The translations under genes and the position numbers were made by a program. Positions 1 through 64,000 of a DNA stretch of 64,000 nt are shown here, in pieces; positions within the stretch are counted from its first letter, which is position 1, and every line of letters starts with the position of its first letter. The notes under the pieces are model-generated. The model was not told the DNA's origin and made no database searches. It saw only the letters and a program-made list of their open reading frames with translations. Source of the stretch: an uncultured Pseudomonadota bacterium (GTDB taxonomy: Bacteria > Pseudomonadota > Gammaproteobacteria > Burkholderiales > JALYOK01); NCBI GenBank assembly GCA_963840785.1, contig CAWJAF010000003.1:23682-87681 (forward strand). The letters are read 5' to 3'.

Positions 1-687
1 GGCAAAACGGCCAAGGACTTCGGAATAGAACGCACCTTGCGGATTGTCTATCGAGACAGCCGTACCTTCTGCGGCTTTCCAACCCGAGGTCTCAAGTTCG
101 CCGAAACGACGAACACCTTCGCTCATTTCAGTTTGGTCGATAATTTCCAACAACACCGGAGTCGAGAACTCCTTTTCGGCACGATTGAAATAGCGACGTA
201 CATTAGCCTTTAGATTTTTGGAACGCTGGTCCCAAAATTCCGTAAAGCTGAGGCCAGAATCGATTCCTATGGTATGGGCGTTCAGTGAAACGATATTTAC
301 CAGTTCCGATCGCGAAAAATCCGGCGAGAAACGGGGATCCACGGCGTAAAGTTCTATTGTCCAGGAGAATCCTGGCAATTGACGCAACAAGCTCTCTAAC
401 TGTCTTGCTTCGGATAACAATACGGCAGTAGCCTGAGCTTGAGACGGCCGAAAAGAGGACCAGCGCCCAAGGCCGTCTGGCTGCAATATCAAAGCGCCGG
501 ACACAACGCCGTTAGTGCGGTGGATACAGAGTTGCTCTTTGCCGTTGGCAAAAAAATCTAGCAATGGGCCAATAAATCGACTGTCGAAAAAGGGGTGGCC
601 GCCGTAGAGTGCCGCATTCAATTGATCCCACTCTTTCGCAAACCTCGGAAATTCGGCCTTCGCTACGTACATTTCCCACGCCATCAT
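1..687 (-). CDS. CelD/BioF2-like GNAT acyltransferase; start is inside the window, 3' end runs off the left edge
   Basis: Absent from the ORF track because there is no stop in the window. My reverse-strand translation from ATG 687-685 stays open to base 1: MMAWEMYVAKAEFPRFAKEWDQLNAALYGGHPFFDSRFIGPLLDFF...FTEFWDQRSKNLKANVRRYFNRAEKEF...RRFGELETSGWKAAEGTAVS. The pattern recalls CelD-like GNAT enzymes of polysaccharide loci (memory, not searched). Its ATG overlaps the TGA of the upstream gene (ATGA). Confidence 0.55.
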   Translation of the reverse strand, partial: MMAWEMYVAKAEFPRFAKEWDQLNAALYGGHPFFDSRFIGPLLDFFANGKEQLCIHRTNGVVSGALILQPDGLGRWSSFRPSQAQATAVLLSEARQLESLLRQLPGFSWTIELYAVDPRFSPDFSRSELVNIVSLNAHTIGIDSGLSFTEFWDQRSKNLKANVRRYFNRAEKEFSTPVLLEIIDQTEMSEGVRRFGELETSGWKAAEGTAVSIDNPQGAFYSEVLGRFA

Positions 688-1904
688 TTCGCTCCCTTCG
701 CCGAGGAGCGCAATACCGTCTGCAGCGAAACAATCATCCAATTCAATTCAGCGTCCGTCAGCGATTGGTGGCACGGTAAATGAAGCAGATGAAGTCGATA
801 GTCTTGGGCGATCTGGCAGTCGGATATTGCCATTTCGTCCCATCGCCATACCGGAATTCCTAACTGCTTCAGCCAGTAAAAATGTGGATTGACGCGCTCG
901 ATATACAGGGGAAACATATACGGCACGCAGTTCTCCGGAAGTTTCGCGAAGGGAACATAGCAGTTTGGTAGTGCGCTAACCGCGTTGGCCCAACGATCAT
1001 AATTCTGCCGCCTACGACGGATAACTTCGTCGATCGAAGATAAGCGGACGACAGCCCGAGAGCTGCAAAGCGCACGGATTTCTTTATCCGCCTTTACATA
1101 CAGCAAGGAGGGGTATGAATATTCTGAGATCTGTTCGCCGCCTTCAACCACCGGTTTATTGCCAAGAGCCTTTACTTGTTTGTCAATCAAGGCTGTTTCA
1201 AAGCTCATTTTATTGAAAGAAAGACATTTCTCGATCGTATGCTTAGCGCCGCGTATTTCTCGTGCGAGGCCACCGGAATGCGTGGTCACGCTATCAAGAA
1301 TTTGCTCATCGCGAGAATAAAGCAATCCGCCATCGGCGCCAGGGAAGAATTTGTAAGGGCTAGCAATCGTAAATTCACCGTAGATACCAGTACCGGCCGC
1401 TCGAAAGCGTTGCGTGAATAAGACGTGCGAACAGTCTTCAATCAGCACAATCTGCCGCTTTTCGCACCATCGCTTCAAATCGCCGAAATTCTGTGGAAAT
1501 CCGAAAAAATGTACCGCCAACAGGGCGCTGATAGGCTTGCCATAGTTCTCGATTAAAACATCCAACTTGTCCAAATCCGGTGCAAGATCTGCTTTTAGTG
1601 GGTACAGCTGAATATCCGCCCCAAGCATTACGGCGGGATCAAGCATCGAGATACAGTGATAAGCCGGCGCAAGCAGTGCGCCTGTGGATCCGACACCTGT
1701 CAATCGATACGCTTCTCCCAACGCATATCTTCCACGGGCGAAGTGCCGATACTGGCCGATTGTTTTGGACTTAAATAGTTGTGAATACGACTCGACGGAA
1801 GACGGGAATTTGAACCGATTTGGCAGCGGCGACACCCGTGGTTTTGGGAAACCGCAGGGATCGGATTTAAATTGAATAAGTTTCAAGGTGGCCTGTTTAG
1901 TCAT
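684..1904 (-). CDS. DegT/DnrJ/EryC1/StrS-family PLP-dependent (sugar) aminotransferase-like enzyme
   Basis: ORF 684..1982. The internal ATG at 1904 gives a family-typical length of about 406 aa. Motifs: RGRYALGEAYRLTG, LLAPAYHCISMLDP, IVLIEDCSHVLF, and SPYKFFPGADGG (the S-x-x-K...GxGG PLP-lysine region). The start codon choice is uncertain; no clear SD at either candidate. Confidence 0.7.
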   Translation of the reverse strand: MTKQATLKLIQFKSDPCGFPKPRVSPLPNRFKFPSSVESYSQLFKSKTIGQYRHFARGRYALGEAYRLTGVGSTGALLAPAYHCISMLDPAVMLGADIQLYPLKADLAPDLDKLDVLIENYGKPISALLAVHFFGFPQNFGDLKRWCEKRQIVLIEDCSHVLFTQRFRAAGTGIYGEFTIASPYKFFPGADGGLLYSRDEQILDSVTTHSGGLAREIRGAKHTIEKCLSFNKMSFETALIDKQVKALGNKPVVEGGEQISEYSYPSLLYVKADKEIRALCSSRAVVRLSSIDEVIRRRRQNYDRWANAVSALPNCYVPFAKLPENCVPYMFPLYIERVNPHFYWLKQLGIPVWRWDEMAISDCQIAQDYRLHLLHLPCHQSLTDAELNWMIVSLQTVLRSSAKGAK

Positions 1905-2333
1905 TGTATTTTTTGTCGAGAACCACATGAATCTAATGGCCGCGGCGACAATAATACTGGATGTAGGCGGGATAGCGCGCATACGTCACGTACTAATTCG
2001 ATTTCCACAAACGCTGGGCGACTTGAATTGCAGGGTCTTGCGGGACCGAACGGAATCGCACACACCTGAACCATAGTAACGAAAGACGACGCACCTTGGA
2101 CTGGTTTCGCGAAGTTTACGTAGTAAGGCATACGGTTAACTCCACGATAGATTCTTAAGAATTCTGAGATATTTGTAATTATATATCCATTATTTCATAT
2201 GATTAAGTTAGTTATATAAAATATATATTAAGATGTGGTAACATCGATTGCAACGACGCTCAATGTTGCTCGCACTATTATCAATCCGGAGGCGTTACCA
2301 AAAAACGACAGCAACAACACGACTGCACACAAC

Positions 2334-3608
2334 ATGAAAATGACCGATCGACCTGACCTCGAGATCGAAACGCTGCGCGCTGAAAATCAGCGCTTGATGG
2401 AACAGCATGCGTTCATGACGCAGGCCTTGCAGGGTTCCGACACAGCGCTTCTGAACCAAATCGATGAACATCAAAAGGCCATGGAAGCGCTGGGGCACTC
2501 CAAAACCCATTTGCGCAAGGTGATCGATTTGGTGCCTCATGCAATTTTCGCCAAGGACGCTGAAGGCCGTTACCTATTGGTGAACCGCGCGATGGCGGCG
2601 GCGTGTAGCTCGTCGGTTGAGGAAATGGAAGATGCGCTGGATACCGATTTTTTCAATAAAGCTGTCGAAGTGGAGCGCTTCCGTGCCGCCGATCGCGCAG
2701 TAATCGCAACAGGGCAGCGGCAAATCATTCCCATCGAAACTATTCGTTTCATGAATGGCGCAGTTCGTTTCTTCAATATCATCAAGATTCCGTTCACTTT
2801 CGGCGACATCCCCGCCGTTCTGGGCGTGGCGACCGACATTACCGAACGCGAACAAGCACGCCTAGAACTAGCCACACTCAACGATGATTTAGAAGAACGC
2901 GTGCGCCAACGCACGGCTGAACTCGAAGCTGCAAACAAAGAACTTGAATCATTCTCCTATTCCGTTTCTCACGATTTGCGCTCGCCGCTGCGTGGTGTCG
3001 ACGGCTGGAGCCTCGCATTGCTTGAAGACTATGGCGACATCCTTGACGAACAAGCCAAGGGTTATTTAAATCAAGTTCGTGCGGAAATTCAGCGCATGTC
3101 CGTTTTAATCGACGACATGCTCAAACTGTCGCGATTGAGTCGTGACGAAATGCGTCGTGAACCCGTCGATTGCACTGCCCTAGCGAATTCGTTCGCAGAA
3201 CGCGTACAGTCGACCAGCCCGGAGCGTCCCGTGCAATGGCGCATTGCGCAGGGAGTCAATACCAGCGCGGATCTTAGTTTGTTGCGGCAAGTGTTTCAAA
3301 ATTTAATCGAAAACGCGTGGAAATTCACCGCGAAGCAAGACGACGCCGTGATTGAATTTGGCGTCGCGGACGCGGAAGGCGAAAAAGCCTACTTCGTAAA
3401 AGATAACGGCGCCGGCTTCGACATGGCCTACTCGGCAAAATTGTTTGGTGCGTTTCAACGACTGCATCGCGTCGCCGATTATCCCGGTACCGGTGTCGGC
3501 CTCGCGACCGTGCAACGCATTGCGCGTCGCCACGGCGGCCGTGTTTGGGCGGAAGGCGAAGTTGGCAAAGGCGCAACATTTTGGTTTACCTTGGGAGAAA
3601 AAGTATGA
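2334..3608 (+). CDS. PAS-domain sensor histidine kinase
   Basis: ORF 2235..3608. Coiled-coil/PAS-like N-terminus, H-box FSYSVSHDLRSPLRGV, and HATPase boxes QVFQNLIENAWKF, VKDNGAGFD, GTGVGLATVQRIARRHGG. The first ATG is at 2334; the ORF-track start at 2235 is GTG. Confidence 0.85.
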   Translation: MKMTDRPDLEIETLRAENQRLMEQHAFMTQALQGSDTALLNQIDEHQKAMEALGHSKTHLRKVIDLVPHAIFAKDAEGRYLLVNRAMAAACSSSVEEMEDALDTDFFNKAVEVERFRAADRAVIATGQRQIIPIETIRFMNGAVRFFNIIKIPFTFGDIPAVLGVATDITEREQARLELATLNDDLEERVRQRTAELEAANKELESFSYSVSHDLRSPLRGVDGWSLALLEDYGDILDEQAKGYLNQVRAEIQRMSVLIDDMLKLSRLSRDEMRREPVDCTALANSFAERVQSTSPERPVQWRIAQGVNTSADLSLLRQVFQNLIENAWKFTAKQDDAVIEFGVADAEGEKAYFVKDNGAGFDMAYSAKLFGAFQRLHRVADYPGTGVGLATVQRIARRHGGRVWAEGEVGKGATFWFTLGEKV

Positions 3609-4048
3609 GCGAAGGCACAATATTGTTGGTGGAAGATAATCCCAGCGACGTCGGACTAGCGCGCCGCGCGTTGGAGAAAAAGCGCATTATGAATCCGCTG
3701 GTCGTTGCGCAAGATGGCCAGGAAGCGCTTGATTATTTATTTGGCACAGGCCAATACGTCGGCCGAAATCTGAGCGAATTGCCTTCGGTTATTTTGCTCG
3801 ACATCAATTTGCCCAAGCTCGATGGGTTGTCGGTGCTACGCAAGATCCGCGAGGATGAACGCACCAAATTCGTTCCGGTCATTATGTTGACGACTTCGAA
3901 AGAAGAGCAAGATCTGGTCACCAGTTACGATCTCGGCGCAAACAGTTATATCCGCAAGCCGGTGGACTTTACGCAGTTCGCTGAAGCGGTCGGTCAACTC
4001 GGGCTCTATTGGCTGGTGCTCAATCAGTCGGCCACACCCAAGCACTAA
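3605..4048 (+). CDS. Single-domain CheY-like response regulator receiver
   Basis: ILLVEDNPSDVGLARRAL, VILLDINLPKLDG and YIRKPVDFTQF are typical REC motifs. ATG 3605 overlaps the kinase stop (ATGA). Confidence 0.85.
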   Translation: MSEGTILLVEDNPSDVGLARRALEKKRIMNPLVVAQDGQEALDYLFGTGQYVGRNLSELPSVILLDINLPKLDGLSVLRKIREDERTKFVPVIMLTTSKEEQDLVTSYDLGANSYIRKPVDFTQFAEAVGQLGLYWLVLNQSATPKH

Positions 4049-6180
4049 TGACGCCACTCAAAGTCCTTTTAGTTGAGGACTCCGACAGCGACGCCGGCTT
4101 GGTCATGCGATCGTTGCGACGCGGTGGTTTCGATGCGAGCTACGAGCGTGTCGAAGTTGGGCCGGATATGGCGAAAGCGCTCGAATTCGATGGTTGGGAT
4201 ATTGTGATCTCCGATTACAACCTCCCCGAGTTCGACGCACCAGGCGCGCTCGCGATTTTGAAAGCATCCAAACGCGACCTACCCTTCATTGTCGTGTCAG
4301 GCAATATCGGCGAAGACTCCGCCGTGAGCCTGATGAAAAGCGGCGCTCATGACTACATACTAAAAGATAGCCTGTCGCGCTTGCCGCTCGTGGTCAAGCG
4401 TGAATTGGCGGAAGCCGAAACGCGCCGTCAACTCAAACAAAGTGAGGCGCATTTGCGCTTAGCGGCGCAAGTGTTCGAAAGCAGTCGCGAGGCGATTGTA
4501 ATCACCGATGCCGCACGTCGCATCGTCTCGGTGAATCACGCCTTCACTGAAATTACCGGACATGCTTTGGACGATGTTCGCAATCAATCAATTGCCGTTC
4601 TCAATTCGTCAGGCGAGGATCTCGATCTGCTTCGCGCCATTTGGTCACAAGTCGCAGAAAAAGGATTTTGGCAAGGTGAAGTTACTACTAAGCGAAAGCT
4701 TGGTACGGATTATCCTATCCGCCTCTCAGTCACCGCTGTTAGCGATGACGCGGGCGCGCCGCAGAATTATGTTTTAGTAGCCACCGATATTACCGAACAA
4801 AAGCAGGCCGTCGAGCGTATCAATTATTTAGCGCACTTTGACGTCTTGACGGATTTACCGAATCGGGTGGCCCTTCACGCTCGCGTCGCGCAGATCCTCG
4901 CGCAAGCAGAAAATTCCGGCACCCACGTATCGATACTATTTGTCGATTTAGATCGCTTCAAAGCAATCAACGATTCGCTAGGCCACCACGCCGGTGACGC
5001 AGTGTTGAAAGGCGTTGCCGCACGATTGAAGCTTTGCATGCGCGCGGCCGATGTGGTGTCTCGGCTAGGTGGCGATGAATTCGTCGTCGTCCTGCCGCAA
5101 ACCAACGAAGTTGGCGCAAAAGAGGTCGCCAATAAGATTCGCGAGGCGCTCAGTGTGCCGTATGTTTTCGATGGCCAAAACCTCACAGTGACGCCCACTA
5201 TCGGCATCAGCGTTTATCCAGATGATGGTGACGATGCCGACACGTTGATTCGTAATGCGGATTCAGCGCTCTATCACGCCAAAGATAGTGGCCGCAATAA
5301 TTACCTGTTCTTCACCCAACGCATGAACCTCGCCGCAATCGAACGCATGGTGCTTGAAAACGGCATGCGTACAGCACTCGATCGCAATGAGTTCGTGTTG
5401 TATTACCAACCGCAAATCGACATCATGACGGGTCGATTGGTTGGAATGGAAGCGTTAATTCGTTGGCAACATCCAGAGCGAGGCTTACTCTCGCCCAGCC
5501 GCTTCATTCCGTTAGCGGAAGAAAGCGATCTGATCGTCGCCATGGGCGATTGGGTTCTACGGGAGGCATGCTCTCAAAACGCGGCTTGGCACAAAGCTGA
5601 ACTGACGCAAATACCGGTCTCGGTGAATTTATCCGCTCGGCAATTGCTCAATCGCTCGCTATCAAAAAGCATTCTCGATATCCTGCGTGACACGGGACTT
5701 TCGGCGCAATATTTGGAACTTGAATTAACCGAAACTATGTTGATGGACAACGCCGGAACACCGGTGAATGTCATCGCGGAACTTGCCGGACAGGGCGTAT
5801 CGTTTGCGATCGACGATTTCGGCACTGGCTACTCAAATCTCGGATATTTGCAGCGCTTTCCACTGCACCGGCTAAAAATTGACCAGTCATTTATTCGCGG
5901 TGTCACGACAAATCATGGGGACGCCGCTATCGTTCGCGCCGTGTTGGGCCTGGCGCGAAATCTTGGACTAAAGGTTCTGGCAGAGGGCGTAGAAAAAATC
6001 GATCAGCTAGAATTTTTGCGCGCGGAAGGTTGCCAAGAAGTTCAAGGATACTTAATCGGCAAACCCGTCCCTGCCGATCAGTTTGCATCGTTACTTCGCC
6101 GGGTACCACCGGTTATTGACGTGTATCGCCCGACGCTCGAAAGCGCTGGGGAAACCGAACTGCGCGCCGCAAATCTTTAG
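4048..6180 (+). CDS. REC-PAS-GGDEF-EAL hybrid response regulator (c-di-GMP turnover)
   Basis: VLLVEDSDSDAG receiver. PAS region. RAADVVSRLGGDEFVVVL carries an RxxD I-site plus an intact GGDEF. EALIRWQHP, DDFGTGYSNLGYL and QGYLIGKP are EAL motifs. ATG 4048 overlaps the upstream TAA by 1 nt. Confidence 0.9.
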   Translation: MTPLKVLLVEDSDSDAGLVMRSLRRGGFDASYERVEVGPDMAKALEFDGWDIVISDYNLPEFDAPGALAILKASKRDLPFIVVSGNIGEDSAVSLMKSGAHDYILKDSLSRLPLVVKRELAEAETRRQLKQSEAHLRLAAQVFESSREAIVITDAARRIVSVNHAFTEITGHALDDVRNQSIAVLNSSGEDLDLLRAIWSQVAEKGFWQGEVTTKRKLGTDYPIRLSVTAVSDDAGAPQNYVLVATDITEQKQAVERINYLAHFDVLTDLPNRVALHARVAQILAQAENSGTHVSILFVDLDRFKAINDSLGHHAGDAVLKGVAARLKLCMRAADVVSRLGGDEFVVVLPQTNEVGAKEVANKIREALSVPYVFDGQNLTVTPTIGISVYPDDGDDADTLIRNADSALYHAKDSGRNNYLFFTQRMNLAAIERMVLENGMRTALDRNEFVLYYQPQIDIMTGRLVGMEALIRWQHPERGLLSPSRFIPLAEESDLIVAMGDWVLREACSQNAAWHKAELTQIPVSVNLSARQLLNRSLSKSILDILRDTGLSAQYLELELTETMLMDNAGTPVNVIAELAGQGVSFAIDDFGTGYSNLGYLQRFPLHRLKIDQSFIRGVTTNHGDAAIVRAVLGLARNLGLKVLAEGVEKIDQLEFLRAEGCQEVQGYLIGKPVPADQFASLLRRVPPVIDVYRPTLESAGETELRAANL

Positions 6181-6320
6181 CAAATTTTATTTGCTTAGTT
6201 ACTTCAAAAAAACAACGTATTAAGTTGAGTTTCTGAGACGAACTAAATTTGCCAAGCCTTGTCATCGTCCGAGGAATGCGTTAGCTTTGCCCCACCAGCG
6301 TTCATGAAGGGGAATAAATC

Positions 6321-6758
6321 GTGGTTAGACAATTAATTTCATTGCGTTCATTGTTAATCGCCTTGATGTTATTCGGTTGTTGCAGCGTGGTTCGTGCGGA
6401 TGGCCCCATTAAAGTCGTCTATCACGTGATGGATACCGAAGCTCAAGGGATGTTAGCGATGGGAAATATTCGCAATCATTTGCGCGAAGACCCAAGCGTG
6501 AAAATCACTTTGGTGGCCTTGTTTAAGGGAATCAATTTGCTGATGGAAGGTACCACGGACAAAAACGGCAATCCTTACGCGTTAGCAATTGAGGAGCTGG
6601 CCGGCAAAGGTGTGCAATTTGAAATCTGCCAAAACAGCATGACTTTTTTCAAAGTAACCGCGGATCAAGTGTTGCCGCAGGTGAAAATTGTGCCGTCGGG
6701 TGTGGCCGAGATAGCGCGCTTACAGGCGCAAGAACATTACGTTTATATCAAACCATAA
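6321..6758 (+). CDS. Secreted DsrE/DsrF-like (COG1416-type) small protein
   Basis: Signal peptide ending VVRA/DG. IKVVYHVMD...KGVQFEICQNSM...VKIVPSGVAEIARLQAQEHYVYIKP resembles the DsrE-like family as I remember it. SD AAGGGGA lies before GTG 6321. Confidence 0.55.
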   Translation: MVRQLISLRSLLIALMLFGCCSVVRADGPIKVVYHVMDTEAQGMLAMGNIRNHLREDPSVKITLVALFKGINLLMEGTTDKNGNPYALAIEELAGKGVQFEICQNSMTFFKVTADQVLPQVKIVPSGVAEIARLQAQEHYVYIKP

Positions 6759-6843
6759 ATACCATCGCGCCAGAGACCACATGGGTACTGGCTCTTGGCG
6801 AGATATGCCTGTAACTCCAGGCTGGTAGGGCGTTCTGGCTTAG

Positions 6844-7845
6844 TTAGCTTTCAATTTTCAAAATAATCTTGCCGACGTGTTGGCTCGATTCCATTAAGCG
6901 ATGCGCATCGGCGGCCTGCGCTAAGGTAAAGGTTGCGCTCACGACCGGCGCGATTTTCCCCGCCTCTAGCAATGGCCATACTTTTTCTTTGACGGCATTC
7001 GCAACCATGGTTTTGAAATTCTCATCGCGCGCCCTCAACGTCGAACCGGTGATGGTCAATCTGCGACGCATGATCAACCCTAGATCAGCGTTCGCCTGCA
7101 TGCCGCGCTGAAACGCAATTAAAACAATGCGGCCCTCTTCCGCCAAGGCGTTGAGTTCGCGCGGAATATAATCGCCGCCGACCATATCGAGAATGACATT
7201 CACGCCGCGACCGTCAGTCAGTTTTTTGACAACGTCGACGAAATCTTCTTTGTTGTAGTTAATCGCTTTCTCCGCACCGAGCTTTTCACAGGCGGCGCAT
7301 TTTTCGTCGCTACCCGCAGTAACAAACACCCGATGGCCGAGCGCTTTCGCCAATTGAATCGCGGTGGTACCGATGCCGCTTGAACCGCCCTGCACTAATA
7401 ACGTCTCACTCGCCTTTAAGCCTGCGCGCATCCAAACGTTGCTCCACACCGTCATGAAAGCTTCCGGCAACGCGGCGGCTTTGACCCAATCGTAACCGGC
7501 AGGAATCGCAAAACAACTACCGCTATGTGCAGTGCAATATTGCGCGTAGGCTCCGCCGGAAACCAGCGCGCAAACCTTATCGCCGACTTTCCGATTGGTC
7601 ACGCCCTCGCCTAACGCTGCGATCGTTCCAGAAACCTCCAGTCCCAAAATATCCGACGCGCCGGACGGCGGCGGATAGGCGCCTTGACGTTGATAGCAGT
7701 CGGCACGATTTATGCCCGCCGCAGAAACTTTGATCAACACTTCACCGGCCTTTGGAAGCGGCAATGCCCGCTCAATCAAATTCAACACTTCGGGACCACC
7801 GGGCGCTGCAAATCCAACGCAATGCATTTTTTGCGGCAAATTCAT
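6844..7845 (-). CDS. NAD(P)H:quinone oxidoreductase, medium-chain dehydrogenase/reductase (Qor/PIG3-like)
   Basis: EVLIKVSAAGINRADCYQRQGAYPPP, LVQGGSSGIGTTAIQLAKALG (Rossmann motif) and GKIILK at the C-terminus. Confidence 0.85.
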   Translation of the reverse strand: MNLPQKMHCVGFAAPGGPEVLNLIERALPLPKAGEVLIKVSAAGINRADCYQRQGAYPPPSGASDILGLEVSGTIAALGEGVTNRKVGDKVCALVSGGAYAQYCTAHSGSCFAIPAGYDWVKAAALPEAFMTVWSNVWMRAGLKASETLLVQGGSSGIGTTAIQLAKALGHRVFVTAGSDEKCAACEKLGAEKAINYNKEDFVDVVKKLTDGRGVNVILDMVGGDYIPRELNALAEEGRIVLIAFQRGMQANADLGLIMRRRLTITGSTLRARDENFKTMVANAVKEKVWPLLEAGKIAPVVSATFTLAQAADAHRLMESSQHVGKIILKIES

Positions 7846-8042
7846 GGGAACTCACGAAAAAGAGAAGATAAGCAGATACTAACGAAACGCAAAAGTGATA
7901 GCAAACGATAACCGTTGTCGGCGCCGCAAAGACCACTAACGTTAGTGCACTCAGCCGCGAATCTTCTATAATTTTTTATGAACGATTTCTCGCAGGATCG
8001 GTCAATGCTTTGACAATATCGTGATAAGGGAAGGGTGATCCT

Positions 8043-9995
8043 ATGTCGCATGATAACAATTCACACTCAAGCGAGCGCCACGGTAATTTTTTGCAATCGC
8101 TTTCCACCTATGCGCGCGAACATCGCGCCGCTCACTGGTTCGGTTCGTTTTCTGAATTCCTTGAAAATATCGCCCCAAAAGATCCGCTCGGCGTAGCGAG
8201 ATCCAGCCACGAATACATGTGGGACATGATTCGCTGGCAAGGCATGGAAACGGCCGACGACGGCCAAGTTCGCTACAAACTTTTTTCCGATGAATTATTC
8301 GGCGTCGACGACGCATTGGCGCGGCTTGCGGATTATTTTAAGGCCGCGAGCGCCGGCTCCGAAGTCGGCCGACGCTTGTTATTGTTACTCGGTCCGCCAT
8401 CGGGCGGTAAATCAAGCATGGTAATCATGCTAAAACGTGGTCTCGAAGAATATAGCCACACCGATGCTGGCGCCATCTATGCGATTCAAGGTTGTCCGGT
8501 GAACGAATCCCCGTTGCATTTGGTTCCGCACACCATGCGCGCCAACTTCCGCGAAACCTACGGCGTGGAAATTCACGGCGAAACCTGTCCCCATTGCCGT
8601 GCGCGCTTGGAAAATGATTTCGCCGGCGATTTCATGAAAATTCCGGTGGAGCGCACCTTCATCGCCGAAGCCGATCGCATGGGCATCGGCACTTACGCGC
8701 CGCATGACCCTACCACTGCCGACCTCGCGGATTTGGTCGGCTCCGTCGATCTCTCCAAAGTCGCGGAGTACGGCGACGAGGGCGATCCGCGCGCTTGGTC
8801 TTGGTCCGGCGCGGTGTATGCGGCGAGCCGCGGCTTGTTGGAGATGATCGAGATATTAAAGGTCAAACGCGAGTTTCTTTATTTGTTGTTGACGCTGACG
8901 CAAGAGAAAAACGTCAAAGTCGCTCGCTTTCCGTTGATTTATCTCGATGAAACGATTTTGGCGCACACCAATCTCGCCGAGTTCAGAAAATTTTTGCAGG
9001 AAAGCGAAAACGAAGCGCTACTCGATCGCATGGTGATCATCCAAGTGCCTTACACTTTGAGCTATCGTGAAGAAGCGCGCATCTATAAGAAGCTGACGTC
9101 GAGCGCCCAAGCCTTCAAAGAAGTCCATCTCGATCCGCACGTGTTACACGTCGCCGCGGTGTTCGCCATTCTCACGCGCCTGTCGGAAAACGAGCAAAAA
9201 GAAGCCGAGTTCGCCAAGCGCGTGCGCGTATATGCGAACGAAGATGTCGATGGCGTGAATCGCTCCGAGGCCGAGCGTCTCAAAGCAAAATCACCGGACG
9301 AAGGTTTGTCCGGCGTGTCGCCGCGCTTTGTGATTAATGCCTTATCTAATGCGATTATCCAAAGCGATCGTAAGAGTTTGAGCACCATGGATGTGTTGTT
9401 GGCGCTGAAAGATTCGATCGAATCCGACGCGCGCATGGACGCAAAGAAAAAGCGCAAGTGGGTCGATTTTCTCGTCATCGCGCGCAAAGATTTTTACAAT
9501 CGCTGGGTGAAAGAGGATGTCCACAAAGCATTGTTTGTTTCCTTCGAACAAGAGGCGCAGGACTTGCTCAACAAATATCTCGACGAAGTCGAAGCAGCAC
9601 TCGACAACCGAACCGTCAAAGACCCGATCACCAACGAAGAGCGCAAGCCGGACGAACGCTTTTTACGCTCAGTCGAAGAAAAAATTAGCATTTCCGACTC
9701 CGGTAAACAATCGTTCCGCCAAGAAGTCGTGCGCAAAGCGATGGGCGCATTCAAGCGCGGCGAGAAATTCAGCCTCGACAGCCACGGCCAATTGCACGAT
9801 GCCGTCGAGCAATATCTGTTCGAGCAACGCCGAGACGTACTGCGCTTAGTAAGTTCGTCCACGCGGCCTGACGAAGAAGCCAAGCAAAAAATCTCCGTGG
9901 TCGAAAAGCGTTTGGTGGATGAGTACGGCTACGATCAGCATAGTGCGCGTGAAGCGTTGAACTACGTGACGACTTTATTGGCGCAAGAGTGTTAA
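8043..9995 (+). CDS. prkA: PrkA/YeaG-family serine protein kinase (AAA-like N-terminal domain)
   Basis: 650 aa. Walker A LLLLLGPPSGGKSS. Typical PrkA length, and synteny with the DUF444 and SpoVR genes downstream. Confidence 0.9.
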   Translation: MSHDNNSHSSERHGNFLQSLSTYAREHRAAHWFGSFSEFLENIAPKDPLGVARSSHEYMWDMIRWQGMETADDGQVRYKLFSDELFGVDDALARLADYFKAASAGSEVGRRLLLLLGPPSGGKSSMVIMLKRGLEEYSHTDAGAIYAIQGCPVNESPLHLVPHTMRANFRETYGVEIHGETCPHCRARLENDFAGDFMKIPVERTFIAEADRMGIGTYAPHDPTTADLADLVGSVDLSKVAEYGDEGDPRAWSWSGAVYAASRGLLEMIEILKVKREFLYLLLTLTQEKNVKVARFPLIYLDETILAHTNLAEFRKFLQESENEALLDRMVIIQVPYTLSYREEARIYKKLTSSAQAFKEVHLDPHVLHVAAVFAILTRLSENEQKEAEFAKRVRVYANEDVDGVNRSEAERLKAKSPDEGLSGVSPRFVINALSNAIIQSDRKSLSTMDVLLALKDSIESDARMDAKKKRKWVDFLVIARKDFYNRWVKEDVHKALFVSFEQEAQDLLNKYLDEVEAALDNRTVKDPITNEERKPDERFLRSVEEKISISDSGKQSFRQEVVRKAMGAFKRGEKFSLDSHGQLHDAVEQYLFEQRRDVLRLVSSSTRPDEEAKQKISVVEKRLVDEYGYDQHSAREALNYVTTLLAQEC

Positions 9996-10001
9996 AGCGG
10001 C

Positions 10002-11160
10002 GTGAGTCCATTGCAGAAATATCGCCGCCGAATCACCGTGGTACGACTTATTTTCGCGCGGCGCGCGCGATTGGTTGCGTCATAACGAAAAAGTCCGCGA
10101 CGCCGTTAAACAAAGCCTGCCGGATCTGGTCAGCGGCCCCGATGCGCTAACGAATACACAAGATCGTACCGTCGTTGTACCAGTGAAATTATTGGAGCAC
10201 GCGCGCTTTCGTCTCGCCGATGCAGACGAGCAAACCGGCGTCGGACAGGGCAAAGGCGAACCCGGCGATATCTTGCGCCCAGGCCAAGATCCAGGCGGTG
10301 GCGACGAAACCGGACAAGGCGGCAACGGCCAAGGCGAATTCCAATTAGCGATGGAATTTCAAATGGACGAAATCGTCGATTGGTTGTGGGAAGAATTAAA
10401 GTTACCGGATCTCAAGCCAAAACAAAGTCCGTCGCTTAACGAAGCAGACTGGGTGCGCGAAGGCTGGGATAAGCATGGCCCGCGCGCGCGCCTGGATCGG
10501 CGCCGTACGATGAAAGAAGCAATTAAGCGCCGCGCCGTGCAACCGGGTGCTGCGCCATTCACCAACGACGATTTGCGCTTTCGCCAAATCACGCAAAAGC
10601 CGAAACCGTCAAATCATGCCGTGGTTATTTTCGGCTTGGATGTTTCCGGCAGCATGGCGGAAACCCAGCGCAAACTCGCCAAGACATTTTTCTTTTTCGC
10701 CTTGCAAGGCGTGCGCCGCGAATATGCGCACGTCGAAACGGTATTCCTCGCCCACACCGACGATGCCTGGGAATTTTCCGAGCAGGAATTTTTTAAAGCC
10801 AGCGGAACAGGTGGCACCGTCGCTTCGTCGGTGTTTCGCTTGAGCCTGGATATTTTCAATGACCGCTTCGCTGCCAATCGCTATAACCGTTACTTGTTTT
10901 ACGCTTCCGACGGTGAAAATTTTCGCGAGGATCGCACGCCCGCGACCGCGTTGCTGACCGAGCTGGCGCAACAAATCAACTACATCGGCTATGCGCAAAC
11001 CGGCATGATCGGCCCCGGCGCGGCACAAACGGAACTCGCACAAATTGCGAGTGAACTGCAACGCGAAGGCTTGCCGATCAGTTACGCCTATCTATCGCGC
11101 CACGAAGATATTTGGAATGCGATTCGGACGTTTTTTCAAGAGCAGGCAGCCGCCGCGTGA
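10002..11160 (+). CDS. yeaH: YeaH/YhbH (DUF444) family protein; the 5' end needs a frame change or a non-canonical start
   Basis: Body ORF 10075..11160 (TTG start) carries RHNEKVRDAVKQSLPDLV, a Gly-rich acidic loop and a vWA-like VVIFGLDVSGSM. The conserved-looking WYDLFSRGARDWL lies in frame upstream of the TTG but has no ATG/GTG/TTG; an in-frame TGA sits at 10003-10005. A GTG at 10002 in the neighbouring frame reads MSPLQKYRRRIT. Confidence 0.8.
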
Positions 11161-12530
11161 CGACACTAAATTCGTATGCCGAGCAAATCGAAGCACTGGC
11201 GCAAAAGTTGGGCCTCGACTATTATGCCGTCGATTTCGAAATGGCGCCGCCGAGTTTCATGTTGGAAATTGCGTCGTACGGCCTGCCCGTGCGCATGCCG
11301 CACTGGTCGTTCGGCGTGCGCTACATCCATCAGATGATTCGCCAAACTATGGGCCACTCGCACATTTTCGAAGTGATGTTTCCAGGCGATCCGTGCCATG
11401 CGTATTTGGTCAACACCAACTCCATGGCGGAGAATGCGTTGGTCACCGCGCACGTGTTGGGTCACGCGGATTTCTCGAAAAATAATCAACTGTTCGCACG
11501 GCATCAAGAGATGGCGGGCGGCCATATTTTGGAACAAGCGGCGGCGCATGCGAATCGTATCGAACAAGCATTCGCCAAACATGGCATCGCAAAAGTAGAA
11601 GCTGTGATGGACGCCGCGCTGGCGCTCGAACCGCACGTCGACACGAATCACGATCTACATCGCGCGCGCTACGCCGCAAAAGCAATCAAGCCAGAAGCCG
11701 CACCACAAGCCGAGTTTCAGGCACGCTTTGCCACGTTGCCCGGTGGGAGCGGCGTTTCACGCGCCCTGCCCGCAGCACCACTCCCCATGGCTGTTCCACC
11801 GCATGCCGAATATGATTTGCTGTGGTTCATCGCCAACTATGCGCCCGAGTTGGACGAATGGGAACGCGATATTTTTCTCGCCGTGCGCGAAGAATCATTT
11901 TATTTTTATCCTGTGTTCGCGTGCCAAATTATGAACGAAGGATGGGCATCTTACTGGCACGCGCGACTGTTGCGGGAAGCGGATTTTCTGCCGCAAGAAT
12001 TGTATTTGAGCGCGATCAAAGCCCACTCCGATGTCGTGCGCCCGATCGCCGGCGAACAGCAAATCGCGCTCGCAGTGAATCCGTATCACTTAGGTTTCTC
12101 GATGTGGGAACACATCGTCGAGGAACAAGGCATCGACGCTGCGCGTCGCATTTGCCGCGAAGAAGACGACTTCGGATTTGTTCGCAATCATTTGAATGCC
12201 GATCTCGCCGACAAGCTAGGACTGTTCGTTTACCAAGCCAAACAAGACGGCGAAGTCAAAGTGCTGAACCGCGACATCAACGCCGTGCGCGAATCGATCA
12301 TAGGCAATAAATTCAACTACGGCTCGCCGCGCATCGCCGTTACGGAAATGAAAAATGACGGCAGCTTAGTATTGAAACACGATCACGGCGATGATGGTCG
12401 CGGCTTGGACATCGAGCGTGCGAATCAAGTGTTGAAATATGTCGCGCGCGTTTGGCGGCGGCCAGTTACGCTGCAAACGGTCGATGCCAAAGGTCAGCCA
12501 CGAGAACTAAGCGCAAATCGATCCCATTAA
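11157..12530 (+). CDS. spoVR: SpoVR/YcgB family protein
   Basis: GTG 11157 overlaps the yeaH stop (GTGA). LPVRMPHWSFG, AHVLGHADF and NEGWASYWHARLL are SpoVR hallmarks. Confidence 0.9.
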   Translation: MTTLNSYAEQIEALAQKLGLDYYAVDFEMAPPSFMLEIASYGLPVRMPHWSFGVRYIHQMIRQTMGHSHIFEVMFPGDPCHAYLVNTNSMAENALVTAHVLGHADFSKNNQLFARHQEMAGGHILEQAAAHANRIEQAFAKHGIAKVEAVMDAALALEPHVDTNHDLHRARYAAKAIKPEAAPQAEFQARFATLPGGSGVSRALPAAPLPMAVPPHAEYDLLWFIANYAPELDEWERDIFLAVREESFYFYPVFACQIMNEGWASYWHARLLREADFLPQELYLSAIKAHSDVVRPIAGEQQIALAVNPYHLGFSMWEHIVEEQGIDAARRICREEDDFGFVRNHLNADLADKLGLFVYQAKQDGEVKVLNRDINAVRESIIGNKFNYGSPRIAVTEMKNDGSLVLKHDHGDDGRGLDIERANQVLKYVARVWRRPVTLQTVDAKGQPRELSANRSH

Positions 12531-12787
12531 GTTCTGTAGCAATTGCCGACTATTTTAGTAAAGCGGAGGGAATCGCATGCGGATTTACATAAATCGCGAC
12601 CTTCGAACCTAGCGGGTTGAGCACGTTATCATAAAAATGAACTTCAAATTGCTGCACAATTAAATGACGTGCCCGTCCACTCAATCGGGCCTAGCTCATT
12701 GAGTGGGCCAGCCTACCGCCCCCCCAGTCTGTCACGCGCGTAAGCATTCCATTTGAAATGTAACTACAAACGTAGTATACCTTCTGT

Positions 12788-13066
12788 ATGGAATTTGAGT
12801 GGGACGCCAAATAAGCCGCTTCGAATCTTCGTAAACACTATGTGAGTTTTGAAGACGCCGCTCGAGTATTCCTTGATCCGAACCGTATCGAAACTTTCGA
12901 CGGTCGAGATGCCTACGGCGCAGATCGCTGGAAAACCGTAGGTCTGGTCGAGCCCGCTTTGTTGGCCGTTGTTTACACCATTCGCGGCAATGACGGCGAG
13001 ATTATTCGATTGATATCAGCCAGAAAGGTAGATGCCCATGAGCGCGCGCAATACCGTGAAGTTTAA
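12788..13066 (+). pseudogene. brnT: BrnT-type (DUF497) ribonuclease toxin with an in-frame TAA at codon 9
   Basis: ATG 12788 reads MEFEWDAK-TAA(12812-12814)-AASNLRKHYVSFEDAARVFLDPNRIETFD... in a single frame. The ORF track only picks up the GTG restart at 12842. Confidence 0.7.
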
Positions 13067-13355
13067 ACTAGACCCCAAGAAACCGGTTCCGTTGAGCACT
13101 GCGCAACAAAAGCGTCTGGCTGTCGTGGCAGCCATGCCGGATACCGACATTAGCTACAGCGATATTCCGCGGCAACAAGGTGCGATCCAATGGAAAAGGC
13201 CGGGCGCCTTGGTGTCCTCTGAAAATAAGCAACAGGTCACGCTACGACTGGATGCGGATGTATTGAGTTTCTTTAAAGAAACCGGCAAGCGTTATCAAAG
13301 TCGGATTAACGCGGCGTTACGTGAGTACGTCAAAGCGCACCGTAAATCGGCGTAG
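13038..13355 (+). CDS. brnA: BrnA-type antitoxin (C-terminal RHH/CopG-like)
   Basis: Overlaps the toxin 3' end. QVTLRLDADVLSFFKETGKRYQSRINAALREYV is the BrnA signature as I recall it. ATG 13038 sits 9 nt after AAAGG. Confidence 0.75.
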   Translation: MSARNTVKFKLDPKKPVPLSTAQQKRLAVVAAMPDTDISYSDIPRQQGAIQWKRPGALVSSENKQQVTLRLDADVLSFFKETGKRYQSRINAALREYVKAHRKSA

Positions 13356-13777
13356 ATACGAGATAGCCTTCCCCCATTGCCCGAGCTGAACTCGACCTCC
13401 CGCGCCCGGCGGAGCGTCAACTATTGGGCGCCTAGATCAGTTCCAGCGGCGGCTTTGTAGCAACTTTCCAAATCGAGCTGTATGTCTGCAAAGCTGCCGA
13501 CTGGCGACGTCCTTTTGCACCGCATCAGACGGAAATTGGCTGTCGTTGCCTGATAACAGGAAATTTTGCATAGCTTTTGAATAGCTGCTTTGAAGATTAA
13601 TGTCCGATCCGATTTCTACAATTTATTGCGTTTCGCTTTGATGCTTGAATTCAAGGGAGATGCGGGTTGAATCCAAACCATTTCTCCGATGGCCTAATAT
13701 CTAACCCTCCAGATGCTTGAAAGTGCCCGTCCTGCTTGCCGCTTAAGGCATGTCCATTGTTCGCCTAACACATCAGC

Positions 13778-13807
13778 TTGCCAGGTGATACTTAGTTGCG
13801 CTAGAGT
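13778..13807 (+). promoter_or_regulatory. Candidate sigma70-type promoter for the monooxygenase operon
   Basis: TTGCCA (13778-13783), an 18-nt spacer, then TAGAGT (13802-13807), about 100 nt upstream of the pmoC-like ATG. Read by eye only. Confidence 0.25.
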
Positions 13808-13834
13808 GCCAGTATTGCTTTGTAATTCAATTTG

Positions 13835-13855
13835 TTGTGTTGCGTCGCAACACAA
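13835..13855. promoter_or_regulatory. Perfect 10-bp-arm palindrome in the pmoC-like leader (operator or 5'-UTR hairpin)
   Basis: TTGTGTTGCG-T-CGCAACACAA, 55 nt upstream of ATG 13910. Confidence 0.4.
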
Positions 13856-13909
13856 ACGCAAGTTACCAAAGCAAACGACGCAATAATTAATCTTCCTGAG
13901 GAGAAGTTC

Positions 13910-14707
13910 ATGTCGATTGCAGCAACAAGTCTAATAGGCGGATCGGCCCAAGCTGGCGCGGAACGTCAAGCGGGGCACTACGTAAAATTCAATCTATTTC
14001 TATTGACGATCGCGCTATTGACGATCATGTTCGTCTGTTATCGCCTTTATCAGCAAGCTTACGGCTGGTCGGCAGGGCTGGATGTGACGCAACCGGAATT
14101 CGAAAAATATTGGATGACCTTAGTGAAGATACAGTTGCCGGTGCTATTCGGACTGTCTGCTCTATGCTGGGGTTACCTCTGGGTGACACGCGAACGCAAT
14201 ATGGCGGCACTGGATAAACGCGTTGAGCTGCAGCGCTACTTCACCTTTACCATGTGGTTGGTCGCCTACACGTTCGCGGTCTATTGGACGACGAGTTTTT
14301 TTGGCGAAGGCGATGGCGTATGGCACCAAACCGTTATTCGCGATACCAGCTTCACTCCGAGCCATGTCGTGCTGTTCTATGCCTGCATACCCACCTACAT
14401 TTTCTTCGGCGTCGGTAGCTTTATTTACGCTATGACACGTTTGCCGGCCTTCTCCAGAGGCATTTCTGTCGCTCATGTCCTTGGAGTGCTTGGGCCTTTC
14501 CTAATTTTGCCTAACCTTGGATTCAACGAATGGGGGCATGCCTATTGGCTCACAGAGGAAATTTTCTCCCATCCGCTGCACTGGGGATTCGTAGTGCTAG
14601 GCTGGAACGCCCTCGCCCTGCCGGGCGTCGCGATACAGATTTTGCAACGCTTAATCGTACTGTTCCGCGATTTGTTCGGCGTAACGATTGCGAAAGCCTC
14701 GCAGTAG
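13910..14707 (+). CDS. pmoC: Copper membrane monooxygenase subunit C (PmoC/AmoC family)
   Basis: GEGDGVWHQTVIRDTSFTPSH (Asp/His/His metal-site stretch) and EEIFSHPLHWGFV are family hallmarks. SD GAGGAG lies 6 nt before ATG 13910; the ORF-track TTG at 13832 is probably too far upstream. Confidence 0.9.
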   Translation: MSIAATSLIGGSAQAGAERQAGHYVKFNLFLLTIALLTIMFVCYRLYQQAYGWSAGLDVTQPEFEKYWMTLVKIQLPVLFGLSALCWGYLWVTRERNMAALDKRVELQRYFTFTMWLVAYTFAVYWTTSFFGEGDGVWHQTVIRDTSFTPSHVVLFYACIPTYIFFGVGSFIYAMTRLPAFSRGISVAHVLGVLGPFLILPNLGFNEWGHAYWLTEEIFSHPLHWGFVVLGWNALALPGVAIQILQRLIVLFRDLFGVTIAKASQ

Positions 14708-14788
14708 ACTAAATACGCGCCGCATTGACGGCGCGAAAATTACAAATGCGTGGGCGCAATGCCCGCGCAAAAAAACTAGGAGGAGAAA

Positions 14789-15601
14789 ATGTTAGCGATC
14801 AATCGACAAGTGCTTGATGCATCCGGCTTGCCACCCGAGGCTGCGCGCCTTTCCCGTATCTGGGAATGCTTCGTTGTAGCTGGGGTAATCCTTCTGTTCA
14901 TGGGCGCTATTCATTTGCATGTGTTGCTCACAGTCGGCGACTGGGATATGTTTATCGATTGGAAGGATCGCCAGTATTGGGTGTTGGTCACGCCGGTCTC
15001 GATGATCATGATTCCCGTCGCGCTGCAAGCGGTGTTCTGGCATTACTTTCGCTTGCCGATCGGCGCAACCGTCGGCGCCGTCGTGTTGTTTCTTGCGACC
15101 TGGATAACGCGGTACGTTGGGTGGCACCTATGGGGCCATTTCCCGTTTAGCATGAACATCCCAGCGACAATGCTGGCCGGGGCGTTGGCCTTGGACGCGA
15201 TCCTGTTGATTGTGCGTAATCCGTTACTCGTGGCAACTTTCGGCGGTTTTGCCTTCGCCATGCTGTTCTACCCGAGTAACTATGCATCGCTAGCACCTTA
15301 TTACGTGCCGATCGAGCATCAGGGCATGATCGCCTCCGCTGCCGATATGATCGGCTATGTGTTTCCGCGCGCCGGTACGCCCGAGTACATCCGCATTATC
15401 GAGCGCGGCACGCTGCGAACATTTGAAGGTACCTCGGTTTGGGTATCGACCGCATTCGCCGGATTCATTTGTATTTTCATGCATATGATTTGGTGGCGTA
15501 TCGGGATCGCATTCTCGACGCAAAAATTTGTGCCTACCTCCAAGGGAATAAAGGCCATGATGGGTTTACACGACGACAAGCCCGTCCCACAAGCTAGCTA
15601 G
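14789..15601 (+). CDS. pmoA: Copper membrane monooxygenase subunit A (PmoA/AmoA family)
   Basis: GDWDMFIDWKDRQYWVLVTP and RAGTPEYIRIIERGTLRTF are hallmarks. Multi-TM protein. SD AGGAGGAG. Confidence 0.9.
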   Translation: MLAINRQVLDASGLPPEAARLSRIWECFVVAGVILLFMGAIHLHVLLTVGDWDMFIDWKDRQYWVLVTPVSMIMIPVALQAVFWHYFRLPIGATVGAVVLFLATWITRYVGWHLWGHFPFSMNIPATMLAGALALDAILLIVRNPLLVATFGGFAFAMLFYPSNYASLAPYYVPIEHQGMIASAADMIGYVFPRAGTPEYIRIIERGTLRTFEGTSVWVSTAFAGFICIFMHMIWWRIGIAFSTQKFVPTSKGIKAMMGLHDDKPVPQAS

Positions 15602-15611
15602 AGAAAACGCC

Positions 15612-16874
15612 ATGATAAAGAAATTATTCTGTGCGGTGCTAGCACTGCTAACGCTTGCGTTCGTCCCCGAGCAACCTGCCGAAGCGCACGGTGAGCGTGC
15701 GCAGGAACCCTACCTGCGTACCCGCACCGCCCATTGGTATGACGTAAAATGGACGGCTCAATCCGTCGGCGTTAACCAAGACCTAATCGTCTCCGGCAAA
15801 TTCCGATTGTTCAGCGATTGGCCCGACGCGGTTGACCTACCCGCAACCGTTTTCGTTAGCAATGCGACGCCAGGGCCGGTTTTCGCGCGCGTCGAATCGT
15901 CTCTCAACGGCGTGCCGGCAAGGCAATCGTTTCGCGATCTGGAGATTGGCCGCGACTACGAATACAAAATGGTTTTGCGCGGGCGGGTGCCTGGGCGCTA
16001 TCACGTTCACCCGATGATCGCAGTGAAAGGTTCCGGCCCGCTCGTCGGTCCCGGTGCGTGGGTTGATATTACCGGAAACGAAAAAGACTTTAAGTTTCCG
16101 ATGCAAGCGATTTCCGGCGAAGTTATCGAAGACTTGCAAACCTGGGGCGTAAGAAACGCGGTGACTTGGCAAGTGATGTGGTTTGTAATCGCGGCAGCGT
16201 GGCTGATTTGGTGGTTGCGAAGGCCGTTGTTGATTCCGCGTTATTTAGTTTTGCAAAAAGGCCGCGAAGATTTGTTGATCACAAAACTCGATCTTAAAGT
16301 CGCGGTGGTGCTGTTATTAGGCGTGGTCATCCTCGCCTTTGGAAGTTATAACTGGGCAAGCAATCAGTGGCCGAAAACCGTGCCGCTACAAGCGGGCACG
16401 ATGAAGACACCGCCATTACCGTTTGAACGCTCGCCCGTGAATGTCGTCGTTAAGGAAGCCCTCTACGACGTGCCCGGTCGATCAATGCGTGTGGCCATGA
16501 GCGTCAACAATATCAGCGACAAGCCTCTACGAATCGGGGAATTTGCGACCGCGAGTTTGCGCTTCGTCAACGGCAATCTGGACGTCGCGAAGGCCAATGT
16601 CGACCCGAATTTTCCGCGCGAGTTAGTGGCTCGCAAAGGTTTAATATTAAGTGACGATAGCGTCATCGAACCCGGCCAAACCAAGGAAATCAAGTTCGAG
16701 GCAACCGATGCCGCTTGGGAAATCGAGCGATTGACCAGCTTTCTGACCGACGTCGACAGCAAGTTCGGCGGATTGTTGTTTTTATTCGACAACATGGGCA
16801 AACGCTATATCGCGGAAATTGGAGCGCCCATTTTGCCCGTGTTTCGCGACGTAAAGCTCGCGGCAAATAATTGA
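15612..16874 (+). CDS. pmoB: Copper membrane monooxygenase subunit B (PmoB/AmoB family)
   Basis: Signal peptide ending AEA, then HGERAQEPYLRTRTAHWYDVKW. GRYHVHPMIAV gives the HxH motif. Two internal TM helices and a C-terminal cupredoxin-like region. Confidence 0.9.
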   Translation: MIKKLFCAVLALLTLAFVPEQPAEAHGERAQEPYLRTRTAHWYDVKWTAQSVGVNQDLIVSGKFRLFSDWPDAVDLPATVFVSNATPGPVFARVESSLNGVPARQSFRDLEIGRDYEYKMVLRGRVPGRYHVHPMIAVKGSGPLVGPGAWVDITGNEKDFKFPMQAISGEVIEDLQTWGVRNAVTWQVMWFVIAAAWLIWWLRRPLLIPRYLVLQKGREDLLITKLDLKVAVVLLLGVVILAFGSYNWASNQWPKTVPLQAGTMKTPPLPFERSPVNVVVKEALYDVPGRSMRVAMSVNNISDKPLRIGEFATASLRFVNGNLDVAKANVDPNFPRELVARKGLILSDDSVIEPGQTKEIKFEATDAAWEIERLTSFLTDVDSKFGGLLFLFDNMGKRYIAEIGAPILPVFRDVKLAANN

Positions 16875-17458
16875 TGTTGGTTCGTCGAGGCGAGTGCCGC
16901 TGGCTGCTTTGTGCACTCGCCTTTCTGGCAACATTTGGCATAACGAGCGCTAACGCCCACGGCGGCCTAGCAATGGACGCCGACTTCTGCAAATTGCGTG
17001 TCGGCCGCTACCTCATGCATTTTGTTGGTTATCAACCGGATAGCTCGAACGCGACCAAAGAGTTCTGCGAAGACATTCCGGAAACCGGCGCGACGATCAT
17101 CGTGCTCGATTATATTGATGACGCCTTGCGCGATCTCCCGACGGAAGTTCGGGTGATTCGGGATACGGGTGACGAATCGAATCTCGAGGCCGTAAGCGTG
17201 TTTCATTTGCCCGCGAAGGTCTATCCCAGCGGTTCGCTTTCTCTCGAACATAATTTCAAGGAAGGTGGCCGCTACGTCGGCTTGGTCACCGTCCATGGGC
17301 CGGAGAAATACGTGTCGCGGTTCCCTTTTTCCGTGGGCAAGCCTAGCTTTAAGTGGCTGCAAATTGTCGGCGCCATTGTGGTGATAGCAGCCGGAGCGGC
17401 GCTGTATTGGTTTGCGCAGCGACAGCGTGCCCGTCAAACGGGACGTGGAGCCGCGTAG
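16874..17458 (+). CDS. Anchored periplasmic protein with PmoD/AmoD-like architecture (signal peptide, ~140-aa domain, C-terminal TM)
   Basis: ATG 16874 overlaps the pmoB TGA (TGATG). Signal peptide ends SANA/HGG. FCKLRVGRYLMHF is a Cys...Met-His cluster. C-terminal helix WLQIVGAIVVIAAGAALYWF followed by an RQRARQ patch. Homology to PmoD is not verified. Confidence 0.5.
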   Translation: MLVRRGECRWLLCALAFLATFGITSANAHGGLAMDADFCKLRVGRYLMHFVGYQPDSSNATKEFCEDIPETGATIIVLDYIDDALRDLPTEVRVIRDTGDESNLEAVSVFHLPAKVYPSGSLSLEHNFKEGGRYVGLVTVHGPEKYVSRFPFSVGKPSFKWLQIVGAIVVIAAGAALYWFAQRQRARQTGRGAA

Positions 17459-18304
17459 ATTCCAAGCGCGATTCGATGTTTCGCACTGACGTTTCTTGCG
17501 TGCGTTATATCGGCCTGCAGTGATAGCGATCAAATAAATCACACCATTCAGCCTGCCAACTTCACATACACTGGCGATGAGCGGGATGGTCACTGCGATC
17601 CCAAGCTCAAGCCAGGGCGCGGCGGTCTAACAAACGGCGAACGTAGTGCGAAAGGCGTTCGCTATAACGTCCGCGCGCCGCTAAATTACGATCCGACCCA
17701 TCGCCACGGACTGATCATGGTTTACGCCCCCGCCGCAACAAGCGCCGTACAAACCGAACGGCTGATGCATTTCACGCAACAGGCAACAGGTGCCGGATTC
17801 ATTGTCGCCTACGCGGATCATGTAACGCTCGGGTTGCCCGCTGCGCGAGAACTCGCAACGATTCCACAGCGCATAAGCGAAAAATGGTGCGTCGACGCGA
17901 AACGGATTTTTCTGACCGGGCATTCCGATGGCGGAACCATATCGCATATCGCGTCATTGCTACCCGAGAATCGCGATACCGTTCAAGGCATTGCGCCAAG
18001 CGCCGCCGGTGTTGTCGCCGCCGATCTGCAAACCTACGGATGCCGTAAGCCCTCGCCGGTGTTGATTATGCATAGCAAAAACGATTCGTTGTTTGCAGGT
18101 TTCGGCACCCAAACTGCGCAATGGTGGGCGCACTGTAATCGCTGCGACATCACCCGGAAGGAACCTTTAGCAAATGGCTGTATTGCGTATCAGGGATGCG
18201 CCACCGGAGCGCCAACATGGTATTGTGAAGGCGACGCTGGTCATCGCACTTGGCCGGACAGAAATGGGACGCTAATCGATTTTTTCGGCAAACAAATGAA
18301 CTGA
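17459..18304 (+). CDS. Lipoprotein alpha/beta-hydrolase esterase (PHB-depolymerase/LpqC-like), probably ATT-initiated
   Basis: ORF track starts at 17717, but the frame is open from 17459 and reads (I/M)PSAIRCFALTFLACVISAC/SDSD, a lipoprotein signal with lipobox ISAC. GGAG lies 8 nt before ATT 17459. Nucleophile elbow GHSDGG and C-terminal GDAGHRTWP. Confidence 0.65.
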   Translation: MPSAIRCFALTFLACVISACSDSDQINHTIQPANFTYTGDERDGHCDPKLKPGRGGLTNGERSAKGVRYNVRAPLNYDPTHRHGLIMVYAPAATSAVQTERLMHFTQQATGAGFIVAYADHVTLGLPAARELATIPQRISEKWCVDAKRIFLTGHSDGGTISHIASLLPENRDTVQGIAPSAAGVVAADLQTYGCRKPSPVLIMHSKNDSLFAGFGTQTAQWWAHCNRCDITRKEPLANGCIAYQGCATGAPTWYCEGDAGHRTWPDRNGTLIDFFGKQMN

Positions 18305-18312
18305 CCATATCT

Positions 18313-18705
18313 ATGAATTTTCGACTAACTGCGGTTATTAATCGAATTCTGATCGCCTGCATTGTGACCCTGTCGCTGCTCAGCGCTAGCGAATCTTACG
18401 CCCACGCAAAGCTGGTCAAATCCGATCCTGGGCGCCGCGCTGTGATCAAAACATCACCGAAAGAAATTCGCCTTTGGTTTAACGAGAAACTCGAGGCGGC
18501 CTATTCCTCCGCGACGTTATCCGAAGGCAGCGGAAAAACGATAGCCACCGCGCCAGCGACCATTACCAACGACGATCCAAAGCGCATGACTCTCACTATC
18601 GATAAACTTCTGCCCGGTGTCTACCGCGTTAAATATCGCGTTCTATCGGTCGACGGCCATGTAGTGGACTCTAGCTTCACGTTCACCGTCCAACCGGCGC
18701 AATGA
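18313..18705 (+). CDS. copC: CopC-domain periplasmic copper-binding protein
   Basis: Signal peptide ends SYA, then HAKLVKSDPGRRAVIKTSPKEIRLWFNEKLE...YRVLSVDGHVVDSSFTFTV, the classic CopC fold signature with an N-terminal His. Confidence 0.85.
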   Translation: MNFRLTAVINRILIACIVTLSLLSASESYAHAKLVKSDPGRRAVIKTSPKEIRLWFNEKLEAAYSSATLSEGSGKTIATAPATITNDDPKRMTLTIDKLLPGVYRVKYRVLSVDGHVVDSSFTFTVQPAQ

Positions 18706-20648
18706 TCGAATGGGTCGGCCCCATTGCGCGTTGGCTGCATCTAATTTCCGGCGCACTCGCGTTCGGCGCCATGTGGTGGCTCACGCGCGGGACATTAACG
18801 GCGAACCGGCAAAATAATATTTGGCGCAGCCTGCCATGGCTACTGATATTGTTTATTGGCACGGCGCTCGTCGTGCTTGCCGGCCACACGGCCCAGGCGC
18901 TGGGCACAACAGGTTTTTCGATCAGCCTCAGCGAAGTTTCAAGGTTCGCATTTCAAACCCAATTTGGAAATGTTTGGTTGGGTCGCCTGATCGTCGCAGC
19001 GCTCCTGCTGATTTATTTGTTTGCCACTCGTTCACGCGCAGTAATCGCCACACTCATTGTCGTTGGCATTTTGCAGGCTTCGCTCGCGCTCGCAGGCCAC
19101 GGCGTGGCATCGGACGCGCCCATTCTGGCGCAAGTTTGCCATGCCGCTCATGTGCTCGCAGCGAGCGCTTGGCTCGGCGGACTGGCAACAATGCTCAGTG
19201 GAATGGCCACAACCCGGTTGTTGGATAACGTGACGCGCTCAGCGAAAGACATGCGTGTGTTTTCCGAATTCGCCCTGTCCTGCATGATCGTCATCGTGAT
19301 GAGCGGCATCGCGATTGCCGCGCTGCAAATTCAGAGTTGGCCTGGACTATTCGGAACCAATTACGGCGAACGATTACTCATTAAAATCGCGTTACTGCTT
19401 GCCGCGCTCGCGATTGCCGCACATCTGCGTTGGCGCACCCTCAAGACGATTGATGTAAGCCTCGCCGACCCGACAAAACGCCGCAACCTCGCGCAATGGC
19501 TTGCCGTTGAGCTCATTTTCGCCATTGCCATTATCTGGATGGCCGCATCCCTCGCCGTCACACCACCCGCGCAACACGAGCAAATCAACTGGCCCTTCGC
19601 ATTTCGAATTGCGCCGGAGGTGACCTGGCCGAAACCAGATCTGCAAGCGCAATTCTGGTGGGGCCTGGCGATCATTGCGGCAGGTATTGCTTGGATGGGG
19701 TGGTCCTGGCGACAATTCGGCCTGCATCGGCGCGACGTCCTTCTCGGCATTGCCGTTGCCGGACTGGGCGTTTGGATTGCCATTCCGGCACTGAGCGTCC
19801 CGGCTTTTCCGGATACCTATCGACGCAGCAGCGTGCCTTACCAATCCATTTCAATCGGCCAAGGCCAGCGCCTCTTCGCGCAACATTGCGTGAACTGCCA
19901 CGGCATCGATGCCACCGGCAATGGCGCGCTGGCGAAAAGTCTGCCGAAGCCGCCGGCCGACCTGACCGCACCCCATACTGGCGATCACACTGCCGGCGAT
20001 ATGTTCTGGTGGCTGACGCACGGCATGGCCAACACCGGTATGCCCGCGTTTCCGCAACTGAGCGAAGAAGATCGTTGGGACCTGGTGAATTTCGTACACA
20101 CCCTGGCCACCGGCTACGAAGCACGTGTCATTCGCGAACGCATCGTGCCCATGCGCCCATGGTTAGGGGCGCCGGATTTCAACTATGTCGCGAATGATGG
20201 CTCGAGCGGTTCGCTAAAACACTTTCGCGAACGAGGATCGGTCTTGTTGATACTATTCAGCGAGAAATCCAGCGCACGGCTCGAACAACTTAGCGAAGTC
20301 AGTTCAACGCTTGCTAAATTCCGCACTCAGATCATCGCCGTTCCGCTAGAATCTGCACCCATATCGACGACAAAGTTTGCGTTTCCCATCATCTCCGAAG
20401 GCGGCGAAGACATTGCACGTAGTTACCAGTTACTGCGCCGAACCATCGAGAATCCTCGATTGGGCGAGCGAGCGCCGCGACCGACTCACATGGAGTTTCT
20501 GATCGATCGCTATGGGTACCTGCGTGGGCGCTGGTTGCCCGAGGACACCGAGCCCGGCTGGCGCGACAAGCGCAATCTAGTTGCTCAAGTGGAACAACTC
20601 GCACGCGAACCGCGCGTTAAACCGCCGCCAGACGAACACTTACATTAA
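18702..20648 (+). CDS. copD: CopD-family membrane protein fused to a mono-haem cytochrome c domain and a ~190-aa C-terminal domain
   Basis: ATG overlaps the copC stop (ATGA). About 10 TM segments of CopD type. Then QRLFAQHCVNCHGIDATGNG...HGMANTGMPAF (CxxCH plus Met). The tail GSVLLILFSEKSSARLEQL looks thioredoxin-fold-like but has no Cys pair. Confidence 0.8.
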   Translation: MIEWVGPIARWLHLISGALAFGAMWWLTRGTLTANRQNNIWRSLPWLLILFIGTALVVLAGHTAQALGTTGFSISLSEVSRFAFQTQFGNVWLGRLIVAALLLIYLFATRSRAVIATLIVVGILQASLALAGHGVASDAPILAQVCHAAHVLAASAWLGGLATMLSGMATTRLLDNVTRSAKDMRVFSEFALSCMIVIVMSGIAIAALQIQSWPGLFGTNYGERLLIKIALLLAALAIAAHLRWRTLKTIDVSLADPTKRRNLAQWLAVELIFAIAIIWMAASLAVTPPAQHEQINWPFAFRIAPEVTWPKPDLQAQFWWGLAIIAAGIAWMGWSWRQFGLHRRDVLLGIAVAGLGVWIAIPALSVPAFPDTYRRSSVPYQSISIGQGQRLFAQHCVNCHGIDATGNGALAKSLPKPPADLTAPHTGDHTAGDMFWWLTHGMANTGMPAFPQLSEEDRWDLVNFVHTLATGYEARVIRERIVPMRPWLGAPDFNYVANDGSSGSLKHFRERGSVLLILFSEKSSARLEQLSEVSSTLAKFRTQIIAVPLESAPISTTKFAFPIISEGGEDIARSYQLLRRTIENPRLGERAPRPTHMEFLIDRYGYLRGRWLPEDTEPGWRDKRNLVAQVEQLAREPRVKPPPDEHLH

Positions 20649-20669
20649 TTTTTCACCTATGGATCAAAA

Positions 20670-21101
20670 ATGAAACTTTCGTCTCTTTGTAAAAATACCG
20701 CACTCGCGATTGCCACCGTGTTTGCGCTCAACGCCAGCAATGCGCAAGCCCACAGCGACGATTATTTCGATGCCAATCCGTCGCCTCACGGCGGCCAAGT
20801 TCGCATGTCCGGTGCCTATCATTTTGAATTGCTGATGGATGAAAAAGAAATCGTCGTTTACGTGACCGATCATGGCAATCAACCCATCGCCAGCACCGGC
20901 GCGACCGGGACGCTGGAGATTAAGACCGGAAGTAAAAAAACTGTTATTGAGCTTGCGCCCGGCGAGGGAAACATTCTCAAGGCGAACGCCCCTTGGCCGG
21001 GAACGCCGTCGCCGGATTTGAATGCGCAACTCAGCGTAACTTTCCCTAACAAAAAACCCGCCAAGGCAAAATTTACGCCGTTCGCGAAGCGACGTAAGTA
21101 A
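20670..21101 (+). CDS. Small secreted protein of unknown function (mature N-terminal His)
   Basis: Signal peptide ends AQA/HSDD. HGGQVRMSGAYHFELLMDEKEIVVYVTDHGNQP. Lys-rich tail. Confidence 0.6.
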   Translation: MKLSSLCKNTALAIATVFALNASNAQAHSDDYFDANPSPHGGQVRMSGAYHFELLMDEKEIVVYVTDHGNQPIASTGATGTLEIKTGSKKTVIELAPGEGNILKANAPWPGTPSPDLNAQLSVTFPNKKPAKAKFTPFAKRRK

Positions 21102-21199
21102 GCATCGCCAAGACGCGCTACCCGCTTGCTTCTCCAAGCAGACCATGCCAGCAGCCAACATCCATGGGCCTCCTGGCGAGAGTGGCCAAAGCAATGCGC

Positions 21200-21229
21200 T
21201 TGACACATTAGACTAGACTGTCTAGTCTA
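21200..21229 (+). promoter_or_regulatory. -35 box plus a perfect palindromic operator upstream of the TetR gene
   Basis: TTGACA (21200-21205) is followed by TAGACTAGAC-T-GTCTAGTCTA (21209-21229), ending 26 nt before the TTG start at 21255. Confidence 0.55.
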
Positions 21230-21254
21230 GCGACCGACACGTGAGGATAATTCG

Positions 21255-21872
21255 TTGGTTCGTCAAAAACAATCCGCTGAGCTAGAAACCATCAACGGCA
21301 GCAAGCGCAAACTGGTGTGCGATGCCGCCATTCGTGTGTTTATCGAAGACGGCTATAGCGCGAGCATGGAAAGCATTGCTGCGCGCGCCGGCGTCGCCAA
21401 GCAAACGCTGTACAACCAATTTGGCAACAAAGAAAGTTTGTTTGCAGAAGTGATTCGCCAGAGCGTCGACGATATTACTGTTTCGCTCGGCGAACCGAGC
21501 GCGGATTTGCGCCGCTCCTTGCTACGTTTCGCCGCGGCATTTCGTGCCAAGGCACTGTCGCCCTATGGACTGGGAATGCATCGCGCGCTGATTGCTCAGG
21601 CGCCAAGATTTCCAAAATTGGCGCGGATCGCCCACGAGAAAGGCGCCGCCAATGCGCGCGATACCCTCGCGAAATTTTTACAGCAAGCGATGGATACGGG
21701 AAAATTGCGCAAAACCGATTCGCAATTTGTCGCGGAGTTATTGCTCGGCATGCTCGCAGGCTTCGAGCGCGTACGCTTGTTGTACGGCGTCAAAACCGAT
21801 CCAACATCGCTGAATGAAAAACAGAAATGCGTTGCCATCGTTGATTGTTTTTTAAACGGTTTGGCAGCTTAG
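21255..21872 (+). CDS. TetR/AcrR-family transcriptional repressor
   Basis: N-terminal HTH KLVCDAAIRVFIEDGYSASMESIAARAGVAKQTLYNQFGNKESLF. TTG start preceded by GAGGAT. Confidence 0.85.
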   Translation: MVRQKQSAELETINGSKRKLVCDAAIRVFIEDGYSASMESIAARAGVAKQTLYNQFGNKESLFAEVIRQSVDDITVSLGEPSADLRRSLLRFAAAFRAKALSPYGLGMHRALIAQAPRFPKLARIAHEKGAANARDTLAKFLQQAMDTGKLRKTDSQFVAELLLGMLAGFERVRLLYGVKTDPTSLNEKQKCVAIVDCFLNGLAA

Positions 21873-21923
21873 GATTTAAAACTAAAGCGGTACAAAACAT
21901 AAATCGTTGAGGAGAAGTAGATC

Positions 21924-24900
21924 ATGCGTTCGTACATTGAATTTATCGTCAAATTTCGTTGGATTGTCATTGCGCTGGTTGCGGCAGCGACGATATTTTT
22001 GAGTATGCGTGGATCCTCCTTGACGGTGATTATCGATCCGAACAGCATTGTTCCCAGGTCGCATCCATTCGTTGCGACCACACTCAAAGTAGAAGAAGTC
22101 TTCGGTTCGCGTTACGTCGCGGTAATTGGCATTACACCGAAGACCGGCGACGTCTTTCAAAAAAGTGTGCTGGAAAAAGTTCAGCGCATCACCGCCGAAT
22201 TGCGTACAACGCCGCGCATCGTTAAAACCAATTTGCTATCAGTCTCGGCGCGCCGCGCGAAAGATATCGTCGGCACCGCAGAAGGCATGTCGGTAAAACA
22301 GATGATGACGGAAGTGCCGACAACGCCGGAAGGAATGGCCGAATTAAAAAAGGCATTACAGCGAAATACCGCCTACATGAATTCAGTCGTTTCGAACGAT
22401 TGGAAGACCATCACCATCCTTGCCGAAGTGCGCGACGCGAAGCCGGAAGAAAAGAAGTTAAAGATGGGCGGATTCTCATACATCGCCGCAAAGATTAATG
22501 CGATCGCCGATAAGGAAAGAGACGAAACCGTGGACATTGCGGTGACCGGCTATCCCGCGTTCTTGGCAATGATCGAGAAATATTCCGGGCGGATGAAATG
22601 GATGTTGCTCGCGGCACTAGTGATTATCGGTCTCATCCACTATGAGGCATTCCGCACCATTCAGGGTTTGATTCTGCCATTGCTCACGCCGCTCGTCGCG
22701 GTGGAGTGGAGTAAAGGCTTCATGGGATTGGCCGACGTGCCCCTTGATATTTTTAACATGTCGACGCCGATATTAATTTTAGCGGTCGGTGCCGGACACG
22801 CGGTGCAAATGTTGAAACGCTATTACGAGGAATATAACCGGCTCAATCCTAATCCGGAGCCCGCAGTCGGCCTGCCGCCGATTGCTGGAAGTACTTCGTC
22901 GAATCTGTTCGCATGGATCGGGATTTGGATTTTGTGCGCCCTTCCCTACGCATACTTCGCTTGGAACGGCGCGCCGGCTGGCCCTTGGATGCCCCTTTCT
23001 ATACTGCTTGCGTTGTTGCCGTGGATTTATTGCTATTGGATTCGTCCCTATAAGCTCGCCAGCGCGCAATCGATTCAAGCGAGCAGGCAAGCGGTTACCG
23101 ATTCGATCCTAAAGATCGGCCCGGTGATGATCACGGCCGGCTTGGTTGCCGCATGCGGATTTTTCTCGCTGTATGTGTTCGACATTATTTCAATCAAAGT
23201 GTTCGGCATATTCTCCGGGATCGGTATTCTGAGCGTGCTTATTGTCGAATTGACGCTCATTCCGGCGGTGCGCTCCGTGTTGCCCCCACCGCGCGAAAAA
23301 GAAGCCCGCATGGAACGTGAAGAGCGTTTCTGGGATCGCCTGACGAATTTCTATTCCAATACCTTGTTGGGCCCCAAACGTGATCGCATCTTTGTTGTCG
23401 CGGGTGTCGCCGTGATCATCGCCCTATTCGGCATGAACCGCCTCGCCGTTGAAAGTTCACTGAAAAAATACTTCGATCCGGAACTGCCGTTACTGCAAAG
23501 CGATGCTAAGCTGAACGAGCGCATGGCGGGCACGAATAACATTTATCTGTTGATCGAAGGTGACAAGGTCGATGCCATTAAAGATCCCGCCGTGTTAAAA
23601 GCGATGGATCAATTACAGGAATTCGTCGCCAAGCAACCGAACATCGGCAAGGTCATTTCGATCGCCGAATTCATTAAACGCATGAATCAATCGATGAATG
23701 GCGACGATCCCGCGTTCTTCAAAATTCCTGATAAGCAAGAAACCATCGCTGAATATCTGTTGCTTTATTCGATGTCGGGCGAGCCAGGGGATTTTGATCC
23801 CTATGTCGACTATGACTATCGCTTAGCCAATATGGTGGTATTCAGTCATAGCGACAGCACGTTAGAAATGCGTAAATTTTGGGAACAAACAAAAGCTTTT
23901 GCCGAGAAAACGTTCCCGCCGAACATCAAAGTGAACGTCGGCGGCAGCGTTGCGCAAAGTGCGGCGATTACCGAAGTGATTGTGAAGGATAAAATCCTGA
24001 ACGTTCTTCAGATCGCGTCAGTTGTGTTTGTGGTCGCGTCGTTGGTATTCCGTTCGCTGGCTGCGGGGCTGTTGGTCATTACGCCTTTGCTGCTCTCGGT
24101 AATCATTAACGTCGGCTTGATGGGCTTATTGGGCTTGCGCTTAAATGTTCCAACCGCGTTAACCTCCGCGCTCGCGATCGGCATCGGTGCCGACTATGCG
24201 ATTTATATGTTGTTCCGCCTGCGCGAAGAACTGGCCAAAGGCATCGACGAAGAACAAGCATTCCGTAACGTGATGCGCACCGCGGGAAAAGCCTGTTTGT
24301 TCGTTGCTTCTGCGGTCGCCGGTGGCTATGCGGTTCAGGCATTCTCGCGCGGCTACTATCCGCACACCTGGAACGCGCTATTGATTGGCACCGCGATGTT
24401 GGTCAGCGTAACGGCGGCGTTAACCGTTATGCCTGCGTTAGTTTTAAAATTCCGTCCTAAGTTTATTTTTAATGGAGCTAAAAATATGAAGTTATCCCCC
24501 GCTGCGGCTACTACAATTGCCGTTGCCGTTGTCGCCGTCTTGTCCTTTGGCCACACGAAATCCGCCTATGCGATCACGCCGGTCGAAATCATGGAGAAAA
24601 ACTTCATGGTTGCAAAAATCGCCGATACGACAACGCAGACCACGATGACCTTGACGAATAAATCGGGACAAAAGCGCGTGCGCAAAACTGCCGGCGTCAC
24701 CAAGCTCGAGCCGAATGGCATCGACAATAAGCGCATGACGCGGTTTCTTGAGCCGGCGGACGTGAAAGGCACGGTCTCATTGTTAAGCGAGCATTCGGAC
24801 AAAGACGACGATATTTGGATTTACCTGCCCAGCATCAAAAAAGTGCGCCGCCTCGTTTCCAGCAACAAAAAAGATAGCTTTGTCGGAACCGATTTTTCAT

Positions 24901-25298
24901 ACGGCGATGTGATCGGCCATAAGGTAAACGAATGGACTCACAAATTGATCAAGGAAGAAGACGTTGACGGTAAAATGGCCTATGTCATCGAATCCTTGCC
25001 GCGTGATGCGGCAATCAAAGCCAATTCGGGTTATTCAAAGCGCATGAATTGGATTCAAAAGGATAACTTCGTAACCCTCAAGGGAATGCAATACGACGAG
25101 GCGGGCGAATTGGTCAAGGAATCTCGCTTTGGGCGTTTCAGGAATGTCGATGCCGCTAAAGGCAAGTGGCTGACCGGCGAGCTAACAGTAAAAAATGTCC
25201 AAACCGAGCACACTACACACATTTATACTGACGATCTCAAATACAATATCGGCGTTAAAGACGATTACTTCACCACCCGTTACATGGAACAACAATAG
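21924..25298 (+). CDS. RND-superfamily (MMPL-type) exporter whose ORF continues in frame into a LolA-like domain
   Basis: 1124-aa ORF. The first ~850 aa has two 6-TM bundles with large periplasmic loops typical of MMPL/RND exporters. There is no stop before the LolA-like part. Confidence 0.8.
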   Translation: MRSYIEFIVKFRWIVIALVAAATIFLSMRGSSLTVIIDPNSIVPRSHPFVATTLKVEEVFGSRYVAVIGITPKTGDVFQKSVLEKVQRITAELRTTPRIVKTNLLSVSARRAKDIVGTAEGMSVKQMMTEVPTTPEGMAELKKALQRNTAYMNSVVSNDWKTITILAEVRDAKPEEKKLKMGGFSYIAAKINAIADKERDETVDIAVTGYPAFLAMIEKYSGRMKWMLLAALVIIGLIHYEAFRTIQGLILPLLTPLVAVEWSKGFMGLADVPLDIFNMSTPILILAVGAGHAVQMLKRYYEEYNRLNPNPEPAVGLPPIAGSTSSNLFAWIGIWILCALPYAYFAWNGAPAGPWMPLSILLALLPWIYCYWIRPYKLASAQSIQASRQAVTDSILKIGPVMITAGLVAACGFFSLYVFDIISIKVFGIFSGIGILSVLIVELTLIPAVRSVLPPPREKEARMEREERFWDRLTNFYSNTLLGPKRDRIFVVAGVAVIIALFGMNRLAVESSLKKYFDPELPLLQSDAKLNERMAGTNNIYLLIEGDKVDAIKDPAVLKAMDQLQEFVAKQPNIGKVISIAEFIKRMNQSMNGDDPAFFKIPDKQETIAEYLLLYSMSGEPGDFDPYVDYDYRLANMVVFSHSDSTLEMRKFWEQTKAFAEKTFPPNIKVNVGGSVAQSAAITEVIVKDKILNVLQIASVVFVVASLVFRSLAAGLLVITPLLLSVIINVGLMGLLGLRLNVPTALTSALAIGIGADYAIYMLFRLREELAKGIDEEQAFRNVMRTAGKACLFVASAVAGGYAVQAFSRGYYPHTWNALLIGTAMLVSVTAALTVMPALVLKFRPKFIFNGAKNMKLSPAAATTIAVAVVAVLSFGHTKSAYAITPVEIMEKNFMVAKIADTTTQTTMTLTNKSGQKRVRKTAGVTKLEPNGIDNKRMTRFLEPADVKGTVSLLSEHSDKDDDIWIYLPSIKKVRRLVSSNKKDSFVGTDFSYGDVIGHKVNEWTHKLIKEEDVDGKMAYVIESLPRDAAIKANSGYSKRMNWIQKDNFVTLKGMQYDEAGELVKESRFGRFRNVDAAKGKWLTGELTVKNVQTEHTTHIYTDDLKYNIGVKDDYFTTRYMEQQ
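24486..25298 (+). other. LolA-like 'outer membrane lipoprotein-sorting protein' module with its own SD, ATG and signal peptide, in frame with the RND ORF
   Basis: GGAG lies 8 nt before ATG 24486. MKLSPAAATTIAVAVVAVLSFGHTKSAYA/ITPVEIMEKNF. Also DIWIYLPSIKKVRRL and DGKMAYVIESLPRD...YSKRMNWIQKDNF. Confidence 0.7.
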
Positions 25299-25311
25299 CG
25301 ATTGGAGCCCT

Positions 25312-26691
25312 GTGCAAATATCTAATTCCTATGTCGACTTGATTCGACACGCGCTGCGTAGTTTGTTTGGACTTGGAATGATCGTCGGATCGTCGATTGC
25401 GCTTTGCGCCGATGAGGGCGAACCGCCGATGGCACCTGCTGAACCGACGATGGTTCCCGCAGAAAACGCGGATGTTCCGCGTACTGGCTTTGCCGGCATG
25501 AAGCAGGAACTCCACGACTGGGGCATCACCGGCTCGTTGCGCGGCGCCTATTGGTATTCCAATCGCCGCTCGGACGACGAAAAACATATCCCTAATGTTT
25601 CAGCTTGGTTGAAGCTTGATCGTAAACTGATAAAAGATTGGGGCATTTTCGTCGAAGGTTATTTGAACCGTGAAGATCCGTTCGATACGCGCAAAAACAC
25701 CAGCCGTTTTCGCGAAGCTTATGTCGAAGGCCGCAGCGGCGATTGGGATTTTCGTTTCGGCAAGCAGATCATTGCGTGGGGACGCGCTGATCGTTTTAAT
25801 CCAACCGATAATCTGACGCCGCGTGATTTTACGTTGCTAGCGCCGGAAACAGATGAAGATCGATTCGGGTCAGTCTCCGCCAAAGTCAGTTGGAATATCA
25901 ATTCATCGACGAGCCTAACGGGAGTCTGGCTACCGATGTTCCGCCCGCACGCCTTCGCCGTTCCCGATCAGCCTGGTATCTCGGTTGATAAAGATACGCC
26001 TGACGGCGCGCGGCAATGGGCGTTAAAACTTGATCAATCGGGCAAATCCATCGATTGGTCGGTTTCCTATTTTGATGGCTTTGATCTCACGCCGGACATC
26101 AGTTTTGGCGGCATCGCCACGAACGGAAATCTCATCGCGAAATTTCGCAACAACCGCACCCGCGTTCTGGGCGCAGACGCAGCAACAACGCTCGGCGCCT
26201 ATCGCCTCGCCACGGAAATCGCGTTCACCCGCACCGAAGATAACGGCGGCGGCAATCCCGACATCAAAAATTCTCATTGGTATGGCGTCTTTGGTGTTGA
26301 GCGTTCGTTCGAAGATAATTTAACCATTAACACGCAACTGTTCGGGCGGCGAGTTAGCCACTATTCCAATCCCGAGGACATCGCCAATCCAGCGATACAA
26401 CCGTTCGCCGTGCAAAACGCGATCATTAACAATCAGTACGACAAGCTCCAATATGGATTGACTTTGCGCGTCGCGAAAAAATGGTTCAACGAAACCTTGG
26501 AAGGCGAACTCGCCGGCAGCGTGCTGCTGAATCGCGCGGGTTATTTGATTCGACCGAAAATGGTCTACGCCTACAGCGATAGCATTAAGCTAATCGGCGG
26601 ATTCGAATATTTTGGTGGATCCGAAAAAACTTCCTATGGCAGCCAAAATAAAAATCGCGGTGTATTTGCGGAAATGCGTTATTTCTTTTAG
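25312..26691 (+). CDS. Putative outer-membrane beta-barrel protein partnered with the RND/LolA-like pair
   Basis: GTG 25312 after GGAG. Signal peptide. Alternating beta-strand-like pattern. C-terminus AEMRYFF ends in Phe, a typical OMP beta-signal. Possibly DUF1302-like (unverified). Confidence 0.6.
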   Translation: MQISNSYVDLIRHALRSLFGLGMIVGSSIALCADEGEPPMAPAEPTMVPAENADVPRTGFAGMKQELHDWGITGSLRGAYWYSNRRSDDEKHIPNVSAWLKLDRKLIKDWGIFVEGYLNREDPFDTRKNTSRFREAYVEGRSGDWDFRFGKQIIAWGRADRFNPTDNLTPRDFTLLAPETDEDRFGSVSAKVSWNINSSTSLTGVWLPMFRPHAFAVPDQPGISVDKDTPDGARQWALKLDQSGKSIDWSVSYFDGFDLTPDISFGGIATNGNLIAKFRNNRTRVLGADAATTLGAYRLATEIAFTRTEDNGGGNPDIKNSHWYGVFGVERSFEDNLTINTQLFGRRVSHYSNPEDIANPAIQPFAVQNAIINNQYDKLQYGLTLRVAKKWFNETLEGELAGSVLLNRAGYLIRPKMVYAYSDSIKLIGGFEYFGGSEKTSYGSQNKNRGVFAEMRYFF

Positions 26692-26913
26692 CTAAGAAAT
26701 GTTGCGGCGCTAAGGCATCAAGATTTTCGATTCGCTCGCTGCACGATATTTTTCCGTGTCTACCGCAGGTTCGGCGCACTCGCTGCGCTACAGTAATAAG
26801 GCAATGCCTGTAGAAGCCCATTAACACTTGTTCTACAGGCATACTCTGCCACAAGGCAAGCAGGATGTGGCTTGTGGCAGAGCAAGATAAACCCAGGCCG
26901 ATATTTTTATGCG

Positions 26914-28590
26914 CTAGCGCCAACCACGTTCACGCCAAAATGTGACCACCGTTTCGCCCCACGTATCGTCGCGCTGAATGGTCGCCGTTTGTGTTGGATG
27001 ACCGTCGGCCGCCTTGACAAGTATGATCGCCGTGGAATTTTTTGTTGGATTGAGAGCGCGTGGGTCAATTGCCGTAAATTGCGTTTGTATCTCCGTCATT
27101 TTGGCGATCAATTCGTTGAGTTTTTTCGAATCGCCGGCCGCAGCAGCAGCCATCAATTCTTGTTGCATCGCTTGCATCTTCGGCATCTGTGTTTTCATAT
27201 TTTTTTCGATCGCGTCGGCACTTTTCATCACTTCGCGGCCTTCCGACATTTTCTTGATAACGATTTCAGCCGACTCTTTGCTGGTAAACACGGCGCGTTC
27301 CCGCGTGCTGGCAAAATAGCGGAACCGTAAACTGTCAGAAGACTTAATTTCAAATTGTCCGGGTTGCGGCGAAAGCTCAGGAACCAACCCCGAGGTGAAA
27401 TCATCCGCGAATCCAGTACGATCACGCGGCCGCCATTTTTGCATGGCCGTCCAGCGAGAGCTATCGACACCTTGCAACAAACGTTCAGCCGAATCCCTGA
27501 CTGCCGGCGACGGATCGTCGACCATTTCCATCGCGAATTCAATTTCATCCGGGGATTCAGCGTAACCTAACATCAGCAGCGCCTGGCGTTTCAGCATGGG
27601 TAAATCAGCGTGGGCAAGCTCGAGTAACGATTCGCGTTCGATTTGCTCACCACTGCGATGCATCATGCGAATTAGATCGTACAAACCGACTTCGATGTTG
27701 CTTGCCAATCTATTGCACTGCTCGCCAGCCGTGCTTTCGCATGTTTGTTCCCATTGTGCAATTAAGTCTTCCAACGGCTCGTCAGAAATTGCAGCGCCGG
27801 TGATAATCGCAATCGAGCCGGGGCTCGTCACAAAGCCGGTTTTGCGTGCGCCGCCGCGGTTTTTGACAATCTTGCCGCCCTTCTTCGCCAACTTCTTTGC
27901 ATCCTTTGGCGTCGGTACGGCATTGGGGCCCGTTGAACCCTGCCAGCCGCAACTTAATGCGAGGTCCTTAGTTTGTTGCCGCAAATAATCGATACCGGCT
28001 TTATATGCTTCGGAATCGTTTCGTGCGAAAAACTCCAAGCTATCCCATTTGCTTTGCTTACCGGCAGCATTTAATTCCTTGCAGGTTTTTTCGTGATATT
28101 GCTCGTGGATGTAGGGATACCGCGCCAGGGCCTCGCAGGTTTTCTTTTGCGACTTCATATATTCCTCCTCTGTTTGAGGAGCCACAACTGGATCGCCATT
28201 GCTGTCCTTTACCGGATTGCCTTTCGCATCGTATTGAAACGCTCCGATGGTACATCCCGGGCTGCGAAAGTCTGTGCCCAATTCCGCATGGGCGCCATTG
28301 GCGGTACCGGCATTATTCTTAGGTGCTTTCGGATTGAATTGCTGCTGCATCAATTCGGCAGCGCGACTCTGCATCGTTTCGATATCGTTGATATTCGACG
28401 GCATGTAGTCGTTCCAACTAAAAAACAGTTTCTGCAGAAACTCTTGCTCGATGATTTCTTTCACCATCGCCGGAAGATTTTTGCAGGCACAACTTGGTGG
28501 CATGCCGTCTTTGGTTTTATCCGCAGCAGATGTCAACGTCGTGAAAGTTAGCAACGTCAGCACAACAATAGCGATCCCAATCCGCTTCAT
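26914..28590 (-). CDS. Secreted Cys-rich protein of unknown function with HEAT-like repeats
   Basis: 558 aa. Signal peptide ends TSA/ADK. 10 Cys in the first ~300 aa of the mature protein. DDPSPAVRDSAERLL is HEAT-like. ATG overlaps the upstream stop (ATGA). Confidence 0.6.
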   Translation of the reverse strand: MKRIGIAIVVLTLLTFTTLTSAADKTKDGMPPSCACKNLPAMVKEIIEQEFLQKLFFSWNDYMPSNINDIETMQSRAAELMQQQFNPKAPKNNAGTANGAHAELGTDFRSPGCTIGAFQYDAKGNPVKDSNGDPVVAPQTEEEYMKSQKKTCEALARYPYIHEQYHEKTCKELNAAGKQSKWDSLEFFARNDSEAYKAGIDYLRQQTKDLALSCGWQGSTGPNAVPTPKDAKKLAKKGGKIVKNRGGARKTGFVTSPGSIAIITGAAISDEPLEDLIAQWEQTCESTAGEQCNRLASNIEVGLYDLIRMMHRSGEQIERESLLELAHADLPMLKRQALLMLGYAESPDEIEFAMEMVDDPSPAVRDSAERLLQGVDSSRWTAMQKWRPRDRTGFADDFTSGLVPELSPQPGQFEIKSSDSLRFRYFASTRERAVFTSKESAEIVIKKMSEGREVMKSADAIEKNMKTQMPKMQAMQQELMAAAAAGDSKKLNELIAKMTEIQTQFTAIDPRALNPTKNSTAIILVKAADGHPTQTATIQRDDTWGETVVTFWRERGWR

Positions 28591-29969
28591 TTTTTATCCT
28601 CCAAATTTCTTGCTGGGTTAAACAGGCCCGTCAACTCTAAATTGAATTGGCTCTGCGCATTAGTCGGCTCAAGCCGCAGTGCTTCTCGAAAAGACGCGCG
28701 CGCGAATTCAACATTGTCATCCGCCAGATGGGCCATCCCTAAATTATTCCATGCGCGGCTTGAATGCGGCACATTGCGTAGCGCCTCCTGCCAAAGACGA
28801 ACCGGATTGCTCCAAACCGCAGCGCGCCATGCGCATAAAGCACTTAACGCAATCACCCCGAATAAAATGCAATAGTAACGCATACGCAGGCCATTGAAAG
28901 TCGCGAACCAACGACCCGCGCCAGCTCCCAACGCGATCGCCGGGCCTACCCAGGCGAGACAAAGCGGCGATTCGCTGATTGAATCCAATTTTGCGATAAA
29001 CGAGTGAGTGGGAAGCAACGCAATCAATGGCCACAGTAATCCTATCGTTAGCATCGGTCGCGTGTGACGCATCGCGACGGCAATCGTCGTCCAAGCAAAG
29101 ATCGCTGCCGCGCCAAGAACGGCAGCGACATAACTCGTCGACGGCAGCGCATGCTCGATCGAGAGCGCCCAGGGCCGCAGCAGCAATGACGCAGTCAAGG
29201 GCAACGCGGTGAGATTCCGGTACAACGATTCTAACGGTGAGCGCAGATCAAGTGAGTAGGCCAGCAATTCGCGGTAGCGTGAAAGGGCCAGCGCATACAC
29301 GGCCAGCGCGAACGTCGCAACGATGTATGGCAATGTCCGCCGCAATGCCGCGCCAATCTGATGAGAACTATTCGGCTTGGCCCATTCCCATAACAACAGA
29401 AGCAATGGAAAAATTAATGCGACCTCTTTCGCGGCGCAAGCGGCAAAATAAAGCACGATGGAAATGCCAATCATGACCTTGCGGTATGCGGGATTGCGCG
29501 CAGCACATTCGTAAAAAACTAGCGCCCACACCAAACACGCCGTCATAAGCGCCGAAGATCGACCACTGACATAAGCAACCACCGCGCCATGCGCAGGTTG
29601 CAAGGCGAAAATCAGCGCGGCCAGCATCGCACCGATCTGGTTGGACACAACGGATCTTGCGAGTCGCCACACGCCAATCGTTGAAATTACGTGAATTAGG
29701 AGATTGCTGCCAAACCAACCCGATGTCGATTTACCCCATAGGGCAAAGTCAATCGCGTAGGTCAGTCGTGTTAGCGGCCGGATGCCATGGGCGAGCCGTT
29801 CCCAGAGCAGCGGACCCATGGCCGTCGCGGGATCATTCAAAATATTGGGATAGTCGTCGTACTGAAAACGGCCGAATAAAATTCCGCCCCAACCGATAGC
29901 GATGGAAACGAATAGCAACCAAGCAAATGGATGGTCGATTTTCCTGATCAGTTGCACAGCACGTTTCAT
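28587..29969 (-). CDS. GT-C-fold membrane glycosyltransferase-like protein (PMT/TMTC-like) with C-terminal TPR
   Basis: About 10 TM segments. First-loop motif GRFQYDDYPNILNDP (the DD motif of PMT/TMTC-type enzymes). C-terminal TPR: AWNNLGMAHLADDNVEFARASFREALRLEP. Confidence 0.6.
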   Translation of the reverse strand: MKRAVQLIRKIDHPFAWLLFVSIAIGWGGILFGRFQYDDYPNILNDPATAMGPLLWERLAHGIRPLTRLTYAIDFALWGKSTSGWFGSNLLIHVISTIGVWRLARSVVSNQIGAMLAALIFALQPAHGAVVAYVSGRSSALMTACLVWALVFYECAARNPAYRKVMIGISIVLYFAACAAKEVALIFPLLLLLWEWAKPNSSHQIGAALRRTLPYIVATFALAVYALALSRYRELLAYSLDLRSPLESLYRNLTALPLTASLLLRPWALSIEHALPSTSYVAAVLGAAAIFAWTTIAVAMRHTRPMLTIGLLWPLIALLPTHSFIAKLDSISESPLCLAWVGPAIALGAGAGRWFATFNGLRMRYYCILFGVIALSALCAWRAAVWSNPVRLWQEALRNVPHSSRAWNNLGMAHLADDNVEFARASFREALRLEPTNAQSQFNLELTGLFNPARNLEDKK

Positions 29970-30048
29970 CGATTCAATGGTTAATGCCCGAAGATGCTCA
30001 TGAATACTGCCTCACCGACCTGCCTTGCTTGAAAGCAAGTATCCATGC

Positions 30049-30077
30049 GCGTTCCCCGCACACGCGGGGATGAACCG
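30049..30077 (+). CRISPR. Solitary type I-E-like CRISPR repeat (no array)
   Basis: GCGTTCCCCGCACACGCGGGGATGAACCG, 29 nt. It matches the I-E consensus shape GTTCCCCGC-N4-GCGGGGAT-AACCG. I found no second copy at spacer distance on either side. Confidence 0.45.
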
Positions 30078-30153
30078 GTCGGTACGAAGTCGCGGTAAAT
30101 GAAGCGGACATACCTGCCGGTGTAACCCTTACGCGGATGTGCTGACAATTGTC

Positions 30154-30450
30154 CTACTTCCGGCCTATCCAATACCCCGGCCGGCGACTATGATTAGCAA
30201 TCGCGATGACGCGAATCTCGTCGCCTTGAATATGGTAGATCAGCGAGTAGGGGAAACTGTGAAGCGCCCGTATTCGTGTGTTGTGAACGGCTTGCTCACC
30301 CATAAAGGGGAATTCGCATAACAAACGATACGCCTGATCAAGTGTGTTGGCGAAATCTTCTGCAGCAACAAATCCACCATCGCTAAAATACCAATCGGTA
30401 ACAGCGTTGGCGTCGGTTTGCGCTTCGTCGCTAAGACTGACTTACATCAC
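30154..30450 (-). pseudogene. ParE/RelE-family toxin lacking a usable start (GTG-ATG-TAA immediately upstream in frame)
   Basis: My reverse translation reads VSLSDEAQTDANAVTDWYFSDGGFVAAEDFANTLDQAYRLLCEFPFMGEQAVHNTRIRALHSFPYSLIYHIQGDEIRVIAIANHSRRPGYW, stopping at 30156-30154. In the same frame just upstream is GTG ATG TAA (30450-30442). Not in the ORF track. Confidence 0.6.
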
Positions 30451-30661
30451 CTTTGGCGGCGGCTATTTTTGCGTGGAGCTTATCCGTGACTTCGTCGGCA
30501 GGAATCCATTTTGTCCGCCCTGCATCCATATCCGCCACCCGACGCTCGATTTCTTCGTCCCATGCTTTTGCAATGGTCTCCGGCGAATCTTCCGGTTCGC
30601 CATCAAGGCTGACAAGCAGACGATGGGCCAGCTCGCCACGCTCCTTCAGTGGCAATCGCAA
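30431..30661 (-). CDS. Antitoxin, 'addiction module component' family
   Basis: LPLKERGELAHRLLVSLDGEPEDS...WDEEIERRVADMDAGRTKWIPADEV is typical of this antitoxin family. TTG 30661 lies 9 nt after GGAGA. The rest of ORF 30431..30847 is probably not translated. Confidence 0.6.
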   Translation of the reverse strand: MRLPLKERGELAHRLLVSLDGEPEDSPETIAKAWDEEIERRVADMDAGRTKWIPADEVTDKLHAKIAAAKGDVSQS

Positions 30662-30715
30662 TGCTTGAATTCTCCGCGATGAAATGTGCCGAAAGGTTAT
30701 GGTAGCACCGCCCGC

Positions 30716-31108
30716 ATGAACGACGCTAATCCCATCGCGATTTCTGCGCTTCAGCATTACGCCTACTGTCCGCGTCAATGCGCGCTGATTCACGTGGAGC
30801 AAGTATTTGACGACAATATTTACACGGCGCGTGGCCAGGCTGTGCATCGGCTTGTCGATACGCCGGGGTACGAAATCAAGGATGGGGTCAAGGTGGAGCG
30901 CGCACTGCCCCCTTGGTCAGATCGGCTTGAGCTGATTGGCAAGACCGATGCCGTGGAATTTCATCCCGATGGCGCGGTGTTTCCAGTCGAGTTCAAACAC
31001 GGTCGCAAGCGTGAAAAAATTCACGACGATGAACAACCCCGCAGCAAGCTGCGGGGTATCAATCCGCAAACCGCATTTGTTTTCGTGGCGAGCCACGGGC
31101 GAATCTAA
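30716..31108 (+). pseudogene. cas4: Cas4/RecB-like PD-(D/E)XK nuclease, truncated after ~107 codons
   Basis: MNDANPIAISALQHYAYCPRQCALIHVEQVFDDNIYTARGQAVH...DAVEFHPDGAVFPVEFKHGRKREKIHDDEQ is Cas4-like. Similarity stops at 31036. The remainder of the ORF is unrelated and ends at 31108. The C-terminal Cys cluster is missing. Confidence 0.6.
31037..31056. repeat. GC-rich inverted repeat at the Cas4 truncation point
   Basis: CCCCGCAGC-AA-GCTGCGGGG begins at the first base after Cas4-like similarity ends. Confidence 0.5.
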
Positions 31109-31203
31109 CTCGACGAGATTGATTATCGCCTTTGGTGGATCGAACAAAACATCGTACGGCCGCCAAGATCAAAATCGCGGAATTTTCGCTGAAGCAAGGT
31201 GTT
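31095..31203 (+). pseudogene. Relic 3' end of a paralogue of the barrel gene 25312..26691
   Basis: Reads STRLIIAFGGSNKTSYGRQDQNRGIFAEARCFF-Y, versus the C-terminus of 25312..26691, SIKLIGGFEYFGGSEKTSYGSQNKNRGVFAEMRYFF-stop. Codon-by-codon DNA alignment shows mostly third-position changes. The stop TAG has become TAC. Confidence 0.7.
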
Positions 31204-31458
31204 TCTTTTACGCAAAGGTTTCACCGGAGGATGCCCAAGAGCCGCACCCAGCGCGCCGCTTCGAGCATATGCTGCCACGAACCAATATCCATGAGGCTTC
31301 TGGATCATACCCACAAAATATTTCAATTTCCCATAGCGAAAGCACGGCCATTTAACTTGCTTTTGCACCCCTCGCCGTGTACGCTTGCGGCGAGATTCGA
31401 ATTTCGAGAATCGCGGCTCAAGTCGGCCGATTTCACCCAATATAAACGAGGAGTTTCC

Positions 31459-32619
31459 ATGAAGAAGACTCGCGCTGACATTAGCGCTCCTGAAACCGTC
31501 ACGGCAGAAGCCAAGTCTACGCGCCGTAGATTTTTGTCGGCGGCGACGGCGGGTGTGGCGGGCGCCGCCACCCTCGGTTTCCCGATGATTAGCAAAGCGC
31601 AAGCGCCGATCAAATTGCGTTGCCAAGCAGGCTGGCCGACCAAAGACGCGTTTTACGAATTTTCGCAAATCTTCGTGAAGAAAATTTCCGACATGACCGC
31701 CGGCAAATTGGTGTTCGAATTGCTGCCGGCTGGTTCCGTCGTTAAACCATTCGATATGTTAGACGCCGTGCATTCCGGCACGCTAGATTCCGCCCACGGC
31801 GCGTGCGGATATTGGTATGGTAAGAACACGGCATATTCGCTATTCGGCACCGGCCCCGCGATCGGCATGGACGCGCAGATGCTGCTTGGCTGGGTTGAGC
31901 AAGGTGGCGGTCAAGCGCTGTACGATGAGTTGGTCGGCAAAATTCTGAAATACAACGTCAAGGGTTTCCTGAACGTACCGATGTGGAATCAACCGCTCGG
32001 TTGGTTCAAGAAGGAAGTGAAAACGGCGGCGGATTTTAAAGGTTTGAAATACCGCACCATCGGTCTTGCGGTGGATCTCTATAAGGAAATGGGTGCATCG
32101 GTCGTCATGTTGCCGTCTGCCGAAATCGTTCCAGCGCTCGAGCGCGGCCTGATCGACGCGGCGGAATTTAATAACCCAACATCGGATCGCACCCTCGGCT
32201 TCGACGATGTGTCGAAAGTCTGCATGGTGCAAAGCTTTCATCAGCCGATGGAGTGCCAAGAAATCATTATCAACAAGAAAAAATACGATGCGCTGCCGAA
32301 AGAGTTTCAGGCGATTATCGCCAACGCTGCCGGCGCGATGTCGTCGGAAATGAGCTACAAAGCCATGAACAACAATTCACGCGACATGGCGGAACTCAAA
32401 GCGAAGGGGGTTAATTTCATCCGTACGCCGACCGAAATTCTCCAGGCGCAATTGAAAGCATGGGATGCGGTTATTGCAAAGCGCTCGGCAGAAAATCCCT
32501 TTTTCGTGAAAGTATTGGAATCCCAAAAGAAATGGATTCAACGCGTCGGCCCGTGGCGCTACGCCATCGAGCCGAGCCAGGAAATGGCGTACAACCATTT
32601 CTTCGGCAAGAAGGGCTAG
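31459..32619 (+). CDS. dctP: TRAP transporter substrate-binding protein (DctP family) with a twin-arginine signal
   Basis: ATG 31459 after GAGGAG. STRRRFLSAATAGVAGAATLGFPMISKAQA is a Tat signal. DctP-like body. The upstream part of ORF 31132..32619 is non-coding. Confidence 0.85.
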   Translation: MKKTRADISAPETVTAEAKSTRRRFLSAATAGVAGAATLGFPMISKAQAPIKLRCQAGWPTKDAFYEFSQIFVKKISDMTAGKLVFELLPAGSVVKPFDMLDAVHSGTLDSAHGACGYWYGKNTAYSLFGTGPAIGMDAQMLLGWVEQGGGQALYDELVGKILKYNVKGFLNVPMWNQPLGWFKKEVKTAADFKGLKYRTIGLAVDLYKEMGASVVMLPSAEIVPALERGLIDAAEFNNPTSDRTLGFDDVSKVCMVQSFHQPMECQEIIINKKKYDALPKEFQAIIANAAGAMSSEMSYKAMNNNSRDMAELKAKGVNFIRTPTEILQAQLKAWDAVIAKRSAENPFFVKVLESQKKWIQRVGPWRYAIEPSQEMAYNHFFGKKG

Positions 32620-32639
32620 TTAACGTTCGTTCAATCAAG

Positions 32640-32675
32640 CGCCCGGCATTATCACTTTGATGCCGGGCGTTTCGT
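32640..32675 (+). terminator. Intra-operon hairpin/attenuator after the TRAP binding-protein gene
   Basis: CGCCCGGCAT - 10-nt loop - ATGCCGGGCG, a perfect 10-bp stem, followed by TTTCGT. Confidence 0.6.
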
Positions 32676-32687
32676 ATCGGAAATTCC

Positions 32688-33278
32688 ATGCAGCGTTTTT
32701 TATTTTTTATTGATCGCATCAGCACTTGGGTCGGCAAATCCTTCGCGTGGTGCATCGTACTGCTTACCGCTGTCGTCGCCTACGACGTGGTCATGCGCAA
32801 ATTGGGCGACCCAACGGTTTGGGCATTCGACCTGTCGTGGATGCTTTACGGCGCGCTGTTTTTGATGGCAGGCGCGTACACGCTGTCGCGCAACGGTCAT
32901 GTGCGCGGCGATGTGCTGTACGGATACTTCCCGCCACGGATGCAGGCCGGTTTGGATTTAGTGTTGTATTTCGCTTTCTTCGTGCCGGGAATCTTGGCGC
33001 TTGCCTACGCCGGCATCGGTTATGCAGAAACTTCTTGGGTTCAAAAGGAAACCTCATACAACTCGGCCGACATCATTATTTACCCGGTGAAAGTATTGAT
33101 CCCCATCGCGGGCATGCTGGTATTTCTGCAGGGCATCGCGGAAATCATTCGCTGCGTGCAATGTCTGCGCACCGGTCAATGGCCTGGGCGCGCACACGAT
33201 GTTGAGGAAGTCGATGTCGAAGAACTGAAACAAATGATCGGCGTTAAAGATAGCGATATCGCTGGAGCCAAACCGTGA
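32688..33278 (+). CDS. dctQ: TRAP transporter small permease (DctQ family)
   Basis: 196 aa, 4 TM, positioned between the DctP and DctM genes. Confidence 0.85.
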   Translation: MQRFLFFIDRISTWVGKSFAWCIVLLTAVVAYDVVMRKLGDPTVWAFDLSWMLYGALFLMAGAYTLSRNGHVRGDVLYGYFPPRMQAGLDLVLYFAFFVPGILALAYAGIGYAETSWVQKETSYNSADIIIYPVKVLIPIAGMLVFLQGIAEIIRCVQCLRTGQWPGRAHDVEEVDVEELKQMIGVKDSDIAGAKP

Positions 33279-34708
33279 GTAAAGGCATTTGGATCGGCAT
33301 CGTTTCTTTAGCGGTCGTCGTCTTTGGCGTGTTCGCGGTATTTTTATCGGCGGATCAAATCACCAGCGGACATTACGGTTTGCTGATGCTCGCGCTGATT
33401 GTCGCCGCAATCATGTTGGGTTTTCCGACGGCGTTTACCTTGATGGGCCTGGGCATGATCTTCGGCTTCATCGCCTATCAAATTTCCAATCCCGGCGAAC
33501 CCTGGGCTAACAACCAAATCTTCCCGCTGATCGTGCAACGCACCTTCGGCGTGATGAACAACGACGTGCTGATTTCCGTACCGCTGTTCATCTTCATGGG
33601 GTACATCATCGAGCGCGCGAACTTGATCGACAAATTGTTCCGCAGCGTGCAGTTGGCGATGAAGAACACGCCCGGCGCGCTCGCCGTCGCAACCATCGTG
33701 ACCTGCGCGATCTTCGCCACAGCGACCGGGATCGTGGGCGCCACGGTCACGCTGATGGGCTTGCTCGCGTTGCCCGCGATGTTGCGTGCCGGCTACGATG
33801 TGAAGCTTTCGGCCGGGACGATCGCCGCGGGTGGCTGCCTCGGCATTCTCATTCCGCCATCAGTAATGTTGATTCTATACGGCGCGACGGCCGGCGTGTC
33901 CGTTCCGAAGCTTTACGCTGCCGCGTTTTTTCCGGGACTGATGTTGACGGCGCTTTACATCATTTATGTCATGGTGCGCGCTATCATCAATCCTAAGATC
34001 GCGCCAAAACTCAGCGCCGAAGACTTGAAAACGCCATGGCCGGAAATTCTCGTCAACCTGGCGAAATCGTTTTTGCCACTGGCGTTGTTAATCGGCTTCG
34101 TATTGGGCAGCATCATCGCCGCCTGGGCAACCGCCACGGAAGCAGCGGGCATCGGCGCGGCGGGTGGCATCGTTCTTGCGATGGCCTATCGCCAATTGAC
34201 TTGGGAACGCTTTAAGGAAGCCGTGTTCCTCACCGCGCGCGCATCGGCGATGGTGTGCTGGCTGCTAGTGGGATCGGGCGTTTTTTCGGCAGCATTCGCG
34301 TTGTTGGGCGGCCAAGGGCTGATCGAGGATTGGGTCAAGGCCATGGACCTGACACCGATGCAGTTCATGCTGCTATCCCAAGTGATTATCTTTCTACTTG
34401 GCTGGCCACTGGAATGGACCGAGATCATCGTCATTTTCATGCCGATTTTCTTGCCGCTGATTGCGCACTTTCAAATCGATCCGTTGTTCTTCGGCATTAT
34501 GGTTGCGCTGAATTTGCAGACAGCATTCCTGTCCCCGCCCGTGGCGATGGCGGCGTTTTATTTAAAGGGGGTTGCGCCACCGCATGTGACGCTGAATCAA
34601 ATTTTCGCGGGGATGATGCCCTTCATGGTCATCCAAGTGTTCGCCATGTTCCTGCTTTATATGTGGCCGGATATTGCGCTGTGGCTACCCGCTCAACAGT
34701 ACAAGTGA
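33275..34708 (+). CDS. dctM: TRAP transporter large permease (DctM family)
   Basis: 477 aa polytopic protein. Start overlaps the dctQ stop. Typical DctM length and composition. Confidence 0.85.
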   Translation: MSKGIWIGIVSLAVVVFGVFAVFLSADQITSGHYGLLMLALIVAAIMLGFPTAFTLMGLGMIFGFIAYQISNPGEPWANNQIFPLIVQRTFGVMNNDVLISVPLFIFMGYIIERANLIDKLFRSVQLAMKNTPGALAVATIVTCAIFATATGIVGATVTLMGLLALPAMLRAGYDVKLSAGTIAAGGCLGILIPPSVMLILYGATAGVSVPKLYAAAFFPGLMLTALYIIYVMVRAIINPKIAPKLSAEDLKTPWPEILVNLAKSFLPLALLIGFVLGSIIAAWATATEAAGIGAAGGIVLAMAYRQLTWERFKEAVFLTARASAMVCWLLVGSGVFSAAFALLGGQGLIEDWVKAMDLTPMQFMLLSQVIIFLLGWPLEWTEIIVIFMPIFLPLIAHFQIDPLFFGIMVALNLQTAFLSPPVAMAAFYLKGVAPPHVTLNQIFAGMMPFMVIQVFAMFLLYMWPDIALWLPAQQYK

Positions 34709-34716
34709 TCAGATCA

Positions 34717-35687
34717 ATGAAGCCAAAAGTTTTAGTCACCCGTGAAATTTTTCCCGAGACGCTTGTTTACCTGCGCGAGCATCTGGATGTCGAAGACAAT
34801 CAATCGGACAACGTGTTAAGTGCTGCCGAATTGGCTGGCGCGGCTTGCTGACAAAGTAGGCGTGATGTCGTCGGGCTCCGATAAAGTCGATGCAGCATTG
34901 CTCGCAATAGTTCCGCATCTCAAAGCGGTATGTAACATCGGCGTGGGTTACAACAATGTCGACGTCAATGCGGCCACGCAGCACAAGATCATGGTCACGA
35001 ATACGCCCGGCGTGCTGGATGAAACCGTCGCCGATACCGCGTTCGCCTACGTGCTCGCCACGGCGAGCCGTATGACCGAGTCGGAGCAATTTTTGCGCAA
35101 TGGCCAAGTGGACAAAAAATACGCTGACGCATAATGCTCGGCCGCGACGTGCATCACGCCACGCTGGGCATTGTCGGCATGGGCCGCATTGGTCAAGCCG
35201 TCGCACGGCGCGCGCGCGGCTTCGACATGGACGTGATTTATTACAATCGCAATCGCGTTGCGGACGACATTGAAAAAGCCTGCAATGCAAAATACGTCAG
35301 CAAACACGACCTGATGAAGCAAGCGGATTTCATTGTGTTGCTAGTTCCGTACACGCCGGAAAATCATCATTTGATCGGCGCAACGGAAATCGCGTTAATG
35401 AAATCTGATGGCGGTGCTGATCAACATCGCGCGCGGCGGCATCGTCGATGAATTGGCGCTTGATCGACGCCTTGAAGAATCGCAAAATATTCGGTGCCGG
35501 TGTCGATGTATTCGAGAACGAGCCGAACTTTCGCAAGGAATTTTTGGAGCTCTCCAATGTAGTATTATTGCCGCATCTTGGCAGCGCCAGCGAAAACACC
35601 CGCCGCGCAATGGCAAATCTCGCGGCCAAGAACTTAGTCGCCGCGCTCACCACGGGCAACCCACCTAATCAAGTGAATAAATTGTAA
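34717..35687 (+). pseudogene. D-isomer-specific 2-hydroxyacid dehydrogenase (glyoxylate/hydroxypyruvate reductase-like) broken by four frame changes
   Basis: Five ORF-track pieces spell one enzyme: MKPKVLVTREIF.. / ..VGYNNVDVNAATQHKIMVTNTPGVLDETVADTAF.. / ..[18 protein letters not shown].. / [14 protein letters not shown] / IDALKNRKIFGAGVDVFENEP..LPHLGSAS. Frames run 1>2>1>2>0, with breaks near 34837, 35128-35134, 35410 and 35462. Confidence 0.8.
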
Positions 35688-35700
35688 TACCCTTTACCTA

Positions 35701-35735
35701 TTGTCATTCTGAGCGAAGCGAAGAATCTGCTTTTG
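35701..35735. repeat. REP-like small palindromic element
   Basis: GTCATTCTGAGCGAAGCGAAGAATCTGC, with an ATTCT/AGAAT stem. This motif class is commonly dispersed in intergenic regions. Confidence 0.35.
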
Positions 35736-35805
35736 ACATCATGCGAAAACTAGCAAAATACAGTTCTGCGCGCTCGCTCTACCCTTCCGCATTAAGGAGC
35801 ACATC

Positions 35806-36693
35806 ATGGCACTAAAAGTTGGTTTCGTTGGCCTGGGCATCATGGGCCGTCCGCAAGCATTGAATCTCATCAAGGGCGGCTATTCCGTCGCGGTTTACGC
35901 GCGCCGCGTAGAATCAATGCAACCGTTGAAAGACGCCGGGGCAATCACCTGCGCGTCGCCAAAAGAAGTTGCTGCGCAATGCGACGTCATCATCACCATG
36001 GTCGCCGACACGCCGGATGTCGAGAACGTTATCTTCGGCGAAGGCGGCATTATTCACGGCGCAAAGTCCGGCTCGGTCGTTATCGACATGAGCACCATCT
36101 CCCCGGTCGCAACCAAGACTATGGCCGAGCGTTTGAAAGCAAAAGGCGTTGACATGATCGATGCACCGGTTTCCGGCGGCGAAGTCGGCGCAGTAAACGG
36201 CACGCTCACGATCATGTGCGGTGGCAAACAAGCCGTGTTCGACAAAGTCAAACCTATCCTCGAATGCATGGGCAAAACCATCACCTTGGTTGGCGATACC
36301 GGCGCCGGACAAGTGGCAAAAGCATGCAATCAAATCGTCGTCGGCGTCAGCATTGAAGCCGTCAGCGAAGCCATGGCGCTAGCGCGGCGCATGGGTGTCG
36401 ATCCCGGCAAAGTACGTGAAGCATTGATGGGTGGATTCGCCGGTAGCAAAATCATGGAAATCCACGGCAAGCGCATGATCGACTATGACTTCAAGCCCGG
36501 CTTCAAAACCAAGCTGCACCAAAAAGACATGAAGATCGTGATGGAAACCGCCGCTTCAATCGGCTTGAATTTGCCTGGTGCAGCACTGTTCGCGCAGCAT
36601 CTCAATGCGCTGATGGGCAGCGGCGACGGCGAGATGGATTCATCGGCCGTGTTGAAAGTGATTGAGCGCGCGAGCTCTGCGAAATCCGCATAA
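35806..36693 (+). CDS. 3-hydroxyisobutyrate / tartronate-semialdehyde reductase family NAD(P) dehydrogenase
   Basis: VGFVGLGIMGRPQALNLIKGGY Rossmann fold. MSTISP, DAPVSGG and KACNQI motifs. Confidence 0.85.
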   Translation: MALKVGFVGLGIMGRPQALNLIKGGYSVAVYARRVESMQPLKDAGAITCASPKEVAAQCDVIITMVADTPDVENVIFGEGGIIHGAKSGSVVIDMSTISPVATKTMAERLKAKGVDMIDAPVSGGEVGAVNGTLTIMCGGKQAVFDKVKPILECMGKTITLVGDTGAGQVAKACNQIVVGVSIEAVSEAMALARRMGVDPGKVREALMGGFAGSKIMEIHGKRMIDYDFKPGFKTKLHQKDMKIVMETAASIGLNLPGAALFAQHLNALMGSGDGEMDSSAVLKVIERASSAKSA

Positions 36694-36735
36694 CCGTCTT
36701 AGAAAGCACTGACGTTACCGTCAATCACGTCAGAA

Positions 36736-37806
<1,071 letters not shown>

Positions 37807-37813
37807 TTACCCT

Positions 37814-39652
37814 CTAGTTTAGGCCGGGAACGCGGTCCAGGCTCGCCAAAAATTTTTCCGGGGCTTGATAGCCGATCACTTTTGCACTTCGCAACTCGGT
37901 GCCTTTTGGATCGAAGAAAATGATTCCGGGCGGGCCAAACAACCCAAATCGCTTTAGCAATTCGCCGTGTTCATCCGAGTTACTCGTGACGTCCGCCTGA
38001 AGAAGGATGGCATCTTTGAGCTTGGCCTGAACTTGGCTATCGGTAAAGGTGTTGTGTTCCATCTCTTTGCACGATATGCACCAGTCAGCATAAAAATCCA
38101 AGATCACTGGCTTGCCCGCAGCGGCGCGAAGTTGGCTATCCAGTTCAGCCACACTGGCGACGCGTTTGAAGTCTAATGACTTATTTACTGGAGACGCGGC
38201 ATTGGCCATCTTGAATCCACCGAGTGGCTGCAGTAGGTCGCGGTTGCCGGATAAGGCACCAACTAACATCGCGATCCCAGCGATTAACGACAATACGCCC
38301 GCGCCCTTGCCAAAACGCAATATGCCGCTTGCACCTTGCGGTAGCGGATCGATTGCGGACAGGTAAATCGCGCACATCACCAACAATGCGCCGATCAACA
38401 GCATGGTGGCGGTCATCGGCATAACCGGCATGACTAACCAGATCGCAACGCCGAGTAACAGTACGCCGAAAACTTTTTTCACTGCGTCCATCCAACCACC
38501 CGCGCGCGGCAGTAATGCACCCGCTGAGGTCCCTATTAACATCAATGGGACACCAATCCCCAAAGCCATGGCAAATAACGCCGATCCTCCTAACACAACA
38601 TCGTGACTTTGGCCGATATACAGCAACGCGCCTGCGAGCGGCGGCGCAACGCAGGGACCAACGATGACGGCCGACAGCGCCCCCATTGTGAACGCGCCGA
38701 ATGTGCTGCCTCCCTTAACTTTGTTACTCGCATCATTAAATTTGCTCTGAATAGAATTCGGTAATTGTAATTCGTAGAAGCCGAACATTGACAGCGACAG
38801 AATTACGAAGACCAACGCGAATCCGCCCAGTACCCAAGGGTTTTGTAGCGCCACCGAAAGCAGCTTGCCGGACAGACCCGCGGCAACTCCGGCGAGCGCA
38901 TAGGTAATGGCCATACCTAACACGTACGACAAGCTCAAAATGAACGCGCGCGATTTTTCGATCTTTTCGCCGCTGCCCACAATGATGCCGGAGAGAATCG
39001 GAATCATCGGGAACACGCAGGGCGTGAATGCGAGTAGCAATCCCGCAACAAAGAATGCCGCGATGACGGTAAAGAAACCGCCGCCTTTGAACATGCCCGC
39101 AATCTTATCGGTCTCCGACGCACTTTCCGCGGATGCGGCGGAATCGCCAGTGGGGCCGACGGTCTGCGCCTGGGCAGATGAGATGATCGAACCCTCGACC
39201 GCGATATTCGCGTTTATGTGTTCCAATCCGCTCCACTTAAACGACTTAGTGATCGGCCGATAACACAATCCTTGTTCGCTGCAGCCGCGATAGGTCGCAG
39301 TGATGTCGGCGGTTGCGATTGTAGAAGCATCGCCGTCTACTCTGACCTCGCCTTGAACTCGATTGTGAAAAATCGCGACCTCGCCGAAATTCGGATCGGA
39401 CTTCGTCTCGCCTTGCGGAAGAATCAGTCGCGACGGCATTTCGTTCGAACCATTCTTGACCACGATTTTCAGATGGTCGCGATACAGGTAATGGTGTGGC
39501 GCGGCTTCAAAAGTAGCGATGAGTTTGTTGTCGCCTGTTCGCTGGACACTGAACTTGAATGCATCATCCGGCTGCAAGAAGCTATCTTCGCCTACTTCCG
39601 CCACGGCGAGCAACGGACACAATGCCAATAACATAAACAAAATTCGTTTCAT
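37814..39652 (-). CDS. dsbD: Thiol:disulfide interchange protein DsbD (periplasmic N-domain, TM core, C-terminal thioredoxin domain)
   Basis: ATG 39652 after GGAGA gives MKRILFMLLALCPLLAVA. TM core with AFTPCVFPMIPIL and VGPCVAPPL. C-terminal DFYADWCISCKEME. The 118 codons upstream in the ORF track overlap the neighbouring gene and are not coding. Confidence 0.9.
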   Translation of the reverse strand: MKRILFMLLALCPLLAVAEVGEDSFLQPDDAFKFSVQRTGDNKLIATFEAAPHHYLYRDHLKIVVKNGSNEMPSRLILPQGETKSDPNFGEVAIFHNRVQGEVRVDGDASTIATADITATYRGCSEQGLCYRPITKSFKWSGLEHINANIAVEGSIISSAQAQTVGPTGDSAASAESASETDKIAGMFKGGGFFTVIAAFFVAGLLLAFTPCVFPMIPILSGIIVGSGEKIEKSRAFILSLSYVLGMAITYALAGVAAGLSGKLLSVALQNPWVLGGFALVFVILSLSMFGFYELQLPNSIQSKFNDASNKVKGGSTFGAFTMGALSAVIVGPCVAPPLAGALLYIGQSHDVVLGGSALFAMALGIGVPLMLIGTSAGALLPRAGGWMDAVKKVFGVLLLGVAIWLVMPVMPMTATMLLIGALLVMCAIYLSAIDPLPQGASGILRFGKGAGVLSLIAGIAMLVGALSGNRDLLQPLGGFKMANAASPVNKSLDFKRVASVAELDSQLRAAAGKPVILDFYADWCISCKEMEHNTFTDSQVQAKLKDAILLQADVTSNSDEHGELLKRFGLFGPPGIIFFDPKGTELRSAKVIGYQAPEKFLASLDRVPGLN

Positions 39653-39689
39653 AATTTCTCCTAATGCAAAGGATTCAAGTTCATTCAAA

Positions 39690-40862
39690 TTAAAACTTTT
39701 TACTGATTCCGACTTGCCACCATTTGGCGGTGAAGTTTTCGATGCCGGGACTGCCGTCGCCACCGAGACGCCAGGAGCTGCGCTGCTGATACCAGTCGTA
39801 TTTAAAATCGATAGTCCAATCGTGAGCAAATACTTTTGCGACTTTAAATCCCAGCGTGACGGCGCCGAAAGCAGAAAGGCGGGAGTCAGCGGAAAAATTC
39901 GTCGCCGTCGCCGCACCGACAAAATCCAGCGGCGGATCGCGATAGAAATTTGCGGCGCGTTGTGTGTAGTAGCGTATCGAGGGTCGCAAAGTCCAACCAG
40001 TACCAACCGGCTGATACCAAGCAGTTTCTATCGTGTGCGCGGCAATACCCCAATCGTTTTTGAAGTATCGATAACTCGTATGCAACGCCCCACCGACGCC
40101 GGCAAAAAAATGGTTGTAGCGCGTCAGCCACGCCCACGCGGTCCGTGAGTTCGGACGCTTATCAAAATCCTTATAGGGATCGGAAAAGTATCCTTTACCG
40201 ATCGAAACCGTGAGATTCGATTGGATCAAATCGTTGGGCGTGAGTACCTGAGTAATGCCGATTAAGCCATCGGTCGTCCGACGTTTTTCCTGCAAAGTAG
40301 CATTATTGGAAGAACCGATTTCGTCGTCCGAATAACCAACACCCGCGGCATACGTCGTGTTGTTGTTCGCACTCGACAATCGCCCATCTAAACTAATCGC
40401 GTTGGATTCATAGTCATGCTCTTTCGATCCGGCAATACCGACGCCGATAGCGGCACGATCGAGAAACGCCGTGACTTTTAAATCGCCGGCTTTGCGGTAA
40501 TCACGAATGCCCACACCTGACGCGCCGGATAAGGTGTTGTATGCACGCGGCGATGCGCCCGACATCGAGTCCAAAACGAACGCGCCTTCAATGGAATAAT
40601 TCTCCTTGATCGGTGTCAAAAAAAACATCGCCGGACTGCTTACTTTCATGCGTTCGCCGGTCTGCTGATTTTCTTTGTATTGAAGAAACTTAAAACCGAT
40701 CGTGGTTTTTTCGGGCACTGCTTCAGCCTTCGCAACTGGCGTTGCCACAATGCCCGGCAATGCCAATGCCGCCGCCATCAGCGAATTGGCCAATAACGAG
40801 CCGCTATTCGTCGCTGCCCTAGCTTGAACTGGCAACCCCTTAGATTTTTTCTTTAGTTGCAT
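39690..40862 (-). CDS. DUF3570-family predicted outer-membrane protein
   Basis: Signal peptide ends AKA/EAV. Beta-rich and Tyr/Gly-rich. Ends WWQVGISKKF (terminal Phe). Contains DSMSGAS (40571-40551). Family call is from memory. Confidence 0.65.
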   Translation of the reverse strand: MQLKKKSKGLPVQARAATNSGSLLANSLMAAALALPGIVATPVAKAEAVPEKTTIGFKFLQYKENQQTGERMKVSSPAMFFLTPIKENYSIEGAFVLDSMSGASPRAYNTLSGASGVGIRDYRKAGDLKVTAFLDRAAIGVGIAGSKEHDYESNAISLDGRLSSANNNTTYAAGVGYSDDEIGSSNNATLQEKRRTTDGLIGITQVLTPNDLIQSNLTVSIGKGYFSDPYKDFDKRPNSRTAWAWLTRYNHFFAGVGGALHTSYRYFKNDWGIAAHTIETAWYQPVGTGWTLRPSIRYYTQRAANFYRDPPLDFVGAATATNFSADSRLSAFGAVTLGFKVAKVFAHDWTIDFKYDWYQQRSSWRLGGDGSPGIENFTAKWWQVGISKKF

Positions 40863-41068
40863 CCGCAACCTCCACCGCCCACCCCAGATCCACCCGATGC
40901 GGATTCTTTACTGAAATAGGTGTGTTGATCAAAGCGTGTTTCCAACGAATCGGTATCAAGCGCCATAATCGGCTTGGCTAGATTGCCCTTTTGCCAAGGA
41001 TTTACAGGCTGCAGCGAACATGCTGACAAAAGCGTAAGGCACAACAATATGAGACTGGATCGAATCAT
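40853..41068 (-). CDS. DUF4266-family small lipoprotein
   Basis: Lipobox LLSAC. 71 aa. Ends ASGGSGVGGGGCGCN. Overlaps the DUF3570 gene start. Confidence 0.65.
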   Translation of the reverse strand: MIRSSLILLCLTLLSACSLQPVNPWQKGNLAKPIMALDTDSLETRFDQHTYFSKESASGGSGVGGGGCGCN

Positions 41069-41089
41069 CGCGTCGGTTCCTAACTAGAT

Positions 41090-41617
41090 TTATTTAGCCT
41101 GCAACAACTGCTTAATTTTCGCTTCTAGTTCTGCCGCTTCACCGTCTTTAAATCCACGATGAACAAGATTCACTTTGCCGGTACGATCGATGAGGTAAGA
41201 ACTCGGCATGCCTTGAAGATCGTAGGTGTTGGCGACTTTGCCTTCAGGGTCGAGCAACACGGTAAATTCCGCGGGTGTGGTCGCAAGAAAACTATCGGCG
41301 TCCGCTTTCGTCGCATCGACGTTCACACCGACGACTTCGAAGCCATCTTTTCCATATTTTTTTTGCAATTCATTGAGCCAAGGGAAGGTCTTTTTACAAG
41401 GCCCGCACCAGGACGCCCAAAAATCGAGATAGACGACTTTGCCCTTGTAGTTCGATAGCTTGACGCTATCTTGCTTCAAGCTCGGCAACTGAAAATCCGG
41501 CGCCTGCTTACCTTGATCGACCGCGAAGGCCGCGACCGGCAAAGCAAAGACCGCGACAAGGGCCAATTTTCTAACACTGGCTTTTGCGAAGATTGAAACA
41601 CTTGAATTAAATATCAT
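41090..41617 (-). CDS. TlpA/ResA-like periplasmic thiol:disulfide oxidoreductase
   Basis: Signal/anchor, then [21 protein letters not shown] (CxxC). ATG overlaps the upstream gene's TGA. Confidence 0.85.
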
Positions 41618-43548
41618 CGATATCTCCTGGCATAAATTAAATTCTGATTATTGAAATGAATGCCGTTCTTGTCCGCGTTTGGCATACGGCGATACCTCAA
41701 ATTCATTCGCCGCCGCGCCAAAATCGTTGTCAGACTAAATAAGAACAGCGCCGCTAAGATCGGATCGAAACTTTGGCTCGATTGAATCGAGCAACCACCG
41801 GCGCCGACGTTTGTCGCAGGCGTGGAAGTTGTTGGAGGTCCTGCGACGGCGGAACCGCTGCCGCTCAACGGTACCGTAAGCGTGGTGCCCGTTGCATTCG
41901 TCGTCACGATTAGGTTCGCAGTTTCGTGCCCCGGCAGCGGTCGGCAAAAATTTGATTGACACATCGCACGAAGCCGACGCTGGCAAGATGCCGCACACGC
42001 GTTAGCAGCACTGTTGTCGACGCTGTATTCGTCGGCGTTAGCTCCGGCAATTCCGATCGAAGCGATGGTCAACACTTCCGTCGCGCTGCTGTTGGTAATC
42101 GTCAATATTTTCGCAGCACTGGTTGTGTTGAGGTCTTGATTGCCAAAGTCGATACTTGGTACGCTCAGCGTGGGTGTCGGGAGCGCGACAGCGACGCCAG
42201 TGCCGGAGAGATCAATTCGCTGCGTCGCATTCACGACGTTCCCGGCGTCATCAGTAATTGTGATCGTCGCGCTTTTCGCGCCAACCGAGGCTGGATTGAA
42301 TGCCACGATAACAGTGCAGCTCGCACCGATCGCGATCGCGCCGCTTGCGCAAGTGCCGGTGCGCAGGAATTCCGTGCCATTGCTGTCTTGGATATTTGAA
42401 ATCGTTAAGGGTTTGGTGCCACCGTTACTCAACGTAACTGTTTTCGTCGTGCTTGCGGTGCCGATAGTTTGATCGCCGAACGATGGCAACGTCGACGGCG
42501 AAAATGTTGCCGCGGGCGTCGGCGTCGATGCAGCAAGGCCCAGGCCACTCAAATTAATGGTCGCGGGACTCGCCGTGCCGTTATAGGCGATCGACAACGC
42601 ACCCGCTTTTGCGCCTGCCGATCCGGGCGTAAACATGACACTGAGCGTACAAGTTTGACCGGCGGCTACAGACGTTCCCGCTTTGCAGGCCGTAGGGGAT
42701 GTCTGGTCTAACGTAAAGTCCGCCGGCAGTGTAAATGCGGAAAACGTCAAAGCTGCAACACCGCTATTGGTCAACGTGACGTTGCCGCTAGTCGCGGCAC
42801 TGGAAGCGCTGACCGTGGTATTGGGGAAAGTCAATCCGCCCGAAGGCGCATTCAGGCTCACGCTCGCCGAACCGCTGATGGTGCCGGAAACGGCCACATT
42901 TTGGCTGCCGCCATTGTAGGCGATGGCCAACGTACCGGTTTTTGCGCCCGCGACGCCTGTGAGCAAGGAAACAGCAATCGTACAGTTCGCGTTCGAAGCA
43001 ACGGCTGCGGTGCAATTATTCGCAACTCCGAAATCCGCAGCGGCAAGACCAGTCGCCGATGTGACGGACAGATCCGTGAGGCCGGTATTGGATATTGTGA
43101 TTGTCTTCGTTGGCGCGGGGCTCGCGCCGAACGCTGTCGTCGCGAAAGCCAGCGTTGTAGCCGAAGCAGAGAGAATGGCGCCGGCTGTAGGATTAGCGAT
43201 ATACGCGGCCATGTCCGAAAGTTCAGCATCTGTGAGAGCGGTACCGCCGAATGTTGGATTCACCCCACTATTCACCGGGCCAAAATGTGCCATGGTACCG
43301 ACACCACCATTGATTGCCGCCTTGGTATTTGCCCAATTGGTCCCATTAAGTATCTTGTTTAGATTCAGGGCTGGATTTGTTCCATGACACGTCGACGTCG
43401 CACAATCGTCGAGAGCAGAAATGTTGTATATGTTCGGCGTATTGACATAAAGTGCTTTGCCATTCGCCAAATTTGCAGCGACAGCGCTTTGGCTCGGGGC
43501 CAAACTACATCCCAACAAACTAGCTATCAAAATTCGAGAAAAAGACAT
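41614..43548 (-). CDS. Large secreted protein A: cytochrome c-like N-module with CX4CH, four choice-of-anchor-D-like Ig repeats, GGC/TM/RRR tail
   Basis: LLGC lipobox-like signal. GKALYV...[13 protein letters not shown]...TMAHF...[16 protein letters not shown]. Repeats carry two Cys each. Tail [33 protein letters not shown] (41805-41707), followed by 30 odd residues up to the tlpA overlap. A local frame excursion occurs at 41922-41994. Confidence 0.7.
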
Positions 43549-43763
43549 CCTTGCTCCTTGTACATGGAACCTCCAGTCCTATAACCAGCCGAGTGTGAGT
43601 TCGTTTATTTTTTGATTGACTGGACGGCTTGCTAAAAAGCCCATTACCCGGTTCCAACTCTTGTCAGAAAACCAAATACCTAGGTCAAACTTTTCGATTC
43701 ATTCACATTTATCGATTGCAATGATTAAGGGTGCGCAGTTAATACACCGCGCACCCTCGATTG

Positions 43764-46700
43764 CTATTGCTGGCGTTTACGAACTACCAGACCTAATCCT
43801 GACAATAAGAACAACGCGATTAGCGCAAGATCGGCCTCGCCATGTTTCAACATCACGCAACCACCGCCGCCACTACCGGAATTAGTGGTAGGTGTTCCGC
43901 CGGTATCGGCTGCTGCGGCATGACCCTTTAGCTTGACCAGTTCGGTCGTGCCGTCAGAATCATTGTTGACTTCAAGATCGTCCTCGTGATCGCCTATCGC
44001 CGTGGGTTTGTATGTAACCTTGATCGTGCATGACGCGCTCGGCGCAAGCGCGGTGCCGCATGAGTTCGTCACGACGGCAAAGTTGTCACCTTGCTTAACG
44101 GCGATCTTGCCGAGTTTCAGGTCCGCTGTACCAACGTTTTTCAGCGTTATTTCCAACTGCGCGCTGATTTGCCCAGCCTTGGTGGTCTCAAACTCTAACG
44201 AAATGGCCGGTATGCTCAGGATCGGCGTCCCAGCCGTTGCTGTCACACCTTTGCCTGTTAGTGCCACCGAATCCATTCCGTCGCCAGCGTCCGTCGAGAT
44301 GTCAACCGTTGCGCTGCGACTACCGGCGACGGTTGGTTTAAACGTGACATTGATCGTGCAAGTGGCGCCCGCAGCAAGCGCCGTTCCGCAGCCGTTGGTT
44401 TGGCTGAAGTCCGCCGTTCTGCGTGCCTGCAATCGCAATCGACTTCACTTGCATTGCACCGTTGCCGGTGTTTTTCAATGTAATGATTTGTGCGGCAGAT
44501 GCGGAACTAATCACTTGGTCGGCGAACGCAAGCGATGCCGGCGACACCGACAGTATTGGCGTAGCAACTGCGACACCGGTTCCGGTCAGCGTGATCGTGT
44601 CCGGGCCACCGATGGCGTCCGACATGATCGTAACAGTGCCGGTTCTCGCGCCAGCAACTGTTGGTGTGAAGGTAACGGAAATCAAGCAAGGCACGCCGAC
44701 TAGCACTTGCGTGCCGCAAGTGTTAGTTTGCGCAAAATCGCCACTTGCAACGATGCTAGTGATATGCAGCGTTGCCGTACCGCTGTTCGACAACGGTGAC
44801 TGTCTTGACGCCGCTCGTCACGCCCACGGTTTGATTACCAAACGCGAGACTTGCCGGCGTTAGTGAAACATCCGGTGCCGCAACTGCGATGCCGGTACCT
44901 TCAAGTGCCGTTGCCAACACGCTCGAGTTCGACGCCACGTTCAACGAAGCGGTGCGCAGCGCCGCCACGGTGGGCTTGAACGTTACGCTGATCGTGCAGC
45001 TTGCGCCGGCGGCTAGTGTTGCGACACAGGTGCTTGTTGCTTTCGAGAAATCAGCCGAGTTCGTTCCACCAATCGTAATGCTGCTGATATTTAATGCAGC
45101 CGACGCGCTCGTATTCTTGAGCGTCACCAATTGCGCCGCGCTGGTGGTATTGATGGTTTGGTTGCCAAAGCTTAACTTCGCTGGCAGCAACGTGGCCGTG
45201 GGTAACGGCGCTGTGGTGCCGGTGCCGGTCAATGCGATACTTCTCGGGCTGCCACCTGCGTTATCGGTAATGGTCAACGCGCCGGTTCGAGCACCTGCCA
45301 CCGTGGGCTTGAATGTGACCGTGATGGTGCAGTTCGCTGCCGGAGCAACAGAGCTGCCGTTGGCGCAGGTACCGCCAGACTTGGCGTAATCACCGCTGAC
45401 AACTATCGTCGACAACACTAACGCTGTGTTGCCGGTATTGCTAACGGTAACGGTCTGCGCGGCGCTCGTGGTATTGATCTGGACGTTGCCAAAGGTCAAG
45501 CTGGCAGGCAGCGGACCCACGACAGGAGCTGCCGCAGCGACACCACTACCGGTTAGGGCGATGGCATGCGGGCTACCGGTCGCGTTGTTGGTAATGGTGA
45601 TCGATCCCGTCTTGCTCGCAACCGTTGTCGGTGTAAACGTGACGTTGATGGTGCAGCCCAATCCGGTGCCGAGGCTGGCGCCGCAGTTGTTGCTTTGCGC
45701 GAACTCACCTGACGCTGCGATAGTGCTAATCGTCAGCGCAGCGTTGCCGGAGTTGGTCAACGTGATCGTCTTCGCCGCGCTGGTCACGTTAATCATTTGG
45801 CTGCCGAATGCGAGGCTCGTGGGCGTGAGGCTGACTTGCGGCGTCGCAACCACGGTGCCCGTGCCACTTAAGGCGATATTTGCAGCCGGCGCATTCGATG
45901 TAATTGCAACCGAACCGGCGCGCGCACCGGCGGCCGATGGCGTAAAGGTGACCGCGATAGTGCACGTCGCGTTCGCCGCAACGGTTGCACCGTTGGCGCA
46001 AGTTCCCGATTTGGCGAAATCAGCGCCATTCGTACCACCCACGCTAATGGTTGTCAGCACGAGATTCGCTATGCCGGTATTTTTCAGCGTGACGGTTTGT
46101 GCCGGGCTCGGTGAGCCGACGGTGACATTGCCGAAAGCCAAGCCAGTATTGGGCGTCAGCGTAATCGCAGGTGCAGCCGCTGCAACGCCTGTGCCCGAGA
46201 GCGAGACTGCATGCGGACTTCCGGCGGCGTTATCGGACACGGAAATCGTTCCGGTTTTCGCGCCGAGCGTCGTGGGCTTAAAGCTCACACTGATACTGCA
46301 ACTTAGGCCCGCGCCGAGACTCGCACCGCAAGCATTAGTTTGCGCAAAATCGGCGGACGATGAAGCAATGCCGCCGATCGTAAGCACGCCGGTACCGGTA
46401 TTTTTCAGCGTGACGACTTGCGTTGCGCTGGTGGTATTAATCTGTTGATTGCCTAAGGCAAGCGGCGACGGTGTTAGCGACACACCCGGTGTTGCCGGCG
46501 CGGTGCCAGTGCCGGAAAGCGGCAGCGTGTGTGGGTTGCCGCTCGCGTTATCGGCAAAGGAAAGGCTTGCGCTGCGCGCGCCGACTGCGGCGGGCGTAAA
46601 GGTAACGTTAACCGTACATGATGCGGCAGCGGCCAAGGTCGCGCCGCAGGTCGTTGTTCCTTTGGTGAAGTCGGTTGCGTTCGTGCCGGTTACGGTCATG

Positions 46701-47155
46701 CTCGTGATATTGAGCGTCGCCGTTCCAGAATTTTTTAGCGTCCCGATCAATGCTGCGCTCGTTGCACCCTGCACCACACTGCCAAAGGCAAGGCCGGTCG
46801 CCGGTGTCAGGGTCGCGATTGGCGCGGCGGGCGGGCCACACTGAGCTGAGATGTACGCAGCCATGTTGTCTACATCGACACTGGTCAGGAGGTTCAAGCC
46901 ATAAAACGTCTTAAGTGACGCCATTTCGGCGATACTATTGAACGCCAACACAATGCTCGCGTTGGTTGTTCCTTTGCAAATATTGTTTGTATTCTGAAAC
47001 GCAGTGGTGCCGTGACATCCCGATCCTAAACATCCCATGCCAGGTTTGGTTTTGCCTTCAAAAAGCGGTTGACCCAATGTGGCATCGCCCGCAGCAAACA
47101 CGCAGACGCTAATCAAAAACAGAAAAACTCCAATTACAGCGCGTAAATAATTCAT
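43764..47155 (-). pseudogene. Large secreted protein B (~1130 codons): CX4CH N-module plus nine Ig-like repeats plus GGGGC/TM/RKR tail, split by two frameshifts
   Basis: ORFs 44756..47155, 44338..44793 and 43764..44438 are consecutive pieces of one repeat protein. The junctions read KTVTV|SNSGTATL (near 44794) and IAIAGTQN|ADFSQTNGCGT (near 44415). N-terminus has GQPLFEGKTKPGMGCLGSGCHGT...DVDNMAAYISAQ. C-terminus is SGSGGGGCVMLKHGEADLALIALFLLSGLGLVVRKRQQ. Confidence 0.75.
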
Positions 47156-47654
47156 GGCCTACCCCTTCTAAACGTAGTTGTCCTATCGCGAAACCGTTCC
47201 AAGCCATGGCTGAATCTAGAAAGCGGTTTTGAGAACCCGCCGGAGATGAACTCTGATGCCTTAGGTGTTGCTCGAAAAATACCGTTATCGAGCCCGCAAC
47301 TAAGGTGAGAACATTTGTTATTGTGTGAATATTATTTGCACAATATACAATAATTATTATTTATGTGCAATTTATTTACACGTTGTTTTTTAGCGTTCGT
47401 AGCGATTGATTCCGACCGCGAGAATGAATTACCCGGAAATTGAGTTAAATATGGAGAGCCGCTCAATGCAAATCATGAGCGCTTTTACCTACTATGGATG
47501 GGTGTGCTTGCAAGTAACACTTAACTGCCAATCCTGGATACCGGGCCCCGCTCATTTTCGTGCTCGGTCAATTTCTGGGTGACTGCGCCTTTATTGACTA
47601 AATTCAGAACCTCGCAGAAATTTCTGCCTTTAAATAAATGTGTTGCGTCGAATT

Positions 47655-47672
47655 AATTGTTGTGTAACAATT
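47655..47672. promoter_or_regulatory. Palindromic candidate operator upstream of gene 47733
   Basis: AATTGTT-GTGT-AACAATT, perfect 7-bp arms, about 60 nt before ATG 47733, followed by CTGCACAA. Confidence 0.4.
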
Positions 47673-47732
47673 CTGCACAAATAATGATAATTCTGGGAGT
47701 GCTGCGAACTAACGAGCGCATTTACCATTGCC

Positions 47733-48629
47733 ATGAAACAGAAATCTGCTGGGCTGGAAATATCAACTGAGGTCTCATTTCGAGCGCTCCGAAAAATTTT
47801 TCGCCCTATCGTCAAATACATGATTGCCCGTGGCATTACCTTCCCGGCAGTAACTCAGCTCCTGAAATCCCTTTACGTTGAAGTCGCTAACGAAGAATTC
47901 CCATTGGCGGATCGGCGCGCAACTGACAGCCGCGTAAGCATGTTGACCGGAATCCACCGAGGTGAAGTGAAACGACTGACGGAGGATGGCGCAGCCGAAA
48001 GCGAAACTACGCCTAGCTCCGTTTCGTTGGGCGCCCAAGTTGTTGCGCGCTGGATCAGCGACCCGTTGTATCTAGACTCCCACGCGAATCCCGTTCCGCT
48101 GCCTCGTCATGCCAGCGATGGGGGTGACGCGTCCTTCGAATCACTTGTCGCCACTATTCGCCGGGATATTCGGTCGCGGCCGATGCTTGATGAATGGCTC
48201 CGCCTTGGGGTTGTAGCGTTAGATAATCAGGATCGGGTTTGCCTAAAGACAAAAGCATTTGTGCCGGAAAAGGGTAGTGAGGAAAAAGCATTTTATTTTG
48301 GCCAAAACCTACATGATCATATTTCCGTGAGCGTAAATAATATGCTAGGCGAACAGGATTCACTGCTTGAACGTAGCGTGTACTACCATCGTTTGACGCC
48401 AGCGTCGATCGAAACGCTAAAAAAACTCGCTACCGAACTAGGGATGCGCTCGGTTCAGGAGGTCAATCGTCTTGCGTCTCAACTAGATCGCCTCGACGGT
48501 GGGCGGCCCGACGCAAACCAGCGCATGAATTTTGGGATTTACTTCTTTCGAGGTGCGAGCGATGACATCGCACCGCCGCCGATTGAACCGGCCAAGATAA
48601 AACCGAATCCGCGCAGCAAGGGAAAATAA
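47733..48629 (+). CDS. Cytoplasmic protein of unknown function with an HTH-like segment (possibly DUF6502-like)
   Basis: 298 aa, no signal peptide. TDSRVSMLTGIHRGEVKRL resembles a helix-turn-helix. Family name is from memory and unverified. Confidence 0.5.
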   Translation: MKQKSAGLEISTEVSFRALRKIFRPIVKYMIARGITFPAVTQLLKSLYVEVANEEFPLADRRATDSRVSMLTGIHRGEVKRLTEDGAAESETTPSSVSLGAQVVARWISDPLYLDSHANPVPLPRHASDGGDASFESLVATIRRDIRSRPMLDEWLRLGVVALDNQDRVCLKTKAFVPEKGSEEKAFYFGQNLHDHISVSVNNMLGEQDSLLERSVYYHRLTPASIETLKKLATELGMRSVQEVNRLASQLDRLDGGRPDANQRMNFGIYFFRGASDDIAPPPIEPAKIKPNPRSKGK

Positions 48630-48637
48630 GGAAAATT

Positions 48638-50158
48638 TTGAAGTCGACGAATCGAAACCACATGGTGCTTTTTCTTAAGTTGTGCAATCGACAATTGCCT
48701 AGCCATTTCGGAATTACGCTAATCCTCTTAATCGGAAGTCTGCTCTCGGGGTGTGGCGGCGGCGTGGGTGGAACAGGCGGTGGAGGTGACGGCGGCGGGG
48801 GCAGTGGCGGCGGTGGCGTAGGCGGAACAGGTATTGTCTCAATGGGAACGGTAAAAAAAACGGAACCTGCAACTATCACCGTCAATAATACCGCCTACCA
48901 GATCACAGCAGAAACTAAAGTAACCCTCGACGGGAAAGGCGCGCCGGTGACGGATCTACAACCGGGTATGGTCGTCGAGGTGGACGCTTATAAATATACG
49001 GATACACAAATCACCGAGGCCGAAGTCATCACCTATAAAAATACGCTGACCGGGCCAATCAGTTCAATTAACGGAAATTGCGGTTCCATGGTAGTTCTAG
49101 GACAAATTATCGAGGCCGATACGCATACACTGCCGACACTGGTTAACGGATTATGCGACTACAGCATTGGTGAAATTGTTGAAGTTAGCGGCTACGTTAG
49201 CGATACCGTGTTGAACGCTATTCGTGCAACGTTTATTCGCATTAAGGCCGCTTCGCAAAAGGTCAACATGTCAGGGAATATCGCCAGCGTGTCGGCAGCC
49301 CAGAAAACATTTGTGATTGGCGCATTGACAATTGACTATGCAAATGCGGAGTTTGAGCCGTCTAACGCGGTGCCCGCGGTCGGTAGATTTGCAAGAGTGA
49401 GCGGCATTGCAACGGGCTTTGATACAGTCGCTGCGACCGAAGTTGAGATGAATCCAGAAGGCTTGGGCGGTAACGCGGGGAATGAAGCGGAGGTTACCGG
49501 GTTTGTCAGCAATCTGAGTGGGACAACGTTCACGGTGAACGGGCAAGCAATTAACGCAAGCAAAGCAAAAATCTCACCTGAAACCGCGACGCTTGCGAAT
49601 AGTGTGAAAGTGGAAGTACACGGCAAGCTCAACACGCAATCGGAGATCGACGCGAGCGAAATTGAAGTGAAATCAACATCTCCAATCAGTATTCAATCCA
49701 ATGTTGAAGCAATCAGTGCAAATGGATTGACGCTTTCGGGTATCGCCATTCTCGTGAACGATTCGACCCTATTCCAGGACGAAAGCGGCAATACGTCGAA
49801 ACTAAAATTAGCTGACATTCGCCCTAACGATCAAGTAACGATTTCCTGTTACCGAGACGCAAACGGAAATCTCGTGGCTCGAAAAGTTGAACTGAAAACT
49901 CCAAGCACGAAATTCACCGTCGAAGGCGATGTCGTAAGCGTGCAACCTAGCGGCTATTCGTTCTCGATACTTGCAGGCCTCGATATCACTGTCGTCATTG
50001 GAAACCTCACCGAGATAAAGAGTCATAATGGGCGATTGCTCAGCCCTGAAGAATTTCTTGCGCTTCTGAATCCGGGTTCGAGAGTAAAAGCCGAAGGTGT
50101 TCTAGGTTCAGCAAAATCACTTGACGCGACATCGGGTAAGGTCGAAATAAAGGATTGA
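48638..50158 (+). CDS. Lipoprotein with a poly-Gly linker and ~6 DUF5666-like beta repeats
   Basis: TTG 48638 after AAGGA. Lipobox LLSGC, followed by GGGVGGTGGGGDGGGGSGGGGVGGTG. Repeated G-x-[IV]-x-S-[IV]...F-x-[IV]-x-G units. Confidence 0.6.
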   Translation: MKSTNRNHMVLFLKLCNRQLPSHFGITLILLIGSLLSGCGGGVGGTGGGGDGGGGSGGGGVGGTGIVSMGTVKKTEPATITVNNTAYQITAETKVTLDGKGAPVTDLQPGMVVEVDAYKYTDTQITEAEVITYKNTLTGPISSINGNCGSMVVLGQIIEADTHTLPTLVNGLCDYSIGEIVEVSGYVSDTVLNAIRATFIRIKAASQKVNMSGNIASVSAAQKTFVIGALTIDYANAEFEPSNAVPAVGRFARVSGIATGFDTVAATEVEMNPEGLGGNAGNEAEVTGFVSNLSGTTFTVNGQAINASKAKISPETATLANSVKVEVHGKLNTQSEIDASEIEVKSTSPISIQSNVEAISANGLTLSGIAILVNDSTLFQDESGNTSKLKLADIRPNDQVTISCYRDANGNLVARKVELKTPSTKFTVEGDVVSVQPSGYSFSILAGLDITVVIGNLTEIKSHNGRLLSPEEFLALLNPGSRVKAEGVLGSAKSLDATSGKVEIKD

Positions 50159-50197
50159 GGATTTAAACGCGCTCGATTCAGGCACAATGCGACGCCA

Positions 50198-51133
50198 ATG
50201 ACAACGCTTTTTCGATTTAGCTTCCACGCCATGGCGAGCGAAAACGAACTCCAGCTCTATGTGAATGACCGCCCGGAAGCAGCCCGCGTAGCGGAACTCG
50301 CGTCCGAGGAAGTGCGGCGCATTGAACGAAAATTTTCCCGCTATCGAGACGATAGCCTCCTCACCCAAATCAATCAGGCCGCCGGCCGACATGCCGTACC
50401 TATCGATACCGAAACTGCCGCGCTGCTCGCCTATGCTGATGCGTGTTTTAAGAAAAGCAATGGTCTGTTCGATCTAACTTCGGGTGTGTTGCGGCGCTGC
50501 TGGAATTTTAAGGCAGCCCGTTTACCGGATCCCCAGCACCTCCGCGTAACGTTAGCATTAGTTGGGTGGGACAAAGTCCAATGGTCGACAACAGAAATCT
50601 ATCTGCCAACGCTCGGGATGCAACTCGATTTTGGCGGAATCGGCAAAGAGTATGCGGCCGATCGGGCCGCTGCCCTATGTCTTAACGAAGGGATCAATAG
50701 TGGGTTAGTAAATCTCGCCGGTGATATCCGAATTCTTGGCCCTCACCCAGACGGCTCGCCATGGCGAATCGGCATTAAGCACCCGCGCCAACCTGGCGCT
50801 ATTATCGCAAGCATTGATCTAAGATCAGGTGCGCTTGCAACTAGCGGCGACTATGAGCGATATTTTGAAATAGCGGGGCGACGTTATTCGCACATCTTAA
50901 ATGCGAAGACCGGCTACCCCGTCAGCGAATTACAAGCCGTGTCGGTGACCGTGCCATTGTGTAGCGTCGCCGGTAGTCTATCAACAATCGCCATGCTTAA
51001 AGGGCGGAAAGGGCCTCGATTTTTGCGATCGGAAAACGTTGGTTTCATTGCTGTTGATCAAGATGGAAAGATTAAATCCAACCTTGGATCGATGCTTGGT
51101 TTGCGTCATCACGACGAGTTTTCGTTGATTTAG
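50198..51133 (+). CDS. apbE: ApbE-family FAD:protein FMN transferase homologue without a recognisable signal peptide
   Basis: FHAMASENELQLY, FSRYRDDSLLTQIN, DFGGIGKEYAADRA, ATSGDYERYF and HILNAKTG are ApbE motifs. An in-frame TGA at 50156-50158 prevents any longer N-terminus. Confidence 0.85.
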   Translation: MTTLFRFSFHAMASENELQLYVNDRPEAARVAELASEEVRRIERKFSRYRDDSLLTQINQAAGRHAVPIDTETAALLAYADACFKKSNGLFDLTSGVLRRCWNFKAARLPDPQHLRVTLALVGWDKVQWSTTEIYLPTLGMQLDFGGIGKEYAADRAAALCLNEGINSGLVNLAGDIRILGPHPDGSPWRIGIKHPRQPGAIIASIDLRSGALATSGDYERYFEIAGRRYSHILNAKTGYPVSELQAVSVTVPLCSVAGSLSTIAMLKGRKGPRFLRSENVGFIAVDQDGKIKSNLGSMLGLRHHDEFSLI

Positions 51134-51171
51134 AATATCAGCAGCGCTCGCTACGGCGGGTAACGCATTTT

Positions 51172-52395
51172 CTATGGTGCGCTCGATAAGGATGCTGACC
51201 GCTGTCTGTTCATACGCAAATACCACGAGGACAGAACGACACCAAGGAAGGCCATCAACCCGGCAAATATTCCTAGTCCAACAAAACCGAAATAGATCAA
51301 TAACTGCACGCCACCCGACGCGGCAAGTAGCCAGCCGATGCTAGCCAACGTGATGTTGAAGCCGAGCACGGCGCCGCGGACTTCATTCGGCACTTCCGAT
51401 AGCGTCGCGACATAAAGCGGCCGGCCAAGCGCGTTGAAAAACGAATAGGCAAATCCGAGCACAATCGAAAACGTCACACTGACCGGCCATAGCAGCAATG
51501 GGATCACCAATGCGCCGGTGACCAGCAGCGATCCGGCGAACAACAGCATGCGCCGTTGGAAACGATCCGCAAGCTGGCCGCCGAGTAAGTTTCCGAGCAA
51601 ATTTCCAATCGCAACTAGCATCAACACCCACGCCAAATGCGAGAAAGACAGTGCATAATTTTGTTGGAAAAATGTGGCGAGATAAATGGCGACCGTGGCA
51701 AAGCACACGCGCTCCATTGAACCGGCGCCGAGCAAAATCATCAGTCGTGGATTGAGAATACTTTTGAACGAAACATGCTCGCGTCCGACAGCGACGTGAC
51801 GAGGTAGATCCGTCGGGACCAACCAGATGAGGCTCAGTAACGATAAAAATGCCAGCACAGCATGGACTTGAAACGCGCCACGCCAACCGGCGAAGGAACC
51901 GATATACGTGAGCAACGGCACGCCTAACACCATCGAAATCGATTGACCGGTGATCACCCAGCCGAGTGCGCGCCCGCGCAATTTGGCCGGCACATGATCG
52001 GAAACACATGCGAATACCGCGCCCAAGAATCCGCCACCGGCCAATCCGGCGACGACATGCCATGAAGTCGCCGCCCAGTAACTTTCAGCGAAAGAAAAGC
52101 CAACTCGCGTGATTGCCAACACCAACATTGAGCCGATGAGAATCGGCTTGCGCCCCACCCGATCGGACAAGCTTCCCGCGACCCACGATGTGATTCCCCA
52201 TGCGATCGCCGCGAAGGAAATCAAATGGGCGATTGCGGCAAGATCGCGCCCGACATCGCTGGCGATGACTTGCAAAAATGGCGCGAGCGAATTGCCCGAT
52301 GTCGTGACAATAAACGTACCGGCACAACAGGCAAACAGCAATGCGACCAGGCGAAGTTTCGATAACGTCGGCGCGGCTGGATGATCAGAAGAAAT
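51172..52395 (-). CDS. MFS transporter, start probably ATT at 52395
   Basis: 12-TM MFS pattern with DRVGRKP in loop 2-3. The ORF-track TTG 52341 starts inside TM1. The frame is open upstream (SSDHPAAPTLSKLRLVALLF) with ATT 52395 lying 7 nt after AAGG. No ATG or GTG is available. Confidence 0.7.
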   Translation of the reverse strand: MSSDHPAAPTLSKLRLVALLFACCAGTFIVTTSGNSLAPFLQVIASDVGRDLAAIAHLISFAAIAWGITSWVAGSLSDRVGRKPILIGSMLVLAITRVGFSFAESYWAATSWHVVAGLAGGGFLGAVFACVSDHVPAKLRGRALGWVITGQSISMVLGVPLLTYIGSFAGWRGAFQVHAVLAFLSLLSLIWLVPTDLPRHVAVGREHVSFKSILNPRLMILLGAGSMERVCFATVAIYLATFFQQNYALSFSHLAWVLMLVAIGNLLGNLLGGQLADRFQRRMLLFAGSLLVTGALVIPLLLWPVSVTFSIVLGFAYSFFNALGRPLYVATLSEVPNEVRGAVLGFNITLASIGWLLAASGGVQLLIYFGFVGLGIFAGLMAFLGVVLSSWYLRMNRQRSASLSSAP

Positions 52396-52577
52396 GGGAA
52401 CGCCTTACTTCGAATGGAATCGCCAGTGTACGCGGCGAGAAGATTAATTTCTAGTTAGAAAAGACTCTGCCCTGCGATCCGCTCCACGCTTGCCTTGCAG
52501 CACACCACGCGTGAAGAACCGCTATGGCAGACACTCTTCAGGCAGACATCGATTTGATTCAAGTTAAAAGCAAATCG

Positions 52578-54659
52578 CTAAAATTCAGTCCATTCTTCGT
52601 TGATTTGAGCCGGTACCGGTTCGGTGCGAACAGTTGAGGGCTGGCGTTGCCGAGTCGAAACACTCGGATTTGCGGCATGCACTTTGTTCAACGTAACCAT
52701 TGGCACTTCGGATGCGCGGCCGTCAACCTTAAAGCGGCCGACGGTGCTGACCAACGCGTTGGCTTGATCCTTGAGGGATTCGGTTGTTGCCGTGGCCTGT
52801 TGCACCATTGCGGCGTTTTGCTGATTGGCGTCGTCCATTTGAATCACGGCACGATTGACTTGGCCAATGCCATCGCTTTGTTCGCGCGAAGCGGCAGCAA
52901 TCTCGTTCATCAATGCGGCGACGCGCTTGGTGCTAATCAGGGATTCTTGAATCGTCTTTAACGTATCGTCTACAGAACGCACGCCGACCGAGACTTTTTC
53001 ACGAGTTTGCGCGACCAGACCTTTAATCTGTTTCGCCGCATCGGCTGAATGGTGCGCGAGGTTTCTCACTTCCGCCGCGACCACCGCAAAACCGCGGCCC
53101 TGCTCGCCGGCTCGCGCCGCTTCGACCGCCGCATTCAACGCCAAGATATTAGTTTGAAATGCAATGTTATCAATCAGCGAAATAATCTCGCCAATTTTCG
53201 CTGTACTCGCTTCAATTTCAGACATCGTAGTCGTAAGGTGCTTCATCGACGCGCGCCCTTCCTCTGCGGTCCGGGCAGAATCCTGCGATAACTCGTTCGC
53301 GTCACTGGCCGATTCCGCATTGCGCTGGACAGTGGCGGTGAGTTCTTCGAGGCTCGCGGACGTCTGCTCGATAGTTGAGGCTTGAGATTCTGTGCGCTGC
53401 GACAGATTTTCGTTCGCATCGGAAATTTGATTCGATGCGAGGTAAACATGTTCAGCCGCGCGATTAATTTCCAGTGTTAGCTCCGTTAATCGCATCTTGG
53501 TATCCCGCAAAGTATTGGTCAATGAACCAATTTCATCGCTCGCACGCGAGTCGATTTTTCCGGTCAAGTCGCCTTCGGCAACACGGCCCAATGCTTTTTT
53601 CAAGAATCCAATGCCCGATTTGACCGTGTAATAAAACGCAAAAAATAGGTAGAGCGCCAAGAGTAAACACAAAAAAGCAACCCCTTGGATTAGTATGTCT
53701 TGCTGTCGGTATTGTTTGATCCGCTTACTGATTAATGTATCGAGGCGCGGCAAGGCGCGTTCGGAGGCCTTGCTCAACTGATCAAATGCTGCGGTGCCCG
53801 ATTTGAAATAAGCCTCGGCAGTGATCACCGACAAGCCTCCAGCGCTCGTTATTGACGGCATGTCGTTGAGAAATTGTGAGACATCCGCGAGACCTTTTAA
53901 TGTTTCATCAAACGCTACTTTCAATTCGCTGGATTCCGCTATCGCAGTTTCAACACTGCCGCGAAGTTCAACATATCGTTCTCTGGCTAGACTCTCCAAA
54001 ACTACAAGCTTCGCCCGTTCGTCTGGCGTCAGTTCCGTGCGCATCACGAATCCGATCCCAACGCCACGAGCAATAGCGACGCGTTCAGACAATTTCGGCA
54101 AATTATTGGTGACGATATCCATCAAAAGATAGGATGCCGTATCGGAATCGAGAAGAAGATTGGATTTTAATGTGACCAAACTGATTAAACTTTGAATTTC
54201 TTTGACTATCTCCGTATGCTCGTCAAACATGCCTTCGGAATCCTGCGAATCGTCATTGACAGTGAGCGCATTGAGTTTGTTGTGCACCTTACCCCATTGC
54301 GCGGCCGAGCCGTAACTTAGGCCGAGTTCATTTTCCATCAAGTTGACTTCCGCGATGGTGGCGCGAATTTTTTTCTGAATGTCGTCGCGAATTGGCTTTT
54401 TCTGCTCGTAGCCCTTCGCAATCAAATAGGTTAAGTCGCGATGACCTTGGACGAGTCGTCCTAAAATAGTTAAGGGACGCAGATAACGAAGCCCATCGCG
54501 CTCGGCGGACATAAACTCGATCTGTTTTTGTGTTTCGGTAAAGTATAGAAATGCCGTGTACGCCAACGGCAGTAACATAAACAAGCTAACTAACAGGAAC
54601 TTTTGGACCAGGGAGAGCCGCCGCATCAACAGGATGCCCGGTGCAATCAGCGCTTTCAT
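52578..54659 (-). CDS. Methyl-accepting chemotaxis protein (large N-terminal sensor, HAMP, MA domain)
   Basis: Two TM segments flank a ~290-aa sensor region. HAMP. Signalling hairpin IAFQTNILALNAAVEAARAGEQGRGFAVVAAEVRNLA. Confidence 0.9.
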   Translation of the reverse strand: MKALIAPGILLMRRLSLVQKFLLVSLFMLLPLAYTAFLYFTETQKQIEFMSAERDGLRYLRPLTILGRLVQGHRDLTYLIAKGYEQKKPIRDDIQKKIRATIAEVNLMENELGLSYGSAAQWGKVHNKLNALTVNDDSQDSEGMFDEHTEIVKEIQSLISLVTLKSNLLLDSDTASYLLMDIVTNNLPKLSERVAIARGVGIGFVMRTELTPDERAKLVVLESLARERYVELRGSVETAIAESSELKVAFDETLKGLADVSQFLNDMPSITSAGGLSVITAEAYFKSGTAAFDQLSKASERALPRLDTLISKRIKQYRQQDILIQGVAFLCLLLALYLFFAFYYTVKSGIGFLKKALGRVAEGDLTGKIDSRASDEIGSLTNTLRDTKMRLTELTLEINRAAEHVYLASNQISDANENLSQRTESQASTIEQTSASLEELTATVQRNAESASDANELSQDSARTAEEGRASMKHLTTTMSEIEASTAKIGEIISLIDNIAFQTNILALNAAVEAARAGEQGRGFAVVAAEVRNLAHHSADAAKQIKGLVAQTREKVSVGVRSVDDTLKTIQESLISTKRVAALMNEIAAASREQSDGIGQVNRAVIQMDDANQQNAAMVQQATATTESLKDQANALVSTVGRFKVDGRASEVPMVTLNKVHAANPSVSTRQRQPSTVRTEPVPAQINEEWTEF

Positions 54660-55018
54660 CGGAGTTACCTCGATAAATTATTAATATATTTCTACATTAT
54701 ATTGATTTATTGTGTTTTTTCATAATATTGTTTTGGACTTTTTGACGGAATGCAATAGAAGCCACCATTTTCAACCTCGGGAAGCTCTGAATCAGTTTGA
54801 GTTCTAAAGGAGGCAAGGCGCGAACAAAAAATATCGACGCAGCATATGTATGATATGTAAGATATTTTTTGTGAGCAACGCAGGATCATGACGAAATTGG
54901 ACTTGTTCAGAGCTCCCCTAAGTCAAAACCCGCATGAATACTAAATCCCAGCACCGCATGGCTGCAGACCCGCACCACTATTGGCGTTCCAATGCATTGC
55001 GAAAAAACAATCGTAAAT

Positions 55019-56185
55019 TCAGTAGGTTCGCGGCAAACCTAAGACATGCTCAGCGACGTAAGCAAGGATGAGATTGGTAGAAATAGGTGCGACCTGATAA
55101 AGGCGGGTTTCACGAAATTTGCGTTCGACATCGTATTCGGCGGCAAAACCAAAGCCGCCGTGAGTTTGCAGGCAAACATTCGCGGCCTCCCACGACGCAT
55201 CCGCAGCAAGGAGTTTGGCCATATTCGCTTCCGCACCGCAGGGCACACCGGCATCGAACATTGCCGCCGCTTTGAAACGCATTAAATTCGCTGCTTCAAC
55301 GTTGACGTGGGCGCGGGCGATAGGAAACGCGACGCCCTGGTTTTGGCCGATGGGCCGATCGAACACGACGCGATCCTTAGCGTAGCGCGTGGCCTTTTCG
55401 ATGAACCAATGGCCGTCGCCGACGCATTCCGCCGCGATTAAAATGCGCTCGGCGTTCATGCCGTCCAGAATGTAGCGAAAGCCCCTGCCTTCTTCGCCGA
55501 TTAAATTTTCCGCCGGGACGTCGAAGTTGTCGAAAAACACTTCGTTGGTTTCGTGGTTCGGCATATTGCGAATCGGCTTCAGGGTCATGCCTTTTTTCTC
55601 GGCATCCTTAAGTTCGAGCAAAAACACGGATAAACCTTCGGATTTTTTCTTCACTTCGGCCAGCGGCGTAGTACGTGCCAACAGCAACATCAAGTCAGAA
55701 TGTTGCACGCGCGAGGTCCAAACTTTTTGGCCATTGACGATGTAGCGATCGCCCTTTTTTACGGCAGTGGTTTTGAGCTTTGTCGTATCGGAACCGGTGG
55801 TTGGCTCGGTGACCGCAAAGGATTGCAAGCGCAGCTCGCCTTTGGCGATCCGCGGCAAATAGCGCTGCTTTTGTTCGTCAGAGCCGTGCCGCAGCACCGT
55901 ACCCATCACATACATTTGTGCGTGACAAGCGCCGGAATTCGCGCCGGAACGATTCACTTCCTCAAGAATAATCGACGCTTCTGTGATACCCAAACCTGAA
56001 CCGCCATATTGCTCGGGTATCAGCGCGGACAACCAACCGGCTTCTGTTAACGCCTTAACGAACGCTTCCGGATAAGCGCGAGCCTCATCGAGTTTTTGCC
56101 AATAATCTGAGCCGAAATCCGCGCAGAGCGAACGCACGCCGCGGCGAATTTCGTCGTGCTCTGAATGTGAAGATTTTTTTAACAT
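55019..56185 (-). CDS. Acyl-CoA dehydrogenase
   Basis: AVTEPTTGSD, GQKVWTS and C-terminal LQTHGGFGFAAEYDVERKFRE. ATG 56185 preferred over the TTG at 56206. Confidence 0.9.
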   Translation of the reverse strand: MLKKSSHSEHDEIRRGVRSLCADFGSDYWQKLDEARAYPEAFVKALTEAGWLSALIPEQYGGSGLGITEASIILEEVNRSGANSGACHAQMYVMGTVLRHGSDEQKQRYLPRIAKGELRLQSFAVTEPTTGSDTTKLKTTAVKKGDRYIVNGQKVWTSRVQHSDLMLLLARTTPLAEVKKKSEGLSVFLLELKDAEKKGMTLKPIRNMPNHETNEVFFDNFDVPAENLIGEEGRGFRYILDGMNAERILIAAECVGDGHWFIEKATRYAKDRVVFDRPIGQNQGVAFPIARAHVNVEAANLMRFKAAAMFDAGVPCGAEANMAKLLAADASWEAANVCLQTHGGFGFAAEYDVERKFRETRLYQVAPISTNLILAYVAEHVLGLPRTY

Positions 56186-56214
56186 GAGTCCGCCACGATA
56201 CTGCAATTAAAGAA

Positions 56215-57228
56215 TCATTTTCCCGCACTTGCCTGTTGCATTGCCACAATAGTGTCGCGACCGACAATTTTTTCAAAGTTCGGATAGATCGCTTGAAATG
56301 CTTGTCTCCAAGCTTTGCGTTCGGCATCGGAAAGTACATAAACCTCTGTTTTCTTGTGAGCGCGAATCCCGGCAAGCGCGCGATCGTTTTCCTGCTGCGC
56401 GACCTGGCGTTCATAGGCAGTCGCCTCTTTCATGGCTTGCTCAAGCAGGCTGCGGATGTCAGCCGGTAAACCGTCCCAGAATTTTTTGTTGAAGATGACG
56501 CCATAGCCGATATAACCGTGATCGGAAATAGTGAGATGTTTTTGTACCTCATACATTTTCTGCGTAAAGATATTCGAAAGCGTATTTTCGCCGCCATCAA
56601 CGGTGCCGGTTTGCAGCGCCGTATAGACCTCGCCGAACGCCAGTACCTGCGGGCTCGCGCCGAGTGCGCGCATTTGCGCATCAAGCACTTTCGATGACTG
56701 AATACGTAGCTTCTGACCTTTCAAATCCGCCACGGTTTTGACTGGTTTGTTAGAATGAATTTGCTTGTAGCCATTGTCCCAAAACGCAACGCCGTGGATG
56801 CCTTTGCTTTCGAGTTTAGCGAACAAGCCCGTGCCGACCGGTCCATCCATGACGCGATAAAGCGCGGCTTTGTCCGGAAAAATATACGGCAAATCAAACG
56901 CCTCAAATTCCCGTGTACCCAGCGGCCCAAACTTCGAAAGGGAAGGTGCGAGCATTTGCACCGCGCCAAGCTGCAACGCCTCGATTTCTTCTTTGTCTTT
57001 GTAGAGCTGGCTATTCGGATAGATCTGAACCTGAACACGTCCGTTGCTTAGTTTTTCCGCAAGGGCTTTGAATTTTTGCGCCGCCAGTCCTTTAGGCGTG
57101 TCGGGTGCAACGACGTGGCTGAATTTAATTTTGATCGGCGCCGCCGCATTCACAGCCGTAAGAAACGCAAAAACAAACAACCCGAAAACGCTGCGCAAAA
57201 ACATACGATTCCTTAGGAAATAGGTCAA
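56215..57228 (-). CDS. Orphan TRAP-type (DctP family) periplasmic solute-binding protein
   Basis: Signal peptide. IKIKFSHVVAPDTPKG and DLPYIF are DctP-like. No adjacent DctQM genes. Confidence 0.85.
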   Translation of the reverse strand: MTYFLRNRMFLRSVFGLFVFAFLTAVNAAAPIKIKFSHVVAPDTPKGLAAQKFKALAEKLSNGRVQVQIYPNSQLYKDKEEIEALQLGAVQMLAPSLSKFGPLGTREFEAFDLPYIFPDKAALYRVMDGPVGTGLFAKLESKGIHGVAFWDNGYKQIHSNKPVKTVADLKGQKLRIQSSKVLDAQMRALGASPQVLAFGEVYTALQTGTVDGGENTLSNIFTQKMYEVQKHLTISDHGYIGYGVIFNKKFWDGLPADIRSLLEQAMKEATAYERQVAQQENDRALAGIRAHKKTEVYVLSDAERKAWRQAFQAIYPNFEKIVGRDTIVAMQQASAGK

Positions 57229-57259
57229 ATTATACGCGAGGCAAATGCCGCGATTCCCG

Positions 57260-59884
57260 TCAAATCGGCGCGACGACTACGCGTTTACGTCCGGACTTTT
57301 TCGCTGTGTAAAGTGCCTTATCTGCCGCTTTCAGCGCATCTTGCCAAGTCGAACCATGCAATGGATAGCATGAAACACCAAGTGAAACACTCAAACTGCC
57401 GATAACTTGACCGCCCCATTGCACCGTCATCGATGCGATCAGCTGTCGCAATTCTTCGGCACGCACGCGACTGGCTTCCAGATTCGCGCCAGGCAAAATA
57501 ATCGTGAACTCCTCACCACCATATCGGCACGGAATATCTTCGTCACGCACGTGCTCAAGTATCAGGTTGCCGACTTGGCGCAACACGGCGTCACCCATAT
57601 CGTGGCCATAGGTATCGTTGACGCGCTTGAAGTGATCGAGGTCGAACATGATTATGCCAAGCTGAGTGCCATCGCGCGCGACACGTGCCACTTCACGGGA
57701 AATGGACTCTTCGAGATAGCGCCGATTAAACAGCCCTGTCAGACTATCGCGAACCGATTGATGACGCAAAGTCTGCTGCAAACGGAAGTTGCCTAACGCT
57801 AAACCCAAATATTCCGACACGGTATGGATTAACGGCAGCTTCGCCTCCAACAGATCACCGCTAGCGGCAGTCATCGCCCGAAGATGAATAAACCCGAGTG
57901 TTTCGCCGTGGGAATTCAGTGGCACACAAACATAGCTTTGAACGCCTTCCGCCGTCACGTGAGAACAGCCGACATCTTCCTCGCGACGGGTCGTAAAATG
58001 TAATTTGGACAACTTCAAGGCCCAGCAATCGTCGGGCCGGAACACCGTCTCGGCTTGATCGAATCGTCCCCAAGTGATACTCGCCTCGACCAAATCGCGC
58101 GACGAGCGCACGACGTAAAGTGCACCCGCCTTCGCACTGAACAATTGTTGCATCGCGTGAGAAATTATTTTGTTGTACTCCTCGATCGTACTCGCCGCCT
58201 GCAGCAACTCGCTCATCTCGTGCAACAACGCCATTTCCCTCGTTTGTTGCCGCAGTTTCTCCAGCGAAACCTGCAATTCGCGGTTCGATGCCTTCAATTG
58301 TTGCTGCGTTTCCTCATGGCGGGCAATTTCGCTGGTTAAATCCGCCGTACGTTCAAGTACGCGCCGCTCCAATTCGGCATTGAGTTGCTTAACTTCAAGT
58401 TCGGCCTGTTTGCGTGCTGTCACATTTGAAATCGACCCAACGATCCGAATGACTTTTCCGTGTTCGTTACGCACGGACTTGCCGCGCCGTGATATCCAGT
58501 GATAACTTCCATCCTTTGCTCGCAAGCGAAACTCATCCGCCAATGGATGATCGAACTTGACGTGACGATTCAGCGCATCAATCGTTCGTGAACGATCCTC
58601 CGGATGCAGCAACGCTTCGAAGGCGCCGCGTTCGTTCGGCAGATCCGCATTGGTATAACCAAGCAGGCCTTTAACTTTTGGCGATCCTGTAATCGTGTTT
58701 TTTTCTAGGTTGATCTCCCAAAGTCCATCGGTAGTCGCATCCAGTGCCAGATCGTAACGCGCTTCGCTTTCGCGCAACTTGTCGGTGCTTTGCTGTAGAG
58801 TTGCAGCCATTTGATTAAAGTCCGACGCCAGGCGTGCAACTTCGCCGGTTGTTTTGACTGTCGTACGGTGCGATAAATCGCCCCGTGAAAAACGCCGCAC
58901 GTCCGCACTTAATTGTTGGATGGGCGCAGCAATCCGGCGCGATATCCAGGCCGCCAACGCCAATGCTGCTAAGCCTGTCAATGCGGCGAACCACCAAAGT
59001 TGCCGCAACGATTCACGCGCCGGCGCGAGTGCAGTTTCGGTCGGAATGCCGACGTAGACCAACCATGGCGCATTCGAGGTTTTGGTAAAACTAATTAATC
59101 GACTTATACCATCCGCCGAGGCCCCTTCTAATTGTCCTTGTTTTTCTCGAAACATCGTCTGAATCAACGGCTGATTCAAAAGGTTTCGCGCGACCCATTT
59201 GCTCGGATCGAGGGATCGAGCAATCACCACACCGTTCTCATCTAACAGCGTTACTTCCGAGTTTGGCGGAATCTGCTCGTTTAACAGAAATGCTTGAAAA
59301 TTCTCGACCAGAATTGAAAGCGTCACCACGCACCTCATGACACCATTTTGATCCAGTACGGGACGCGCAAGGGCCAAGCTCATTTTTCCGGAAAGGCGAG
59401 AAATCACCGGCTCGCCAAAACCCAATGAGCGCTTGCTTATTGCTTCTTTAAAGTATTTTCGATCGGCAACGGAATAGGTCGTCGTCGTTACGCCAGGTTC
59501 GCCCACAACGTGTTTTACATCGCCGTTTACCGAGACAATCTGCAGCGCACTGATGTGGGCGGGTAACTTGGCTTTAAGCTCCCGGAGCTTGGTATTGATA
59601 TCATTGCTTGATTGCGGCCCAACCGCGACCATCACACCAATCGCATCCAAAAGCTGAGCAGCGCCTTCGATGAAATGATCCAATCGAGCACCTGTCATAC
59701 GCGCCTGCTCAGCCGCGCGATTCAGCGATTCGGCTCGATAGTGTGCCGACAGATCCTCGACACTCAAGAACGAAAACGTTGCGAACGGCGCAAGCGAAAC
59801 CAATGCCAATAGCAACAATTGACCGCGAAAGCTACGCAGGAATCTCGGTAAAAATGACAATTTCGATGAAGTCGCAAGTCTCAT
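57260..59884 (-). CDS. Cache-HAMP-PAS-GAF-GGDEF sensor diguanylate cyclase
   Basis: Two TM segments flank a Cache-like periplasmic domain. HAMP. PAS. Coiled coil. GAF-like region. HVRDEDIPCRYGGEEFTIIL carries an RxxD I-site plus GGEEF. Confidence 0.9.
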   Translation of the reverse strand: MRLATSSKLSFLPRFLRSFRGQLLLLALVSLAPFATFSFLSVEDLSAHYRAESLNRAAEQARMTGARLDHFIEGAAQLLDAIGVMVAVGPQSSNDINTKLRELKAKLPAHISALQIVSVNGDVKHVVGEPGVTTTTYSVADRKYFKEAISKRSLGFGEPVISRLSGKMSLALARPVLDQNGVMRCVVTLSILVENFQAFLLNEQIPPNSEVTLLDENGVVIARSLDPSKWVARNLLNQPLIQTMFREKQGQLEGASADGISRLISFTKTSNAPWLVYVGIPTETALAPARESLRQLWWFAALTGLAALALAAWISRRIAAPIQQLSADVRRFSRGDLSHRTTVKTTGEVARLASDFNQMAATLQQSTDKLRESEARYDLALDATTDGLWEINLEKNTITGSPKVKGLLGYTNADLPNERGAFEALLHPEDRSRTIDALNRHVKFDHPLADEFRLRAKDGSYHWISRRGKSVRNEHGKVIRIVGSISNVTARKQAELEVKQLNAELERRVLERTADLTSEIARHEETQQQLKASNRELQVSLEKLRQQTREMALLHEMSELLQAASTIEEYNKIISHAMQQLFSAKAGALYVVRSSRDLVEASITWGRFDQAETVFRPDDCWALKLSKLHFTTRREEDVGCSHVTAEGVQSYVCVPLNSHGETLGFIHLRAMTAASGDLLEAKLPLIHTVSEYLGLALGNFRLQQTLRHQSVRDSLTGLFNRRYLEESISREVARVARDGTQLGIIMFDLDHFKRVNDTYGHDMGDAVLRQVGNLILEHVRDEDIPCRYGGEEFTIILPGANLEASRVRAEELRQLIASMTVQWGGQVIGSLSVSLGVSCYPLHGSTWQDALKAADKALYTAKKSGRKRVVVAPI

Positions 59885-60192
59885 GTTTTGCCTTCAGGAA
59901 GTCGAACAAACATGAAAATTTGCATCGTCGCTCAGTCCCTTAATTTTCGTGTCGGCAACTTGCACTGTATGAATGATGGGAAGTATCAACTTGAAACGCC
60001 GATGTTACCCTAGCAGAGGTTAAGACTGAAAACAAGCCTTCGTATTAGACAAAACGACCGCCTGACTTGGCTAGCAGGTGTTTTTTCCGTAGACTCACTG
60101 GTTTGGTTTTGACACTTAAAATTTCTGGTAAGCCGGTCGCGCACCGAACGGTGCGAAGAAATAGATTCCACTTTGATACGGAGATATAACCT

Positions 60193-61473
60193 ATGCAATA
60201 CCTTGCTCTGACGACGCGGCTGTTAACCCCTTTCCTCGCATTTGCGCTCGCCACGCCCGCCCTCGCCGTCGACTCGATAAAGATCGGCATTGTCACATTC
60301 TTATCGGGCCCTGCGGCTGGCCCATTTGGTGTCCCGGCGAAAAGTTCAGCCGAAATGATGGTCGAGGCAATTAACGCAGGCAAAGTGCCCGGCCCGTACG
60401 CCAAAAAAGGATTCGGTGGCAAACCGATCGAGATCGTCGTGATCGACGAAGCCGGCGGCACTACCAAGCAAGTCGAAGAGTATCGCAATCTGGTGCAGCG
60501 CCAGAACGTCGACATGGTGATCGGCTATGTCTCGAGCGGCGATTGTCTGGCTGTCGCGCCGGTCGCCGAGGAATTGAAAAAATTTACGATCCTGTTCGAT
60601 TGCGGCTCGCCGCGTGTGTTTGAAGAAGCGAGTTACAAATATGTGTTCCGCACGGGCGCCCATGGTGCGATGGATAACATCGGTGCTGCGCTCTACATTA
60701 GCGAAAAAATTCCAGGCATTAAAAACTACGCCGGCATCAATCAAAACTACGCGTGGGGACAAGATTCCTGGGCCGATTGGGATGCCTCAATGAAAGCATT
60801 AAACCCAAACATCCAAGTCACAACCTCGCAAATGCCGAAGATCGGCGCTGGACAATACGGTGCAGAAATTTCGGCGCTGTTATCGAGCAATTCCGAAGTG
60901 ATTCACTCGAGCTTTTGGGGCGGCGATTTAGAGTCGTTCATCCTACAAGCCGGCCCGCGTGACCTATTCAAGAAAAGCATTCCGGTCTTCACCGCCGGCG
61001 AGCATGTGTTGAATCGCATCCCGGCACAAATGCCGGACGGTGCGATCATCGGCGCGCGCGGTACTCACGGGCCGTTCGCTCCTGATACGGAGTTGAATCG
61101 CTGGTTCAGAAAAGCATATTCGGACAAGTTTTTGCTGCAACCGATTCAAGCGTCTTACAAAATGGCGCAAGCATTGCTCGGCGTAAAAAGCGCCTATGAG
61201 AAAGCTCAAACAGCCGCTGGTGGTAAAGAGCCGAACCAAGATCAACTCATCGTGGCACTGGAAAATCATTCGTGGGAAGGCCCGAGCGGTAAAGTGACCA
61301 TGAATCTTGGCAAGGGCCATCAAGCCACCCAAGGTATTGCGTTCGGCCGCGTGAAAAAGGTAAACGGCAAAGTGACCTTGGTCGATATCAAAAATTATTC
61401 CGCGGAGAAAGTGAATCCGCCGGAAGGCGTGAAGAGCGTTGATTGGATTAAGTCGGGATTTAAGGCGAAGTAA
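60193..61473 (+). CDS. ABC transporter periplasmic binding protein, Leu/Ile/Val (LivK/amide-urea) type
   Basis: Signal peptide ends ALA/VD. IKIGIVTFLSGPAAGPFG is typical of the Peripla_BP_6 class. Confidence 0.85.
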   Translation: MQYLALTTRLLTPFLAFALATPALAVDSIKIGIVTFLSGPAAGPFGVPAKSSAEMMVEAINAGKVPGPYAKKGFGGKPIEIVVIDEAGGTTKQVEEYRNLVQRQNVDMVIGYVSSGDCLAVAPVAEELKKFTILFDCGSPRVFEEASYKYVFRTGAHGAMDNIGAALYISEKIPGIKNYAGINQNYAWGQDSWADWDASMKALNPNIQVTTSQMPKIGAGQYGAEISALLSSNSEVIHSSFWGGDLESFILQAGPRDLFKKSIPVFTAGEHVLNRIPAQMPDGAIIGARGTHGPFAPDTELNRWFRKAYSDKFLLQPIQASYKMAQALLGVKSAYEKAQTAAGGKEPNQDQLIVALENHSWEGPSGKVTMNLGKGHQATQGIAFGRVKKVNGKVTLVDIKNYSAEKVNPPEGVKSVDWIKSGFKAK

Positions 61474-61548
61474 GAGTGAAAGGTGATCGGTGACGGGTAA
61501 AAACGTGCTGTTCGCTTTTCGTTATCCTTCCGGTTGACTTCCTAATTC

Positions 61549-61625
61549 GTCATTCCCGCGAAGTCGGGGAATCCAGCGTCTTTCAATCAAATGACAATGG
61601 ATCCCCGCCTTTTAGGGGACGACGG
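61549..61625. repeat. Pair of REP-like GC-rich hairpins in the ABC operon intergenic spacer
   Basis: GTCATTCCCGCGAAGTCGGGGAATCCAG and GGATCCCCGCCTTTTAGGGGACGACGG are imperfect hairpins of the 'cattcccgcg...gggaatcc' class. Confidence 0.35.
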
Positions 61626-61652
61626 AGAAAACGCCTATTCGCTTAAAATCCT

Positions 61653-62549
61653 ATGAGCTCTCTCGCCAGCGTCTTTATTGACGGCATCATTTATTCCTCG
61701 TGGCTATTCATCATGGCCGCGGGCCTCACGCTGATTTACGGCGTGATGAAAATCCTCAACATGACCCACGGCAGCCTCTATGCTTTGGGCGCATACACGG
61801 CAGCGTCATTCGTCGGCTATTGGTTAAACCATGGCTATCCGCCGCTCGCGACGTACGGCATGTTGCTGATTGCGGCAATCGTCGTCGGCGTAGTCGTTGG
61901 GCCGCTGATCGAGCGCGGCATCTTGCGTTTCATGTACGGCAAGCACGAAGTAATTTTGCTATTGGTCACCTACGCGCTATTTTTGATTCTCGAAGATACC
62001 GTCAAATTGATTTGGGGAGTAGATTCCTATGCCGTCGCCGATCCCTACATCTTGCTTGGCAATTTCGAAATATTCGGCTTGAGTTATCCGATGTACAACG
62101 TACTGCTGCTCGGCGTCGCGGTGCTCGTCGGCGTCGGCTTAACCTGGCTCATCACACGAACCATCACCGGCAAACTCCTCACCGCGGTTATTCACGATCG
62201 CGAAATGGCAGCGTCGGTCGGCATTAACGTCGAACGTTTCTATACGTTAACCTTTACGCTTGGCGCGGTACTTGCCGCGCTAGGTGGCGCGTTCACCGCG
62301 CCAACGGTATCAATTGTGCCCGGCATGGGCGTTGAAGTCATTGTGCTGGCCTTCGCTGTGATTGTGATCGGCGGCCTGGGAAGCTTGCCTGGCGCGGCTC
62401 TTGGAGCATTGCTGGTCGGTATAGTGCGCTCGGCATCGGTGCATTACTGGCCGGAAGTAGAACTTTTCAGCATTTACTTTGTCATGGCGCTGGTGTTGAT
62501 CTTGAAACCAAAAGGTTTGTTCAGCGCGCCCGAAGCGAGAAAAATATGA
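61653..62549 (+). CDS. livH: Branched-chain amino acid-type ABC permease (LivH family)
   Basis: 298 aa, 8-TM LivH-like. Start/stop overlap with the next gene. Confidence 0.85.
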   Translation: MSSLASVFIDGIIYSSWLFIMAAGLTLIYGVMKILNMTHGSLYALGAYTAASFVGYWLNHGYPPLATYGMLLIAAIVVGVVVGPLIERGILRFMYGKHEVILLLVTYALFLILEDTVKLIWGVDSYAVADPYILLGNFEIFGLSYPMYNVLLLGVAVLVGVGLTWLITRTITGKLLTAVIHDREMAASVGINVERFYTLTFTLGAVLAALGGAFTAPTVSIVPGMGVEVIVLAFAVIVIGGLGSLPGAALGALLVGIVRSASVHYWPEVELFSIYFVMALVLILKPKGLFSAPEARKI

Positions 62550-63481
62550 ATAGCCGTTCGATGTTAATTTTCAGCGCGATCCTCGTTGCGCTCGTCGCAT
62601 TCGGCGGCGCGCTGCCCGATTGGGCAACGTTTCACATCACGCGCTCGCTAGGATTGGGACTGGTCGTCTTGGGCTTAATGCTAATGCTGCGCGCCGGCTT
62701 AGTGTCGTTCGGGCAAGCGCTGTATTACTGCCTCGGTGCGTATACCGCCGGAACATTGATGCATTTTTATCAAATCAAAGAAGCGTTAATTTTGATTCCA
62801 GCCGGCATGCTAACCGCCGCACTGCTGTCAGCAGTACTCGGGATATTGCTGGCAAATTACCGCGGCATCTTCTTCGGCTTATTGAGCCTCGCCTTTTCGA
62901 TGATTCTTTACGGTTTGATCGTAAAGAGTTCCAGCCTCGGGTCGACCGATGGCTTCACGTTGACGTCGCCGACTTTTTTCGGCATGGCGCTGGGCGAATC
63001 GTCCCGTTATGCGGTGTTCATCACTGCTTGCGTGTTGACGTTGATTTCTGTGTGGGGATTGGAACGTTACCTGCGCACGCCGCTAGGCAAGCTCGCGCCG
63101 GCGATTCGCGATAACGAGATCCGCGTCGAGTATCTCGGCCAATCGGTACGCAATGCGATCCACATCAAATACGTAATAAGTGCCGCGCTGGCGGGCCTCG
63201 GCGGCGCGCTCACCGCGCTAACCGTCGGCCACATCGATCCGGAAATGGCCTATTGGACTACCTCCGGCGAATTGGTTTTCATTCTGATTTTGAGCGGTTC
63301 GCAAAGCGTTATCGCGCCATTCCTCGGCGCGCTGTTGTTCGAATCGCTACGCACCTACGCCTATCAAGAATTCCCCTATGTATGGCAAATGGTGCTGGGC
63401 ATCTCAATGCTACTGGTGATCAGTTTTCTGCCCGACGGTATTTGGTCACTGTTCAAATCCCGCAAAGCAAAATCCGCATGA
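62546..63481 (+). CDS. livM: Branched-chain amino acid-type ABC permease (LivM family)
   Basis: 311 aa polytopic protein. ATGA overlaps on both sides. Confidence 0.85.
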   Translation: MNSRSMLIFSAILVALVAFGGALPDWATFHITRSLGLGLVVLGLMLMLRAGLVSFGQALYYCLGAYTAGTLMHFYQIKEALILIPAGMLTAALLSAVLGILLANYRGIFFGLLSLAFSMILYGLIVKSSSLGSTDGFTLTSPTFFGMALGESSRYAVFITACVLTLISVWGLERYLRTPLGKLAPAIRDNEIRVEYLGQSVRNAIHIKYVISAALAGLGGALTALTVGHIDPEMAYWTTSGELVFILILSGSQSVIAPFLGALLFESLRTYAYQEFPYVWQMVLGISMLLVISFLPDGIWSLFKSRKAKSA

Positions 63482-64000
63482 GTACCATTCTCGAAGCGCG
63501 CGGGCTGATGAAAACCTTTGGCGCGGTAACCGCTGCGAACGATATTTCCGCCAGCATCAATGAGCACAGCATCACTGGTTTGATCGGTACGAATGGTGCA
63601 GGCAAAACAACATTCGTAAACATGGTGACAGGGTATTTGAAACCGTCGGGCGGCAGCATTCATTTCGCCGGCCGCGACATCACAGCCGCTGGCGCCAAGG
63701 CAAATCACGCGCCTTGGCATCGCGCGCTCGTTTCAGATTCCCCAACTGTACGACACGCTCACGGTGCGAGAAAATTTAATCGTTGCACTTGGCATTGTGT
63801 TGCGCAATGCCAAGCTGTCATTTTTTTCTAATTTGCCCGCACAGGTTCCTGGTCACAACGCGACGATCGATACCGTTGCCAACAACCTGATGTCCCAATT
63901 CAATCTATTGGCTATGACGATCGCGTCGCGCGCGTGTTGCCGCAAGGCGTGCGTAAACAACTCGACATCGCCATGGCGATGGCCGGCAAACCGCAAGTGT
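63478..64000 (+). pseudogene. livG: LivG-type ABC ATPase, two frame changes, runs off the right edge
   Basis: Frame 1: MSTILEARGLMKTFGAVTAANDISASINEHSITGLIGTNGAGKTTFVNMVTG...DITAAGAK. Frame 2 from ~63701: QITRLGIARSFQIPQLYDTLTVRENLIVALG. Frame 1 again from ~63913: YDDRVARVLPQGVRKQLDIAMAMAGKPQV. Confidence 0.75.

Follow-up and report, generated by a model that had tools for sequence, protein, structure and literature searches.

Organization of the xmo locus

The window (the whole 64-kb stretch of DNA analysed) contains an operon with the order xmoCAB-D-orf195-copC-copD::cytochrome c, in which the genes for three CuMMO subunits are followed by xmoD, the gene of interest here. The features of the operon, numbered from the start of the window, are:

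13910-14707, + strand: xmoC, CuMMO subunit C, 265 aa when started at the ATG (the form that gene callers use, in a frame already open at TTG 13832); Pfam AmoC, E = 4.6e-94; NCBIfam AmoC_BACT, 353.9 bits
14789-15601, + strand: xmoA, CuMMO subunit A, 270 aa; Pfam AMO, E = 2e-78
15612-16874, + strand: xmoB, CuMMO subunit B, 420 aa, stop TGA 16872-16874; Pfam Monooxygenase_B, E = 3e-138
16874-17458, + strand: xmoD, AmoD-type PmoD-family gene, 194 aa, its ATG sharing one base with the xmoB stop
16874-16957, + strand: XmoD signal peptide, residues 1-28, predicted cleavage ANA/HGG
16958-17350, + strand: periplasmic cupredoxin-like domain, residues 29-159, predicted mature N-terminus His29 (16958-16960); from the 6CPD alignment (37-155), AlphaFold strands and Foldseek
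16988-17020, + strand: metal motif C39-x8-M48-H49 (Cx8MH)
17066-17068, + strand: Cys65, the second invariant family cysteine
17351-17419, + strand: C-terminal transmembrane helix, residues about 160-182
17420-17455, + strand: basic cytoplasmic tail, following the transmembrane helix
18313-18705, + strand: copC, 130 aa; Pfam CopC, E = 2.8e-22
18702-20648, + strand: copD, 648 aa, encoding a fusion of CopD with a cytochrome c domain and, C-terminally, with a weak thioredoxin-like (AhpC/TSA) domain; Pfam CopD 2.4e-19, Cytochrom_C 6.1e-15, AhpC-TSA 1e-3

The CuMMO encoded here belongs to a lineage of Burkholderiales/Rhodocyclaceae MAGs and is neither an AOB-type AMO nor a pMMO. XmoA does not reach the cut-off of either NCBIfam equivalog, AmoA_BACT (278 against 290) or CH4_NH3mon_ox_A, and shares 37-43% identity with the AmoA proteins of AOB and comammox and 62-82% with its homologues in Burkholderiales/Rhodocyclaceae MAGs; among the PDB matches to XmoB, AmoB and PmoB score alike. 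There is no hao or cycAB among the annotated ORFs of the window, and no second, AmoE-like PmoD-family gene in any of its six frames. Rfam gave no match anywhere in the window, and a promoter and terminator scan of 13300-21300 yielded nothing better than shuffled sequence, with no convincing terminator between xmoD and orf195. The latter, inserted between xmoD and copC, is esterase-like. PDB matches of orf143 to designed 'Pizza' proteins were rejected as repeat artefacts.

The xmoD reading frame

The xmoB TGA (16872-16874) and the xmoD ATG (16874-16876) overlap by one base in the sequence TGATG, just as an earlier sequence-only reading had described. A TTG at 16871 provides an alternative in-frame start; independent gene callers choose the ATG, which gives the 194-residue product. 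Because of this one-base overlap, and because no Shine-Dalgarno-like purine run lies upstream of the xmoD ATG, unlike those of xmoC (GAGGAG) and xmoA (GGAGGAG), translational coupling is plausible, and xmoD is probably translated in this way through its overlap with xmoB. The B and D genes of relatives are separated by anything from 0 to about 100 nt (approximate figures), with a similar TAATG only in locus L037; we therefore reject the overlap as a conserved family feature and do not regard coupling as a family requirement.

There are 818 homologues of XmoD at E <= 1e-3 in a set of 5.8 billion proteins, and 775 clusters in a 50%-identity library of 1.84 billion representatives, and xmoD is therefore not a chance ORF. 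The antisense ORF at 16967-17593 is a shadow of it.

Architecture of the XmoD protein

The signal peptide, called from its n/h/c regions and the AxA rule as read off the sequence, has the n-region MLVRRGECR, the h-region WLLCALAFLATFGI and the c-region TSANA/H, with alanine at -3 and -1. The A-x-A/HGG junction is aligned in 118 of the 120 closest homologues, and the signal peptide ending SANA/HGG that had been proposed earlier is well supported. In proteomics of PmoD homologues, peptides from the signal peptide are absent (Fisher et al. 2018, PMC6189053).

One transmembrane segment is present at about residues 160-182 (19-residue Kyte-Doolittle mean of 1.7-1.95), followed by QRQRARQTGRGAA, and the AlphaFold model has a helix at 161-193, so that hydropathy and model agree with the single C-terminal helix and basic patch of the sequence-only reading. 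The soluble part noted there is also present, although it is beta-rich and about 130 residues long and not about 140. Its strands (40-154) are modelled at pLDDT of about 80-88, with a moderate mean pLDDT of 75 for the whole protein; the N-terminal segment 23-34 is modelled at pLDDT < 50, so that the modelled placing of His29 relative to Cys39 and His49 is unreliable.

XmoD is a PmoD-family protein

A phmmer search of the PDB matches XmoD to PmoD (6CPD) with E = 3.2e-24 and 88.8 bits, aligning query residues 37-155 with chain residues 4-128. The top Foldseek matches of the AlphaFold model are 6cpd_B and 6cpd_A, with E of about 1e-10 (best 6e-11), a target-normalised TM score of 0.78 and 38-41% identity; the next matches, to the copper proteins CrdA and CopC, are about seven orders of magnitude weaker. 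With the PmoD/AmoD family XmoD shares sequence similarity, two invariant cysteines, signal peptide, C-terminal transmembrane helix, fold and linkage to a CuMMO, and it is a member by true homology, beyond matching topology. The sequence-only reading, which had proposed a PmoD/AmoD-like anchored periplasmic protein following the CuMMO B subunit, is thus better founded than it supposed: three of the checks that it suggested, by sequence search, by fold comparison and by co-occurrence of D genes with CuMMO operons in other genomes (see below), all turned out in its favour.

Its fallback was that XmoD might be an analogous, undescribed accessory subunit, a non-homologous protein that mimics PmoD topology. 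Pfam and NCBIfam both lack a model of the PmoD/AmoD family and no family in either matches XmoD, so that standard annotation calls it hypothetical; sub-threshold matches on its transmembrane helix (PsbX, Rv1476, TcpD) were rejected as hydrophobic-segment noise. The sequence and structural matches to PmoD nevertheless refute this explanation, to which we give practically no weight, and the protein falls in a subclass that has already been described.

That subclass is defined by the motif Cx8MHxnC, the class annotated as amoD in AOB and mostly tied to amo/pmo operons, with Nitrosomonas europaea NE0941 listed as an in-operon example (Fisher et al. 2018, PMC6189053). XmoD carries the motif, and its periplasmic domain shares 54-62% identity with the AmoD proteins of Nitrosospira, Nitrosovibrio and comammox Nitrospira, more than with the AmoE copy of the same beta-AOB loci (29-35%). 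We conclude that XmoD is an ordinary member of the AmoD (orf5) subclass and no new kind of accessory subunit, the name AmoD being based on orthology rather than on function.

The metal motif and the question of CuA

The full motif of XmoD is C39-KLRVGRYL-M48-H49...C65, and the cluster reads FCKLRVGRYLMHF. C39 aligns with PmoD Cys41, H49 with His51, and C65, within EFCEDIP (EYCDEIP in PmoD), with Cys65. In an alignment of 26 diverse homologues C39, H49 and C65 never vary and M48 occurs in at least 90% of sequences, and Cx8MH is found in 110 of the 120 closest homologues. The Cys...Met-His cluster and the second cysteine picked out by eye are thus Cys39/Met48/His49 and Cys65. In the phmmer alignment to 6CPD, Leu47 of XmoD takes the position of PmoD Met49 and the methionine is shifted by one residue, to C+9, so the ligand set of the Cx7MxHxnC proteins (Cys41, Met49, His51) is not found in XmoD.

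The predicted mature N-terminal histidine ('H1'), which hardly varies within the family, precedes the first cysteine by nine residues. Its conservation is not new, since H1 is already a scored column in Supplementary Data 2 of Fisher et al. (PMC6189053), and none of the papers searched joins PmoD with 'histidine brace'. Our alignment shows that the recombinant 6CPD construct begins downstream of this histidine.

These features bear on whether XmoD is a CuA-type electron-transfer protein, in which two anchored monomers would hold a Cys-bridged mixed-valent Cu2 and pass electrons to the monooxygenase. A Cys-bridged CuA has been shown in the Methylocystis PmoD dimer (Fisher et al. 2018, PMC6189053), and XmoD is homologous to that protein and keeps its Cys and His ligands. 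Moreover, a CuA-like site has been modelled in N. europaea AmoD/AmoE by Musiani et al., the Cx8MHxnC class lies outside those assayed in vitro by Fisher et al. (PMC6189053), and the neighbouring CopD carries a fused cytochrome c domain. Nonetheless, the methionine ligand is displaced in XmoD, and M49A abolishes CuA in PmoD. Cx7MxHxnC proteins (alpha-methanotroph PmoD and AmoE) are the only subclass shown to form CuA, and Fisher et al. (2018, PMC6189053) restrict CuA formation to them; three other motif classes bind copper with no CuA features, and the in vivo form may be other than CuA. A CuA role for XmoD thus seems unlikely.

Linkage of D genes in related loci

Wherever a related proteobacterial xmo/amo locus has enough flanking sequence (22/53), the D gene lies directly 3' of xmoB; the best D identity among related loci on genome contigs is 73%, and two Bradyrhizobium loci (L023 and L038) have the arrangement xmoCAB-D-orf195 with D 54% identical. 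A copC gene is present no more than 3.6 kb downstream of D in 63 of 66 related loci, and full-length CopD::cytochrome c homologues come after copC in AOB, comammox and xmo loci. In comammox loci CAB is a few kb away and the D genes sit with copCD.

The excess of linkage to copC over linkage to xmoB could indicate that XmoD acts with CopCD in general periplasmic copper homeostasis or resistance and has no specific link to a monooxygenase, and the next structural neighbours, CrdA and CopC, are copper-resistance proteins. We consider this very improbable, as the family is nearly confined to CuMMO-bearing genomes (98.5% of 860 sequences; Fisher et al. 2018, PMC6189053), the number of clusters recovered is far below expectation for a general copper-resistance protein, and xmoD overlaps xmoB here.

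A second alternative is that XmoD belongs to the CuMMO complex as a stoichiometric structural subunit, that its C-terminal helix packs on XmoC and that it mainly stabilises the enzyme. Tight and probably coupled expression with XmoB would fit, the membrane anchor itself is conserved, and the idea has been raised in the literature for an unassigned helix beside PmoC/AmoC. Native-membrane structures, however, tie that helix to small ORFs (46 residues in N. europaea and 23 residues in Methylocystis sp. Rockwell), the comammox D genes adjoin copCD and not CAB, and the transmembrane sequence is poorly conserved in the family alignment compared with the periplasmic domain. We regard a structural role as improbable, if somewhat less so than a general copper role.

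A proposed role for XmoD

The best overall explanation, to which we assign a probability of roughly 85%, is that XmoD is an AmoD-subclass copper protein serving the adjacent xmoCAB. XmoD would be exported by its Sec signal peptide, cleaved at ANA/H, and held in the inner membrane by the single C-terminal helix with its basic tail in the cytoplasm, which would place the cupredoxin-like beta-sandwich (about 130 residues) in the periplasm. Copper is most likely bound there by Cys39, Met48 and His49, possibly with Cys65 and the N-terminal His29. XmoD would then serve XmoCAB, most probably in copper acquisition, loading or maintenance, with CopC and CopD::cytochrome c as putative partners, and is probably not a CuA electron-transfer centre. 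Both the predicted copper binding and the presumed lack of CuA are extrapolated from the tested classes of PmoD homologues (Cx7MxH, Cx8M, Cx9H and CxnC), all of which bound copper in vitro; deletion of pmoD in Methylosinus trichosporium OB3b leads to a copper-dependent growth defect (PMC6189053).

A broader and rather doubtful proposition is that AmoD (Cx8MH), CopC and CopD::cytochrome c form one substrate-independent copper-supply module, common to proteobacterial and Nitrospira CuMMOs and moving separately from xmoCAB. It is suggested by the frequency of D-copC linkage together with the higher identity to AOB and comammox counterparts of D than of XmoA. The conserved N-terminal histidine is a third pointer: since the 6CPD construct starts after it, in vitro work could have overlooked a native copper site there, such as an amino-terminal His site of the kind seen in CopC.

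The literature has described the family since 2018, including the Cx8MHxnC subclass, its place in the operon and its presence next to CuMMOs of unknown function. The practical point is an annotation gap: as neither Pfam nor NCBIfam has a model, PmoD/AmoD genes are labelled 'hypothetical' in every MAG, and they will keep being rediscovered. The presence of a conserved AmoD-type gene beside a CuMMO of this lineage adds support for the view that D serves the copper enzyme and not a particular substrate, and heterotroph-like hosts might be easier systems in which to study AmoD function.

Comparison with known systems

PmoD of Methylocystis sp. Rockwell (Met49242_1452, 6CPD) resembles XmoD in its cupredoxin-like domain, both cysteines and the histidine ligand, signal peptide and C-terminal transmembrane helix, and is likewise encoded directly 3' of the B subunit. 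It differs in having Cx7MxHxnC and a homodimeric CuA, whereas XmoD is Cx8MH with leucine at the methionine ligand position, and its crystal-site residues Met42 and Met44 correspond to Lys40 and Arg42 in XmoD. AmoE (orf4) of betaproteobacterial AOB (NE0942) shares the family, topology, N-terminal AHG and location immediately 3' of amoB, and is set apart by its Cx7MxHxnC motif and its low identity to XmoD.

PmoD-family proteins of Bradyrhizobium sp. ERR11 and Skermanella aerolata, which are neither nitrifiers nor methanotrophs, have Cx8MHxnC like XmoD, and the PmoD catalogue of Fisher et al. (2018, PMC6189053) marks the ERR11 protein as encoded within a CuMMO operon. Bradyrhizobium is of another host order, and the Bradyrhizobium loci that we retrieved lack adjacent copCD.

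The closest counterpart is AmoD (orf5) of AOB (NE0941, and the Nitrosospira, Nitrosovibrio and comammox Nitrospira copies). The host CuMMO here is not an AOB-type AMO, as the XmoA identities indicate, orf195 lies between D and copC, and no AmoE (orf4) copy separates B from D, an arrangement shared with the amoCABD of gamma-AOB. XmoD and these AmoD proteins nonetheless have in common Cx8MHxnC, the A/HGG mature N-terminus, length and topology, and in the AOB and comammox AmoD loci, as at xmoD, copC and then copD::cytochrome c are found downstream.

The D gene encodes a homologue of PmoD

The ORF directly downstream of xmoB, a subunit gene of a copper membrane monooxygenase (CuMMO), is an ordinary member of the PmoD/AmoD family, of AmoD type and so far unannotated, and we refer to it as the D gene.

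Genes of the xmoCAB-D run
13910-14707, + strand: xmoC, CuMMO subunit (Pfam AmoC, E = 5e-94)
14789-15601, + strand: xmoA, CuMMO subunit (Pfam AMO, E = 2e-78)
15612-16874, + strand: xmoB, CuMMO subunit (Pfam Monooxygenase_B, E = 3e-138)
16874-17458, + strand: D gene, 194-aa ORF directly after xmoB
17717-18304, strand not given: orf195, 195 aa, GHSDG nucleophile-elbow motif
18702-20648, + strand: copD::cytochrome c, 648 aa, mono-haem cytochrome c domain and weak thioredoxin/AhpC-like C-terminal domain
20670-21101, strand not given: orf143, secreted protein of 143 aa

The A of the D-gene ATG is the last base of the xmoB TGA stop (TGATG), and on four metagenome contigs with an identical protein, gene callers working independently chose this start too. 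Inspection of the sequence found no purine-rich ribosome-binding site upstream of the ATG; GAGGAG precedes xmoC and GGAGGAG precedes xmoA. We reasonably infer that translation of D would be coupled to that of xmoB. The protein reads as a typical Sec signal peptide ending ANA/HGG, a soluble part of ~130 residues, and a single hydrophobic helix (~160-182) followed by the basic tail QRQRARQTGRGAA. The sequence-only reading had described the overlap, this topology with its basic patch, and the placement of Cys39, Met48, His49 and Cys65, all of which we find; only the length of the soluble part, put at ~140 residues, needs correcting.

Pfam and NCBIfam contain no family for the D protein, and its relatives are therefore named hypothetical in their sources; sub-threshold matches in these databases covered the TM helix only and were rejected. 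Homology to PmoD is unambiguous. A phmmer search of PDB sequences aligned residues 37-155 with 6CPD, the soluble domain of PmoD from Methylocystis sp. Rockwell (E = 3.2e-24). An AlphaFold2 model built with 26 homologues (mean pLDDT 75; 80-88 in the beta core) has 6CPD chains B and A as its best Foldseek PDB matches (E ~1e-10, 38-41% identity, TM 0.78 normalised to the target), and the next matches, the copper proteins CrdA and CopC, are ~7 orders of magnitude weaker. All four family features of Fisher et al. 2018 (PMC6189053) are present: the protein has a signal peptide, two invariant cysteines in its periplasmic domain and a TM helix at the C-terminus, and the genome encodes a CuMMO. The initial guess of a PmoD/AmoD-like anchored periplasmic protein of a CuMMO operon was correct. 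Homology to PmoD had not been recognised by eye, and an analogous, undescribed accessory subunit had been considered; that idea is refuted, because the phmmer and Foldseek matches and the family features make homology clear.

The neighbouring monooxygenase and conserved gene order

Judged by sequence comparison, the xmoCAB enzyme is neither a canonical AMO of the type found in ammonia-oxidising bacteria (AOB) and comammox nor a pMMO. XmoA falls under the NCBIfam equivalog cut-offs for both AmoA_BACT and CH4_NH3mon_ox_A, and for XmoA and XmoB, matches to solved chains of AMO and of pMMO are of similar strength. XmoA is 37-43% identical to AmoA of AOB and comammox, 47-53% to homologues of Bradyrhizobium, Sterolibacterium and other MAGs, and 62-82% to its nearest relatives, in Burkholderiales, Rhodocyclaceae and 'Betaproteobacteria' MAGs. 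Alkane-oxidising CuMMOs of Betaproteobacteria were reportedly described by Rochman et al. in 2020. The annotated ORFs of the 64-kb window include no hao or cycAB; the rest of it, with PrkA/YeaH/SpoVR, TRAP transporters, DsbD and ApbE, looks like DNA of a heterotrophic proteobacterium. CuMMOs of unknown function are known in Bradyrhizobium sp. ERR11 and Solimonas (PMC6215863). The Fisher dataset holds Cx8MHxnC proteins of Bradyrhizobium sp. ERR11, flagged in a CuMMO operon, and of Skermanella (PMC6189053), and an AmoD-type gene beside such a CuMMO is therefore already catalogued.

The gene order is xmoCAB-D-orf195-copC-copD::cytochrome c-orf143, and its core is found again across relatives. Among loci with enough flank, copC lies <=3.6 kb downstream of D in 63 of 66, and the B subunit gene is directly upstream in 22 of 53; D co-occurs with CuMMO operons in other genomes too. 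Loci without B at this position are mainly those of comammox Nitrospira, with CAB a few kb past copCD. In the CopD fusion the CxxCH region falls near residues 387-468; AOB, comammox and xmo loci have the full-length architecture after copC (34-48% identity over ~670 aa).

The orf195 product weakly resembles PHB-depolymerase/feruloyl-esterase-type alpha/beta hydrolases over their C-terminal two-thirds (NCBIfam 2e-7, PDB 4e-3), with no signal peptide evident. Of the fetched loci, most of the non-AOB xmo ones (Burkholderiales and other MAGs, Bradyrhizobium, Sterolibacterium) have a homologue (38-53%) beside D, and no AOB or comammox locus does; orf195 may be a lineage-specific accessory gene. The orf143 product matches nothing in Pfam or NCBIfam and nothing meaningful in the PDB; its mature form is predicted to start with His as well (AQA/HSDDY), and a second PHGG is present. 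Homologues (31-52%) come after copD in several loci of beta-AOB (Nitrosomonadaceae, Nitrosovibrio) and in other xmo loci, and the amo/xmo neighbourhood could, with orf143, include a further uncharacterised copper protein of the periplasm.

Immediately downstream of the copper cluster, 21255-26691 encodes a TetR regulator, an MMPL/RND-type transporter fused to a LolA-like/DUF1329 domain (1124 aa in all), and a DUF1302 outer-membrane-type protein. Such gene sets are elsewhere tied to the handling of hydrophobic compounds, and this one might be a hint that the CuMMO acts on a hydrocarbon. Upstream of the operon are a PrkA/YeaH (DUF444-like)/SpoVR-like trio (8043-12530), the latter two named from reading their translations, and a small gene pair (12842-13355), by appearance a putative toxin-antitoxin pair. 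Two large proteins of secreted or surface type (644 and 799 aa; 41614-47155, minus strand) carry repeated ASH/Cep192-D4/HYDIN-type Ig-like domains (DUF1573-like).

AmoD-type motif and proposed role

In the alignment with 6CPD, Cys39, His49 and Cys65 correspond to Cys41, His51 and Cys65; Leu47 occupies the Met49 position and a methionine comes one residue later, so that the motif is Cx8MHxnC. Fisher et al. assign this class, 13.4% of the family, to AmoD/orf5 of AOB, and Cx7MxHxnC to AmoE/orf4 of AOB and to the PmoD encoded within alpha-methanotroph operons; both are predominantly operon-associated, and in the table of that study N. europaea NE0941 is an in-operon Cx8MHxnC protein and NE0942 a Cx7MxHxnC protein (PMC6189053). 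The 120 closest homologues of the D protein comprise 110 Cx8MH and 10 Cx9H proteins. By tblastn against 80 loci from GTDB species genomes, it is 54-62% identical to AmoD of Nitrosospira, Nitrosovibrio, Nitrosomonadaceae and comammox Nitrospira, and only 29-35% to AmoE in those beta-AOB loci. On sequence grounds it is an AmoD-type orthologue, and no second PmoD-family gene was found within the window. Comammox Nitrospira loci (L016-L079) have up to three PmoD-family paralogues in tandem before copCD: one AmoD-type Cx8MH (A/HGG), one Cx8MH with another N-terminus (AQAQHTHE), and one Cx9H (AAAHGS...C-x9-H).

At long range the D protein is better conserved than XmoA (54-62% versus 37-43%), and at short range the order is reversed (65-73% versus 62-82%). 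Stronger constraint might account for this pattern, as might the transfer of a D-copCD module on its own.

At the predicted mature N-terminus, 9 residues ahead of the first Cys, stands a His that is invariant in the alignment; it is present in 118/120 closest homologues, in about 115/129 aligned distant representatives and in AmoE. The conservation of this His is not new, the position having been scored as 'H1' by Fisher et al. (PMC6189053). The 6CPD chain begins ~3 residues before Cys41 in the alignment and therefore lacks this His; it might contribute to a native copper site, a possibility to which we assign a low probability.

The analysis shows the homology of the D protein, the class of its fold and motif, its topology signals and the linkage of its gene. 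Beyond this, we propose that the D protein would be exported, cleaved before His29, anchored by its C-terminal helix in the inner membrane so as to face the periplasm, and bind copper at the N-terminal Cys/Met/His cluster in support of the neighbouring CuMMO. A CuA electron carrier would be an alternative, and among the classes tested by Fisher et al. (Cx7MxHxnC, Cx8M, Cx9H, CxnC) the purple CuA centre formed in Cx7MxHxnC proteins alone, while Cx8M, Cx9H and CxnC representatives bound copper without CuA features (PMC6189053). The close association with CopC and CopD::cytochrome c and the absence of a Met49-type ligand both speak against such a carrier, which we give low weight, and for these reasons we favour a probable role in copper acquisition or loading. 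A single in vivo observation exists for the family: deleting pmoD in M. trichosporium OB3b causes a growth defect that depends on copper (PMC6189053). A structural subunit of the CuMMO also receives low weight, as does a general copper-resistance protein; a 2026 AMO review sees no strong evidence for assigning the extra helix of pMMO and AMO structures to PmoD/AmoD.

The motif subclass and its occurrence beside CuMMOs of unknown function were thus catalogued already (Fisher et al., PMC6189053), and the D gene adds an unannotated AmoD-type member to a family without a Pfam or NCBIfam model. It differs from PmoD of Methylocystis sp. Rockwell at the Met49 ligand, in place of which the D protein has Leu47.

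Follow-up and report, generated by a model that had tools for sequence, protein, structure and literature searches.

Predicted N-terminal histidines in four exported proteins of an extended amoCABD-copCD cluster, among them AmoD and a 143-aa protein of an unnamed family

In an extended copper membrane monooxygenase operon, four exported proteins are predicted to mature with histidine as their first residue, and two of these, AmoD and a 143-aa protein that appears to found an unnamed, widespread family, are candidates to handle copper alongside AmoB and CopC. The operon occupies 13.8 to 21.1 kb of the window, by which we mean the whole 64,000-nt stretch of DNA that was analyzed, as a single co-directional, tightly packed cluster in the order amoC-amoA-amoB-amoD-(lipoprotein hydrolase)-copC-copD(cyt c)-small ORF (Table 1). 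It is of the AMO/pMMO type and the amoCABD-copCD kind, and its carrier is an uncultured Burkholderiales-like lineage, as placed by nearest MAGs only. Public gene callers give the same genes on the identical contig, and the four ORFs of main concern (AmoB, ORF 16874, CopC, and ORF 20670) are on the plus strand where the first-pass annotation of this DNA had put them.

Table 1. Genes of the cluster in window coordinates, with the predicted signal peptides and mature N termini of the four His-first products
Feature	Coordinates	Strand	Evidence	Signal peptide	Predicted junction	Codon of first mature His
amoC, CuMMO subunit C	13910..14707	+	PF04896 4.6e-94; NF041641 AmoC_BACT 353.9 vs cutoff 319			
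amoA, CuMMO subunit A	14789..15601	+	PF02461 2e-78; AmoA_BACT 278, under cutoff 290			
amoB, CuMMO subunit B	15612..16874	+	NF041640 541.3 vs cutoff 336; PF04744 461.6 bits vs 22.7	15612-15686	MIKKLFCAVLALLTLAFVPEQPAEA/HGER	His26, 15687-15689
amoD, PmoD/AmoD family, Cx8MHxnC subclass (ORF 16874)	16874..17458	+	6CPD phmmer E = 3.2e-24	28 aa (ATG at 16874)	MLVRRGECRWLLCALAFLATFGITSANA/HGGL	His29, 16958-16960
esterase/PHB-depolymerase-like lipoprotein	17459..18304	+	weak NF050058/PF07859 matches, GHSDG, lipobox			
copC, Cu(II)-only (C0-1-like) type	18313..18705	+	PF04234 2.8e-22	30 aa (ATG at 18313)	MNFRLTAVINRILIACIVTLSLLSASESYA/HAKL	His31, 18403-18405
copD + cytochrome c domain + Cys-less AhpC/TSA-like domain	18702..20648	+	PF05425, PF00034, PF13442, weak PF00578			
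143-aa exported protein, unnamed family (ORF 20670)	20670..21101	+	no Pfam or NCBIfam match	27 aa	MKLSSLCKNTALAIATVFALNASNAQA/HSDD	His28, 20751-20753

The packing includes overlaps of 1 nt, where the amoD ATG shares a base with the amoB stop, and of 4 nt, where the copD start overlaps the copC stop as ATGA, and gaps of 8 to 21 nt, the last being the distance from copD to ORF 20670. The longest amoC ORF runs from 13832, the public call being 265 aa from 13910, and AmoC has the D-x3-H-x12-H metal motif. AmoA is only 38 to 39% identical to AmoA of Nitrosomonadaceae (beta-AOB). A promoter scan gave nothing above background, and a terminator scan gave nothing informative.

The first-pass annotation had claimed that all four proteins mature with His1, and this prediction is supported by structure N-termini for AmoB and CopC and by alignment boundaries. 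Each of the four is predicted to have a Sec-type signal peptide with small residues at -3 and -1 and with His next. In alignments to the mature chains of solved structures, residue 1 falls on His26 of AmoB (9CL6_A, 9PXF_A, 3CHX_A, and 7S4M_A) and on His31 of CopC (5ICU_A, 9C14_A, and 1M42_A). A home-made (-3,-1)/hydrophobicity cleavage scorer failed to find the AmoB site that is known from experiment, ranked a different site highest in three of the four proteins, CopC and the small ORF among them, and was dropped as unreliable; the sites given here rest on solved-structure N-termini and alignment boundaries. The cluster's fifth exported protein, the esterase-like lipoprotein, is predicted to mature with Cys, not His. 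Eight other exported proteins of the window begin, as judged by eye, with D, A, V, A or C, A, A, V, and C, giving His+1 in 4 of 5 within the cluster versus 0 of 8 among the others (hand-computed Fisher p ~0.007), and the His-first pattern is above chance expectation. In seven further genomes with an orthologous cluster, AmoB and AmoD both have His+1, as does every CopC whose N terminus was read. Two clusters from MAGs of beta-proteobacterial ammonia oxidizers (L031 and L079) and the present one have His first in every soluble exported amo-cluster product, the products meant being AmoB, AmoE, AmoD, CopC, and the new small protein. A proposed rule takes His1 immediately after a signal peptide as the mark of a metalloprotein (PMC12537917).

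A cut by signal peptidase I directly before His would leave a free alpha-amino group next to the imidazole, and therefore the bidentate chelate of a histidine brace. In PmoB/AmoB and CopC, His1 is established as a bidentate ligand of copper, and the first-pass annotation is correct on this point; both proteins are aligned here to solved mature chains. The window AmoB retains the CuB ligand set of pMMO (3RGB) and AMO (9CL6), an N-terminal His and an HxH pair (HVH, residues 131 to 133), and by homology to solved structures its CuB site is the predicted N-terminal His with H131 and H133. AmoB itself has no relevant difference from those systems; it is the whole enzyme that is divergent, with AmoA below its equivalog cutoff. 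CopC scores 79.9 bits versus 23.3 for PF04234 and 85.4 for the NCBIfam copper_CopC equivalog, under the cutoff of 95, which makes it by profile a CopC-domain protein and not the named equivalog. The Met-rich Cu(I) site of the two-site C1-1 class is absent, the mature protein having a single Met, and we therefore assign it to the Cu(II)-only class. H1, D84, G85, and H86 are invariant among amo-linked CopC orthologs (8 sequences), and His1, D84, and H86 are predicted, from homologous solved structures, to form the high-affinity Cu(II) site of CopC. Methylosinus CopC (5ICU) and the CopC domain of YcnJ (9C14) likewise have His1 and the D-G-H site and no Met-rich Cu(I) loop. As in the Cu(II)-only class, the window copC is directly upstream of copD and overlaps it, but the CopD partner here has cytochrome c and thioredoxin-fold domains.

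ORF 16874 had been taken as uncharacterized, and is instead recognizable from its sequence as AmoD/orf5 of the PmoD/AmoD copper-protein family. It shares with PmoD (6CPD) a signal peptide, a cupredoxin-like domain with two invariant Cys, a C-terminal TM helix (hydrophobic segment IVGAIVVIAAGAALYWF, read from the sequence), and the position after amoB, and Foldseek matches its AF2 model to 6CPD with E = 1e-13, TM 0.82 to 0.86, and an rmsd of ~2 Å. Its motif C-KLRVGRYL-M-H is Cx8MH; Cx8MHxnC is assigned to amoD, and Cx7MxHxnC marks amoE/pmoD (Fisher et al. 2018, PMC6189053). Candidate ligands in the mature protein are H1, M6, C11, M20, H21, and C37, with C11 and C37 invariant in the homolog alignment. 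The homologs have variable leaders of 9 to 47 aa and an invariant His-to-Cys spacing, and His+1 is present in 118/118 full-length sequences, in all of them directly preceded by A/S/T/V/G/L/I at -3 and A/G/S/C at -1. H1, G2, G3, and L4 are invariant, in a stretch (residues 1 to 8) with AF2 pLDDT < 50 that is predicted to be a disordered tail. AmoE in beta-AOB MAGs has the junction AA/HGKVS.

The predicted N-terminal His of AmoD and AmoE has been overlooked. A conserved "H1" is tabulated in Supplementary Data 2 of Fisher et al. 2018 (PMC6189053), the text of which never treats H1 as a ligand, and a literature search for AmoD or PmoD together with the histidine brace found no papers. Several PmoD classes bind copper in vitro, CuA being formed by the Cx7MxH class only, and the classes reported as tested include no Cx8MH representative (Fisher et al. 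2018, PMC6189053). The crystallized Methylocystis PmoD, the sole member studied biochemically, is of the Cx7MxH class and, unlike the window AmoD, is without His1 (LRA/EGGAG...), yet it forms a CuA site. All constructs of Fisher et al. 2018 had an extra N-terminal Ser-Met, which would block any N-terminal chelate.

The 143-aa protein has as conserved residues of its mature form H1, H13, M19, H24, E26, D40, and H41, and its family comprises at least 530 representative clusters at 50% identity. Among the representatives aligned at that identity (n = 145), His+1 is found in 138, H24 in 140, E26 in 143, D40 in 134, and H41 in 136; the closer homologs have His+1 in 128/128. The 138 with His+1 have Ala at -1 in 123 cases and Ala or Val at -3 in 118. 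Conservation of His1 among orthologs of the two further proteins was the check proposed in the first-pass annotation, and it holds for both AmoD (118/118) and this family (138/145). Loss of H24 or H41 is seen in 4/7 representatives lacking H1 versus 9/138 bearing it (p = 0.0012, with kinship ignored). The AF2 model, with pLDDT 92.4, is an 8-strand beta-sandwich in which M19, invariant among the closer homologs, is opposite H24 in a predicted hairpin; by hairpin registry only, H1, H24, and H41 may cluster in space. As candidates for a second brace ligand we note H24, D40, and H41 in this protein and H21 in AmoD.

ORF 20670 has no relative in Pfam, NCBIfam, or the PDB, 128 family members give no consistent Pfam match, and Foldseek on the model gives no match at E ≤ 1e-3. 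The matches in PDB profile searches are to designed "Pizza" propellers only, by way of a short VYVTDH word, and are spurious. Homology to CopC was rejected by an hhalign probability of 0.7% against the CopC profile, identity as CusF by the CusF_Ec domain (PF11604) going unmatched and by the 8-strand sandwich of the model, and membership in YcnI/DUF1775, DUF4198, or DUF6702 by their not being among the Pfam matches of the query and 128 homologs.

Several known systems nevertheless resemble it in part. YcnI (DUF1775), paired in Bacillus subtilis with the CopC-CopD fusion YcnJ, is also a small beta-sandwich with an N-terminal His chelate beside a CopCD importer, but the 143-aa protein has no sequence or profile relationship to it (no DUF1775 match, and no YcnI by description among the top 50 Foldseek entries) and is predicted to be soluble, whereas YcnI is membrane-anchored. 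CusF, the chaperone of CusCBA, is like the 143-aa family in being small, periplasmic, and in an HME-RND efflux operon, and the family has conserved His and Met; CusF, however, has the OB fold and the present model that of an Ig-like sandwich, with no PF11604 match, the gene comes after the RND gene and not between cusC and cusB, and CusF-like genes are separately present in some islands. The "signal-strapping" families DUF4198, DUF6702, and Ang-1/Ang-2 have in common with it a signal peptide, invariant His1, and a beta-sandwich, and they are proposed to capture metal or pass it to a membrane transporter (Nat Commun 2025). They differ in that the 143-aa protein has no Pfam match and none of them appears by description in the Foldseek top 50, and in the partner transporters, which are HupE/UreJ for those families and HME-RND or CopD here. 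The best fold-level matches of the model to small metal proteins are Helicobacter pylori CrdA (CopC-like, 9LL2) and Tp34 (2O6C), with TM 0.50 and 0.59 and a Foldseek E of only ~1e-2. CrdA is encoded with a Czc-type pump and has no His at all.

Genomic context gives independent support for the copper assignment of ORF 20670. At 50 of 81 reference loci, the family member is directly downstream of a TIGR00914 HME-RND pump (CusA/CzcA-type), and the pump-linked Cu/Ag islands contain genes for a CopA-type multicopper oxidase with CopB, a P1B-1 Cu/Ag ATPase (CPC, YN..P, MxxSS), and CusF-like proteins. Six further loci, in two Burkholderiales, three Nitrosomonadaceae, and one Nitrospiraceae, have it close to amo genes, either following copCD or next to it, and the nitrifier clade of the family is not pump-linked. 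The closest reference-genome homolog (78% over the mature protein) is away from copper genes, between ApbA and TRAP transporter genes. A tblastn search against plasmids returned three weak, unannotated Azospirillum matches, and a literature search on Nitrosomonas europaea copD and the next gene by guessed locus tags found no papers.

The explanation that we consider probable for the whole cluster is that of an amo operon with four His1-first proteins in which AmoD and the 143-aa protein bind copper and CopC passes it to CopD. The CopD permease would receive Cu from CopC, and its fused cytochrome c domain could reduce it. AmoD, membrane-anchored and cupredoxin-like, would bind copper near the enzyme through its flexible, invariant H1-G-G-L tail with C11, M20, and H21. 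The 143-aa protein would be a soluble periplasmic beta-sandwich binding a metal, most likely copper, at a putative site of H1, H24, and D40-H41, to which M19 and E26 may contribute, and may buffer copper or exchange it with CopC/CopD in the manner of YcnI-YcnJ in Bacillus, where Cu(II) exchange provides a precedent (PMC12154828). Elsewhere, the family would mostly serve a CusA/CzcA-type efflux pump, being beside copCD in nitrifiers and in this clade. The first-pass proposal that both further proteins handle copper is partly supported, by the family of AmoD and by the genomic context of ORF 20670, for which we infer copper, and its reading of the block as one copper unit agrees with the field's existing hypothesis for amoCAB-amoD-copCD, which is likewise inferential. 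That unit is not uniform, since it has a Cys+1 lipoprotein inside it, and the small ORF is absent from the related amoCAB-amoD-copCD clusters L087 and L088.

The chief competitor is a role for the 143-aa protein in efflux or detoxification, whether as an accessory of the pump or as a Cu(I)/Ag(I) chaperone akin to CusF; it would here only shield the periplasm from excess copper and have no part in AMO supply, its shared His1 being coincidental in function. We think this somewhat unlikely. The pump linkage of most of the family (50/81 loci), the core OMF-MFP-RND-small operon that goes without CusF, the dispensability of the gene in related amo clusters, and the invariance of M19 facing H24, as in His/Met Cu(I) sites, all favor it, but two separate clades have the gene directly after copCD or next to it, the nitrifier clade has no pump link, and the window copy is without the His-rich C-terminal tail of pump-linked members. 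Distinctly less probable is that His1 of AmoD, the small protein, or both binds Ni or Zn instead, or serves in structure or in docking to a partner. DUF4198 and DUF6702 have His1 and yet prefer Ni, pump typing by PDB similarity scores the pump as close to the Zn pump ZneA as to CusA, one locus (L017) has the family member with a CsoR/RcnR-like repressor and a CDF transporter (assigned by eye), and the AmoD tail is predicted to be disordered; set against these, the neighbors that can be typed are copper-specific (CopA/CopB, the P1B-1 ATPase, CusF-like, copCD, and amo genes), and several PmoD classes bind copper in vitro.

That the four His+1 arose by chance or from misplaced cleavage sites we hold to be extremely improbable and already largely refuted. 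The ranking of other sites by the heuristic scorer speaks for it, but it is opposed by the structure-based mature N-termini of AmoB and CopC, by an invariant His placed exactly where the variable leader gives way to the conserved domain in hundreds of AmoD and 143-aa homologs, and by the count of 0/8 among other exported window proteins (by eye). Returning to copper binding by the His-first proteins, a broader proposal that we put forward tentatively, at somewhat under an even chance, is that the 143-aa family consists of undescribed periplasmic beta-sandwich N-terminal-His copper binders that are the dedicated partner of a distinct CusA/CzcA-type pump class, co-opted as a CopCD partner for supplying or buffering AMO copper in nitrifiers and CuMMO-bearing Burkholderiales, and that a His copper site of AmoD/AmoE has been masked in all published recombinant constructs.

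The result gives two handles on how copper reaches and enters AMO/pMMO and on what AmoD, AmoE, and PmoD do. The His-first exported set suggests a Cu(II) relay between N-terminal chelates, and a re-examination of AmoD and AmoE with native N-termini is called for. The unannotated 143-aa family, with a confident fold and a candidate site, and tied to Cu/Ag efflux pumps and copCD, is a periplasmic metallochaperone candidate; should it not bind copper, the finding would come down to a neat restatement of an operon type already known.

Two further genes of the cluster have features of their own. The copD fusion has the identical architecture in L087 and L088 and full-length tblastn matches in Nitrosomonadaceae loci. 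The lipoprotein reading frame, open from the first codon past the amoD TAG, has no ATG, GTG, or TTG before 17717, with ATT at 17459 as a possible start; its translation contains a lipobox (VISAC/S) and GHSDG as nucleophile elbow, and homologs with both a Met and a lipobox are found at three loci (L008, L010, and L088).

What is new in the amo cluster at 13.8 to 21.1 kb of the window is a fourth, unannotated family of exported proteins whose predicted first mature residue is histidine (His+1, or H1), tied to copper efflux pumps and to copCD; earlier work already covers this type of operon, the sites in AmoB and CopC, and the AmoD family. The cluster is a closely packed gene set, and public gene callers predict the same genes on a contig of 8.4 kb with identical sequence. 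AmoC_BACT and AmoB_BACT scores exceed their NCBIfam equivalog cutoffs, and the AmoA_BACT score of 278 is slightly under its cutoff of 290. The spacing is operon-like, with amoB and amoD having one base in common (TGATG), copC and copD overlapping by ATGA, and gaps of 8 nt before copC and 21 nt before the small ORF. Also new is the gene arrangement, in which amoD occurs without amoE, a lipoprotein hydrolase gene is inserted and the small ORF comes last, within a CuMMO lineage that is divergent and Burkholderiales-like. The monooxygenase is divergent in its sub-cutoff AmoA score and in being 38-39% identical to Nitrosomonadaceae AmoA, and the presence of amoD and absence of amoE make this a gamma-type amoCABD cluster. 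By eye, no hydroxylamine oxidoreductase was conspicuous among the ORFs of the window, and several nearby genes suggest heterotrophy (transporters of TRAP and ABC type); the substrate could be ammonia or hydrocarbon.

Features of the window and of two loci in other genomes
Feature	Location	Strand	Remarks
PrkA kinase, DUF444 (YeaH-like), SpoVR-like	window 8043-12530	+	upstream of amo cluster
BrnT toxin/BrnA antitoxin	window 12842-13355	+	PF04365, PF14384; immediately 5' of amoC
amoC, amoA, amoB	window 13832-16874	+	Pfam and NCBIfam
amoD (ORF 16874)	window 16874-17458	+	no Pfam or NCBIfam match
esterase/PHB-depolymerase-like	window 17459-18304	+	fifth exported protein of the cluster
copC			Pfam/NCBIfam
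copD, fused to cytochrome c and weak AhpC/TSA-like domains	window 18702-20648	+	Pfam/NCBIfam
small exported protein (ORF 20670)	window 20670-21101	+	143 aa; no Pfam or NCBIfam match
TetR regulator, HAE3/MMPL-type RND transporter, DUF1302 protein	window 21255-26691	+	directly 3' of cluster
two Ig-repeat proteins and adjoining redoxin	window 41090-47155	-	Ig-repeat proteins 644 and 799 aa
AhpC/TSA-type redoxin	window 41090-41617		secreted
193-aa ORF	L012:3031-3612		no Pfam match
small His1 gene and metal-related ORFs	L017:8001-9773		no pump or copCD

The first-pass annotation had proposed that four secreted proteins here mature with an N-terminal His, two of them uncharacterised, and that all may handle copper. 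The junctions it quoted, PAEA/HGE in AmoB, SANA/HGG in ORF 16874, ESYA/HAK in CopC and NAQA/HSD in ORF 20670, are all found in the sequence, each with a positively charged n-region and a hydrophobic core upstream. Cleavage sites were judged from mature N-termini of solved structures and from family alignments, a home-made cleavage scorer being unreliable. The AmoB residue aligned with position 1 of the mature Nitrosomonas europaea AMO chain 9CL6_A and of several pMMO/AMO entries is His26, and the HxH pair completing the CuB site is at residues 131-133. In CopC, His31 matches the first residue of Methylosinus CopC (5ICU), the YcnJ CopC domain (9C14) and Pseudomonas CopC (1M42) in alignment; H1, D84, G85 and H86 are invariant in 8/8 CopC sequences (6 amo-linked and 2 solved), and no Met-rich loop was found in the CopC of the window. 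Homology shows that H1 serves as a copper chelate in AmoB and CopC. By eye, His+1 occurs in 4 of the 5 exported proteins of the cluster versus none of the 8 elsewhere in the window, whose first mature residues are D, A, V, A or C, A, A, V and C. Seven orthologous clusters read alike, with A/HGER in AmoB, A/HGGL in AmoD (C/HGGL in L008; L-numbers are loci in other genomes) and A/HA in CopC wherever its N-terminus was read, and AmoE of beta-AOB MAGs has AA/HGKVS. Judged by the junctions read there, L031 and L079 each have five exported proteins in the extended amo cluster that start with His.

ORF 16874 proved not to be uncharacterised, being AmoD, of the PmoD/AmoD family, by its match to the PmoD crystal structure 6CPD (E = 3.2e-24), its fold and its motif. 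Superposition of the AF2 model (pLDDT 86) on 6CPD gives TM 0.82-0.86, and the protein has the family's signal peptide, invariant pair of Cys and C-terminal TM helix. The motif is C-x8-M-H-xn-C, which has been assigned to amoD/orf5, with Cx7MxH assigned to amoE and alpha-methanotroph pmoD (Fisher et al. 2018, PMC6189053). We took the best 120 of 1482 homologues, and all 118 full-length ones have His directly after a small-residue -3/-1 pair, with the His-to-Cys spacing fixed at 10; H1, G2, G3, L4, D9 and C11 are invariant. Residues 1-8 have AF2 pLDDT below 50, and an invariant tail modeled as disordered in the apo monomer is consistent with a metal- or partner-binding element.

This histidine has a history. 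In Supplementary Data 2 of Fisher et al., an 'H1' column is marked positive for NE0941/NE2060 (amoD), NE0942/NE2061 (amoE), Noc_2500 and most other members, and 'HGGL' occurs in 106 sequences of their FASTA file (PMC6189053). Because the FASTA sequences show a single His upstream of C1, 'H1' is most likely our His+1, which that column had thus already catalogued. Their text discusses only Cys/Met/His motifs, every construct carried an extra N-terminal Ser-Met (PMC6189053), and the 6CPD chain begins three residues before the first Cys. The new point is an invariant His at the predicted mature N-terminus of both AmoD and AmoE, which the published constructs would have hidden. Unlike AmoD, Methylocystis close homologues of the crystallised PmoD are without His1 (…LRA/EGGAGPEAMSMGNMC). 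In the open-access literature we found no paper linking AmoD or PmoD with 'histidine brace', and a 2026 AMO review does not mention one for them.

The small protein of ORF 20670 does belong to an uncharacterised family. A word-indexed search gave 12 relatives, an exhaustive search gave 530 representative clusters at E <= 1e-3 and 138 at E <= 1e-10, and a profile search added 427 sequences. The source names shown were all 'hypothetical' or 'uncharacterized', with a Pfam domain in none, and Pfam run on 128 members gave nothing consistent. The proposed N-terminal His is conserved across the family, with His at the His+1 column in 138/145 representatives, Ala at -1 in 123, Ala or Val at -3 in 118, and a mean leader of 25 aa. 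Also kept (mature numbering) are H24 (140/145), E26 (143/145), D40 (134/145) and H41 (136/145), and among 128 closer homologues H1, P12, G15, Q16, M19, H24, E26, L27 and H41 are invariant. H24 or H41 is lost in 4 of the 7 sequences lacking H1 versus 9 of the 138 others (p = 0.0012, not corrected for phylogeny).

The AF2 model of the small protein (pLDDT 92.4, pTM 0.86) has a short N-terminal helix and an eight-strand sandwich, and from the hairpin registry we infer that M19, H24 and D40/H41 probably lie at one end of adjacent strands. Foldseek of the model against the PDB gave nothing at E <= 1e-3; the nearest small metal proteins, with E > 1e-3, were Helicobacter pylori CrdA (TM 0.50) and Tp34 (TM 0.59). 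A PDB profile search with the family gave spurious matches and nothing real, and a relationship to CopC was negative by hhalign.

The genomic neighborhood of the family was scanned in one genome per GTDB species, where 80 of 205 confirmed loci were kept and L006 was added to make 81. At 50 of the 81, the small gene is directly downstream of a CusA/CzcA-family RND pump (TIGR00914 above cutoff; TM4 motif AIGELVDDAVV[DG]VEN); about 40 of the 50 form an OMF-MFP-RND-small operon, and 38 loci have a response-regulator gene in the flanks. In Thiobacillus denitrificans a CopA-type multicopper oxidase and CopB come next after the small gene. An Undibacterium island has a P-type ATPase with YHS and HMBD domains and a CPC / YN..P / MxxSS signature, which we take to be that of Cu/Ag-specific pumps; such an ATPase is within 8 kb in 25 loci, and CusF-like genes are found in eight. 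Six loci have the small gene adjoining copCD in an amo context: Burkholderiales MAGs L008 and L010 of the window's clade, Nitrosomonadaceae L031 and L079 with amo(C)AB-amoE-amoD-copC-copD-small, Nitrosomonadaceae L073 with amoD-copC-copD-small, and Nitrospiraceae L083 with the small gene divergent from amoD-copC-copD. In a neighbor-joining tree, the copCD-linked genes form two separate clades, the window's and a nitrifier one. L087 and L088 have amoCAB-amoD-copCD without the small gene, which is therefore no fixed part of amo clusters.

Other arrangements were seen as well. Eleven loci labelled Nitrospira (L055, L059, L064, L065, L067, L068, L071, L072, L076, L078 and L086) have tandem pairs of divergent small His1 genes, the second copy forming a clade of its own in the tree; at L065, the one examined by eye, the pair is beside peroxiredoxin- and thioredoxin-like ORFs. 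A 78% homologue in L007 is flanked by ApbA and a TRAP transporter. In L017 the small gene is followed by ORFs resembling, by eye, a CsoR/RcnR-like repressor and a cation-diffusion-facilitator transporter, which, if correct, is a third kind of metal context. L012 and 40 other pump loci have a 193-aa ORF between the outer-membrane factor and membrane-fusion protein genes; its signal peptide in L012 ends before His (VYA/HGGEDHGD), and the MFP-fused form in L030 reads AFA/GGGDDHSHG.

A signal peptide followed by His1 is an accepted metalloprotein marker, and such sites can prefer Ni (PMC12537917), so copper specificity is argued here from genomic context only. In the mechanism we propose, CopC would capture Cu(II) and hand it to CopD; membrane-anchored AmoD, beside the enzyme, would bind copper with H1, C11, M20 and H21; and the small soluble protein would hold copper at H1, H24 and D40-H41 and either buffer it or exchange it with CopC. 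The exchange step is modeled on Bacillus YcnI/YcnJ, two histidine-brace proteins of a CopCD system that exchange Cu(II) (PMC12154828).

The CopD fusion includes further TM helices, a cytochrome c domain (CVNCH) and a thioredoxin fold that resembles AhpC/TSA but lacks Cys at its customary redox position. The same domains are in L087 and L088, and Nitrosomonadaceae copD genes (L031, L073, L079) match over the whole length. The fusion could reduce Cu(II) during uptake. The esterase-like protein matures with Cys. The called gene has 195 aa and begins at 17717, and the frame is actually open from the codon after the amoD TAG, opening with a perfect lipoprotein signal (…FLACVISAC/SDSD; IPSAIRCFALTFLACVISAC/S) without an ATG, GTG or TTG start. 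Its start is either ATT 17459, or the frame reflects a sequence error or read-through; the homologues from L008, L010 and L088 have both a starting Met and a lipobox.

Around the cluster, the BrnT/BrnA pair hints that a mobile or island-like segment may carry it, and the PrkA-DUF444-SpoVR triad is a conserved stress-response module. The genes directly 3' show no evident copper link; the RND transporter among them is 1124 aa with a long C-terminal extension. Farther along, the two large exported proteins adjoining the redoxin have an N-terminal cytochrome c-like CxxCH region and many ASH/Cep192-type Ig repeats.

What the first reader, a model, noticed from the sequence alone, without database searches (positions are those of the whole stretch)
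21200..26691. TetR-gated RND(MMPL) / LolA-like / outer-membrane-barrel module, with RND and LolA-like parts in one reading frame
A -35 TTGACA and a perfect 10-bp-arm palindrome (TAGACTAGAC-T-GTCTAGTCTA) precede a TetR gene. Next comes a 1124-codon ORF in which an MMPL-type RND exporter runs without a stop into a LolA-like 'lipoprotein-sorting' module. That module keeps its own SD (GGAG), its own ATG (24486) and a signal-peptide-like helix (MKLSPAAATTIAVAVVAVLSFGHTKSAYA). Topologically the helix could serve as a 13th TM that places the LolA-like domain in the periplasm, so a true fusion is feasible. A predicted beta-barrel gene follows. This three-compartment arrangement looks like a trans-envelope conduit for a hydrophobic molecule. 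It sits directly next to a monooxygenase whose likely substrates and products are hydrophobic.
Basis: partly seen in the sequence, partly recalled or inferred. Interest (0 to 1): 0.6.

Follow-up and report, generated by a model that had tools for sequence, protein, structure and literature searches.

The report
Lipid pump fused to its chaperone
This is a repressor-controlled operon for a three-part system that probably moves a greasy molecule from the inner to the outer membrane; its pump and periplasmic carrier sit in one gene, an arrangement that is genuine and widespread, so the locus is a normal member of a little-studied family.

Summary
A TTGACA box, a perfect 10+10 palindrome (21209-21229), a TetR gene, a 1124-codon MMPL-RND + LolA_like ORF and a DUF1302-type barrel gene are all present. 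The barrel starts at GTG 25312, not ATG 25195.

The fusion is not an error. About 70 of 80 related loci from named genomes carry both parts in one ORF, across Beta-, Gamma- and Alphaproteobacteria, Bdellovibrionales, Rokubacteria and Nitrospirota. These include Acinetobacter, where it sits in an A1S_0112-0119-type lipopeptide cluster, and Pseudomonas. Split versions form two clades nested inside the fused ones. A protein with the same domain architecture was reported in Thalassolituus (TOL_3187).

The hydrophobic stretch at the junction behaves like a retained signal peptide, not a 13th transmembrane helix. All 63 distinct junctions keep a small-x-small cleavage motif. Fifty-three keep an in-frame start codon (about 50 with a Shine-Dalgarno), held by nucleotide-level selection: Gly is GGA in 36/37, Arg-Arg is AGG-AGA in 12/12, Val is GTG in 17/18. 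AlphaFold gives the stretch pLDDT about 27.

I infer that the carrier is released as a soluble periplasmic protein. The copper monooxygenase neighbourhood recurs in only one other contig. Substrate unknown. New member of a known kind.

The parts
21200..21228 (+). Putative sigma-70 promoter: -35 TTGACA (21200-21205), a 17-nt spacer, and a weak -10 TAGTCT (21223-21228)
   Evidence: Read directly from the sequence. TTGAC(A/C) sits 3-4 nt before the operator in all ten distinct TetR-bearing loci examined, the window included. The consensus scan did not list it, because the -10 matches only 3 of 6 positions.
21209..21229 (.). TetR operator candidate: a perfect 10+10 palindrome, TAGACTAGAC-T-GTCTAGTCTA, overlapping the spacer and the -10
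   Evidence: it is unique in the window and 0 of 100 shuffles matched. The consensus TAGACTrGAC-N-GTCTAGTCTw is conserved in L001, L003, L008, L009, L013, L014, L017, L037 and L039, where the TetR proteins are 43-86% identical. Homology between the window and L008 begins at 21196, just upstream of it.
21255..21872 (+). TetR-family repressor gene (205 aa, TTG start)
   Evidence: TetR_N E 1.5e-15 and TetR_C_7 (AefR-like) E 5e-20. It lies directly upstream of the pump gene in 12 of 76 related loci, all of them among the closer relatives.
21924..25298 (+). Single ORF of 1124 codons: an MMPL/HAE3-type RND transporter followed in frame by a signal-peptide-like segment and a LolA_like domain
   Evidence: More than 80 protein clusters at 50-96% identity have both domains. 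About 70 of 80 genome loci have them in one ORF. The AlphaFold2 model has pLDDT 80.6 and pTM 0.70. The RND part matches MmpL4, MmpL5 and MmpL3 with target-normalised TM-scores up to 0.80.
22836..23078 (+). Lineage-specific insertion in the cytoplasmic loop after TM4 (about residues 305-385), with two extra hydrophobic helices
   Evidence: It is absent from most homologues, which is why many hits cover only 66% of the query. Hydropathy peaks lie at 328-346 and 355-373. AlphaFold2 predicts helices at 324-348 and 355-378 with pLDDT 57-73. Nucleotide homology with L017 and L091 breaks here.
24474..24488 (+). Internal translation-initiation signals inside the ORF: GGAG (24474-24477), an 8-nt spacer, and ATG 24486 (Met855)
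   Evidence: An in-frame ATG/GTG/TTG candidate is kept in 53 of 63 distinct fused junctions, and about 50 of these have GGAG, AGGAG, GGAGG or AGGA 4-12 nt upstream (mostly 4-8). The Shine-Dalgarno is encoded through different amino acids in different clades. Codon bias at the junction is strong: Gly is GGA in 36/37 against a 12% background, Arg-Arg is AGG-AGA in 12/12 against 7% each, and Val is GTG in 17/18 against 39%. Split relatives carry the same signals.
24486..24572 (+). Signal-peptide-like segment MKLSPAAATTIAVAVVAVLSFGHTKSAYA (residues 855-883), with a predicted signal peptidase I site A-Y-A|I after Ala883
   Evidence: The hydropathy peak is at 857-875. A hydrophobic core, a Pro/Gly/polar c-region and a small-x-small motif are present in all 63 distinct junctions. 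Strict A-x-A occurs in 37/63, against 5/52 after TM1 and 11/48 after TM7 of the same proteins. AlphaFold2 gives pLDDT 26-30 and no helix for 851-883. Cleavage is inferred, not shown.
24573..25295 (+). LolA_like (PF17131) periplasmic carrier domain, residues 884-1124
   Evidence: PF17131 E 2e-54. Solved relatives are 3bk5 (E 4e-32), 9tp6 (7e-31), 4z48 (1e-25) and 3buu (1e-8). The domain is modelled confidently, with pLDDT about 78-87.
25312..26691 (+). Outer-membrane beta-barrel gene (DUF1302-like, 459 aa, GTG start, signal peptide)
   Evidence: The start was re-assigned. DUF1302 E 5e-9, above the cut-off. The AlphaFold2 model (built from residue 8, nt 25333) has pLDDT 84 and an all-beta barrel. 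Foldseek finds only generic 16-18-strand porins: AlgE, OccD, chitoporin and OmpM1, with TM-score about 0.5. A homologue lies immediately downstream of the pump/carrier in 70 of 80 loci.

Best explanation
The locus 21196-26691 is one autoregulated operon, tetR-[RND-LolA_like]-barrel. It encodes an envelope-spanning transporter for a hydrophobic or amphiphilic molecule. It belongs to the family that pairs an HAE3/MMPL pump with a LolA-like carrier and a DUF1302 barrel.

**Regulation (inferred from anatomy and conservation).** TetR binds the palindrome that overlaps the promoter. It should come off when it binds an unknown lipophilic ligand.

**Transport (inferred).** The proton-driven MMPL-type pump takes the cargo out of the inner membrane. 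The LolA-like half-barrel carries it across the periplasm. The porin-like barrel receives it at the outer membrane. Export is the likelier direction.

**The fusion (shown).** Pump and carrier in one reading frame is a genuine state and the ancestral one for this family.

**Release of the carrier (inferred).** The segment at the junction is a retained signal peptide, not a structural 13th transmembrane helix. The carrier would therefore end up as a free periplasmic protein by two routes:
1. Internal translation from the conserved Shine-Dalgarno and ATG at 24474-24488, followed by ordinary Sec export.
2. Signal peptidase I cleavage of the full-length fusion after Ala883.

The substrate in this organism is unknown.
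For: **Domains and folds.**

**The fusion is genuine and ancestral.**
- More than 80 fused protein clusters.
- About 70 of 80 genome loci are fused, across several phyla.
- Split forms make two clades nested inside fused ones in a neighbour-joining tree.

**The operon is conserved.**
- The barrel gene lies directly downstream in 70 of 80 loci.
- The promoter and operator are conserved in all TetR-bearing relatives.
- Homology with L008 runs exactly from 21196 to 26691.

**Internal start.**
- An in-frame start candidate is kept in 53 of 63 junctions, about 50 with a Shine-Dalgarno 4-12 nt upstream.
- The Shine-Dalgarno is written through Asn-Gly, Arg-Arg, Gly-Glu or Glu-Gly-Gly in different clades, with strong codon bias.
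- Split relatives use the identical signals and have ordinary signal peptidase I signal peptides without a lipobox.

**Cleavage.**
- The motif and c-region are present in all 63 junctions. Nine of the 10 junctions with no start candidate (L047, L056, L059, L062, L063, L068, L085, L086, L087) also keep a clear motif; the tenth, L083, has only a marginal G-W-G.
- The segment is not modelled as a helix, with pLDDT 26-30.

**Export direction and lipid cargo.**
- In Acinetobacter nosocomialis the homologue sits between an NRPS and a phosphopantetheinyl transferase, in a cluster whose composition matches A1S_0112-0119. a1s_0116 mutants lose surface motility, which depends on the surfactant acinetin 505 (PMC7997844).
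- In Pseudomonas huaxiensis it follows LuxE, aminotransferase, acyl-AMP ligase and flavin monooxygenase genes.
- AmeABCD deletion lowers monoterpene tolerance and raises Nile Red accumulation (PMC6394551).
Against: - No experiment exists on this protein or on processing of any relative.
- The loose signal-peptidase motif is not discriminating. It also occurs after 71-92% of control helices. The cleavage case therefore rests on the strict A-x-A enrichment, the c-region anatomy, and retention in lineages without an internal start.
- The junction sequences are phylogenetically related, so the counts overstate independent events.
- Low AlphaFold2 confidence is weak evidence against a transmembrane helix.
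- Thalassolituus TOL_3187/3188 are induced by the growth substrate n-C28 (PMC6304351). P. putida DUF1302/DUF1329 mutants are defective on fatty esters. Both would also fit uptake.
- The TIGR00921 HAE3 score (217 bits) is below its curated cut-off (352).
Confidence: 0.62

Rival explanations
1. The hydrophobic stretch is an uncleaved 13th transmembrane helix that keeps the LolA-like domain tethered to the pump in the periplasm, so pump and carrier work as one polypeptide.
For: There is one ORF with no stop. The topology parity is right, because the RND C-terminus is cytoplasmic and the Arg/Lys-rich RPKFIFNGAKNMK precedes the helix. Ten lineages have no in-frame start candidate at the junction and so can make only the fusion. 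A tether would hold the carrier at the pump's exit.
Against: A small-x-small motif with a signal-peptide-type c-region is kept in every junction while the rest of the linker sequence drifts freely. Split relatives work with a free, signal-peptide-bearing carrier of the same sequence type. The internal Shine-Dalgarno and start are under nucleotide-level selection, which has no purpose if only the fusion matters. AlphaFold2 does not pack the stretch against the bundle. A carrier tethered to the inner membrane could reach the outer-membrane barrel only through the short linker between helix and domain.
Confidence: 0.2
2. The module is functionally coupled to the neighbouring copper membrane monooxygenase. 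It would import the monooxygenase's hydrophobic substrate or export its hydrophobic product.
For: The order amoCAB-orf-orf-copD-tetR-RND/LolA-barrel is collinear over 12 kb at 69-77% nucleotide identity in a second contig, L088. The CuMMO is a non-canonical betaproteobacterial type. Its AmoA scores about the same against AMO and pMMO structures (223 against 208 bits), and its named relatives are Burkholderiaceae, Methylibium and Vitreoscilla MAGs. Some CuMMOs of this kind oxidise short alkanes (Rochman et al. 2020, cited in PMC8941013). A protein of the same architecture in Thalassolituus is induced on n-C28.
Against: The four distinct closest loci (89-96% identity; five loci counting the near-duplicate L002) have ApbA and AMP-binding genes upstream instead. 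None of the 80 genome loci has amoA, amoB, amoC or copD within 8 kb. The module has its own promoter and operator, and its homology block starts at 21196. The same cassette is attached to unrelated contexts such as NRPS, LuxE-type, PagP and thiamine genes. Short-chain alkanes and ammonia need no carrier. No RND pump is known to import.
Confidence: 0.1
3. The single reading frame is a sequencing or assembly artefact, or a recent pseudogene-like loss of a stop codon between two genes.
For: Split relatives exist. They differ from fused ones only by plus or minus 1 nt in an A-rich tract between the Shine-Dalgarno and the start.
Against: The same frame is present in independent assemblies at 89-96% identity, with substitutions but no indels at the junction, and in about 70 of 80 genome loci from many phyla, including isolate genomes of Acinetobacter, Pseudomonas, Ramlibacter and Peristeroidobacter.
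Confidence: 0.01
4. The LolA-like part is a true Lol-pathway component that sorts lipoproteins (or the barrel protein itself) to the outer membrane, as database names and the Thalassolituus paper suggest.
For: The NCBI name is 'outer membrane lipoprotein-sorting protein'. The domain belongs to the LolA/LolB-like fold group.
Against: The match is to PF17131 and DUF1329, and the hmmscan listed no canonical LolA family. The partner is an RND pump, not the LolCDE ABC transporter. The barrel has an ordinary signal peptidase I-type signal peptide and no lipobox. Barrels are assembled by Bam, not Lol (established knowledge).
Confidence: 0.02

Closest known systems
Thalassolituus oleivorans TOL_3187 / TOL_3188 (Gregson et al. 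2018, PMC6304351)
   Same: [quoted passage not shown] This is the same two-gene core as here. The proteins are expressed: TOL_3187 rises 42-fold on n-C28, and TOL_3188 is found only on n-C28.
   Different: No TetR is reported. The context is an alkane degrader. The authors read it as lipoprotein or porin sorting plus alkane entry. Processing of the fusion was not examined. I did not compare the sequences, because Thalassolituus was not among the 80 loci kept.
Acinetobacter A1S_0116 / A1S_0117 in the A1S_0112-0119 (acinetin 505) cluster
   Same: The homologue in A. nosocomialis NIPH 2119 (L087, 39% identity) has MMPL and LolA_like in one ORF, followed by a barrel gene. a1s_0116 mutants are defective in surface motility, which fits export of a lipopeptide surfactant (PMC7997844).
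   Different: It carries an extra N-terminal SRPBCC/Polyketide_cyc2 domain (1248 aa) and no internal Shine-Dalgarno or start. It is embedded in an NRPS operon under quorum-sensing control, not under a TetR. The papers I read call it simply an RND transporter. Orthology of L087 to A1S_0116 is inferred from cluster composition.
Castellaniella defragrans AmeABCD and the DUF1302/DUF1329/BNR/RND clusters of Pseudomonas and Shewanella
   Same: They combine an HAE3-type RND pump, a LolA-superfamily periplasmic protein and a DUF1302 outer-membrane protein. Genetic evidence points to a role with hydrophobic compounds: monoterpene tolerance, Nile Red, Tween 20 and butyl stearate.
   Different: They have four separate genes, including a BNR/COG4447 beta-propeller that is absent here. 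Their carrier is the larger DUF1329 type (about 450 aa) and their barrel is about 600 aa. The gene order is reversed (barrel first) and there is no fusion.
MmpL3/MmpL4/MmpL5, HpnN and NPC1 lipid-transporting RND proteins
   Same: They share the fold of the pump part, with target-normalised TM-scores of 0.72-0.80 for the MmpL proteins. An Asp-Tyr pair in the GIGADYAIY helix and a His in the GAGHAVQ helix are invariant. These are plausible proton-relay positions by analogy with MmpL3; I did not map them onto that structure.
   Different: Sequence identity is only 14-15%. Those pumps hand cargo to unrelated partners (MmpS, periplasmic lipoproteins) or to none. None is fused to a LolA-like domain.
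Polyproteins cut at internal signal sequences: Bradyrhizobium fbcH cytochrome b-c1 precursor (my recollection of Thony-Meyer et al. 1991; not retrieved) and flavivirus polyproteins (PMC7601889)
   Same: A multi-pass membrane protein is followed in frame by an internal signal sequence and an exported domain that signal peptidase releases. This is the mechanism proposed here.
   Different: The protein families are unrelated. Here cleavage is only inferred, and a second route (an internal start) seems to coexist.

Membership tests
TetR-family repressor with autoregulated operator | An N-terminal TetR-type helix-turn-helix plus a ligand-binding C-terminal domain | tested here: met
   TetR_N 57 bits (cut-off 24) and TetR_C_7 72 bits (cut-off 22).
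TetR-family repressor with autoregulated operator | A palindromic operator overlapping the promoter of its own or its target operon | tested here: met
   The perfect 10+10 palindrome at 21209-21229 lies between the -35 and over the putative -10. It is conserved with the -35 in all ten distinct TetR-bearing loci examined, the window included.
TetR-family repressor with autoregulated operator | Binding of the protein to the operator and release by a ligand | not testable with these tools
   Needs EMSA or footprinting and a ligand screen.
RND superfamily, MMPL / HAE3 branch | A match to the family profiles above the curated cut-off | tested here: inconclusive
   Pfam MMPL scores 169 bits against a cut-off of 20.5, so it is met. 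TIGR00921 HAE3 is the best NCBIfam hit, but its 217 bits fall below the cut-off of 352.
RND superfamily, MMPL / HAE3 branch | Two repeats of 1+5 transmembrane helices, each with a large periplasmic domain after its first helix, and an RND lipid-transporter fold | tested here: met
   The hydropathy profile and AlphaFold2 secondary structure show this pattern. Foldseek matches MmpL4, MmpL5, MmpL3, NPC1 and HpnN with probability 1.0 and target-normalised TM-scores up to 0.80. There is a lineage-specific extra helical hairpin at residues 324-378.
RND superfamily, MMPL / HAE3 branch | Conserved charged or polar residues in the transmembrane helices that could form a proton relay | tested here: inconclusive
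   H292, D757 and Y758 are invariant in 77 homologues. Their equivalence to the MmpL3 Asp-Tyr pairs was not mapped on a structure.
LolA_like / TP_0789-like (PF17131) | A profile match over the whole domain and similarity to solved members | tested here: met
   184 bits against a cut-off of 30, covering profile positions 2-184 of 184. 3bk5 E 4e-32, 9tp6 7e-31 and 4z48 1e-25.
Canonical LolA of the LolABCDE lipoprotein pathway | A match to the LolA family and association with a LolCDE ABC transporter | tested here: not met
   The hmmscan listed no canonical LolA family at E <= 0.01. The partner in about 80 loci is an RND pump.
DUF1302 outer-membrane protein (PF06980) | A profile match above the cut-off, a signal peptide and a beta-barrel fold | tested here: met
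   36 bits against a cut-off of 23.2, covering profile positions 94-465 of 541. Most homologues carry a precomputed PF06980 hit, and NCBI names some 'DUF1302 family protein'. The barrel model has pLDDT 84. This protein is shorter (459 aa) than AmeA (605 aa).
AmeABCD-type four-component HAE3 system | A BNR/COG4447 beta-propeller protein encoded in the cassette | tested here: not met
   The barrel follows the pump/carrier directly: a 13-nt gap here, and offsets of about -105 to +21 nt in 70 of 80 loci. The flanking ORFs in the window have TetR, HEAT and TPR matches, not BNR. The rest of the genome was not searched.
Fused MMPL + LolA_like architecture (TOL_3187 / A1S_0116 type) | Both domains in one ORF, followed by a barrel gene | tested here: met
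   The architecture is annotated by JGI as 'predicted RND superfamily exporter protein/outer membrane lipoprotein-sorting protein' and is described for TOL_3187.

The most novel reading that the evidence does not exclude
The pump gene is a conserved nested gene and polyprotein in one. The same stretch of mRNA would yield two products. One is a pump-carrier fusion that signal peptidase I cuts at an internal signal sequence. The other is extra free carrier precursor made from an internal Shine-Dalgarno and start codon. The cell could then make carrier in excess of pump from a single ORF. A shift of 1 nt in the A-rich tract converts the gene into the two-gene form, and the tree implies this conversion at least twice. 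I know of no RND system shown to be processed this way.
Probability: 0.5. Interest if true: 0.55.

Novelty: new member of a known kind. Interest (0 to 1): 0.35.

Why it matters
The family is widespread. A pattern-limited scan of 185,579 species genomes found 411 loci. It includes the transporter of the Acinetobacter acinetin-505 cluster, yet no member has a defined substrate, direction or mechanism.

Three conserved features turn a vague 'fusion protein' into a specific hypothesis that can be tested in a tractable organism such as Acinetobacter or Pseudomonas:
- the fused form is ancestral;
- the junction keeps a signal-peptidase site;
- the junction keeps an internal ribosome-binding site.

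For this window the practical message is mostly corrective. The frame is right. The barrel gene start and the '13th helix' reading should be revised. The monooxygenase next door is not a dependable guide to function.

Tried and rejected
- **Literature searches with no useful result.** Searches for 'TP0789', for 'outer membrane lipoprotein-sorting protein' + RND, and for 'fbcH' + polyprotein + signal peptidase found nothing relevant. One search was badly framed and returned Drosophila lola papers.
- **Paper not held.** Rochman et al. 2020 (PMC7031514) is not in the library. The alkane-CuMMO link therefore rests on a reference list and on my own knowledge.
- **Barrel fold search.** Foldseek against the PDB returned only generic porins, so it gives no functional clue.
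- **Promoter scan.** The consensus scan did not report the promoter, because the -10 matches only 3 of 6 positions. The terminator-like hits are at background level, 15 found against 10.5 expected.
- **Loose signal-peptidase motif.** The pattern [ASTVGC]-x-[AGS] was dropped as evidence. It also follows 37/52 TM1 and 44/48 TM7 control helices.
- **'Monooxygenase adjacency is unique to this genome'.** I held this view. One search corrected it by finding L088.
- **Canonical ammonia oxidiser as the source.** Rejected. AmoA scores about equally against AMO and pMMO structures, and no Nitrosomonas or Nitrosospira names appear among its relatives.

Full report
**1. What is in the sequence**

- TTGACA lies at 21200-21205. 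It is followed 3 nt later by the perfect palindrome TAGACTAGAC-T-GTCTAGTCTA at 21209-21229.
- The palindrome is unique in the window. No match appeared in 100 dinucleotide-preserving shuffles, even with three mismatches allowed.
- Seventeen nucleotides after the -35 lies TAGTCT, a weak -10 that the operator overlaps. The consensus scanner did not list it, because only 3 of 6 positions match.
- The TetR gene (21255-21872, TTG start) has TetR_N and an AefR-like TetR_C_7 domain.
- The next ORF (21924-25298) is 1124 codons without a stop. It carries an MMPL-type RND transporter and, at residues 934-1123, a complete LolA_like domain (PF17131, E 2e-54). The best NCBIfam match is HAE3, below that model's cut-off.
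- GGAG (24474-24477) and ATG 24486 (Met855) sit in frame at the junction. They are followed by MKLSPAAATTIAVAVVAVLSFGHTKSAYA.
- The third gene is a DUF1302-like protein.

One correction is needed. The barrel gene does not start at ATG 25195, which would overlap the pump gene by 104 nt. It most likely starts at GTG 25312, 14 nt after the TAG stop and 4 nt after GGAG. That gives 459 aa, the length of the 91%-identical homologue P0121.

**2. The fusion is genuine, widespread and ancestral**

A search of 5.8 billion proteins returned more than 80 clusters of 1045-1171 aa that carry both domains, at 50-96% identity. They come from ENA, JGI, NCBI and Logan assemblies. JGI already annotates some of them as 'predicted RND superfamily exporter protein/outer membrane lipoprotein-sorting protein'.

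A scan of one genome per species (185,579 species) found 411 related loci, of which 80 were kept. Translating them shows pump and carrier in one uninterrupted ORF in about 70. These include:
- many Burkholderiales, Nitrotoga, Gallionella, Methylobacter, Acidiferrobacterales and Tenderia;
- Pseudomonas huaxiensis and Pseudomonas sp. Irchel 3E13;
- Acinetobacter nosocomialis, Phenylobacterium, Sphingomonadales, Ramlibacter and Peristeroidobacter;
- Bdellovibrionales, Rokubacteria, Manganitrophaceae and a deltaproteobacterium.

About ten loci have two genes, whose stop and start overlap as ATGA or GTGA. In a neighbour-joining tree of the pump part, these split forms fall into two separate clades nested inside fused clades. 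Fission therefore happened at least twice, and the fused state is the older one.

The nearest relatives (89-96% identity, independent assemblies) differ from the window at the junction by substitutions only.

**3. What the junction is**

I extracted the junction from 63 distinct fused sequences. The linker sequence is poorly conserved, but its anatomy is constant:
- a basic stretch after the last RND helix (RPKFIF...);
- a hydrophobic core of 12-20 residues;
- a c-region of 5-9 residues rich in Pro, Gly, Ser and Gln;
- a small-x-small motif, such as AYA|I, AHA|L, AWA|L, TWA|A, SYA|A or ASA|D;
- then the conserved start of the LolA-like domain (...EIMEKNF...).

This is the layout of a signal peptide cut by signal peptidase I. 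The permissive form of the motif is uninformative, because it also follows most TM1 and TM7 control helices. The strict A-x-A form is enriched: 37/63 at the junction, against 5/52 after TM1 and 11/48 after TM7.

In 53 of 63 junctions an in-frame ATG, GTG or TTG sits at the start of the basic n-region. In about 50 of these, GGAG, AGGAG, GGAGG or AGGA lies 4-12 nt upstream, mostly 4-8 nt. The Shine-Dalgarno is written through different amino acids in different clades: Asn-Gly-Ala, Arg-Arg, Gly-Glu and Glu-Gly-Gly. The codons used are strongly non-random:

| Junction position | Observed | Background in the same genes |
|---|---|---|
| Gly codon | GGA in 36/37, next base G in 35/37 | 12% |
| Arg-Arg pair | AGG-AGA in 12/12 | 7% each |
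| Val at the start position | GTG in 17/18 | 39% |

This is selection on the nucleotides, not on the protein. It argues that ribosomes also start inside the ORF. Split relatives carry exactly the same Shine-Dalgarno and start, and an ordinary signal peptide without a lipobox. Fused and split forms differ by a 1-nt shift in the A-rich tract between the Shine-Dalgarno and the start.

Ten junctions have no in-frame start candidate, and an eleventh (L049) has only a TTG without a Shine-Dalgarno. They include Acinetobacter, Rokubacteria, Manganitrophaceae, Acidiferrobacterales, Tenderia and Peristeroidobacter. All keep the hydrophobic core, and all but L083 (a marginal G-W-G) keep a clear cleavage motif. 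In those lineages only cleavage of the fusion would explain the motif.

The AlphaFold2 model (77-sequence alignment, pLDDT 80.6, pTM 0.70) folds the pump and the carrier confidently. It leaves residues 851-883 without secondary structure, at pLDDT 26-30. AlphaFold2 often gives signal peptides low confidence in this way, whereas a helix packed in the bundle would usually score higher; this is weak evidence.

Topology is consistent. The RND C-terminus is cytoplasmic, and the two extra helices of the lineage-specific insertion (residues 324-378) preserve parity. The stretch would therefore cross the membrane from inside to outside, like a signal peptide.

My reading is that the carrier ends up free in the periplasm, both by internal initiation and by cleavage of the fusion. 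Both steps are inferred, not shown.

**4. The other parts and the operon**

- The pump part matches MmpL5, MmpL4 and MmpL3 structures (target-normalised TM-score 0.72-0.80), then NPC1/NPC1L1 and HpnN. All of these are lipid-handling RND proteins.
- H292, D757 and Y758 are invariant in 77 homologues.
- The carrier matches the structural-genomics proteins 3bk5, 4z48 and 3buu, and a recent entry, 9tp6.
- The barrel model (pLDDT 84) is an all-beta barrel that resembles 16-18-stranded porins such as AlgE, OccD and chitoporin. TM-scores are only about 0.5, so there is no specific solved relative.
- A barrel homologue lies immediately downstream of the pump/carrier in 70 of 80 loci.
- The TetR gene is adjacent only in the closer relatives, 12 of 76 loci. 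Wherever it is present, the -35 and the operator TAGACTrGAC-N-GTCTAGTCTw are conserved at the same spacing.
- Nucleotide homology between the window and the 96%-identical locus L008 runs from 21196 to 26691 exactly. That span covers the promoter through the barrel stop codon, and the flanks are unrelated.

**5. The monooxygenase next door**

Upstream lie amoC, amoA and amoB, two unassigned ORFs, copC and a CopD-cytochrome c-AhpC/TSA-like fusion.

This is not a canonical ammonia oxidiser. AmoA scores 223 bits against AMO structures and 208 against pMMO. Its relatives are uncultured Burkholderiales, and the named ones are Burkholderiaceae, Methylibium and Vitreoscilla MAGs at 54-64% identity. 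CuMMOs of alkane-using Betaproteobacteria are known (Rochman et al. 2020, seen only as reference 34 of PMC8941013). The substrate here is open.

The adjacency is not unique. Contig L088, whose pump/carrier is 78% identical, has amoCAB-orf-orf-copD-tetR-pump/carrier-barrel. It is collinear with window 13791-25791 at 69-77% nucleotide identity.

Against a functional link:
- The four distinct closest loci (L001, L008, L089, L090, 89-96% identity; L002 is a near-duplicate contig) have ApbA and an acyl-AMP ligase upstream instead.
- L091 has yet another context.
- None of the 80 genome loci has amo or copD genes within 8 kb.

The module has its own promoter. Its wider family is attached to unrelated neighbours, so I rate functional coupling as unlikely but not excluded.

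**6. What the family does elsewhere**

- In A. nosocomialis the homologue carries an extra N-terminal SRPBCC domain. It lies between an NRPS (C-A-T-TE) and a barrel gene, a reductase/hydrolase and a phosphopantetheinyl transferase, preceded by an acyl-AMP ligase and an acyl-CoA dehydrogenase. This is the composition of the A1S_0112-0119 cluster. a1s_0116 mutants lose surface-associated motility, which depends on the surfactant acinetin 505 (PMC7997844).
- In P. huaxiensis it follows LuxE-type acyl-protein synthetase, aminotransferase, acyl-AMP ligase and flavin monooxygenase genes.
- In Thalassolituus, TOL_3187 has the same domain architecture and TOL_3188 is a predicted porin. Both are induced on n-C28 (PMC6304351).
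- The unfused, four-gene AmeABCD system of Castellaniella confers monoterpene tolerance (PMC6394551).
- DUF1302/DUF1329/BNR/RND genes are co-fit in several Gammaproteobacteria.

Association with biosynthetic clusters, together with the outward direction of all characterised RND pumps, favours export. The alkane and fatty-ester data leave uptake possible.

**7. Verdict**

It is partly wrong: a cleavable signal peptide is more likely than a 13th helix, the monooxygenase link is weak, and the barrel start was misplaced.

The locus is a new member of a known but uncharacterised kind. The most interesting residue is the conserved double provision for releasing the carrier from inside the pump ORF. 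I did not find it described in the papers I read, and it can be tested directly.

Noticed in passing
window 13832-20648: A copper membrane monooxygenase cluster: amoC, amoA, amoB, two unassigned ORFs, copC, and a 648-aa CopD-cytochrome c-AhpC/TSA-like fusion. It is of a non-canonical betaproteobacterial type. AmoA scores about equally against AMO (223 bits) and pMMO (208 bits) structures. Its closest relatives are uncultured Burkholderiales, and no Nitrosomonas or Nitrosospira names appear.
   Followed up: partly
window 13791-25791 and L088 92-11780: The whole block amoCAB...copD-tetR-pump/carrier-barrel is collinear with a second metagenomic contig at 69-77% nucleotide identity. Yet loci whose pump is more similar (89-96%) have ApbA and AMP-binding genes upstream. 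The gene tree and the neighbourhood disagree, which suggests either repeated loss of the monooxygenase block or recombination of the cassette.
   Followed up: partly
window 20670-21101 (+): An ORF of 143 aa with no family assignment lies between copD and tetR. It has a clear signal peptide (MKLSSLCKNTALAIATVFALNASNAQA|HSDD) and a His/Asp-rich mature N-terminus. It may be a small periplasmic metal-binding protein of the copper cluster. Only its last 150 nt or so align with L088.
   Followed up: no
window 22836-23078 (residues about 305-385 of the pump): A lineage-specific insertion of two hydrophobic helices in the cytoplasmic loop after TM4. It is variable in length and sequence among the closest relatives, is present in another form in P0037 and in the unfused P0105, and is absent from most of the family.
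   Followed up: partly
window 26692-31354: This stretch is an insertion relative to L001 and L090, where DctP follows the barrel gene directly. It holds two minus-strand genes (558 aa with a weak HEAT match; 460 aa with TPR repeats) and a 140-aa ORF with a Cas4/PD-(D/E)XK nuclease match at 30686-31108.
   Followed up: no
L027, L030-L032, L058 junctions (for example L027 about 6845-6865): In split relatives the pump's stop codon and the carrier's start codon overlap (ATGA), directly after a run of 6-7 A. Fused and split forms differ by plus or minus 1 nt in this tract. Such runs are prone to slippage, so some fused product might arise even from split genes.
   Followed up: no
L009, L015, L034, L042, L044, L060, L068, L069, L084: A second barrel homologue lies 4.4-5.0 kb downstream of the first module. 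That spacing is what a tandem second copy of pump/carrier plus barrel would give.
   Followed up: no
L087 7395-11141: The Acinetobacter homologue is a triple fusion of 1248 aa: an N-terminal SRPBCC/Polyketide_cyc2 lipid-binding domain, then MMPL, then LolA_like.
   Followed up: partly
L008 about 7172-7250: A long, near-perfect inverted repeat (GGGTGGATCAAGCGTAGCGGATCCACC ... GGTGGATCCGCTACGCTTGATCCACCC) lies just upstream of the tetR promoter in the 96%-identical relative. It sits at the point where homology with the window ends.
   Followed up: no
window 8043-12530: A PrkA-DUF444-SpoVR gene trio (a stress or starvation kinase cluster) lies directly upstream of the monooxygenase cluster.
   Followed up: no
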